Assembly (NCBI GenBank): GCA_018398765.1
Contig: JAHBMJ010000232.1
Coordinates: forward strand, 1-53,087
DNA length: 53,087 bases
Source: Chromera velia
Taxonomy: Eukaryota
Direction: 5' to 3'
A model generated the notes under the pieces. The model worked only from the letters and a program-made list of their open reading frames with translations. It searched no databases and had not been told where the DNA came from. Of the stretch, positions 1 to 53,087 are shown piece after piece. Every line of letters starts with the position of its first letter. Position 1 is the stretch's first letter. A program made the translations under genes and the position numbers.

Positions 1-1720
1 CAATCACCTGCGCCCTTTCTCTGGTATCAAGGATCAGTCTATCCGATGGGTCTCTGTAAATAAGGGTGCTTCCAACGCTGCTTGCAGACTGTCGTTTGAA
101 GAACGAGAAAATTCTGTCCGGTGGTAATTCAGGTCAGTCTGGGGTGGGAGGTTGTCTTCAGAGCGCTTCTGGTGGAAGTCTTGCGTTCCTCGGTCGGTCT
201 GTGACTGTTTTTATTTCTGGAAAGGGGTCTCTAGGGGAATGTATCTGTCAGAAGCGAAGAGATATGGAGGCAGCAGGAGATGCAATTTGCACACGAACTT
301 TTGCTGGGGAAGTGTATCTAGACTTAGTGCCTGGAGGGTTCTCGATGACTGACGGTGGTGTGCATGAACACAGTAGGTGTACTGATCGAGCAAGAAAGTG
401 CTCAAGTTTTCTGGGTCAGTCGCAAAGTCCAAGTTCCTTTGGAGAGTCTCTTCTGTCAGGGTTCGTGCTTGTTGTACTCTTCCTGTTCGCAGTAATCGGG
501 GTGGGTCTCTGAGGAGAACGAATCTGAGGGCTTCTCTGATCGGTGGGGGAATCTGGTCAAAGTTGAGGTGAGGTCTTCCAGGTAAGTTTTGTTGTTGCTG
601 AAGGATCTTGACTGGGTGCGATACGAGTTTGTGTTGTTACTTGTTTTTTTAAATCTGGAAGTTTGAGAATGGAAAAAAAATGGGCAGCGCTTCGCGGTTT
701 GCTCTGGTCTTTTTGGGTGTTCTCTCAAAGGATGAAAGAGGACAGAAAACGAAAATTTAGCAGCGCTTCACGGTTTATTCTGGTTTTGTTTCGGTTTTCT
801 TCTCAAAGGACAGAAGGGAGAATAAAACAAAAATTCGGCAGCGCTTCGCGGTTTGCTCCAGTTTTGTTTCGGTTTTCTTCTTAAAGGACAGAAGGGAGAA
901 TAAAACGAGAATTCTGCAGCGCTTCACGGTTTGCTCTGGTTTTGTTGTGATTCTTCTCCAAGTCAAAGGTGAAGGTCGTTTCAACTCGAAGGGCTCTTAA
1001 AGTTTGTGGTTGATGAAGGCGTCAGAGCGTACCAGAAGCTGGGCGTGAAAGCGTGCCGATGTGGATGGAGTTGAGAAGGCAGAGAAGGAAGTCCGGAGAC
1101 AGCAGGGTCCAAAGGAGCGACAGCTGCCCACACATAGGAGAAGTGCTTAAAGTTTCTGAAGGGTCTCTAGCGAGTGACAGAAGGAACTGCTAGATCCAGC
1201 GCTTGCAGGTGTGGTTGGATGAAGAGAACTCTTTGGTATCGGTTTCTGAAGAAGAGTGGTCGCCCGTACAGTACGAGCTTCTCTCTCGGTCTCTTGTTGG
1301 GGTTCCCGGCAAGGAAGAAAGTTCCCAAAGTTGCCTGGATAGAAATCTTCCAAGTGTCTGTGCTGAGAGACTCGATTGGTCTCCAGCTAGTTTCACTCTT
1401 TGCAGGTTGTGTTCGACTCTTGTGGCAAGTCACCACGTGAACTGCGCTAGTCGGACTTCGTGTCTGAGCCAGGCAGCCAGGTAAAGCTAGAAGAGAACGG
1501 GGCGCCAAAGAGCCTAGAAGGAACACTCACAGAGAGCTAATTGATTGAAGTTGTTTGTGCAAGAAGGTTTAAGACTGAGTTCGATTTTAGACCGGGTTCA
1601 GATTCTTCCAAGTCAGAAGTTCAGTTCAGAGTAAGAATCGAATCTAAAGTTCAGAGAGAATCTTTTTAAGTTCAGAGCCGCCTCCTTCGACGAGCTTGAA
1701 ATCTTTATTTCCAAATCGCA
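1..1720 (-). mobile_element. Probable decayed transposable element segment (class unresolved)
   Basis: Intronless sequence with long semi-open minus-strand frames interrupted by isolated stops, containing a ~77 bp tandem array and adjacent to other TE relics. No diagnostic domain motif recognised. Confidence 0.3.
684..945. repeat. ~77 bp tandem repeat, ~3.5 copies
   Basis: Core GCAGCGCTTCRCGGTTT recurs at 684, 760, 838 and 916 (spacing 76, 78, 78). Confidence 0.85.
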
Positions 1721-1779
1721 CTTCAATTTTGTTTTTTTGTTTCAATCTGATTTTTCGGATTTTTCTGTTAAATATGTCC

Positions 1780-1890
1780 GTCCGATTTTCTGGACCCGTC
1801 TGATTTTCCGGACGCGTCCGATTTTCCGGACACGTCCGATTTTCCAGATGCGTCCGATTTTCCAGACGCGTCCAATTTTCCGGATATGTC
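1780..1890. repeat. 18 bp tandem repeat, ~6 copies (probable subterminal repeat of a DNA transposon)
   Basis: Consensus CCGATTTTCCGGACGCGT; most variants are C>T or G>A. Confidence 0.85.
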
Positions 1891-2312
1891 TAACGCCTGA
1901 TCCAGCGGCCTTGATCATCTTTCCAAGTGGTCTCAAGTTGTGATTTTACCTGCAACACTTACTGTATCTAGCATTTTCCTAGGTGTGCTCCAATTGAGCT
2001 TGAACTCGTTTGGATCCCGTTCCTGCAATTCTATATTTATTTATTTCTTTATAATTATAATCAATGTATTTAATTCATTTTTTTTTCTTATCTCACTTCT
2101 TCTTTATTTCCAAAAACAATTATTCACTAAATCTTTCTAAATAAATCTATTTTTTTTAAATTATTTTTTTATCTTTCTTTTAGACTAAGTACTGTCTTTA
2201 TTTTTATTAGCTGATCAATAATTTAATTCCTATTATTTACTAAACTAATTTAATAATTTCTTTACTTTTAAACTAAGACCATTAGCGATTTCCTCTGTAT
2301 ATTTCTAAGAGT

Positions 2313-2624
2313 CTAAAGTGCAACGGAACAGGGGTCTGTGAGTGGGGGTTCTCTCTCTACGATAAGGTTTACTCTGAGAAGAGAAACCGTCTTACCCAGC
2401 CGCACCAGGACTTGCTGGTCACCACACACACCAACCTCCACCTCCAAAGGGTTCATCAGAGGAACGTCGGGCACCACAGGAGAAAGACCCAGATTTTGGG
2501 ACTCCAAGAATGTGACCTTACATTGGACAAGTCTGCCGAGACATTTGATGATGAGCTAGATGGAGAGATGACGATTGAATACCTGAAGAGCATCGGACTG
2601 GAGTTCAGAGAGGCTCCTTTCTGA
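2313..2624 (+). pseudogene. hAT transposase C-terminal dimerisation domain fragment
   Basis: Translation LKCNGTGVCEWGFSLYDKVYSEKRNRLTQPHQDLLVTTHTNL matches the hAT dimerisation motif (CERxFS...RNRL...L...N), with the conserved R read as W (CGG>TGG). Upstream is AT-rich non-coding sequence, so the ORF is 5'-truncated. Confidence 0.7.
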
Positions 2625-3203
2625 GTCACTATAATTCATCATCACCATATCATAACTCAACAGACGTTCATAGAGCATTAACGTAGGTTAAATGACCCCC
2701 TAGGACGCTAAAAATAGAAGAAATTTTTTTTTAAGGTCTAGTACAGTAGTACAGTACAGTGTACTAGACAGTGTAGATGTTATAGTACAGTAGTATAGTA
2801 TAGTACAGTGTTACACAGTAGTACAGTGTGGTACAGTGTACTTGTGCAACTATAGTTTTTCAGAGTTCTTCCATAGATTCTAAGGTTCCTGTTTGATTTC
2901 CTAGCAATTTTAGTCTTTCTATACTTAATTTAGGTCTTTCATGGTTCCTGTGGTAGCCTTAGTTCAGAGTGGTCAGGAACCACATTTTAGGAACTTGGGA
3001 ACCAAACCGCTGGACACCTACTTTTTGCATGAGAACTAATGAGAACCGGTTAAGAACCAAGCTAAAACATATCACAATAGACTTTTCAGACATTACAATA
3101 TATTCTATTTAATCAATTTTCCTTTAGACAGAATCTGTTTATCATTTTTGATACTAGGAACCAAGTGGGCATTACCATAGGCTGCACACAGTGCGGCCCC
3201 GTA

Positions 3204-3210
3204 GTGTGTG

Positions 3211-3245
<35 letters not shown>

Positions 3246-3285
3246 ATATGTGTGTGTGTATGTATATGTATGCGTGTGTGTGTGT

Positions 3286-3327
<42 letters not shown>
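3204..3327. repeat. Compound (TG)n/(TA)n microsatellite
   Basis: Seen directly in the sequence. Confidence 0.95.
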
Positions 3328-3328
<1 letters not shown>

Positions 3329-4387
3329 CTTCCCCCCCTTGACTGCGAAGCACTCCAAGACTTCATCATGGCCCAACCCGACTCTTCCTTCACAATGGCT
3401 CAAGGCCCCATCAACGAAGCCCCAGACCATGCCTATGAAGCTGACACTGAAGGAGCTCACCGGCCTGTAGGAGCCTATGTCCGAGATCATAACACCTTCT
3501 TCCACCGTCCCGAGAGTGATGGAAGAAGAGGAAACTGAGGAAGAGTTCGTGAATTCACTCCCTCTCTCAGATATCCTACGATCCGTCAAGATTGAGGACA
3601 TGGTCAAGGAGGGGGAGAACACGGAGAAGTACGACAAGAGCGCCAAGAGAGTGAATAAAGGACAACTCCGCAAGAGACTCCTGAAGAGTATCGAGAGTAA
3701 GAAGCCTAGAAAGGCACTCATATACCGCATCGTAAAGATTCTTACAAATATGTGCCGAGCAGCTTCTCGATCAAACTCAAGTTTACGAAAAAATAATTAC
3801 GGAGATGAAAAAAACTCAAGTCGCGAGGCAATGCCATGTATGCGATATTCTTTTTTTAGTTTCAAATAAAAATTCTTGGTGTCAGGCCGGATGCGCTGTT
3901 GCTGTGCTGTCATTTTTTGAGTCTTTGTTATTACATACATACTTGTGCCATGCTTTATATACGAGAGTGTTCGACCTCCAAATTTCCGTGATCAAATTTA
4001 TGCCTGCGTCAGAAACTTAATGAAGTTTTAGTTCAAAAAAAAAAAAAATCGTTCGAATTCATATATCCGTTACATGCGATCGATCGAGTGACAAAAAAAA
4101 AAAAAAAAGGCCGGGGGAGGGGGGACCTTTAAGCATGTAAGTGACATTATCATTTCTCGAGTAAACTCTACAAGAGATCTTACTAGTAGAGCTTTAGATA
4201 ATAATAATCAACGATTGTAAAGTAAGGACTATACTAAAGAAGCAAATGTTATATGATGATCATTGTAATCTAGTTGATATATAGAGATTTGAATTAATTT
4301 GAATCAAACGTGGAATCTTTAATTTTGATCTTAGAAAGGGGCGAATTAGGATGAATGCTATATGCGCTACTCTAGTCTCTAGTTTAC

Positions 4388-5618
4388 CGCACGGACGTGG
4401 GCGGGCGGGACATGAGGGGGGTCTCAATCAAACCGGACCCCGCCGCCCACACTGCACGATTTTGGCCTCATATAGGGAAAGGAAAAAAGAGCCCTGCCTT
4501 CCTTTTTTCCCGCTTCTGAACCCCATCCAACTTACCTAGGAGATGTCAGTTCGCCTCTCTAGACTCTCTCTAGCTGCTTGGTACAGAAAAAACGACTCCA
4601 ACACACACAGGGAGTGCAAAGAACGGACGTCTGAGCTCTGACACCTGAAGAGGCCAAAGAGGCCTCCCTGGACTCAGAAGTGAATAAAAGGCTGTGATGC
4701 ATCAATGATGATAAAATGTATACCGACACACAGGTAACTTAGTTCCAACAGGAGATAACGAATGGTTGGTGCACTGTGGACTTTAAGTGACAAGTCTGCC
4801 CAGGAACAGAAAGATACACTCCAGGGGGCAGCCTATATGAAATCGCCGGAAGACCTTTCTCTTTCTTGAGTGCCTCCAACCTGCATTCAGCGTACAAAGG
4901 TACTGCCTAACACGCATACGATCATGTCTAGAGGGAATGAGCAAGACAAAACGACCTACCAGGGGAAGTGGAAGTCGATTAATGCTCCAGAGACGTCATT
5001 TCACCACAACAAAGTAACAACAGAATCTCACCCTCCCAAAATCAGCAGACGCACCGGAAACCGATCCCACTGCTCTCAGAGGATGACAACAGACCTAAAG
5101 CCTTCAGCAAAATTGACGGGGACGACTTTCATGACTTCCTGGCGAAAAGAAAGAATGTTGCTCAGGAGGCCAGAAGGGGCAATTCCTGACTGTTCGCAGT
5201 ATCAACTGCCAAACCCATCCAAGCAGACCAGCGGTGCAACAAGACTTCACCCTGACACAGACATAAGCTGTCTGGTCTTAAAGGAGGGGAATGGTGCGAC
5301 TTTTACCACCCATACTGCTCTGGACAACAAGAAGGAAAGCAAGGCAAGAGGGAACGAACTTGGCCCTCTACAGACATCTGTGAGCTTTCTGAGGTTTTTT
5401 CAGACATTTTGGTGATTTTGAGGGTGACCCCGGAAAGTTGCGGTCAAAATTTTGCCAGATTTGAAATGCCGGGGTCCTGACGATCATTTTGGTAGGTCGC
5501 GGGCCTCTGGGGCCACCGGGGCCGCCAGATAAGGCCATACTGCACGTTTTTAGCTTCGTATGGGGTCTTACCGTTTGATTAAGACCCCTCTCATATCCCG
5601 CCCGCCCACGTCCGTGCG
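4388..5618. mobile_element. Non-autonomous TIR DNA transposon, ~1.2 kb, with ~45 bp terminal inverted repeats
   Basis: Left end CGCACGGACGTGGGCGGGCGGGACATGAGGGGGGTCTCAATCAAAC; reverse complement of right end CGCACGGACGTGGGCGGGCGGGATATGAGAGGGGTCTTAATCAAAC (3 transition mismatches). No clear TSD. Confidence 0.8.
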
Positions 5619-5760
5619 ACCCGTAAGTTTATATGCTATACCGATTTATTAGTTATAACAGTATTACACTATTAGTGACACTGACTATTCTGCCAGTGTC
5701 TAGTGCTAAGTCTAGTGTTCCATTCAACATGATCGAGTTGTTGACTGCATGTATCGGAGC

Positions 5761-7162
5761 CTAGGCGCCACACATAAAAAAAAGAAAAACAAAAATTAGG
5801 CGTCCTCAACTTTTTTTTTTTTAATATCAAAAGTTAGGTTCATATTTTGTATGGGAAAATAAGTTTCAGAGTCGAAAGTGATTCTTTTCCTTTTGGAGGC
5901 ACTTGAAAAAAAAATAAAAAAAAAATTAGGCATTCCCAAGTTCCCAACTTTTTTTTTCTTTTTTTTTTTCTATGTGCGGCATAAGGCTGAGAAAAGGTGC
6001 ATAAGGTGCTGGTGCAAAAACAGGTTTATACCTTAAATCAGGTGCAAAATAAGGTGTACCGTTTACCCTATGAAAGCTATGTTTCTAGGGTTGATTTCTA
6101 GTGTTTCTAACGGCCAAAAAGCGTCTCATTCAAAGCTTAAAAGCTTATTATGATATAGATTTGTTACACTAGTTTTTACTATGCAAAACAACTTTAAATG
6201 TCGCTAGAAATATCAGTGAAAAGGCGATAAAAAGCAAAAATAAAAATTTTATAATTAAAGACTCTATGTCTCTGACTGTCTCATGACTTCGGTCTCTTTC
6301 TAGGTCTCTTTTCTCAACTTAAACAACGTTTTTCACCTCTCCAATGCTTTTTCTGTATGCTTATAGTGTTTGAATATGTTTGGCACCGTTTACGTGCTAC
6401 ACCGTAGTCCAGTTCTATCCCTACGGTCCATAAAACCTTCAAACTGCATGCATGCCCCTTTGGAGCAAACTCATGAAGAAAACAACCACAAATGGTGCGT
6501 TTTCATAAAAAAGAAAAAGAAGAAAGAATGAAACAAAAGAAAGCTTTTTTTTATTTGCATTTTTCCTCTGAGCAAGGGCAAGTGAGGATGAGTGAGGGCC
6601 TGATCTCAAGGCTCAGAGCCCAGCCCCGTCATATACCCTAGCTCTCTTCTTTACTCACCCCCTAGCTCACCCGCACACACAAAATGATAACGGAGGACAA
6701 AAAAGAGGAAGAAGAGAAAGAAGAAGAGGAGAAAGAAGAGGAGAGAGCAAGCTCCTTACAGACTTTGTCTCACTCGAAGTCCAACTTGAAAGTCGACCCT
6801 GCTGCAAAGAGAAGAGGTACTCATGCTTCAATAGACTTAATTTCATGCAGCGCATGCATGCGTTATCAAACGTGCATTCAATGACCTCTGTATGCATGTA
6901 GCCAATTTTAATTTTTCCTTAAAAATCGGCTGATTGGATTTGTTCCGTGCGCGCGCACCGCGGCCCGGCAACACGCGCGTTTGGGGCCGCGGGGAGCCGC
7001 AAAGGCGGGGCAGCGGCGCGTTGCAAAGCCATCACGCTAACACTTTTCACCCAATTCCATTCAGTCAGGTGCATCTGGTGCAAAACAGGTGCATCTGGTG
7101 CAACTTCTTGTTTTGCACCTTTTCTGAGGTGCACCTTTTCCAAGCCCTAGTGCGGCGCCTAG
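5761..7162. mobile_element. Small MITE (~230 bp) with 8 bp TSD, split by a nested insertion
   Basis: Perfect 8 bp direct repeat ATCGGAGC at 5753-5760 and 7163-7170. TIR CTAGGCGCCACACATA pairs with reconstructed TATGTGCGGCGCCTAG once the inner element is removed. Confidence 0.85.
5982..7149. mobile_element. Non-autonomous hAT-like element nested in the right TIR of the MITE
   Basis: TIRs TAAGGCTGAGAAAAGGTGCA versus reverse complement TAGGGCTTGGAAAAGGTGCA. 8 bp TSD GTGCGGCA (5974-5981) / GTGCGGCG (7150-7157). Many subterminal AGGTGCA/TGGTGCA motifs at both ends. Confidence 0.85.
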
Positions 7163-8704
7163 ATCGGAGCACTAGTCGGAGCAACTTGAATGTATTCAGG
7201 GTTGTATGCAAAGCAGCAAATGGGCACTCTATTATATACCAGACCGACTGGATGCTCACGCACCCTACGACCCTCGCGCGAATCTTCAGTGCAGATCCAC
7301 TGTCACCCACACATCTATACTTTAAAGCTGAGTGAAAGCTAGACCGAAACAAGAATGACGGGCCGTTGACGGATGTATTTGCCCCTCAGACTCGATCTTC
7401 AACGCTAGCTCCAACACCTGCTGCTTTTCCTTACTATGAATTTGCTCACAAACCACGGAGGCCTGACGAGGATCCACTGATTCAACGCACCCCATCCCCC
7501 ATTCAATTCTGCACTCATACATCCGGTCGGTCCGTTGGTCAGTCAGTCAGACAGAATTTCAAGTTCGTAAGACGACCCACTCCCCTTCGACTCCCCCCCG
7601 AAACCGTGACCTGCTGTCCGTTTTCACCCCCTCCTTTTTTCGTGCCGCCCATGTGACTAAACCATCCCACGCACCATTTCTTTCTTCCTTCTCCCTCTGC
7701 TGCTCCTTCTTCCCATTTCTTTCCACCTAACCGTTTGATCAGATCAGCGCATTGTCAGGTCTCGCTCTGAAATCTTTTTGTCAATTGATGCTCAAGAATC
7801 GAAAGGCTTCTTTCCGTTTATGGAGGAGCCTCGTTCTTTTTCCTTTCTTTCCTTTTCTTCCCTTCTTTGTCGCAGACGCTGGAAGCCACAAGAGAGAGAG
7901 GAGAGAGAGCAAGAGAGAAGAACACGCGAACAGAGAGAGGTCACACAGGCAATTGCATTTTGTTGGAAGGACATGAAAGGTCATTAAAGGGACACAAGCA
8001 GCACCCCACCACAGAGGCACTTCTGGGTGTGGCACCTCCCAGGTGCTTTGGGTGGGTGGAAGTCCGTGCACGCATTGGTCGACGCACGCAAGAGAGACAT
8101 GCAGAGAGACAGAGAAAAAGGGATAGAGAGGAAAAGAGAAAAATACGAGAAGGCAGCGTTTAAGAAAAGGCACCGCAGCTCACCGCAGCGGAAGAGGTAA
8201 AACAAAGAGAACAGCAGGGGACAGCAGGAAAGAAAGGAACCACGAAAGAAAGAAAAAGACTGACTTGGAGATTAAATACACACAGAAAGAAGAGGGTAAG
8301 TATCGCTGGTTCTCTCCACCTCTCCACACAGACCTCCGTGGAGAGGCAATTAAAGGAAGACGAACGAAAAACAAACAGACAATTCTCTTTTACACCGTCT
8401 TCGAGGGCGCCATATTCCCTTTTTTCTCTATTCCGTGCCCCCCCCTGCTCTCCCTGCAATCACAGAAAGAAACAGAGGGAGGAAACAGGGTTCCCTTTCG
8501 TTTCTGCTTCCACTCCTATCCCTCGAGGTACCCGTCCATCCAGCGTTAATGCATCCTTTCACACCTGCAGGAAGCGAGGAGGCCGGTTGCTGGTTGGATG
8601 GACTCAAGTCTCTCTCCCTCTAACTTCCCCCCTTCCCAACCGCCCCCGGAAACGGCAACACGTACAGCAATGCAGACCGATCGATATATTCTTCTCTGAT
8701 CAGA

Positions 8705-10287
8705 TCAGTCCTTCACAACCATCACAGGAAGCTTTGCGTGTTCGACAACGAATTTAGAAACGCTTCCCAGGAAGAAACGGCGAAAGCTTCCCAGCCCACG
8801 GCATCCCACAACGAGGAGGTCACTCTTCAACCTCTCGCCCTGCATGCACAGCACAAAAAGATTAAAAAAAAAAAAACGATGCAGAAAGCATCAATAAAGA
8901 GCTACAGGCATCCCACAATGAGGTCACTCTTCAACCTCTCGCCCTCCGCAGCACATCCAAAAGAGAGGACCAAGAAAGGAACAGAAGTGAAGGAAGGAAG
9001 GAAGAAACGAGAGCAGGCGGCCACACCCCCGCACACATGCACAGAGACAAACAGAGAGAAGCAGGAAGACAAAAGACAAATGTAAATGCAAACACCCATA
9101 CTGCCACCGAGAAAGCAGATGCAAAAGGGGCGAAAAAATCTCCATCACCAACCATACATGACACGGAAGTCTACACATGCAGACACACACACACACACAC
9201 GCACATACACCCCCCCACCCCCACCCCAACACACACACCATACAAGCATACGCTCAAACACACGGGGAGAGACAACAAAAGAGACCCCAAGTAGAGAGAA
9301 AGAAGAAAGAAAGAAGCACACGACCGACCGCCTCGCAAACGAGTGCGCCAATCTGATGAGCGCTCGTGGAGTTCTCCAGAGGAAGGAGCAATTTGAACAG
9401 CTTCGGGTGGTGCTCCTTCAGCTCGGCATCACTGATTCCCCCCTTCAAATTTTTCAGCTTCTCATCCGTTGCCTTCACATATTCCTGGGCCAGCTTCGAG
9501 ACCAACTGGTTGCACTTATCCACCACAGCCTCGTTCTGCTGCTTCACCCTCTCGTGAGTCAGGCCGCTCAGGTTGGAATCGGGCCACACAGCGAAGGTCG
9601 GGTAGGCTGCTGCGCAAAAACGGGAGAGCCCAGGAAACGATGAACACATGCATCGACATAAAGTGCATTCAGAACTCTTCGTGTGACAGTCTCGTAATCC
9701 CCGAACAGGCTGCGTGCCTGCCTGACTGACTGACTGACTTGCGTGACTCTGCATAAGGAGGAGGTGTTCCAAAGTCGCCCTCTCCCAGATGGTGGTCAAC
9801 ACGACAACGTCATTGGGAGTCAGGTCGAGGTGCTTGGCAAGCCAGGCAACGGCACGCTCGCTGTACTCAGAGCTGTCCACGCACACCTACAAGGTAACGC
9901 AGAACACGGCAAACAGGGAGAGGCAAGGGGTGTGGGAATCAGGAAACAGAGAAGAGCAAGCACTTGCTTGAAAATGGTTGGCCTCACAGAGGAGACGGAA
10001 GAAGAGAAATGGCATCAACAAAGAAAACAATGAAGGAACGCACTCGCTCATTCTACATGCGTGTTCGGAGCAGATCACGCCTACAACTGAATGGCCAACA
10101 GAGCACAATCCTGCGCGTTTCTTGCACAGTCCATGCACAAGAAGTTCGATCGACTGACAGTGAAAAGACGGGACTTGAAGTCAGCGGGATCAGCTCCAGG
10201 AGTCTCAGCAGCCTTCTTCTCCCGAAATTCGCTGATCTGACGGAGAAGCTCTTCAATCAGATCGTCAACGGAGCGGTGCTGAGGCAT
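8705..10287 (-). CDS. Universal stress protein (USP/UspA domain), 4 coding exons
   Basis: Exons 10287-10159, 9886-9739, 9609-9329 and 8839-8705, with GT-AG sites and consistent phases. N-terminal motif VCVDSSEYSERAVAW; C-terminal DLLVVGCRGLGSFRRFFLGSVSKFVVEHAKLPVMVVK (G-x-R-G...GSVS ATP-binding USP motif). Confidence 0.92.
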
Positions 10288-11005
10288 CTTTTTGATTCCT
10301 TCTTTGTTTATTTGAGAACGGTTGCAAGTGGTATGAGCCAATCAGCAAACGATGCACCTAATTCTTTTGGAATTCAAGTCAGTTCTGCAAGAGGAAGTTT
10401 CTGCTCAAAGACAACTGTATAACAATCAGTGAAACTGTTTGCATTCCACTCAGTTCTTACTTGGACATCTGTTCAGCTTGCTTCAAATCGAGAGAGGCAA
10501 TGAGACCAGGGTGGTCAGTCGCAGAACCCGTTTTTTGTTGAAAGAGTCGCAACTTTTCAGACTCAAATTCAGTGACGGCTCCAAAAGACTGCATGTATTA
10601 ATATATGAGTCGCGAGAAAAGAACGTATATACGTGTGCGTGACGTGGCGTCCGCGCGCGCGCGCGCGGCCCCCGGTCCCATGCATCAATTGGGCGCGCCA
10701 CTGCGGCGCCGCCGCGCTCAGACTGCAACACAAAAAGAAAAAAAGTTCAATATCAGATCGAGGTCTATATCGGTTGATCATCAATTAATCACATGTTGAT
10801 CATTCAACATGATCGATCGACAGCATCATACAGCATCATCATGCACCATGCATTCCAGCATTGAAATGCGTGAACCAGTACATACATTTGTTTTACTGCT
10901 TCACCTTTAAGGCCCCTCTAAGGCCTATCAGCGTTCATTCTTCTTCTTGAAGAACTTCTTTCTCTGAACATCCTTATCTTCTGTATTGTTGGCGCAAAAC
11001 AACAC

Positions 11006-11425
11006 ATATACCAAGACCAACTCAATTTAGTAAACCCATACAGCAAATTACGATTGTGATTGCAAATGTGAAAAATATTTTTATTATGTAAATAGTCTTT
11101 TGAGACTTACAACATGTTTCTGATAATATTTGTGAAGTCTGTACAAATTTTTAAGTTCGTACACGCCACCGAGTATGTTTACAAAAAAAATAAAATTTCA
11201 AAATTGGGATTCAATTTTTTGGGTTTCCGGGGCCGTCCGGCTTTGAATTTCATATTTTTTGCAAATATAATCGGTGGCGCGTACGAACTTGAAAATTTAC
11301 ACAGACTTCTCGAATATTATTAGAAACATGTTGCAAGTCTTAAAAGACTGTTTACACGATAAAAATATTTGTCACATTTGCAATCGCAATCGTAATCATG
11401 CCAAATTAAGTTGGTCTTGGTATAT
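11006..11425. mobile_element. Foldback MITE with ~160 bp inverted arms and TA-flanked ends (Tc1/mariner-like)
   Basis: Ends ATATACCAAGACCAACTCAATTT ... AAATTAAGTTGGTCTTGGTATAT. Arms pair inward to GTTCGTACACGCCACCGA / TCGGTGGCGCGTACGAAC. Confidence 0.85.
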
Positions 11426-11806
11426 CGGTTGTTCACTGTTTCGTTTCTTTCTTCGCTTACTCTCTAGAGCTCAATCGTTCATTCGTTCATCCAACAAGCG
11501 AATCAAGCAGTTCGTGATATCCTGCTGCTGTGCCTTTATTCGAGGGCTTTTGTGGATGTTTGGTAGCCAGGCTGTACTTCCTTCGCCTACTCCAGACACG
11601 ACCCCCATGAAGATCTCTGGGCCTCTGCCTTCCGAGCTGCTCTGGAACCCTGCTACTTCCTCTACCACGCCACACACTGAACGTTCCGAGACCCTGAACG
11701 CCTCCGGAATCTCTCTTACTGATATATAAGCTGAGTGCTCTTTTTATTGATTCTTCTGCTTTCTGTTTAAATCCCTTCTATCTTTATCAGCAAAGTGATT
11801 CACATA

Positions 11807-12642
11807 TAGGGGTGTAAGAACGGGGGGGGGGGTGCGTTCGAGCTCTTAGGACTCCAGATCCGACGGGGTCCCCCCCGTTCGAGCTCTAGGGAGATCAGAC
11901 CCTGTGAACAGGGACCCCCCCGTTCGGAGAGCTCCAGGTAAGAAAAAGTGCTAGGTTATAAAGACAACCTAGATGATGACCTTCATGAAACCTAAACTAA
12001 TATTCTCAACTCTAACTCAAAACATACTTAAACTTTTGAAATTCTAGCTAAAATCTTCTTATAACATTTTGTAACTTGAATAAAATTAAGTTCAACATGA
12101 ATTGAATTTAACTCCGTCATATAATAGAGATTAATCAGCTTCTAATTTTTTCTAATTTATCATTAAATAAAGAATGGCAAAGGCAAAAACACTTGTGATA
12201 TAGATATTAGGTGATCGATGTGCCCTTTTGAAGTACGAATCTTCACAGCATCTTGAAAGGACTTCAGAGGGAAAGACAATGAAAAAATTAATGGTCGGCA
12301 ACGGATCAGCAATCTCAATGTCCGGGCTTAAACAGCAGCATCAGTAGTAGTGAGCGGTGTGAGGGTATCACAGTCAGCAGCAGTGTAAGGCAAGAGAAAA
12401 CAGAATAACCATACAAGAAAGCGACTGTTCACAGAAGGCGGGGCATGGCGGGGTAAGTGAATCATTCAGTAACAGACTCAAAAAATTAATTTTGATCGCG
12501 CGTACAATTTTGAAACTCTGTGCGCCCCCCCCCCCCTTTTCNCCCTTTTCGATCTGACGGGTCTCCCCCCTCATCGGGCAGGCTCCTGCCTGCCCCGCCG
12601 ACGGGGTCCCCCCCCCTGTCCAAAAGAGATTTTACACCCCTA
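11807..12642. mobile_element. Non-autonomous hAT-like TIR element
   Basis: Termini TAGGGGTGTAA ... TTACACCCCTA. Flanks share ATTCACATA / ATTCGCATA (degenerate TSD). Repeated subterminal CGACGGGGTCCCCCCC motifs near both ends. Confidence 0.7.
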
Positions 12643-13821
12643 TATTCGCATAATAATAAGACAGCAAAATCCGTATGCGTTGTTTTGTCTTGGCTTTGAA
12701 TCCTGCTTTATGAACTGACTCCATGTATGCAGGAGGGAGCGTCTTGACCACCCAGGACCGAGAGGCAAGCGCATTGAAGGAGGAAGACAGGTGGAAGGAC
12801 TGGGAGATGGTTGAACTTCCTGACAAGAGGGCGGAGGATGTCGACGATAAGCTCCTTGAATGGCGGTCTTCTCCTTCTACTGACTTGCAGCCGCAGCATG
12901 CAGAGAGGGAGAGAAGGGGGGGGATGAAGAAGAGTCTCCATGACCCCTCCATCCATCCATCTCACCCAGGGGGTATTAATACAATGTTATGCATGAGGGT
13001 AGACCTATGGCAGTGCTAGAAGGGGGTATTTTTATTCACACAGCAAATTGGCAGAGGTTGGACATGAACAGCCGCTTGCTCGTTGTCTTATCTTCAAGAA
13101 TTAATGTGTGCAAAGAGGGAAAAATGCTAATACAGGGGCTGAGAAACCAGGGGGCAGCGAGAAGAACAAAAAGATTGTGAAGGCCCCTGTCATATTAATC
13201 GGCGGCAGTAGCAGTAGCAGCGGTAGTTGGAGGAGTAAACGGGGGTGTGAGCAGAAAGTCTGGTATGCCCATGCACTGTTCAATTCAATTCCCGCCTTCC
13301 AGAATCAGAGAAATATTCCCGGAGAGCGCGGGCGATGGGAATGGATTGCAGGGGCATGGGGAGCAGGAGCAGGAGGAGGGGGAAGGGGGTCTAGGGATTT
13401 TTTTCTGGCGTTCAGCTTCTCGTTTCTACTTCCCTCTGTCAGGTCTCCCTCTTTGATCCTGTCAAGTTCCGAGTCCACACCCATGCACCCTGACAGAGGG
13501 CACCTTTCCCCTTCCGTCTATCATAACAGATAAGGCTGTTCCTCTTCGAGACGTTTTCTCCATGGGCACTCAACCGGTTGACCAGTACTTGCAGCAAGAT
13601 TAGCGCAAACACCGGGAGGGATCAATTGTGGATAGGGATCAGGAAGACCTATCTTTTCGCCTGCTTGTATCCCCCTTTTAATCGCGTCTCTTTGGTACCT
13701 CAACGCCTATGCAGACCTCCGAAGGCTGCTGTGTGTGGCTGGTATTCCCCGACAAGAAGCCAATCAATTGATTAAACTGGGAAAAATGTTCGCTACTTTC
13801 AGATCCTTCTCGCTCCAAGCT

Positions 13822-14766
13822 GCTGTCTTCTGTCAAGGAGTGGCCGTTGTGCACCCTCACTGACGTTGTGCTACCTTTTATTAAGGAGTGGCCGTTGTAC
13901 GCTCTCACTGACGTTGTGCTGTCTTCTGTTGAAGAGTGGCCATTGTGCACCCTCACTAACGTTGTGCTGTCTTCTGTCGAGGAGTGGCCGTTGTGCGCCC
14001 TCATTGACATTGTGCTGCCTTCTGTTGAGGAGTGATCATTGTATGCCCTCACTGACGTTATGTTGCTTTCTGTTGAGGAGTGGCCATTATATGCCTTCAC
14101 TGACGTTGTGCTGCCTTCTGTCAAGGAGTGACCGTTGTATACCCTCACTAACGTTGTGCTGCCTTCTGTCGAGGAGTGGCCGTTGTGCGCCCTCACTGAT
14201 ATTATACTGCCTTCTATTGAGGAGTGGCCGTTGTGTGCTCTCACTGACGTTGTGCTGTCTTCTGTCGAAGAGTGGCCGTTGTGCACCCTCACTGACATTG
14301 TGCTGTCTTCTGTCGAGGGGTGGCCATTGTGCGCTCTCACTGACATTGTGCTGCCTTCTGTCGAGGAGTGACCATTGTATGCCCTCACTAACGTTATGCT
14401 GCCTTCTATTGGGGAGTGGCAGTTATGCGCTCTCACTGACGTTGTGCTGTCTTCTGTCGAAGAGTGGCCGTTGTGCACCCTCACTGATGTTGTACTGTCT
14501 TCTGTCGAGGAGTGGCCGTTGTGCGCTCTCACTGACATTCTGCTGCCTTCTGTCGAGGAGTGACCATTGTATGCCTTTACTGACGTTATGCTGCCTTCTG
14601 TCAAGGAGTGGCCGTTGTGTGCCTTCACTGACATTGTGCTGCCTTCTGTCAAGGAGTGACCGTTGTATACCCTCACTGACGTTGTGCTACCTTCTGTCGA
14701 GGAGTGGCCGTTCTGCACCCTCACTGACGTTGTGCTGCCTTCTGTTGAGGAGTGGCCGTTGTACGC
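13822..14766. repeat. 48 bp minisatellite, ~20 indel-free copies
   Basis: Consensus GTTGTGCGCCCTCACTGACGTTGTGCTGCCTTCTGTCGAGGAGTGGCC; gives 16-aa repeat ORFs on both strands. Confidence 0.95.
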
Positions 14767-15464
14767 TCCGGGTCCTCCCCCTTTACCCCATTGCTGCTGG
14801 TACCCCTCTCTCCGAGCCTTGCTCCCCCCTCAGCGCTCACTCTTTGCACTTAATTCTCCCCTGGTGGCTCGTTTGGAGGCACCTGCTGACTGCCCTGTAG
14901 TGGGCCGCCTGCCTCCTTACTCACATAAAGGCGTATATCTGCAGGCCCACAGGTCCTGTCTAGGATTGCCTGCCTTATAACCGAGGGAGGAAGGGGGAGA
15001 GAAGATGAACCTGAAGGGCCAGGGGGGAAGACGGGAGGAGGGCAAGACAATACCGCATAGACAGACAGAAAAGGTCGATCGGGGAGGGGTATGTGGAGAG
15101 AGAGAGAGAAAGAGAGGCGAGCGGCATCAGTTCGTTCTATTGGCTTCTTGAGAGCCCAGTCACTATGACGGACAAGCGTGTGGGGCAATCTGCAGTAGTA
15201 CGGAATGCGGCTCCTCACGGAGCATGCAGGGCTCTCTGCAGCACTGCGATGTGTGGAGGGACTCTCTGGAACTCAAATCATCAGAAACTCCCCCTTTGGC
15301 TTCCCTTAATTTCTTCCACATAATTGAAGTGGGAACAGACACAGAGATGAGCATACCTAAATGCCATGCAGACTGCACGCTCCTCTTGAAGGGCCTCTGC
15401 TACCGATGGAGGAAGCAACTCTAGAAGCAACTCCTGTGCCTCTTTTTTTTTTTGCCTTCCCGTG

Positions 15465-15871
15465 AAAGGCATTGACTGGGTTTTCCATGATTCGGCCTCT
15501 GCTTAGTACCTGGCTCTGTGATCTGTCATTGGTTGCTTGGTCAGAGCATGTTGCAGATGGGGGTTGAAGTTTTGAAGTGGCAAGCATGTGAGGTCGTCTT
15601 TGCGGTAGCTTTAAGTCTGCTGAAGGCATTGAGTCAGACTAGGTTTTCCGTGATTCGGCCTCTGCTTGGTACCCGGCTTTATGATCTGTCATTAGTTGCT
15701 TGGTTAGAGCGTGTTGCAGATGGGGGGTTGAAGTCTTGAAGTAGCAAGCATGTGAGGTCGTCCTTGCGGTAGCTTTCAGTCTGCTGAAAGGCATTGACTG
15801 GGGTTTCTGTGATTCGGCCTCTTCTTGGTACCTGGCTCTATGATCTGTCATTGGTTGCTTGGTTAGAGCAT
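15465..15871. repeat. ~160 bp tandem repeat, ~2.5 copies
   Basis: AAGGCATTGA...GATTCGGCCTCT...GATCTGTCATT recurs near 15465, 15623 and 15787. Confidence 0.9.
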
Positions 15872-16598
15872 TATAGGGGAGTAGAGAAGTAAACTGATTC
15901 AGGCAACAAACGTATACGTGATGCGGGTACCCCTCCTAGCACCCTCCCAAGCACTCGTCTCCCTAGAGCTTCCAAAGGAAAAGACAGAATGGTTCCTCAT
16001 CAGTTCAGCATATGATCCCGGGGTTTCCACCCCTCAGAAGCTCCTCAGCCCAGCCTCCAGGTTTTGTTCCTTCTCTCCACTGTCCAGTGAGAAAAAAACG
16101 TCCAGTAAGAAAAAAAAAAGGAACTGAGAGAAAGATCGGACCCCCTGTCCTCCCTCCTATGCTTAGCCCAACCTCCTAAAAGCTGTCAGATGAAATAAAG
16201 ATCTTGACGCTGTTTGAATTTCGCTTTTGTACCCTTTCACTGTATAACACCCTTTCTTGCACTGCTGCCACCGCCTATTTATTGATTGATTAATTAATTA
16301 ATGCCAAACCCTAGGTGGAGTTAGAACTCCCGGGCGGTGCATACATGCATGGATCTGTTTAATTATACCAGCTGCAAGCTAAGTGGACGACAGTTATTGG
16401 AACTTAATCTAATCAATCATTTACCATAATATGATGAGAAATTTTAAAGAGGAGAGAGGGTTGAGAGCGCAAGAGCGATGTGATGAACTTGTGAACCCCC
16501 AGATCAGAAAAGGAGGTGGATGCAAAAGGTGAGTCACAATGAGTGAAGCGGTCTAATTAAATTAATGCCAACCACTGTAAAAAGCCTTGTTTGGCAGT

Positions 16599-19500
16599 CT
16601 ATCGGGGGCAGACAGAGAGCCGATGAATAAAATCATCTACACACCGGCAGCAGGCTTTATAGATGCACAGCTTTCTATCAGAGCAACCAACAGGTAGCCC
16701 ACCTTGCCCGCCCATCGAGTTGTATGTCAGCATGCGCAAAAAAGAAGAGATTGAGCCATCCGTAACCAACAGGGCAGAACGGGGAAGGGTAGAGACAGAA
16801 GGAACACCAGAGGACGACTTGCTGCATAAGAGGAAGACAAACATACGGCGGGAGGACGGGAAGTCGCGCTGCAGAGGGGTGAGTCTAGCAAGGAGGAGAA
16901 AGTGAGAGGAAGATTGCCCATCATCCTCAGAAGCCTTCATGCATTCCTTTGCAACTGTTTGTCTCACCTTGCCCTTGAAGAAAAGTGAGCCGGTGCCTTG
17001 TGCCCTATGACCATACTGCCTGCGTTGGGAAGACAGATCGGGCTCGACCCTTAGCGAGCGGACAGAAATCAAATCAGCCCAATGAAGCAGCCTGTCTATA
17101 AACCTTATGAATTGTTGGCAGCAGTTATTCTTCCAGACATGCAACATGGCTGCAGGAATAGTATGTGTTGTGATGGAAAGAGAGTGCCACCAGTCAGCCA
17201 CGCGGGAGCAGAGAAGGGCTTTGCAGGGAAGAAGACCAAGGATGCAAAGAGAGGGCAGGCGGAGGCTGCAAGCAGACAAATGACCATACTAACGGGCAAA
17301 CCGAAGCTACAAAGCATCAAAAGCGAGCAGGTCTGCATCCCGTACTGGCAGACATTCAAGGCAGTAGAGCGCTACGGGGGTCCAGCAGGCTCTAAAGACT
17401 GTTACCTGCGCGTCAATACTGAGCGGGCCCATACTCACAATCAACCCAATTACCCCTCCTAAAGCTCACGAAGCAGAAGCAATACGGGACTCAATTGTCT
17501 TGTTCAAGTACCCCCTTTCAAAGAAAACACACCCCAGATATTTGTATTCGGATGTCTATTCAACTTCCCTCCCACCATACATGACTCTACCTGCAGACTG
17601 CCCCAGAGCCAAGGCAGACAGGCGTAAGATTTTCGTTTTCTTTAAGTTCACAGTCAATCCCCATTCCTTGCAATACCCTTCCAAGGCTGAGAACTTCTTT
17701 TGCAGATCTGAGACGGAATGAGCAAGGAAACAGAGATCATCCACATACCCCAGACTGCCTAAGATACAGTTGTCAAGGAGGACAGGTTCGGGCTCTCTCT
17801 CGGGCTCCTTGATGCTGCCTTTCCCCATTCTGCTGTCTGACCATCCTGCTTCTTCTGCTTCTCTGTCTACGGCCCCCTCGTTCTTACTAACTGAACATAC
17901 ACGGGGAAGGTCATTGATATAGATAAGAAAGAGAATGGGAGAGAGAGCATCACCTTGTTTTACCCCAGTGCCCTCCCAAAAACACAAAGAGTCCCCGTCT
18001 ACCTTTCCCCAGACCTCCCTGTATATTTCACAAATCATACACACATCTGCCTCACACACACCTTCTTTTCTCAGTTTCTGAATTAACTTACCTCTCGGCA
18101 CAGTGTCAAAGGCTTTGGAGAAATCAACAAAGCCTGCCAGCAGAGCTTTCTTTTTCTTTTTAGAGGAGAGAATGGCAGAGACAAGCGCGCCTACTCCTTC
18201 TTTCGTTCCCACCCCTTGTCTGAAACCTGACTGCCTGACGTTAAGCTCAACTTGAGAGCGCACACGGCCATCCATCAGCAAACCAAAAAGTTTTGCGAAA
18301 GGGTTGACAACATGAATAGGCCTCCATTCATTGGGAGAGGGAGAGGCAGGGCCTTTAAAGACAGAGCAGATACGCAGCATATTCCAGGAGGAAGGCCAGC
18401 AAGCAAAGATATGCATACAATACAATAAAATAAAAAGAAAAAAACGAGAGAGCGCCGAGTGCGTAAAATAAAGGTCAAGCTAAGCGAGGGAGATTCTTTT
18501 AAGGCCAGAGGCTTTCTTTCTATTCATTTTCTTTAGAGCAGAAGAGATTTGATGGAAAGAGAAGGGCAAAATAGAAGGGTGGAAAGGGGGAGGGGCAGGT
18601 GGGGCCCGGAGGGCGGAAGGGAGAGGCTCTTCATTCTTGTCTTCAAACACCCCCGCCCAATAATTCGAGAACTCACGTGGAGAAGGACGGGAGGCTCTCC
18701 CAGTTGAGGCAGCTTTTTTCTTTCTCCTCCAAATAGCAAACGGGTCTTTTAACAACTCTTCTTATACCCTCCGGGCTTGTGCCCTCTCCCATGCAATTCT
18801 CTTTCTTTTGAACAGAGTACGACGGACCCGGAGAAGCCTCTGCAGTCTATCGAACTCTATTCCCCTTCCATTCCCATCTCTCACTAGCTTCCATCTCTTG
18901 TCTGCCTCTCTAACCTCTTTCTGTAAAGCTTTACATTCCGAATCAAACCATGCCTTTCTCTTTGATCGTCTACCTTCTGGGCCAGGCCCCTTGTCCCCTG
19001 TCTGCTTGATTGGCCCTACCAGCACACGCGACCATTCCTCAACTAACCTGTGCAGACATGCACGATCGTCACCGCCCTCCGAAGTCAGCCCTGGTTGGGG
19101 ATGCGGGGATACTGGGGGAGGTAGAGGAGCAGGCGGCTCCTCAAATGGTTCGATCTGCTCATGATAGGCCCACAAGCCAGGCCATCAATCCTCAGCAAAC
19201 GATTTCACCGCTGCTGCAAGCGATGCGATTTCTTCATCAGAGACTGGGGCTGTGCGGTTTGAACAGAAAAAGGGAGGACAATCAGAGAGGTTTTGGTGGG
19301 GTGGGAGAGCATCTTCAGATTCAGGTTCGGCCGAGGGAGGGGAGAAGGAGAAGGAAACGGTCACATGGTCGGGGGAGGCAATACCATCAAAGTTAACCTC
19401 CCAATCAGAAACCCTCTGTATAGTAGATGGATCAGTAAGTATGTAATCAATGAGGGAAGTGGGCGTAGACATGCTGCTCTGTCTGGAATAGTAAGTGCAC

Positions 19501-21113
19501 TCACCAGGAAAAACAAAGGACTCTCCCCCTGCTTCTCCTGTCAGTCCATTCAAAGGAATAAGATTCGTATCACTACAAATTTGAATAAAGTCCCTCCCAC
19601 TGCGGTCAACGTCTTTGCTGCACTGAGATGTGCAGACAAACGAGGGTCTGTCAGGCTTCTCCGAGCCCTCATCATTTTCTCCCCTCCCATCAACCCCCCC
19701 AGAATCCCTCGGCAGGAGGAGGAGATCTGCATGGGACCACAAAAGATTTTTGGGGATGAGGCTGCCTGAGTGTGCATTGAAATCCCCTATCACCACCCTC
19801 AGGCTGTCTGCCTCAAGAAGGACCCCCCCAAATACATCCTTCAAGAGGTCAGGGACCCTACTGTCCCTATGATCGGACCAGGACCTAGGAAGGTAAAGAC
19901 CGAATACATGCACCCTGCGCCCACCTACTGTAATCTTTACTTTAACTAGACTCGGGCCCACAAGGGAGATTTTGGGTTTCAGCTCGCTCCACCATTCCTT
20001 TTTTATAAGCACACAAACACCCCTACTCCTGCCGTCCCTATCATGGGCTGCTCTGCGCATACCTAATTACTGCCGGTACCACTCACGGTGGCTGAAGTTT
20101 TTGCCTTTCCACCCCCCACAAGAGATGTCCCTCATTACATCCATTGCTTTTGTGAAGATGGCTAGGTCAGGATCTTTCTCGGCTAGCCAACAGGAAAGGG
20201 AACCGTTGTCTTCTTTACTTCTCACCCCATTCACATTCAATAATGAAAAACGGACCAAGGCATCCCTCACTCTAGCCACGGCTGCCATCTCTTTCTCTTT
20301 CTCTTTCCGCCACTCTTTCTAAAACTCCCTTCGCAGCTCTTCGCAGTGATTCAGGTTTGCTGCCGGCTCCTACGTGTGAGAGAAATTCCCGCCCCAGTCA
20401 ACCAGGTATTCCCTTTCCCCCCCTTCCCCGTTCATACGAGTATGAAGGCTTAGCACCCGCACAATCTCCCACTCCAGCTCTCGGCTGGCAGGCTCCCCTG
20501 CTTCACTCGGCTGCTGTGACGTGCCATGCTTACGGTTGCCTCCCCTGCACTTTTTCCCTTTCCCCCTGCAACGCTTCCTAACCGACCTCTCCTTCGAAAT
20601 AAAAAACATATCAGATACAAAAGATAGAACAGACAAGCCTTCACCGGAAGGAGAAGGTGCCTGACTGCAAGGGGAAGGGGGACAGGAAAGAGAATCAACA
20701 TCAGGGGTATGAAAGGACGGAGAAGAATTAAATAGAGGAGAAGAACAGTCTGACTTGCCTGCAAGGGCATTAAGCTCGCCGCCGCTCACAGATCCTTCGT
20801 CCATTACACACTCTGACAGAACATCAAAACGATTGCCATGAAAGACAGAGGGAAGGGGAGAGACAGGGGCCGAATGCCCTTTTCTACGTAGATCGAATTT
20901 CACGTCACACCATTTCAATGAATCAAGAAAGACATCGCAAGGTGTGGTGCCCGGAGAAGAACACAACTCATTGACAGAGACAGAAGACAACCAGGCACAC
21001 AAATCACATATCTCCTTTCTGAGGGCCTCCCTCTCTTTCAGGAGACCTAACAATTTCCTTTTCAGCTATGGGAGTCCAGTCGGTTCAGAGGGGGAAGGAG
21101 GACTCCTAACCAT
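16599..21113 (-). pseudogene. LINE ORF2: chromodomain - apurinic-like endonuclease - reverse transcriptase - CCHC zinc knuckle, with in-frame stops
   Basis: The listed ORFs starting at 21053, 20288, 20060, 19175, 18755, 18425 and 17279 all share one frame. APE motifs LLNVNG, GDFNAH, SLIDYI, SPDH. RT motifs WRPI, QSGFR, FVDFSKAFDTV, GVKQGDALSPILF, YVDD, VNLKKTK, EYKYLG. C-terminal CIYKACCRCVDDFIHRLSVCP. Confidence 0.93.
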
Positions 21114-21151
21114 ATGCCCTTCCCCCCAACTCTTCCCGTCTCTATCCGAAA

Positions 21152-22220
21152 CTAATGACCAAAGCCGGGGGTAGCACCCCCGTCTCCGTTTCCCGACTCG
21201 GGTCTCACTTGCACCGGGGTCTTGAAAACCATACCACCCTTATGAGACGGCTGCGGGAGCTGTCTGGCTTGCTGTTGTTGCTATTGGGCGTACATTGCAA
21301 AGTTTAATGCAGCAGTGCTCGAGGTTTGTAGCACCACGGCTGCTACCGCATTCTGTTGTACGACCACGGCTGCCAGTGGTGAACCCATCATGTGAGAGTC
21401 GGCAGCCAAATTTTGTTGGGGCGGTATAAAGAGGAATGGGTGCTGCTGCAGTGGCGGTGCAGGTGCCCTGGGAATCGGTTGAGTGGACTCACTCACCCCT
21501 TCCTTCAGCAGAAGGGCCTGAGCCCTCTTTTTGTCCTTAGCGGATGCCCTGGCATCGCCAAGTGTGCTTTGCGTCCAGAAAATTCTGCCAGCTTTCTCTT
21601 CTTCCTCCATCTTCCTGAGCACATACTTCATAGATCCGGTGCGAACAAAGGAGAGGACATTGTACTGCACGGAGCGGTTGGAGGCGCAGGCCTTGAACAG
21701 ACCGTCAAACTCTTCCACATCTTTTTTACGTTTGAATTCAACAGTAAGTTTGGAGACCCATTTGTAGTTCTTGCTGCAGAAGATGGATTTCGCAGCGTCG
21801 TACAGCTGAGAAGAACAGGAGATCACTTCATCTATCTGGCACACTTGTCCATTGAAAGAGAGAGAAAAGGTGAGCAGGACTAAGTCTTAGTCTCTGAGGA
21901 AGGATTGGAATTGCTACCACTTCCTTACCTCATTAAGAGAGAGGCCCAGCACCATACGTAAGCGAGGGACGGGGTCTTTCTCCTCATCAGAGGGCTGAAG
22001 ACTCAGCACGGATGATTCGATCTTCTCAATTGACTTCTCATATTTCTCAACCCTTCTCTCATTCTGACCAATCCGGTTATCAAGGTTGTCAATCTGTTTT
22101 ATAACGATATCAAATCTGCCGTCGAAGTACTCCCTCTGAAAAGCTGTCTGTTGGTCAAACAGTGCTTTTATTTTAGGAAGGGTGGCCCCCCCGTTGCCAG
22201 AGGGGAGATCAAAGCCACTA
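21152..22220 (-). pseudogene. LINE ORF1-like protein with coiled coil, with in-frame stops
   Basis: The frame of ORF 21281-21844 extends upstream through two stops into FDGRFDIVIKQIDNLDNRIGQNERRVEKYEKSIEKIESSV (heptad pattern), and downstream through a TAG within a Q-run (YAQ*QQQQ). Different frame from ORF2. Confidence 0.7.
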
Positions 22221-23547
22221 AGAGTTAATTATTAATTTATTAATAATTATTTATTAATTTTATTTGAAGTTATTATAATTAATGTGTTATTTTGCCCGGA
22301 GCTAGGTCTGACGGTTATAGACATTCATTCATTTAATCTAGTATCTAATTATTATATTAAATTCATTGCAAATCTTTATAAAATTGTTATAATAATACAT
22401 TTTTAATACCCCAGCTAAGCTCTAATCTAGTATTAAATCTAGGCTCTAGTAGTGATTCGATCGGGTCTATAATTGTGTAATAATACAGTCAGCACAGGGA
22501 AGGATCGAAAGAGGTAGAGTGCTGACTGCCTATCACTTAGGAAGAAAGAGAGTCGAGTGGAATGGAAAGATGGATGGAGATATAGGTAGACGGTATAAAA
22601 GAATGTACCGTAAAGATCAGTGGGAGAGCTATAAATATACCTAGGGAACTTGGGGATGTCCCAACGGAGAAATCTCGTGCAGAGACTTAGAGAGAGATCT
22701 CGTACAGAGAAGTCTGTTCGACAAGGACTCTTTGCTAGTACCTTGTATTGATTGTTTATAATGCTTTGTTTGCTTGCATGCATAAGATTGCATGCATTTG
22801 TACTGCATGCATGGATTTACTGCGGATCAATACAGTATCGAGTGCCCCAGCATGCCCGATTGATTGGCTTGCATGGGCGTGGTGCGTACGTGCGGAGGCC
22901 ACGGCTTAATGCTTGGGCCTTTCTATAGTCGTGAGTGCAGTGGTTACATAGGTGACACTTTACGATTGGGTATGAGCAGACCCGGGAGAGAAAGGGGCAA
23001 GGAAATAATTGTGGGAGTTACTAGCAAGGTTACTAGGAGTTACAGTGGGACAGCTTGAAGGCAGACCCCGAATAACCCCGGAAGCGCTCTGAGTAGCGCT
23101 CTAAAAATTATTTGAGAGCTTTGTATTTCATTATACTCAGCTGAATTCGCTAAACATTGTCAGTGTCTCTCTGACTCGCTGTTTTTTGTTTTTTCTTCTG
23201 ATCTAGCCTCTGATTTCAAATCTAGTTTCAACTCAACTTTGCCATTAAAATCCGAATCTTCAGTGTACCATCTCTTGAAGTACTAGTTGAAGTAGAGCTA
23301 AGATCTTGAAGGAGACTTGCATGAACATAGATTACCAGGTCTAGTGCCAGGTGCTAGGCTCCGACGGCTATAGTCATTCATTCATTCAATGACCGCTCTA
23401 TTGCTTGGAATTTGTTCTAGATCCACTGCATTTCTATTTCGATTTTTGTATACTTACTTATTTACTTAATAGAGCATAAAATGATCGAGGTATGATTGAG
23501 CAAATTGCACCGGTTCCTAGAAATGTTTCAGAGTGGAAGTCGTTCAA

Positions 23548-26500
23548 TCAGCCGAACAGACTCTTCGGGCTTGGTGCTGCTTTAAAGGCGGAATGGAGGA
23601 GTGAAGCGTACTGTTGCAGGGAAGAGCGATCAGCTCGCAGTTGCCTCCACCTCCCGGCCACAGTCCTCTTGAGGACGTCCCGGGCGACCGCCACTCGTGC
23701 CAGCTGTCCAGAGGCATGCCACGACTCCAAGCGGGCCCCCAACTCAACTGCAAGAAGAGGCCGAATGAGAGGACAAACACAAAAGCAACAAAAAAAGCAT
23801 GGAACATTCAATTCGCAGAAGAGAGGCGGAAAAGCACTGGAATGCGTTTTTTCCAATGGAGAAAGCATGTCTCATTCATGAGGATTTTCTTTGCGCATTC
23901 CGTTGTCCCCCTCATCGATTCGACGGCTTTGGAACAGACCCTCGGGAGGCAACAGTGTTTCTCGCAAAATTAAAAGACATTTCAGAGGGTCTATCCATTG
24001 GAGCATCCCACTTTCACCCCCTCATTGCGAACAGAAAGGAGCAGAGAAGAATCGATCTGATTGGAGACCTTGCTCACAATCCTTCCTTCATCCTACCAGA
24101 CAGGAATGGAAGGGAACACAGCCACTCGTGCCCGTTTAAGTATTTGTCTGTCCGTCTCCGTGTCTGCTTGCTAGCCTGTCTGGCTGGCTGCCTCTTCATG
24201 TGTACAACTCACATGGGAAGGCCGCTGTGAGGTCCAAGAGAAGATCGTATACGGCAGCGGCGCAGTTCAGTTTCACGTTCTCCCTCTCTGTCTCCAGGAC
24301 CGCATCCGTTGCCTTTCCTGCAAACGCGATCGACGAGTGTCAGGTACAGTGAGATGAGATCAGGCAGGCTGGCAAAGAAAGAGCAAGAACCAGTGTGAAA
24401 ACAAAACAATAGAGACAGGGAGACAAAAGGAAAGCAGGAAGGAAAGAAAGAAACAAAAAACAGAAGAAAGAGCAGCGGGCATAGATCCATGACCGCGAAT
24501 ACACTTTTCGTCAACCTGATCGTCTTCACGCCCCTGCAGGTCCATTTATCTTCCTGCCCGACACACCAGAAATCTGCCCCACCCGTTCCTTTTTTTTGTC
24601 TCCTCCTACAATGCACCACAACAGCTGGATGGATGCAGCCCTTCGCCGAGACAGTAAGAAGAGCAGGATTCTGTTGAAGTCTTCAAACAAACAAAAAAAG
24701 AAAAGTGTCAAAACAGAGAGTGAGAAAAAAAGCCGTTCAACCGACCGTCCTTTCCAATTTTTTCGACCAAAAGAGTCAGAGACTTCTCGAGTTTTTGCAG
24801 CTCCTCCCTCTGTCTGCCGTCCCCAACCGGCTCCTCCCCTTCGTCTCCCCCCCTTCCTTTTCCCGTCGCTTTGCCCGCAGACTCCAGCGAGGCGTCGAGG
24901 AGGTCTGTGCTCCTCTCCCGGCCCTCTGCTGCTGCTTTTGTCGTTCCCGCGTCCGCAGGGACAGCCGTGGGGGGGGGCAGGTGAATGTTCAGATCGAGAA
25001 GGTACTGCAGTCAGTCAGTCAGTCAGTCAGTCAGTCAGTCACTTTAGGAGGACAATGAACACACACACAGACACACGCGCGCGCGCGCGCCCAGAGAGAG
25101 AGAGCGAGAGAGAGAGAGCGAAGGGTCCTGCAAGAATACCCAAGTACATGACGGCGAAAACCGAAGAGAACAAAGGAGCCGAGATAGACAGCCAGCCAGC
25201 CAAAAGAGTGAACATGCGAGACCTCCAATAAAAAGGAAAAGACAACGGAGCCGACCTGAAAGAGATCCCCAATCAGATCCCTGACCCAACTCGATGAATA
25301 CCCCAAAATCTCCAGAGGGGTCCGCGCTCTCTTCAGTTTCTCTGTACGGGCTGTAGCGCCTTTGAACGCGCGCTTCCATGCGAAGATTTGCATCTCCCCG
25401 TCGTCTAGATCTGTCTCTCCTCCCTGGAGAAACCGATCTGCAATCTCCGAATCTCCCAGACCCGTTCCACTCAAATGCCGAAACGCGTCCTCATGGACTT
25501 CCAGATTTCCCTTCCGAAACACACACCCTCTCTTCATATTCCCCTCTTCTTCCTCAAAATCCTCATCCTCTTCGTCTTCCTCAACGAACGGACCAGGCCA
25601 GAAGAAAAGTCGGAGCGCCTCGGCAGCAATGAAGGCGACTGAGGGAGGAGAGGCAATGAAGGGCAACACGGGTTTGACTTCCATCCGCTTCCTTCTTTCC
25701 TCTTCGGATTTCTCGTCCGGCTTCTCCTTCTCTGCAACCAGCTGTCCGTTCTCTCCCGGCATTGCAGGCATCGGCATCTTTGCCCAATCAATGTTCACGT
25801 TCGGTTTCACGGAACTCAGCCCCTCGAACTCTGCCTCTAATCTGGAGGCCCATTTCTTTTCCACACTCTTCACAGGTGCAAACACATCTGCAAGACTCTG
25901 CACTGTCTCGCGCATCGACTCTTTCCTCCCTCTCTCCACCCAGACAGAGGGAACAGATGTCTCACTCACCCCTTCCTCCTCCTCCTCTTTCCCTGCCTCG
26001 GCACAGACAGCAGAGAGGGAGGAGCGGAGACAGTGCAGGAGTGAAGCCGCAGCCTCCAGACGGATGCGCTCAGCCGCTGCGAAGGACGACCGCCGGAACT
26101 CTCTCCTCTTGCACATCGGCAGGTCCATACAGTCAAGGCGGATCTGCAGGGAGGGGGGTTGGGCAGAGGACAGACAGACAGCAACAGGGGAGGGAAGGGG
26201 GGTGGGGAGGAACGCAGACAGACAGCATCATTTGCAAACAGAAATAAAGAAATCAGAGGAGTCGATTTAAACGACTGTCGAAAGGAAGACGGAGCCCGCC
26301 CGGCTGGTCTGGTTGCATGTATGGGCATTGGAGAGTGAGAGCGCAATGATAGGAAAAACACAGACAGACAAGGCACGCCTTCCCTCTTTTTTTGCTGCTC
26401 GTCACTTTCCTCGATCAATCGATGTTTCTCACCGATCCCCTCCTTGTTTTTTTCTTTCTTCTTTCTGGTGCACCCCCATTCTTTCCGCCTTCTTACACCC

Positions 26501-29500
26501 GCACCCTCTCACCTGATTTGGAGTCTTGTTTGTCTGCCAGTAGTTGTCGACATCCGCTCTGAAGATTCTCTGGAAGTGCTCGTGAGCAGCCGCGAGGGAC
26601 GCCAGAACTTCAGCAATTCTGCAAGGACTCACGTTCACCTCTTCATTCACTTCGGTCCTTCTTCACTTGCCTGTCTTATGAGGAAACATTAGCAGAGTCA
26701 ACAAATGAGATAACAGGACACCGAAAAGAGATCGAGTGTTTTGCGTTCTTTTCTTAACCATTTCGGTAGAAATTATCGGCGTACACTTTTATGAAAGGAA
26801 ACAAACCCTCACACAGCAAGTCGCCTTTCTTCCTCTCCTCACTCCAAATGCACCCCCCGACCCACCCCAGCATTGTCAAGTCACTCACCCCCCCACACCC
26901 ACCCACTCACTCACCTGGTCGATGTTGCTCGCAACGCCACCGCAGGCTCCCGTCGTACCGCCTTCGCGCTGACCAACAGAAGGGGTGTGAGTCCCGAGGC
27001 CCCACTCGGGTGCCCCTCTCTCTCAAGGCCCCCTGCGAGGACGTGAGAGACCACCCATGCCAGGGCCCTTTCTCTCTCTGCCTCTAATTCCTCACAATCC
27101 GAAGATGAAAATCTACTCAAGGAACAAGCCAACCGACAAGCGGTGTCGACCGCATCTCTCCTCTCGTCAACAAAGGCCTCGGGGCCCGAGTGTGCACGGA
27201 GAGACGCGAACAGCGGCTCCCAGAGACGTTCTGTCTCCTTCTCCGTCTCCATCTCCGTGGCAGCAGAGACACATGAGTCCCCAGAATCCTTCTGCATACT
27301 CTTTGCATCATCTTTCTCATCAGTCTTTTCGGTTTCTTCTGCACACTTCTCTGTTTTCCTTTCCCCCTCTTCACCCCTTGCGGCATCTTCACCTGCTCCC
27401 CTTTGGATTTCCTCTTCAACGGTTTCTGTTTGCTTCTTGACCCGAGTGCAAGAGAGAAGCAGACGGGGCGGCAAGACCGACAGAAAGTTTGAGGCAGACC
27501 GCAAGGTACCGCAGGAGAAGTCCGAAATCTCCCAAAGAGTAGACTCCAGCACAGACCCACTGATGCCCCCCCCCTTTCCCCTCTTCAGACCGGAAGAAGA
27601 GGAAGAGGGCCCTTGCAGGACAGAGAGCAGTCTGCAGACATGGGCGAGAGAGTGAGACAGTGTTCCTTGAAATGTCGGCAGAGCGATAACGTAACCGCAA
27701 CCGGTTTGTCCTCGAAAAAGTAGCAGAGAGCCAAGAAAACAAATGAAGTCGTCTGAGACTGAGCTCAACAGCAGACGGTAATGCACGCAAGGAGAAAAGA
27801 AAGACAGACAAACGAGATCCCAAGGGAACGCAGGCACAAAACGAAAGCGAAGTGCAACGCGAATGCATGCGAGAAAAAAGAAACCTAGGGGAGTGAATGG
27901 AGTTCACGACCAGTTGTCGCCGAAAGAAACTGCATGCCAAAGCAAAACACTACCGTTCTCCTCTTCCTCATACAGATGCTTTGGTCTCTTCTCCTCCCCT
28001 CCTCACCTGAAGACCCCGTCTCTTCTTTGGTCTGTCCCGTCGTTGTCCCTGTCACCCGAAGCAGACGCGAAGGAAGCCGTCAGGCTCTCAGGAGCGGCCG
28101 CTATAGCCACCGCGAGGAGACGGGAGCGCAGAGCGGGGGCCGACAGAATGGACGGAAGGACGGCGGGATGGCAGAGTGCAGACACGACCTGAAAGAGAGG
28201 GGCAAACGGAAGCAGGGATGGATAGAAAAGTCCACATGCACACAGATATAGATACATTCGCAAAACGGCGTTTCTTCTCACCCAGCTTCAACCCAAGGAC
28301 GTAGAGTAAAAAAAACAATCGAAAGTGAAAAACGAAGAGAGAGTTGGACAGAAAGCAACACAACGAAAGGGAGAGATCCCAGGATAAACAGCAACTGAAC
28401 AAGCATACAGACAGACCACGAAGCATCGCACTTGACCTAAAGAATGCCAACTGGAGATCACCCCCCCCCCCCCCCCCCNNNNNNNNNNNNNNNNNNNNNN
28501 NNNNNNNNNNNNNNNNNNNNNNNNNNNNNNNNNNNNNNNNNNNNNNNNNNNNNNNNNNNNNNNNNNNNNNNNNNNNNNNNNNNNNNNNNNNNNNNNNNNN
28601 NNNNNNNNNNNNNNNNNNNNNNNNNNNNNNNNNNNNNNNNNNNNNNNNNNNNNNNNNNNNNNNNNNNNNNNNNNNNNNNNNNNCATGAGGGCTTCAGCTA
28701 CTCCCTCCACGACCCCCTCCTGCAGAAGTTCGCTCTTCATGATCGAGTCCAGCAACAAGGGAACGGTCCGACCGAGACGACCCAGACCCAACTGCACGCA
28801 CGCACTCATTGCATCATGCATGTGAATTCGTGGATGTGTTACTTGGTCCGTGTATGCAAATTTGTGCGTGCGTAAGTTTGCGCATATGCAGATTGCAGGA
28901 CCCCGGAAGTCCAGCAGAGGGTCCGCGCAAAGGCATAATAAAGACTCATCAATACCAAAAAAGGTGAAGGAGAACACGCGCAGGCATGGCAACATCAATT
29001 TGCGCGTGAAAGCAGCCACAAATACACAAGGCACAAGAAAACTGGGAGGAGACAAAGAGAGAAAGAGAGCTCGCAGACAGGAGATGAGTGGAATGAAAGA
29101 AAGAGAAAAGGACTCACAGAGGAGTTCCCAGCAGATCCAACAGCAGATGATGCCAACGGGGAGTTCGAAGAAGACGCGGCGTTTCCGAGAGCCGTGGCAC
29201 TCCCCTCGATCAACCTGGCAAGCACACGGAGGGCCGCCTCCTGTCTGTCCCTGTCCCAGGGACTCTCGCTCTGCAGGCATGTACACAGAGAGTGTATTCA
29301 CGAATGCAGACAAAACAAACAGACGGACAGGCCCGAAAGAAGGATAGACAAACACTGAGTGCCGAGGGAAAAGGACTCACAAACAAGACTCATAGTGGCG
29401 AGAGAGAGAAAGGGAGAGAGAGAGAGAGAGAAAGAGACAGAGAGAGATAGAGAGAGAGCTGACTTCCAGGGCGGGCATCAGAAGTTCCAGGTACGTGTCA

Positions 29501-30904
29501 GGTTCGCAGTACAAACCCATCTGCAAATCCAAAAAGGAAAGAAGAGAAAGAGAGAGGGGAGTAGAGAATCAAAAGGATGCATCACGCAGAGACACATTGT
29601 AAGACCTCCTGACAGCGTGTCGAGAGAAACCATGTAGCCAACATAGCCCAGGATCAGGTACAAAGAAACAAGAGATTCTCTCGAGATACTGCTTCAGCTC
29701 AGGAAAGGAAAAACAGCATGACTCCAACCTTCTTTGCTCTGATGTGGAGGATCACTCACTCACTCCCTCACTCACTCACTTACTCACAAGCTTGATTGCC
29801 GTTGTGTACTTCCGAAGCAGAGTGGCCTCTGTCCTTCTCCCCTGTCCAAACAGACGGACGCAGAGGGCCAAGAGAGGCTCGAGGTGCTCCGTCACAGACT
29901 CCTCCACGTACCCAAGCAACACGATCAAAAGGTTCGCAGACGTCTCTCCCTTCACTGCATCCATTCACCATTTTTCATTTCATACTCAGCTGTGCATGAG
30001 ACGCCAATGGGTGCACAAGCAAAGTCATGAAATCGTCAGAGCCAGACAGGGACTCATTCAAGACATCGTCACAAAAGCCTCTCTCTCTTCATTCTTTGTG
30101 TGTCCCTCTCAATTTTGGCCCTCTCCCCTTCTGTCACCCCTTCGCTCCCTCACTGACGGACGTTCTCGGAAGTCGGACACCTCCTTGAAGAGCGCCTTCA
30201 CGAACTTTCGACCCACAGACTTCACCTGAAAGAAATAACAACCAGGCAAGCAAGCAAGGACAGAGGAACGTCACACGGTACAGAGAGAGATAGAAGACAA
30301 AGACGGCAGACAAACAGACGGGACCACTAGTCCGAGCTCGATACGGAATTTAAGGAAATAATTCGGCAGCACATATTCATTCAGAGAAAAAGTCAGCCAA
30401 AAAAGGAAATCATGTCAGAGAGAAAAAGAAAGACGCCCCATGCCCTCCCTGCTTGCTGACTGACTGACAAAATGCCGAGCTCCCAGCCGAGGTCTTTGAG
30501 GAGCATCTCCCTTCCACCTGACCCCAAGTTCGCAGTCAGTGAACAATTGTTCGTGCATTTCTGATTCTTCTGTCTCCTTCTCTGCATCCTCCTCTTCCCG
30601 CCCACCTTCCCCGTCTCCCTTGCCCTCAAATTTGGATGCAAACTCCTGCGCCTCCCCCTTTTCCCCCTTCTCCCCCACCGCAACCGAAGCCGACGAAGAG
30701 CAGGCGGAAGAAGCAAAAGACCCCCCCTCTCCCTCTCCCGCCCCCCAGCTGACGGGGTCCCACTCCCCCCCGAGGGGGAACGGGAGGTCCACGCGTCCCT
30801 GAGGGATGGATGGCAAGCGGGAGGGGGAAAAGGAAGGCAGGTACAGATGCATGTTGGAGGAGGGGAAAGTTGAAGGCACACACATACCCACACACCCACA
30901 CACA

Positions 30905-30944
<40 letters not shown>

Positions 30945-31173
30945 CGGCTGAAAGGATGGGGAAAAGAAAAGAAGAGGGACCAAGTAACTGACATCGTATG
31001 TCCAAGGAGCGTTGAACCTGAACTGTCTCATGTCCCGAATGTCTTTCTCCTTCTCCTGCTCCCACGCGACGCCACACCTCTCTACGAGAAGAAAGGCGAG
31101 CCGCCTGATCGGTGCACTCTCGTCGAAGAGGCCGGAGAGAAGGTAGGGGAACACTCGGGCTTCATAGTCCATC

Positions 31174-31213
<40 letters not shown>

Positions 31214-31235
31214 AGAGGAGAGAGAGAGAGAGAGG

Positions 31236-31275
<40 letters not shown>

Positions 31276-34200
31276 AAATGAAAGAAAATCAACGTGTCTG
31301 ATGGAATTCCCCCCCCGTCTTTCTCTTTCTGTCTCTGCCCTCTAGAAAACAACACTTATCGACCTGTCAGATCCTTTCACACCCCCGACCTCTCAAAAAA
31401 CCGATATCTGTTTCTTCTTCCCCCTTCTTTTCTTCATGTACATAACAGACAAAACCGATAGACAGATAGACAAACAGACAGACAGACAGACAGACTCACC
31501 TGTCCCCAAAGAAGACCATCCACCACGCGATTGTCTCCAGGAGTCTTCTCCTGACGTTGTCGCTTCTGTCTGCCACCAGAGCGGCCAAGTAGTTGACCTT
31601 GTTGAAGTTCTCGTAGAAGGCCTTGATGGGCACAACGTTGGGGTCAAACCAACCGATCATCATCTGCACTCATTCATTCATTGCATCATCGCATCGTGCA
31701 GTCAGCAGAGGGTCAGTGAAGAGAAGGCGAAAAACGAAGGCCCCTTTTGTGTACCCATGCATGATCATGCAAATCTATCCAAATGGCTTCATGATCCCCC
31801 ATTGGAAGGCACCGAGGGAGAGAGAGAGAGAGAAGACCGACACGGACAAAGAGAAAGAGAAAGAGAAGGAGAGAAATGGGCATGGGAGAAGAGAAAAACA
31901 ATGAGGCGGAAAGAGACGGGATGAATGCTGAGAGGGCTCGAGAACGGTAAGTAGATCCTGTGCAGTGAATCAGTCAGCCAATGAGTCAGGTATCTCTTCT
32001 CAATCTGGCCGCTCATTTCTCCTCATCTCCGTGGCCTTCCTCTTCCCTCTTGATCGCCTCTTCGGCTTCGCCGTCCTATTTCCCTCTGTCTCCTTCCTTG
32101 CACCCTTCCTCTCTGTCTGAACAACCGCACCTCATCGCTTCTTTTCCGAAAGACTGGCACGTTCGTTGCCTGGTTAATTCTGACTGCAGGCTGACCTACC
32201 TCAATCACACAAGCGTTGTACTTGTAGAGCCCGCAGTGCAGGACTGCCGTCAGTGCATCGATCGCAGCAAGTCGGACCTGCATTTATAAATTGAAAGAGA
32301 AGGGACCATTTTCCAAATACCCATTCAGATGCTCATTTCACTGCACGCACACACACCCTTTCATCATGAGTCACAGAAATGACTCAAACGCAAAGGGGTG
32401 AGCAAGCACAGAGAGAGCCAAAGAAGGGGACGGGACATAAACTGCAGAGCGACGCACAAACCGCACGAATCAGGTCAAAAGGAAAGGGGTGGTCGATGGA
32501 GCCTATTGCTCAGATCGGATTCGCTCTCTCTTTCCATTGGGCTTTAGGAAGCATCCTGACTCAATGCGAAACAATTAAACGAAAGATGGATGCGGGCAAA
32601 CACATGCAGACAGACACATACATGCCCAAACAAACACGCATGAATGTACTGACCCTTCCGTGTTGATGGACGAAGCAGGAAGTGAGACACCTGATGGATG
32701 GATGGATGGATCGATTGATTGATTGAGTAGTCCATCGAGAGCAAAGATGTGAACAATCACACACATATGATAGGAGATGAGATTAAGGAGCAAGGGAGGC
32801 TACGAAGCTTGAAAAGGACACAAGAGAAGCACCAGAATTCACCGGAGATTCCGATAAAGCGAGCAGGAAAGAAAAAAAGCTCTTCGACGAAATTTTATTC
32901 TTTCCCAAATGTATAAATGAGAGTAGACACACAACAAAATACTGAAAGAAGAGCGGTATAGGCAGATATCCCAACACGAAACCTCTGGTGGCTGAAGAAA
33001 GAAGCTCTGAAAAGCGAACAATGAATCCCCCCTTCTTCCATCCTTCCTTCTGCGTCTCATTTCTTTTGCCTCTCTTCATTTCCATTTACAGACCTGCCGA
33101 GGGTCTCTGTGAAGTGAAACAAGAGAGGCGAGTGATGCAGACAGAACTGCTTCAGCATACCGCAGCCCTGCAGGCATAGAGAAGAAAGAGAGAGAGGAAC
33201 TTTGTTTTCAAAGTACTTCTACACGACACGCGCCTAGTCCAACACAGAGCGATGATACACACACGAGAAGAGGAGTGCCACACTGGGCTTTTTTCCTTTG
33301 GCACGCACGCGGAACCAGACCGACAGACAAACAAAAAGTAGGATAAAAGTCCGCATGGACGCACGCACGCATGCACCTACCCACCTTGAGTTTCATGTCC
33401 GGACAGGGGTCCATGCAGGCAGCGCGAAGGAGACCGGTGGCCTCGTCGACGTGCGAGTAGACCTGCAAGGGGCAAGGGGGCCCGGGGGGTCCGTGCAGAC
33501 ATTTAGAGACACAGAAGAGAAGAGAGAATGGAGGAAGAAGTTGACTCAAAGCAAGAGAAGAGGGGGCAAATTTTGGTTGAGTGGGGGGAGAGAAGGGAAG
33601 TGACGCACTGGAAGGTATGGGCAGGAGGGGCACACAAAGGCAAACAAAAGAGGAAGGCCGATAGGCAGATCTAGACGCAGCAGAGAAACAAACAAAGAAA
33701 CAGAAGGAGGAAGGAGGCAGAGGAGATAGATAGAGACCCACCGCTTCCTCAGGACACCGCTCCAGGAGGAGAGCGATCAATCGCAAAAGTTCCAGCCGCA
33801 CCTCTTCACACTCTTCCACTGGTCGAATCTGGAGGACGAGAGCGACACATGGACAGATACGTGAGTCAAGCATAAGGCAAAAGAAGCGGAGGAAAGAAAG
33901 CGGAGCATTGCGATTGCCCCGTTCTCCGATCCTGTCTGCTGGATTCAATCAATCAAGTTCTTTTGGGAGAAGAGAGAGGGCTACCCACACAGGCATTGTT
34001 CGAGTCGTAGTGCTTCACAGCCTTCCCTCCCATTCCTCTTTCTGTGCTTCCTTCCCTTTCTCCTTCCTTTCCTACTCTGGGTCAATGTCCGCCAAAGAGC
34101 ACACACGGATGGATGGACAAGCCGACCCACCTCTGTTGGTTTCTGCTCTGGGTCTGGTCTCATTACTGTGGGCAAGTGTGCGACCCTGCAGGCAGACAGA

Positions 34201-34543
34201 GGGGAAGCGCTCGTTTTGAAGGAACGCGAAAGGAAGAGAGAAGAATGCCGGGACTCTGTGGCCCTCTACAGAATGAGGGACGAGCTTAGAGGAAAGAAGG
34301 AGAAAAGGCAAGAAGCGAAATCAAATCTGGGTGACAGGAAGCAGAGGGGCAGAAAGAGGGTGTGCGTACAAAGGAGACAGAGAAGGGAAGAGGTCAACAA
34401 CAAAGAGCGAGAAACTTCCAATCCGACAAAGCATAGTCCGAGAAGAAAAGACGGGAAGGAGCACCCCCCGGACTCGTCCTTCCAGCCCCCCCCCAGACCC
34501 ACCCGTCAATATCTGCACTTCCCATGCGACCAACGAGGACTGC

Positions 34544-34591
<48 letters not shown>

Positions 34592-34604
34592 TAAGAGAGA
34601 GAGA

Positions 34605-34650
<46 letters not shown>

Positions 34651-36230
34651 GAAGATACAAGGTGGGAAGAGAATATGGAGGATCTGGGATTTGACATCCC
34701 ACACAAATCAATCAAAGAAATCGCAGGACGTCATCCCGAGGAAAGAAACGGTCTGTGTGTTCATTAGTCGGGGAGAACAAAACAGAGCAGCAGACAGCGG
34801 AAGGGTATGTCTGCCTGTCCAGAAAGCCAGGCGGAGAGAGAGCCAGTCACACAGTAAAACAGCGCCTCTCGAGGAGAAGAAAGCTTGCGAAAGGGGACCG
34901 ACAATGCACGTGCACTCACTCGCATCATTCAATTCATCATTGCAGAAATTCATTACAAGCAGGTCAGGCAGGCAGGCAGGCAGGCAGGCAAAAGATCAAG
35001 TGAGATACAAAAGAAAAGAGGAGAAAACCAAAGTCAAGCAGTGCAAAAAATACGATATGCCGATTTGAGGTTGGCAGTAGACAAAGGAAATTCTCGTTTT
35101 TCTTTTTCCCCTTCTTTCCCATCGCAGCTGGCCCACCGACCCGGAAACACATAGTCCAACGCCGGTGTGATGTCCGACATCGACTCCAGAAAGCTGCCCG
35201 CCCGTCCATGCGAACGTTCATTCAATGAGTTCAGGGTCCCGAGGAGGGAGAGAAGCAGAATCAGGAGGGGGAAAGAAATGAAGCGAAAGGAAGAAATGGA
35301 TGCAGCCCTTCAGTCTGGACAGGGGCGTAGACAGGGGCCCAGATTGATAAACATGGTGCAACAGAAGCGAAACGAAAGAGTGTGCAGGAAACTCTTAGAA
35401 TATTTCCCTGTACAATTTATTCCATCGGGTCCTTCACTTTCTTCCTTCTGTCTATTTGCGAAATTCAGAGGAGCAGTCGCACTCGCGCGGAGGAAGGGAG
35501 AAATGGGAAAGCGTCGGTGTATTTGTTCCCAGCGAACATAAAAAGCCCAAAGAGTATCAGATGGGCCCTCCACAACCTCAGTGAGACAGAGCCGTGGAAG
35601 AAGGAACCGAATGTTAAGATGGCTGACACTGCAAAAGAGTCAGAAGGCAGCGAGACTGATAGTTCATACCCCCCCCCCCCCCNNNNNNNNNNNNNNNNNN
35701 NNNNNNNNNNNNNNNNNNNNNNNNNNNNNNNNNNNNNNNNNNNNNNNNNNNNNNNNNNNNNNNNNNNNNNNNNNNNNNNNNNNNNNNNNNNNNNNNNNNN
35801 NNNNNNNNNNNNNNNNNNNNNNNNNNNNNNNNNNNNNNNNNNNNNNNNNNNNNNNNNNNNNNNNNNNNNNNNNNNNNNNNNNNNNNNNNNNNNNNNNNNN
35901 NNNNNNNNNNNNNNNNNNNNNNNNNNNNNNNNNNNNNNNNNNNNNNNNNNNNNNNNNNNNNNNNNNNNNNNNNNNNNNNNNNNNNNNNNNNNNNNNNNNN
36001 NNNNNNNNNNNNNNNNNNNNNNNNNNGGCGAGTCTCCCTCAGTGCCAGCCAACCCTAATTTTCCCAGACTGACGTACCTCGAGATCACCTGGATTGCCCT
36101 CTCCCGCGTCTTGTCGACTTTGTCCCCGAAGCACTGAAGGAGAGGCCGCCGGATGGACACGAAGCACTTGTTGAACAGATCTGAGAGGGGGAAGTCGAAG
36201 ATGAGGGAATTTGGGCAAACGGCTAACAAG

Positions 36231-36295
<65 letters not shown>

Positions 36296-36942
36296 GTCGA
36301 CTGCTTTCCTTCTGCGTGCAACCATTACCCGGCGATCGGTCTGACACACTGACTGAAAGACTGACTGACAGGCGCTGATTTCGCTTTGTCTTCCGATGAA
36401 GAGCGCGTGGAGTTTCTCGACTGAGCGTCTCCTCACGTGTGCGTCCTTCTCCTCAACTAGAATGTTCAGGTCTCGCTGGATGAAGGACAGAAGGCGCTGC
36501 AAACACGTACATAGAGACAACGGAGAGAAGGGTATGATGGAGAGGGTAGAGAGAAGTCACGGTCTTTGGGAGAACTACAGACGCTGGCGCACAGGGAGAA
36601 GACCTGCTCTGGCCTCACCTCGGGATCCACCACAGGAATGTCTGCTGCAGACTCTGCCAGGGTCCGCACAGTCCTCGTGGAGGCAGTTGTCTCCAGAGTC
36701 CCTGCACGGAGACTTGCTGACGTTGAAGTCTGTCCGGATGGTACAAGCTTGACCCCACTCCACTCATTCATCCATTGGAGGGAAGAGTCCAAGTGCTTCT
36801 TTCCGCCACCCTCATCTTTCCCCTTTCCTTCTCTTTTCTTTGCTTTGGTGAATTTGGGGATCTCCAGCTGAGAGATGCACTTGGCGTTGCTCACAGTGCT
36901 CTTGTAAGCAACAGCGTCGAAAAGAAAGTCGTCGTCGTTCAT
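23548..36942 (-). CDS. DNAAF5: HEAT-repeat protein, dynein axonemal assembly factor 5 (HEATR2)-like, ~20 exons
   Basis: Spliced exons read IQRDLNILVEEKDAHVRRRSVEKL (from 36496), RPLLQCFGDKVDKTRERAI (36180-36078), VLVGRMG, RPVEECEEVRLELLRLI, ACMDPCPDMK, HQHGRVRLAAIDAL, FDPNVVPIKAFYE and DYEARVFPYLLSGLFDE, resembling DNAAF5 family motifs. Last exon inferred to end at TGA 23548. The 3' exon structure is less certain and two assembly gaps lie inside. Confidence 0.8.
28479..28683. other. Assembly gap (N run)
   Basis: Ns preceded by a poly-C run. Confidence 0.99.
35683..36026. other. Assembly gap (N run)
   Basis: Ns preceded by a poly-C run. Confidence 0.99.
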
Positions 36943-38000
36943 TTCGGTCTCAACGCTCCTCAGATTTCTCACAGGCCGCTTGCCAAGCTGGTCTCTTCAG
37001 AGAAGTGAGGCAGGGAAAGTACAGAGGCACTGTCACAACAGAGTGTGCGCGGTCAAACAGCAGTACGTTGTTACGACGGATGTTGAGAACAGTTTTTGTG
37101 ATCAGGTTGAAAGCTGAGTGGCTGTATATACTGTTGCGGTACTGTCGGAGCGTGGAAAGGTGCGAAAACGCTGGAGACCTGTCAGCTAGAAACATCTGGA
37201 AGCCACACGCGTTACAGTCCAATCTCTCAGTGCTGGAATTTGCTGGCCGAAGGCTTTCGGGAAAACAGTCAGGAAAGGGAGTTTTTGTGTTGCAAAAGAT
37301 CTTCTTCATGCAAATGGCAGAAATCGCGGGCCCGCGGGCCCCGGAACTTCATGCATATATGTCTTCTGCGGGCTTTTTTCGCGCGGCCGTGCGAAGCCGG
37401 GGCCCTCCGAACTTGAGCTTGTGTTGCACATGCAATGTTGCAGACATTCAAGTGTTGTTCACCTATATAGATTCGTGCATGCAAATCAATTATATATAAT
37501 TAACTGATGATGTACGTATATACAATTACACATACAGAAATGTATACATTTACGTATAGCTATATAGCATGCTATAGCTTTATACACATGTGCATGCCTG
37601 CATAAATTTGAACGTATCAGTACGTATATGCATCAACACGTTATGCTCTGCAGGTGTGTAGATTGTTGGCTGCAATCTTTTGATTAATGCTGTATGCTCT
37701 ATATATGTATACACTTCCAGGAAGCAATTGATTCGATCCGGAAGTGTATGGCAGCATGGGTGGCTGTTTCATCTCCTACTGGCACATGCAAAAGCTCGAT
37801 CCGGATGAAGCTCAATGGTGGTTGGTTGGTGTCCTGTGCCACTGACAAAACTGTGCTGGATGGATGATTGACTTTGCCCTCACGCTGCCGTGCCCACTCC
37901 TGCACGAAGAGAGTGCATGAGGCGACCCCTCAATTTGGGTCTGCAAACACTCTTCTGTGAAAGTTGAGACGCCGAAAGATTTGACCGTTTGACCAGCAAT
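36943..38000. promoter_or_regulatory. Probable bidirectional promoter region between divergent genes
   Basis: About 1.06 kb between ATG 36942 (-) and ATG 38001 (+). GC-rich block near 37325-37410 next to an AT-rich block with several TGCATG and GTATAC-like palindromes. Confidence 0.5.
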
Positions 38001-39590
38001 ATGACAAGCGAGCTCAGTTACGCAGCGATCGAGTCGAGTTTTCGGCGTCTGATGACTCTGCTCGATGAGGAAAGGGCGAAGGTTGCGAAGGAGTGGGCAG
38101 CCGTGATTGCCAGAAGAGATGCACTGGACACCGAGCTTGCGCAACAGAAGAAACTTGTGCACATGGAATTGTTGGACACAAAGAGAGAAATCGAAGAGGA
38201 GAAAAAAAGACTGATGCAAATGCGCTCCATGCTTTCTCCTTTAGTTGCTCACGTCAGTTGGCACGGTTTACTCAAAACTGCGGCATGCAGATCCCTATGT
38301 CTGTCTACCTGTATTGGCCCGCTTCTCTCCGTGTCATCTGCTTCGATCCTCATTCAGCATTTTTTCTGCAACATCTTTGCGCGCATAGGACGGGGTTTTT
38401 GTCGCAGTTAGTGTCTTTGCTTTCATATTTCGGTGTTTACAGGGTTGCGTACATGAGTTTGTTTGCGTGCATGCGCGTGATTATCATTGTGTGTCGGTAT
38501 GTATGCGTGTATGCGTGTATGCGTGTGTGTGTGTGTGTGTGTGTGTGAGTGATTATGACTGTGTGTGAGTGTGTTGATTTGTCTTTGTCGCAACATCTAT
38601 GCATTCCTCCTGTTCAGCTCCTTTAGCCCCCCCCGGTTCCACCCTTTTTTCTTCTCGCTGTGTCCACTCTTTTCGTCGGTCCACTCTCATTTTTGTGCAT
38701 ACACGGATGCAGGAAAAGGACCGCATTGACTTTCTCGTAGGGGGGCAGAAGGTGTCCGCGTACAAGCCCACGTTGATGATGGCTCCAGGCAGCGCCCTGG
38801 AGGCAGTCACGTGGCCAGAGATCGCAAAGACAGCGCCAAGAGACAGCACGGGAAGATTCATCTTCGATGTGGTCAGTCAGTCAGTCAGTCAGCGTGTGCC
38901 ATTTCTTCTGTGGTACTGGTTCTCTGGATGCGATCAGTGGGTGCTCCTGGCAGTTTGTGTGTCCCTCAAGGACAGGAATCTTGCTTTTATATTGATACAC
39001 ACAAGGAAGGCTTCCCTCATGTGGAAATCCACTCCGAAGAAAGGGAAGCTATTTGACGTATTTGTAGTACTTTGCACTGTGAGGGCAATTCCTGTTGTTT
39101 TGAGGCAACCAATATTCCAGAATGTACAAAACAATATGTCGACAAACGAATCACCCACCCACACTCCAAAACAGAGCTCTCCCAAATTCCCTACAGGACC
39201 CGGAAGCGTTCGGCCTCATTCTGTCCTACCTGAGGGCCAAGAGAGCAGAACCAAGTCCCCAGTACCCGGCAGTACCTGAGGTCAGGCAGACAGACAGACA
39301 GACAGACAGACAGACACACACAGACAGACACAGACAGACACAGACAGACACAGACAGACACAGACAGAGACACCAAAACGGACAACGGCACAGGACGCAG
39401 ACGCCTGAGGCAGGCAGGCAGGCACGCAGGCAGGCAGGCACACGGACAGGCAGACAGCCAGGCAGCAGCACGTGCGCCTCCACTTTGAATTTCTTTTCCA
39501 CCCATTTCTTCGTGCGTCGACGTCCATTCTCTCTCACTCACACACACAAAACACACACACACACACACACACACCCAACACACTCACTCA

Positions 39591-39625
<35 letters not shown>

Positions 39626-39632
39626 CACACAC

Positions 39633-39673
<41 letters not shown>

Positions 39674-41397
39674 AAAGAGAAGGACAATGAGATTCGCCAA
39701 AAGAAGCGAAACGCGGTGAGTGGTCAGAGGAATGACGGATGTCTGGTTCGGCAAGCTGTGTGCCGACATTTTTGAGTGTCTATGTGAGCGTTTGTGTCGA
39801 TGAAGATACACGTGTGCGTGGTTGTGTTTGTGTGTGAGTCTGTGTGCAGAAGCTCCGGTACGCTTTTGACTTTGCGGTCAACCGCCTGAACATTTTGGAG
39901 CTGACTCCCCACGGTGGGTTTGTGGAGGAAGTGCACACCGCCTGGATTTATTCTTTCAAAGACGTCGAAGGGCAATGTACTGTTTTTCTCCCTTTCGCTG
40001 CAGTGTCATTTCCCGCATTTGCCCCTTCGCCTCTTCCATGTCCTTCTGCCCTTTCTCACTCTGTGTTTGCAGAACGGGATGCACTTCGTGCAGTTGGTTG
40101 ACTTTCTGATCTTCTTCTTCTTCGTCTTCTTCTTCTTCTTCTTTTTTTAACGTGTCGCTTTGATTCAATTTGCAGACATGAAGATCAACCCGTATCACGG
40201 GACTTCTCTCCAGATTCAGGGTTCCAATGTCACTGCACTCATGCACAGCTGGCAGGCAGTAACAACGAACAAGCCCTGTCTGGCCTCGCGAGACTTCCAG
40301 TTCCACGTCGACATCGTCAGGCTGCCTGAAAGTGTTCTGCCGCCAGCAGGGGGAGGAGGTACCATGGGAGGCAGAGGGGGGAGCAGTCCTTCGAGATCTG
40401 CAGCTGCAAGTGGGAGCGGCAGGATTTTAGGAGGAGGGGGAAGCTCCAAAGGTGGTCTTTGCATCGGCATGGTCGCGCACATTCCGAGCGACAAGGAGAG
40501 GAGCCAGATTCGATTTGAAGATGGAGTCGTTTACAATTCTGGAAATGGGTTGATGGGGGTGAGTCGATTTTGTTTTTGTTTTATCATTCACAACATCAGA
40601 GAATTTCGAAATGACTTGAAGAGTGTGTTTTAGTCTATCTGAGCACTTCTTCTTTGTGCAACTGCAGAGGCATGCTTCAGTTGCTGTATCCAAAAGTCCT
40701 TTGGCTGACACTTGTTGAATCAATCATCTGAGTTTTTGTTTTACGCTTGCCCACCCTGTTTTTTCATGGCGTTCTCTTCAGGGTGCGGGGGCAGGAGAAG
40801 ACACCCGGGCAGTTGTCCACTTCAAGGAAGCCTCGAGGGTTACTGTGAAACTTCTTGCCAACTACAGAAAGCTCCAGTGGTCGGTCGGTCGTTGTACTTT
40901 GACAGTGGGTGAAATGCCAGCTCGCAATTAAAGTTTTCTTCAACAACTGCTTCAGGTGGACGATCGATCTTGTATGATGGGGTTCACACAATGCTGCCGC
41001 TCGCTTGCTGCCCTTTTGAAGCACTCACCGTGTTTCTCCAACTGAGGGAGTTGCCTGCATAACGATGCAATACGGAAAGGGACGGGAGGCTGGTCTGGAT
41101 TCGGAATGCAAAAGAAAAAATCGTGTTTCTCTGCTGGTATTGTGCGTGGAGCTTTCCTTCTTTCTTCCCCTCTTTTGTCTCACGATCAGGTTTTATAACG
41201 GGCATCTGTTGGCAACGTCCATCATTCGGAATGACATGACGCCCTCCCTCTACCCTATCGTCTGCCTCTTCTACCCGGTCAGTTCTCTGTACCTGGTTGA
41301 TTCGAATCAGTCGTGGAAACTCTTGCACGGACTTGTTTTGAGGTCTTTGTTTCTTCTTTTTGGACTCCCTTTTAGACGCATCGCGCGCGGGCGCTCG

Positions 41398-41441
<44 letters not shown>

Positions 41442-41962
41442 CGGAAGGGAAGGGAAGAGAGGAGGAGGGCAAGGGAGAGGGAACAAGGCAGAGAGAGAAA
41501 GTGATTCGGTGACTCCGTGCCTCCAAATGCACATTTCCACATTTCCACTTACCTCTCAGAACCTTTTCCTGGTTCATTGATAGTGTTTTGTATTCGAGCA
41601 ATCTGTGCGTGAATCGTTACGTGTCTTTTTCTCTATCTGTCCACTGTGTATGTGGAGTGCAGGGCCAGTCAGTGAACATCACCTTTGGAGACCCTGCTCT
41701 TGCCTCTTCCCCCAATGCCTCTGAGGCAAGAGGAAGTCTCCCTCCCCTCAAGCAGCAACAGCAACAGGCAAGCACTGCCAGTGTGCAAAGCGTATCACAA
41801 GCAGGAAAAGCCAAACACGACATGGGAGGCACTGCCGCGACATCCCCGGCAGGCATTCGGTTGGAGTTCAGGAGTGACGGAGAACCCGTTCTCACGTCCG
41901 CACCACAGCGGCAGGCGGCAGAGAATAATTTGAACTCGAAAGCTGAAACTGGTGCGGGGTGA
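38001..41962 (+). CDS. Coiled-coil + BTB/POZ (KCTD-type) + SPRY/B30.2-like protein, multi-exon
   Basis: Exons 38001-38252, 38713-38871 and 39197-39280 give IDFLVGGQKVSAYKPTLMMAPGSAL...RDSTGRFIFDV-DPEAFGLILSYLR (BTB_2 pattern). Later exons FQFHVDIV...LCIGMV...FYNGHLL...LYPIVCLFYP-GQSVNITFG resemble SPRY. Stop TGA at 41962. Confidence 0.8.
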
Positions 41963-44900
41963 AGCATCTCGACGGTGTGTGGTCCATTCGGCAAAGCCAA
42001 TTATTCATTTTCATTATCGATCTCCCACTCACACACCCCATATAACTATGCTAGGAAGGTTGAACGGTAGAGTTTGGAATTGAACTGACCCAATAATGTT
42101 GGATTGGTAGGTACGATAGTAGATTGGGAAGGGCGGTTAGCAGCTACGTACGTAATCCTCTTGATTGCATGATGACTAACATTTTATTTGAAAGACAATG
42201 AAAGTTCACTTGTCACGCTCTTCTCCGCTTGTTACCGGCAGTGTTATGAAGCGATCAGTAAACAGTTTAATATTGACTTGAATACTCAGTTTGCGTCTTT
42301 TAAAGAGATATACAAGATGTATATAAGTTAGTATGTGTATAAGCGCTGCTAATTTGAGCTTGGAGCTCCCATCTTTTTAATTATAGATCGCGAGAAATGA
42401 GTTTCAAAAGTTTATGAAATTTAGTGGAATCTGAACAAGTAGATTACATGTTAAATCCCACTAAAATCCACCAAATCCATTCAAATTCAACTAAATTCCA
42501 ACAGTAAATTCCATTAAATTCTACTAAATTCTCTGGGAATTGCGTTTAGTTTTATATATAAGGTCAGTATCATATAAGCACATAAATAACTTTTTGCACC
42601 ACCTTTTTGGCAAGTTTTTGCGGGAAGGCCGAAGGACTAGAAACATCAGTAGATGAATACTGAGGAGTGCAACATGAACATTGAAAAAAACCGATAGCAC
42701 TAATAGTACTATATATAATATATAGTAGCGCTATACACTCCTAAATGCATTTTACTAGGTATTTTTAATCCTATTTTAGTGCATTCTTAGATATTCTTCT
42801 CTGCTATATCGCTCCTGACGTCGCTCAGCGTTGTTTGAACTTGTTTTTTCTATTCAGTCTATTGTCAGATACACAGCATGGCAGAGCATGCCACTGTACA
42901 CGTTTCCCTTCGTGATGTTGAAAGGGGATGCTTCACTGTCCCTCTTTCCCTTCCTCTGCTTTTCTTTTTGTGCGTTTCAATTTCATGCGGCTTCTCTTCC
43001 CCGATTTTGTCTCTCTATCGACAGTGTGTGGCTCTACCTCCCTTCAACACTTCCTTCCTCTAATACTTTGGAGCACACTTTGATTTCTCCGCTTGACTGT
43101 TTCGTTCCGATAGCTTTAGCGCTCTGTGTGTGTATGAAAGAGGAGGGCAGGGAAGGGGAGACTTGGTTCTGATCGATGCATGACCTCGCAAAGCCTGACT
43201 GACTGAAAAGTGGTCTTTCATATCGCATGCAGACTGCGTGTGGAGAAGAACAAAGGGAGGGGGAAAAAAGTCTTCCCGAGAGGACAGATAGAAATTAAAC
43301 AGCTGGCAAGAAGTACGCGTGCATGGAGAAATTAAGACGGCATCATGCATGCGGGCACTGCCGAGTTGAGCAAAACGCAGAGACCATGCAATCTCCGTGA
43401 AAAAGTGATGATCCGTCTTTGTGCCGCGGCGTGTGGATGAAAAATGATCCATCTCTGTAACTGTCTCTTTCTTTTTTCTTTTTCTTGCCTTTCTTCCATC
43501 CCTTTCTTTTTTTGCCATGTTTTGCAACAAAGACCAGCAAGTCAATCTGCCAATCACAAAAAGTGGGGCATGAGGCCCATTACCCCAGCTTCCTGAATCG
43601 GTGTTCCTCTTTCTCTCTCTCTTTGGAGGACTTCAAAGTCACAGGCTGTGTAGTTTTCTTTCGTCTCTTTTGTCTTCGTTTTTGACAGACAGGAGGAGGG
43701 ACGGAGAGGGGCACGCACTGTTGATACGGCGCAACATCTTTCGAGATTTTTAGATGTACGTGCTTTCCAGATTCTGCCGTGCATTTTCACGGCAAGTTGA
43801 ATCTGGAAACATTGAAAAACGAGGACACGTACACAAACACCGATGGCCGGACGATGCATAAACCGACCCATGGAGGACCCGAAGTAAGGAAGGCCCCGGA
43901 ATCCCAGAGCTCCCTCCCCTCAACTCCCCGAGCGAGGGAAACGAAATGGATAATTAAGGCCTTCCGCGATCACCCCCCCTCCCTCCCCTTCCCAACCAAC
44001 CCCTCTCTCATGAATAGACGGAAGGAAGGACGGACGGAAGGAACGGAAGAAAGAAAGGAACTAGGAACGGGGGGCCGGTCGAATGAATCATGGTCGATCG
44101 CAGGAAGTAAATTCAGGGGGAGAAGGAGGGACAATCGGTCCTGTGCGAACGTTACAAAAACGGGCAGGCGAGAAAGGTGGGTGATCGAACACGAAAGAGA
44201 TGAAATAAAAGGGCAATCAACAAGACTGTCCGTCCAGACGAGAGCGATCGAAAGGACGAAAAGAGGTCATGCAATCAGAGCACAGCCTTCCCTCTTGCTG
44301 CATAAGGGAAGCGAAGGGAAGGGAAGGGAAGGGAAGGAGGCCTCCGAACCGATCCGTGCACTTAAGTGGGATTATTGTCAAGCTAGACAAAGAAGAGGAA
44401 GAGAAATGGACGGACATGCGGTACGGTTCTTGACAGATGTACTCACACGTGCGTGTACTGCTGCACGATGCAGCAGAATCGATCGGGAGTCCCCGAAAGA
44501 AAAGGCCGACTGCATGAGTTCGTCACCCCGCTTGTCAACCGTAACAAAAGAAAGGGAAGCGAGACGAAGACAAACAAAATACGCAGCCGGAAAGGCGAAG
44601 AACTGCAACCTCCCCCCTGTTCGAGCAGAGTTCATTCACTCTTTGCTTTGTCTATTTGACGAATCAGACGGCAGTTTCAAAGGGAGGGTTGGATGAGAGA
44701 GGAAAGACATGAGGCAGGAAAAGAGGACGAATTGTCGCACAAGAAAATGGAATCCAAAATCTCTTTCGAGTAATTTATCGTCTGTCCTCCGCTGTCTGTC
44801 TGTCTGTCTGTCCGTCCGTCCGTCTGTCTATCTGTCTGTCTGTCTGAACGAATTTTCTTCTTCTTCTCCTTCTTCTTCTGGCTTGCCTTCCTGCCGTCCC

Positions 44901-46322
44901 GTCTACACGATCGAGACAGCTAGAGTGATCGAAGGACGTGAGTGAGTTAGTGAGTGAGTGAGTGAGTGAACTGCAGGAGGAGGTGAGTACCACATGAGTG
45001 GGAGGGAGAAGTAGGACTGGCAGTTCTCATGAGCCACAATCATCATCATCATGACAAATTTCAAAAAACAGATCAATTTAAATAGATACGACGACATACG
45101 GTGAAACCTTCATTCCGAATCAAACCGTAAAGATCGAGCAGACAAGGCTTCAGGAAAGACACTCAGCACCAGCACATGAGATAAAAATTGCGAAGAGATG
45201 ATAAGAGGTGGCGGAAAGGAGGTTTGTATGTGCGATTGATTACACAGACATTGCTTGAAGATCGGGGGACAAGGGACAATCTGCCTTTCTCCCCCCCCTT
45301 TCCGCGTCCTGATCTCTTTCCCTCTCCCCATGCTGCAATGAGTGATCCAACGATCGGGAATGACGGGAGGCAGGGAGGAAGGACGCGCGGAAGGAGAGAA
45401 AGGATACACAGCTTTGTGGACAAAACAAGGAGGAAAAGTAAAATTTCTTCAACAAAACTGCTCGATCCCGAACTTGACCAAAGGTCTGTGTGTGGGCCTC
45501 TTTCTCTTTCCGAAAAATGTACAGGGACTCGAAACGGTCCAAGGATTTACATACGCTCTTTCCTTATGAACCATAGAAAGGGAAGATACAAGCACACAAC
45601 GAAGTAGGAATGCAACGACGGTCTTCTCTCCAGGAGGACCCCTTCAGTCTCCCTCCCTCAACCTGTCGCTGCTCCATCCGACCACCTGCATTGACGGACA
45701 TATCGACTCCCACTGGGAGGACCCCCGTACAGTGTATGAGGTATCTCTGACAGTGTGTTCCCTCCTCTCAACTCAAAAGTCCCCCCGGAGAGGAGAACAG
45801 AAAAGAGGACGCCTCCTGTAGCAAGCAAGCGAACACAGAAAGAGAGAGAGATGAAAAAGGTGCATGCCTGAATTGAGACTGAACAAGCAAGCATCTTGAG
45901 ATCACTCATCCCAACGAGTCATGCAGCCATGCAATCATACGGAGAGAGTTGAACTGACTTGGAGAGAGAGAAGGAAAAAGAAAGGGAAAGGAGGAAAGAA
46001 GGACTTTGCCTCCAGCTGAGTCGGGAATAAAAGAGGGAGACTGAGCAGAAGTCATCAAGCAACGAACTGGATTGCGCTTCCCCTCCACGAGCTTCTTCTC
46101 CCTTCGTGCTGCTGACTCCCACGCTCACCCGTTAACTCGATCACGTCAACGAAAAGGCCCTCCCCTAAGATCCCAGCGGGACGTGGAACCTCCGCTGTGG
46201 CGACCTTCGTAATAATCGTCCAAGGCTTTCTCCTCTCGACTCTGTTCATAACGATCATAATCCTCCTCCTCTTTGACTCGAACAACACCCCACCTGTCGT
46301 CAAATCTCCCCTGCATCTGAAG

Positions 46323-49300
46323 TCACTGCGAGTGGGAACGGGAACGGGATCGATCCCTTTGCCTCTCTCTCCTGCCCACCCTCTCTCCAAAATTCCCTCT
46401 GTACTCCCTCTCACGTCCCCAATTTCTCTCCAAACCACGATGAGGACTCGAAGACCTCTGCCCCCCCTGTCCCCCCAAAGAGGCGGACCGTTGAAACCCA
46501 CCAAGACGCCCTTCCCCCTCCCTGCCACTTAAAGTTTGGGGCACACAAAGAATGACAGGAGGCTTGAAGGAAGTCTCTCTCTGCACGGCACCGCCCTCAG
46601 ATGCGTGCCCCCCATAACTGGGGGAGTGTGCGGTCGGTAGGTATTGTTGGGGCACACTGCGATGAGTTCCCCATGCATGTCTGCACGGCTCCTCATGTAG
46701 ACTCATACCGCGAGACCCGCCCTCACGTTCATCATGTCTTTCTTCATAACGAGGGCGAGGGGGATCCCTTGAGAACACACTGCGGCGGGGTGAAGAGTTC
46801 AAACGGTCAAGCCTGGCCGTACCTCGATATCCCTGCTCCTGCATCTCCGCTTCTTCTTCTTGTCCTCTGCTCAGGGGGAGGAGGCTCTGACTGCCGTGCG
46901 TGTACCCAGCAGGTGCCCCTCCCCTCTGGTGGGTCTGTGCGGCAGGAGGAAGAGCCGAAAGGGACTGCCTTGAGGAGAAGGCAAGACCAGGATCAAACTG
47001 GCTGTGTGGAGGGGCGGGGAGAACCTCATCGCCCCCTCCAGGCAGGGCAGGCTGGGGCACCTGCTCTGAGACAGATACAGTGGCACTGCCAGCCTCATGT
47101 CTGCCGTCTGTCCTCTGACAGCGTCAGGGTGCTGATGGGAGACAAACTGAGGGAGCCGATCGGCAGCAGCATGTAAGGGGAGTGGCCGAAGAATTTGGGT
47201 TCTCCCTGAAAGGGTCTGCGACTGTTCAGACCTCGACTGAGAGAAACTATTCTCCTCCTCCTCCTCTTTCACCTTCACCGGCATGGACTGTTCCTGGGGA
47301 GGGGGAGGAATTGGACTGCGGTCTGGAAGCTTGAAATGGTGAAGGGTCTGGTGGGGGTCGGCGGGGAGTTCGTGCGGGTCGGAGACGGAAGGGCGTGGAC
47401 CATTTTGAGGTCCAGTCACTGGCTGGGGAGGGGCTGCCTCGATAGGGGCAACTGGGAGGGGGCTTTGGGATTTCGGGGCAGAGGCACTGCTGGGCTGACT
47501 TGGGGGCGCTGGGGCATCGGTGAGAGTGGAGACGGCAACAGAGGTGGCAGTGGGTTCCTGGGGGGAGGGTTGTTTTTTTCTGGCAAACGCAAGAGCTGCG
47601 GCGACAGCGCAGTCCTTCTCACTGTCATTGTCGCTATCACCGTCGCTGTCGCTGTCGCTTTCTGAGGATGAGATCTGGATGCTCTCTGCACTTGGGGAGG
47701 AGCGGGGCTGTCTAGGGTGGATCGAGCTTGGTTTGTCGGTGTGTGGGGGTCGTCTGAGGCTGTTTGAGGACTGAGGGGGTTGAGCCCGGCTTTCCTTGGT
47801 CTGTTTTCTTCGGTCCCCCTTCCTTTTCTGTTGGTCTTTCAGGACTGCTGCTGGATTGGAGCCCTTTCTTCCCTCTGCTCTCTTTTCGGTTTCTCCTTTC
47901 TTGCCCTCCTGTTGACGCTTCAGAGAGTCACGGCTGCCCATCTTTCTTAGCCCCCCCTCTCCCTCTCTCTGCTTTGTCGACCCTCGTGGGGGCGGAGAGG
48001 GACGACGAGTCAACGAGGCAGCAGACAAACCTGCAGACCCTCTGCGCTTGAGGTTGGCACTGCCCCCATTGCTTTTCGAGGCAACAGAGCGCGCGTTGGA
48101 CGCACAAGAATCACCTGTGCTCTTCCTCTTCTCCCCACGCCCCTTGGGCGCAGAGGAAGAAGCAGCAGCCTCCTTCGCTGCAGGGGAAGGGGAGGAAAGG
48201 GAGGAAGAGACAACACATGCAGGGGGAGAGATCGATAGCAGCAGAAACATTTAAAGAGGGTGAGTAGAGAGAAACATTTCTGAAGGGAGAAAGAGGAAAG
48301 AGGCAAAAACTCTGCAGAGGAGGAAGACGCATGGGATTCGAAACAGCACAAAGTTTGGAATCCCCTTTCCGTTCTTTCCCCCAGCTGGCAACTGCCCCGA
48401 CTGACCGCTCTCTGATTCTTTTTCTTCGCGGACCGCTGCGGTCACTGCGTCCCAGTCTCCAGTCTCCCTCCATGCTCTTATTTTCGCTTTCTCTCTAACT
48501 GGCTTCTGATGCAAGTCTAGCGTGTTTCTGATATCTCTAAGGTCCTCTTTGACTTTTGCAGTTTTCTGCTTGTCAAGCGCCCCCGCCTTTTTATCCTTCA
48601 CGATCGGATCGTCTGGAAGCCGATCGAGTTGACAGCACATGTCGAGTGCCAAATCCCGAAGGAGACGGAGGAAAAAAGGGGGAATCAGATTCGTAGTTCG
48701 TATGCCCGCAACATCTGTATCTATCATCAGGGGAAGGGAACCTTCGTTCTGCTTTTTGGCCTGTGTGAGGCTGTTTGCAAAAGTCTCTGTCAGAGAGGCT
48801 GACAGGAGGGACTTCAACTTGTTCCTGCACATTCCTTCCCACAGCCGCAGAAATTCTGGCAGTTCCTCCCGAAGACATCTAACAATACTCTGCTGTGTCG
48901 TTTCCCCACCCGTCGTCTCCCTCTTCTGCATTTTCTTGTGGACGTGATTGATCCACTGAATAAACGTCTGGGAGACAATTGTGGTGTTTGTAAACTCTCC
49001 CCAAAGATCTGCCTCCTCTTTCCAGCAGATCTCCCAAGAGAAAACAGAGTCAACGGCTTGCTCTGCAGCGTTCTCCAGCTGCTCGGGGAGGTTCCGTGAT
49101 TGCCCCAAATTGAGCTCTTGTCTGAAATTATCGTCCATCCACATCAAAATGGCATTCCTCAGATGCTCACAAAGCAAGGGTTTCAGACTGATCTTTTCGG
49201 AGGCTCCCTCGACGTCTATTTTGCACATCCTTCCCTTCTCTAGTAGTTCTCCTGAAAGGAAATCTGTAACCCTCTGTTTCACTCCCTCAATCACCTCCCC

Positions 49301-49765
49301 CGCCCACCTACCCCCCTTCAGAGAGCGAATCGCCTCCTTCATCTTTTTTTCAATCAGGTTCGCCCCTGAGGAACCATTCAGAGTCGAGAGCTCTGTCTTC
49401 AAGTTCTCTCCAACAAGGGATTTCAGATGAACACAGAAGGCGTCAACTGCGCCCACCCACCAGCCGTCCCCATCCCCGAATATAACGAACTCTCTTTTCA
49501 ACTCATAACAAAGTGACTGCCACAGCTTTTTGCAGACTTCTTCCACTCCCTGGTCAAAGCCTTTGAGTGACTGGTTCTTCTCCGCAAGGATGAACCCTTT
49601 GTACTTGACGTTCTGTTTGACTATCGTCGACACTGCCTGTACGCACTTCATGAGAAACTCCCCGCTCTTCGGAGGCCCCGAGGGAGCGGAGGAGGAGGAG
49701 CCACCATTAAGGTCTACCTGTGAGGTCTTCCTTCGAGGCTCTTTCTTCACAATCGGCGAACTCAT
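46323..49765 (-). CDS. Hypothetical protein with helical N-terminal region and S/P/R-rich low-complexity C-terminus
   Basis: Long exon 49765-48406 (donor G|GTCAGT), phase-compatible acceptor at 48177, then a further exon from about 47068 to TGA 46323. No recognisable domain; the true 3' end is ambiguous (see findings). Confidence 0.65.
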
Positions 49766-50268
49766 CTGGCTTCAAGAAACGGGCAGCAAACAAACTGTTG
49801 CCACGGCCGTCTCCGGCAGCCTGGAATATCCGGTAAAAGCTCTTTTCGGCGTCTACGATGAGTCAATTTCAGTACAGTATCGAAATAACTGACACAATCC
49901 ACGGCTGTGAGATGAAATCTGACAATCTATATAAGAGACAATCAGTTCCACGGTGTCCGAGACAAACAGAGCTTAGAGAAGGAAATTCACGGGGGCAGCA
50001 TCGTGCCGTATGACGTTGGGGCCCGGATGCTTGAGTAAAGTCTGCGTCGTTCTCACACTGCGAGTAAAGAAACAGTGATACTAGAGCTGGAAATTGAGGA
50101 AGACTGGTTCGACGTGTTGTCAGACTTCCATGTCAGAACCCGCGCCACCAAAATCGCGCAGGCGCTCAGACCGAGTCAGGGCTTGCAGGACACGCAAAAA
50201 GTTTTTTTTACCGCAATTCATGGCACACAAAAAGTTCCTTACTAGCATTCCATGCGATACAGATATAA

Positions 50269-50604
50269 GCCCTGGCCCTTGAATTGTGACCATTCAACCA
50301 CCCTTTGCATCAACTGATCTGTATGGATGAATCTGTATGGTTTTTTTTTTCATTTTTCAATTCTTTTTTTTTTTGTAAAAAAAAAAATGGCCAGCTCCAG
50401 GTGGGGCCCTATCTGAAAGCGGTGTAAGCGCTCTCATCGCGCGCATGCACGTCGATGACAGACGTATGACAATGGCGCAAAATATAAGAGCAAAGGGTGA
50501 CATGGTGTTTGTCTGTGTGCAAGTCAGTGGATGTTGGCAGGTGTTTGTCTATAGGTACGTCAGGGTGGTATACGCCTATTTGGTCACAATTCAAGGGCCA
50601 GGGC
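50269..50604. mobile_element. MITE copy 1 (336 bp, 24 bp perfect TIRs)
   Basis: GCCCTGGCCCTTGAATTGTGACCA ... TGGTCACAATTCAAGGGCCAGGGC. Confidence 0.9.
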
Positions 50605-50927
50605 ATCGTGAGCTGTGTGACTTTGATTTCTTTTTTCTCTTGAATAAACGTCTTTGCCGTCTCTGCCGTCTCTGCAGGTTACTTGGAGCGACTGACTCTC
50701 TTTCTGGACGGCGTTTCTCGGAAAGTTGGTCTTCTTCGATTTGGACCCTTTTTTGCCCCCCCCCTCCCCCTTCCCTCTATGTGTGTGTGTGTGTGTGTGT
50801 GTGGATGGATGGATGGATAGATGGATGAATAGATGGATGAGTGGTTGGGTGGGTGGGTAGGTAGGTCACTGAGTGTGAGGGTGCACGCAAGCTAGTTCAG
50901 AGGTTGGGTGTACAGAGCTAGCAGGGA

Positions 50928-50980
<53 letters not shown>

Positions 50981-51522
50981 AGAGAGAGAGAGAGAGAAAG
51001 AAGGTGGGAGAGGGAGAAAGAGTGCAGAGAGACGGCGCATACGTTTCAGTGAGAGAAAAGGAAGGAGAAAGGATCGAGGTAAGTAGGTAAGAAAGAGTGA
51101 GACAGGCATTTCACGGGAGCAGAGAGTATGTGTGGCAGGAGAAGTGTGACTGAATAGACGAATGACTGTCAGTGAATGAAAGAGCAGAGAGGTGCGGTGG
51201 GCAGGACATGGTAGAAAAGAGTGATGAAAGATAAACAAAACAGACGAGTGTACACTGTACGGAGGGGCTTGGTAATCGGTTGGTAGAAAGTGAAAGGTAG
51301 GGGCATATTCAGTCAGACAGTGTATTTGATGGTAGAAAGCTTGTGGTAGAAGAGCGAAAGAGAGAGAGAAGGGAAGAAGGCAGGCAGGGAGAGAACACAA
51401 GTGGGTCAGTTACTTGGTAGGTCGGTTGGGTGGCCTTTTCCTTCCGTTCGCATGTTCTGTCAGTCAGAAAGAAAAAGAAGTCATTTTGAGAAAAACGCGT
51501 TTTTATAGTTTGACTCTACGAA

Positions 51523-51858
51523 GCCCTGGCCCTTGAATTGTGACCATTCAACCACCCTTTGCATCGACTGATCTGTATGGATGAATCTGTATGGTTTTTT
51601 TTTTCATTTTTCAATTCTTTTTTTTTTTGTAAAAAAAAAAATGGCCAGCTCCAGGTGGGGCCCTATCTGAAAGCGGTGTAAGCGCTCTCATCGCGCGCAT
51701 GCACGTCGATGACAGACGTATGACAATGGCGCAAAATATAAGAGCAAAGGGTGACATGGTGTTTGTCTGTGTGCAAGTCAGTGGATGTTGGCAGGTGTTT
51801 GTCTATAGGTACGTCAGGGTGGTATACGCCTATTTGGTCACAATTCAAGGGCCAGGGC
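51523..51858. mobile_element. MITE copy 2 (336 bp), same orientation as copy 1
   Basis: Identical to copy 1 by eye except CATCAACTG versus CATCGACTG. Confidence 0.9.

Positions 51859-53087: not shown

What the first reader, a model, noticed from the sequence alone, without database searches (positions are those of the whole stretch)
16599..21113. LINE ORF2 killed only by C>T/G>A nonsense changes: evidence for a RIP-like repeat hypermutation system outside fungi
Seen: one uninterrupted frame of ~1,500 codons with no frameshift, but stops at 21066 TAG, 20370 TAG, 20319 TAG, 20067 TAA, 19185 TGA, 18762 TAA, 18480 TAG, 17556 TAG, 17466 TGA, 17307 TAG, 17289 TAG and 16599 TAG (the last may be the real stop). 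Where conserved motifs suggest the ancestral residue, each stop is one transition away: chromodomain HT[W]EP (TGG>TAG, a CpA on the other strand), RIASAS[R]A (CGA>TGA), DAL[Q]LRF (CAG>TAG). Missense changes agree: YADD reads YVDD (GCG>GTG) and the expected APE glutamate reads K. Established: many nonsense transitions with no indels, in CpA as well as CpG context, is the hallmark of fungal RIP (RID/Masc1) or of deamination of densely methylated repeats. Inference: the host genes do not look like a filamentous fungus, so this may be an undescribed repeat-targeted mutagenic defence in an alveolate-like lineage.
Basis: partly seen in the sequence, partly recalled or inferred. Interest (0 to 1): 0.88.

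Follow-up and report, generated by a model that had tools for sequence, protein, structure and literature searches.

The report
All-context C-to-T decay of Chromera repeats
In the alga Chromera velia, a dead LINE retrotransposon and a neighbouring tandem repeat have decayed almost only by C-to-T changes on both strands and in all four dinucleotide contexts, which likely reflects an undescribed cytosine-modifying process acting on repeats in a species reported to lack the usual DNA methyltransferases.

Summary
One minus-strand frame (21113-16599) carries a chromodomain-like motif, an APE domain and an RT domain, with 12 stops and no frameshift. The host is Chromera velia, not a fungus. Five of five stops compared with close copies are sense codons there, so this is decay, not readthrough. 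Against other copies, 451 of 476 differing places are transitions, balanced between strands. In an adjacent 48-bp tandem array, 94 of 99 changes are C:G>T:A, at rates CpG 0.26, CpC 0.15, CpA 0.14, CpT 0.07, against 0.003 transversions per site. The bias is therefore not CpG-only. Classical RIP marks are missing: no CpA preference, RIP indices unmet, no one-strand tracts. A published table lists no RID, DNMT1, DNMT3 or DNMT5 in Chromera, only four DNMT2, but it has visible false negatives. Most likely, dense all-context methylation of repeats by a non-canonical enzyme drives gradual deamination. A dedicated RIP-like system remains open. Methylation, the enzyme and repeat-specificity were not measured.

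The parts
16277..22224 (-). Apparently full-length, dead, multi-copy non-LTR retrotransposon (LINE), about 5.9 kb
   Evidence: 2778 contigs of run X1 lie on 16000-22400; summed depth is 31 on the 3' flank, 16,855 in the 3' bin and 494-1094 in the bins between 20708 and 22205. Loose ends at 22223/22224; a flank contig covers 16000-16309. A TAAT/CAAT-type tail lies at about 16277-16300. No target-site duplication recognised.
21152..21886 (-). Putative ORF1, broken by a TAG at 21281-21283 in a glutamine-rich stretch
   Evidence: Other copies carry the sense letter at 21283. No convincing Pfam family.
16599..21113 (-). ORF2 frame of 1505 codons with 11 internal stops and a last TAG that may be the true stop
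   Evidence: Stops 20370, 20319, 17556, 17466 and 17307 are sense in close copies. Stop 18480 aligns to Q in a 62%-identical relative. Stops 21066, 20067, 19185, 18762 and 17289 were not resolved.
20295..20470 (-). Chromodomain-like motif just upstream of the endonuclease
   Evidence: Pfam Chromo E=1.9e-4, 21.8 bits, below the 25.1 cut-off (stops read as X). Best PDB matches are HP1alpha/CBX5, CDYL2 and MPP8, E=4e-4 to 1.6e-3.
19188..20260 (-). Apurinic-type endonuclease (APE) domain; the N-terminal glutamate reads K in this copy
   Evidence: Pfam Exo_endo_phos E=1.1e-5, 25.7 bits, on 19188-20066. Row 20150.
17559..18479 (-). Reverse transcriptase domain (YVDD for YADD)
   Evidence: Pfam RVT_1 E=6.4e-23. 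Closest proteins are named Chromera velia RT-domain proteins.
13821..14766 (.). 48-bp tandem array of 19.7 copies inside a 383-codon open frame; an independent record of the same C:G>T:A decay
   Evidence: No protein relatives found among 7988 candidates scored.
10900..23500 (.). Repeat-rich island holding the LINE, the array, a 163-bp repeat and an inverted repeat
   Evidence: TpA o/e 0.55-1.05 in its five segments against 0.35 in the gene-rich stretches 24-42 and 43-50 kb. CpG o/e 0.43-0.62 in the LINE, the array and the stretch between them, against 0.70-0.72 in the gene-rich stretches.

Best explanation
This is a dead chromodomain-bearing LINE of Chromera velia whose cytosines, like those of the neighbouring tandem array, have turned to thymine on both strands in all four dinucleotide contexts, likely because repeats in this genome are densely cytosine-methylated by a non-canonical enzyme and deaminate gradually. 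Shown: the element, the host, the spectrum, the strand symmetry and the context order (CpG first, then CpA, then CpC and CpT). Inferred: that the change is confined to repeats; that it goes through 5-methylcytosine; that it accumulates gradually rather than in bursts; that the writer is one of the 4-5 PF00145 genes reported for Chromera, four of them classed as DNMT2. The chromodomain would likely steer new copies into heterochromatin, where they are marked and decay.
For: Transitions make up 451 of 476 places (run X1) and 446 of 472 (run X2); A>G 132 against T>C 129. Of 53 visible rows, 46 are C:G>T:A in this copy, in contexts CpG 17, CpA 13, CpC 8, CpT 8, against 5.9, 12.6, 13.2 and 14.4 expected from availability. 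Eleven of 12 amino-acid differences to P0002 over 178 codons are C>T/G>A on this copy. Array: 94 of 99 raw changes and 48 of 55 parsimony events; non-CpG C>T 53 of 434 against transversions 3 of 946 and T>C 2 of 354. CpG exceeds non-CpG (p=1e-4 on raw counts). Strands are interspersed (runs test P=0.30 array, P=0.16 LINE) and the load per unit is even (mean 5.1, variance 2.4). The array's spectrum implies an equilibrium near 3% GC, while the gene-rich stretches are 51-52% GC with TpA o/e 0.35. Chromera has 5 DNA_methylase genes and about 30 Mb of TEs; Vitrella has 0 and 1.5 Mb. Recalled, not from a call: methylated CpG in mammals mutates some 30-fold above the transversion rate, the same order as seen here.
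Against: No methylation data were seen. The only enzymes listed are DNMT2-type, and species with only DNMT2/DNMT6 are reported to have undetectable 5mC (passage); DNMT2 DNA activity is very low or disputed. Unique neutral DNA could not be compared between strains. Dense non-CpG methylation by DNMT2 has no precedent in the papers I read. A 340-bp MITE-like pair differs at only 1 site, and P0002's copy has at most 1 change of its own, so not all repeats are hit (age could explain both). CpG o/e is not lowered in two repeat-rich segments (0.71, 0.73). Array counts are not independent because units share history. In the one complete stretch, CpC was hit 0 of 99 and CpT 1 of 82 times, so the non-CpG rate beyond CpA is uncertain in the LINE.
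Confidence: 0.5

Rival explanations
1. A dedicated RIP-like system, evolved independently of fungi: homology between repeats is sensed, and an enzyme (a DNMT2 paralogue or a deaminase) converts C to T in transient passes. Several passes would mix the strands.
For: Transition:transversion ratio of 18 in the LINE and 32 in the array. A LINE, a tandem array and short repeats all lean the same way. Load is uneven between copies: P0002's copy is almost clean against 11 hits here. No canonical DNA methyltransferase is listed. A review states that such a system may have evolved outside fungi (passage).
Against: In Neurospora 91.9% of RIP clusters are on one strand (passage); here strands alternate at a load of only about 2.4-4.4% of positions. 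No CpA preference and RIP indices unmet. DNMT4/RID is reported confined to fungi in one survey; another finds related DNMT4 only in diatoms among MMETSP species. A linked 340-bp duplicate is 99.7% identical.
Confidence: 0.2
2. A genome-wide C>T mutation bias (for example weak repair of deaminated cytosine). It shows only in unselected repeats, while genes and introns stay GC-rich through selection or GC-biased gene conversion.
For: All contexts are hit and CpG only about twice as often as the rest. No canonical DNMT is listed. Unique DNA was not measured directly.
Against: Intron-rich gene stretches are 51-52% GC and strongly TpA-poor (o/e 0.35) against 0.55-1.05 in the repeat island. Microsatellites beyond 24 kb show 0 CA>TA among 63 flanked CA units and 2 GA>AA among 76 GA units (slippage purifies such tracts, so this is weak).
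Confidence: 0.15
3. No methylation: heterochromatin shields repeats from uracil repair, or a chromatin-bound deaminase acts there, so unmodified C decays to T locally.
For: Fits the regional composition, the strand symmetry and the lack of canonical DNMTs.
Against: Does not explain the CpG preference. A 40-fold excess over transversions would need near-total loss of repair. No direct evidence.
Confidence: 0.11
4. Programmed readthrough or RNA editing, APOBEC-type editing of the cDNA, or an assembly or library artefact.
For: A long frame with no frameshift. Contigs of a run guessed to be RNA carry the sense letters, but contigs collapse copies.
Against: Stops are sense in other DNA copies. Strand-symmetric, 132 against 129 (p=0.90). 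A tandem array shows the same spectrum. A contig of run X2 matches 21777-21985 with 0 differences across two sites where most copies differ (tables 3 and 8).
Confidence: 0.04

Closest known systems
Repeat-induced point mutation (RIP; RID/Masc1/DNMT4) of Neurospora and other Pezizomycotina
   Same: Repeats decay almost only by C:G>T:A, non-CpG cytosines included, without frameshifts.
   Different: Host is an alveolate; CpG is preferred over CpA; RIP indices unmet; no one-strand tracts; no RID listed for the species; link to a sexual cycle untested.
Passive deamination of methylated transposons (DNMT1/DNMT3/DNMT5/CMT systems of animals, plants, diatoms and Agaricomycotina)
   Same: Strand-symmetric, gradual, CpG-preferring C>T decay in repeats, with CpG depletion.
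   Different: Non-CpG cytosines are hit about 40 times above transversions in the array. In Agaricomycotina the excess was CpG-only (passage). None of these enzymes is listed for Chromera.
DNMT2-linked retrotransposon control in Drosophila, Dictyostelium and Entamoeba
   Same: DNMT2-only inventory with an effect on retrotransposons.
   Different: DNA methylation there is trace-level or disputed. I saw no report of a 95% transition spectrum. A C>T/G>A report for Entamoeba LINEs (Harony et al. 2006) is recalled, not read.
Chromodomain-bearing retrotransposons (chromoviruses, Chronos, CoDi-I)
   Same: A chromodomain on the retroelement's enzyme protein, thought to target heterochromatin (passages).
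   Different: Those are LTR elements with the domain behind the integrase; here it is a non-LTR element with the motif in front of APE. C-terminal chromodomains in fungal Tad1-type LINEs are recalled, not checked.

Membership tests
Fungal RIP | Changes overwhelmingly C:G>T:A | tested here: met
   451 of 476 places are transitions; 94 of 99 in the array
Fungal RIP | Confined to duplicated DNA | tested here: inconclusive
   Only indirect composition contrast; a 340-bp duplicate is nearly unmutated; no second strain
Fungal RIP | CpA preference and RIP indices of the Neurospora type (thresholds recalled: TpA/ApT above about 0.89, substrate index below about 1.03) | tested here: not met
   CpG 0.26 against CpA 0.14; indices 0.70 and 1.46
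Fungal RIP | Clustered one-strand tracts per pass | tested here: not met
   Runs tests P=0.30 and 0.16. Against this: 8 of 10 neighbour pairs within 10 bases share a strand in the LINE, but 15 of 37 within 5 bases in the array. Several passes could hide tracts.
Fungal RIP | RID/Masc1 (DNMT4) homologue | not testable with these tools
   No genome held; published table gives 0 for Chromera but has false negatives
Fungal RIP | Acts in the premeiotic sexual phase | not testable with these tools
   Needs crosses or staged material
CpG-only methylation decay | Excess C>T limited to CpG | tested here: not met
   Non-CpG C>T 53 of 434 against 3 of 946 transversions; 29 of 46 polarised LINE sites are non-CpG
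5mC-driven repeat decay (any context) | 5-methylcytosine present on the repeats | not testable with these tools
   No methylome seen; literature searches found none for Chromera
APOBEC/AID editing of retro-cDNA | One-strand G>A on the sense strand | tested here: not met
   132 against 129, p=0.90
Programmed readthrough or reassigned stops | Stops shared among copies | tested here: not met
   5 of 5 stops compared with close copies are sense there
APE-type non-LTR retrotransposon | APE followed by RT in ORF2 | tested here: met
   Pfam PF03372 and PF00078 above their cut-offs
APE-type non-LTR retrotransposon | Dispersed copies, 3'-weighted, with a simple tail | tested here: met
   Contig cover rises steeply to the 3' end (summed depth is not a copy number); tail seen
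APE-type non-LTR retrotransposon | Target-site duplication and clade placement | not tested
   No duplication recognised by eye; RTE-like motifs are recalled only; no tree built
Chromodomain (PF00385) | Score above the Pfam gathering cut-off | tested here: inconclusive
   21.8 bits against 25.1 with two stops read as X; PDB chromodomains at E=4e-4

The most novel reading that the evidence does not exclude
Chromera velia has independently evolved a RIP-like genome defence in which expanded DNMT2 paralogues, normally tRNA methyltransferases, have become DNA enzymes that mark or directly deaminate cytosines of repeats in all contexts: a dedicated repeat-mutating system outside fungi, without RID.
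Probability: 0.2. Interest if true: 0.92.

Novelty: new variant of a known kind. Interest (0 to 1): 0.67.

Why it matters
Chromera is a photosynthetic close relative of the apicomplexan parasites and is filed as having no DNA-acting cytosine methyltransferase. Its repeats nonetheless carry the footprint of heavy, all-context cytosine modification. Either the species has an unrecognised DNA methylation system, perhaps from DNMT2 paralogues, which bears on the long dispute over whether DNMT2-only genomes methylate DNA; or it has a RIP-like defence outside fungi. Both can be tested directly on a cultured alga whose genome is public.

Tried and rejected
No whole genome was held, so no genome-wide copy set or proteome scan was possible. 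A metagenome scan with the RT found 442 pattern matches and 0 confirmed. No listed holder was on record as RNA; this says nothing about expression. Contigs of run X5 (RNA guess) and X9 differ from this copy by roughly 4-12%, but contigs collapse copies, so I do not read them as young active copies. The array's open frame had no protein relatives; its lack of stops is no sign of selection, because the unit has no CAA, CAG, CGA or TGG codon in frame (read from the sequence). The stop count and its CpA context were rejected as evidence. Short repeats are less extreme and hard to polarise: inverted repeat 15 transitions to 4 transversions, 163-bp pair 14 to 2, 78-bp pairs 9 to 0 and 12 to 6; three-way counts include misaligned ends. 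The representative-protein search and the Atlas search did not complete, so intact full-length relatives and the identity of ORF1 remain open. Earlier scan findings: nothing in 4 look-ups. Literature: 0 papers for RIP plus Chromera and for Chromera plus cytosine methylation, methyltransferase and transposons. The listings showed no title on Chromera methylation or on RIP outside fungi. Supplements of PMC9998398: no Chromera row in the 12 of 23 files searched. Supplements of the bioRxiv 6mA survey were not seen and may bear on Chromera.
Full report
Observation. The minus-strand frame 21113-16599 has 1505 codons and exactly the 12 stops listed; the other five frames have 33-100. It holds a chromodomain-like motif (Pfam Chromo E=1.9e-4, below cut-off; best PDB matches HP1alpha, CDYL2 and MPP8), an APE domain and an RT domain. 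A putative ORF1 lies upstream at 21886-21152. Read laying bounds the element at about 16277-22224 and shows many related contigs, with cover rising steeply to the 3' end, as expected of a 5'-truncating LINE (the tool warns that summed depth is no copy number).

Host. The closest RT proteins are named Chromera velia (50% and 96% identical). A host exon at 37986-38237 is 100% identical over 94% of its length to a Chromera velia BTB protein, and a DNAAF5-like repeat is found at 33211-33948 (E=3.6e-4). The host is an alveolate alga, not a fungus.

The stops are private damage. Other copies read TGG at 20370 and 20319. P0002 reads W, R and Q at 17556, 17466 and 17307 and has YADD. A 62%-identical relative has Q at 18480. 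Five stops were not resolved. Loose ends show CGG, not CGA, at 17466, with four transitions within nine bases covering all four contexts. The number of stops proves little: simulation gives 9.1 under C>T only and 7.6 under a flat spectrum for 200 substitutions, and two thirds are TAA/TAG either way. Most laid contigs lack 6 bases at 18602, so the copy is free of frameshifts but not of indels.

Spectrum in the LINE. Of the places where at least 10% of laid depth differs, 451 of 476 (run X1) and 446 of 472 (run X2) are transitions, with A>G 132 against T>C 129. Only 40 of 696 rows were shown and all 17; their union is 53 rows. Of these, 46 are C:G>T:A in this copy, 6 run the other way (3 at full share, so true A:T>G:C changes here) and 1 is a transversion. 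Contexts are CpG 17, CpA 13, CpC 8 and CpT 8, against 5.9, 12.6, 13.2 and 14.4 expected. The top-40 selection probably under-counts CpG, and neighbours were taken from the window. In the complete 581-base stretch the counts are CpG 9 of 64, CpA 4 of 70, CpT 1 of 82 and CpC 0 of 99, with clustered sites missed by the tool. At protein level, 11 of 12 differences to P0002 over 178 codons are C>T/G>A on this copy, and P0002 has at most one change of its own.

Independent record. The 48-bp tandem array at 13821-14766 shows 94 of 99 changes C:G>T:A from the majority unit: CpG 41 of 158, CpC 18 of 119, CpA 25 of 177, CpT 10 of 138. Transversions are 3 of 946 and T>C 2 of 354. Allowing for shared history, parsimony gives 48 of 55 events, with 2.5, 1.67, 1.0 and 1.0 per column for CpG, CpA, CpT and CpC. 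The process acts on DNA, on both strands, and is not CpG-only.

Is it confined to repeats? This was not measured directly. The array's spectrum implies an equilibrium near 3% GC, yet the intron-rich gene stretches are 51-52% GC with TpA o/e 0.35, against 0.55-1.05 across the repeat island. CpG o/e is 0.43-0.62 in and beside the LINE against about 0.70 in genes, though two other repeat-rich segments are at 0.71-0.73. Against a blanket effect on repeats, a 340-bp MITE-like pair 1.25 kb apart differs at one site, a CpG transition.

RIP or passive decay? In Neurospora, 91.9% of RIP clusters lie on one strand (PMC7296669, passages). Here the strands alternate (runs P=0.30 and 0.16) and the load per array unit is even, although 8 of 10 very close pairs in the LINE share a strand. 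RIP indices are 0.70 and 1.46. This fits gradual deamination better than one burst; several light passes cannot be excluded.

The enzyme problem. A 2018 table lists 5 DNA_methylase genes for Chromera and 0 for Vitrella (PMC5890265, passages and supplement rows). A 2025 table lists 0 for DNMT1, CMT, DIM2, DNMT3, DRM, DNMT4, DNMT5, ChloroDNMT, DNMT6 and orphans, and 4 DNMT2 (PMC12344493, supplement row, half the table and passages). That paper states that DNMT2-only species have undetectable 5mC, and a review calls DNMT2 DNA activity very low or disputed (PMC5699548, passages). The table has false negatives: Phaeodactylum shows all zeros although PMC9998398 gives it DNMT3, DNMT5a and DNMT6 (passages). 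Four or more DNMT2 also occur in several other rows. Absence of a canonical enzyme is therefore likely but unproven.

Prior art. The genome paper reports about 30 Mb of TEs and has no occurrence of RIP, methyltransferase or methylation (PMC4501334, passages). A review lists RIP as fungal and allows that it may exist elsewhere (PMC9246332, passages). In Agaricomycotina the excess is CpG-only (PMC3318451, passages). The bioRxiv 6mA survey does not name Chromera in its main text. Chromodomains are described for LTR elements (PMC5348765, passages; listing only). Searches returned nothing, and the listings of 22, 28, 30, 38, 49 and 58 showed no report of this pattern in Chromera; most subscription journals are not covered.

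Verdict. Best reading (0.5): repeat-confined, all-context cytosine methylation by a non-canonical writer, with gradual deamination. A dedicated RIP-like system has 0.2, a genome-wide bias 0.15, local repair shielding or a deaminase 0.11, and readthrough, cDNA editing or artefact 0.04. It works like methylation-driven repeat decay and is not a member of fungal RIP on the features tested. Interest 0.67.

Noticed in passing
window 50263-50612 and 51514-51864: Two copies of a 340-bp MITE-like element with about 30-bp terminal inverted repeats, 99.7% identical and 1.25 kb apart; the one difference is a CpG transition.
   Followed up: partly
window 13678-14829 (-): A 383-codon open frame made mostly of a 16-residue repeat; no relatives found. 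It may belong to another mobile element next to the LINE.
   Followed up: partly
window 20295-20470 (-): Chromodomain-like motif in front of the APE domain of a LINE ORF2, closest to HP1, CDYL and MPP8 domains; an unusual position for a retroelement chromodomain.
   Followed up: partly
P0002: A predicted Chromera protein that joins an almost unmutated 178-residue piece of this LINE's RT end to an unrelated C-terminal part: a chimeric gene model or an exonised copy.
   Followed up: partly
window 11047-11396: A 151-bp inverted repeat, 87% complementary with a 48-base loop, AT-rich; 15 transitions and 4 transversions between the arms.
   Followed up: partly
window 675-946, 1779-1884, 15463-15871: 78-bp, 18-bp and 163-bp tandem repeats in repeat-rich stretches; the 18-bp array's changes fall almost all on CpG.
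   Followed up: partly
window 3204-3327: A (TG)n tract heavily mixed with TA, unlike the nearly pure (CA)n tracts in gene introns; it may record CpA-to-TpA decay.
   Followed up: no
window 2001-3000, 22225-23500, 42001-43000: AT-rich patches (36-39% GC) with TpA o/e near 1; possibly older, more decayed repeat relics.
   Followed up: no
window 9257-9886, 33211-33948, 37968-39775: Host genes: a universal-stress-protein-like exon (weak), DNAAF5 and a coiled-coil BTB protein.
   Followed up: partly
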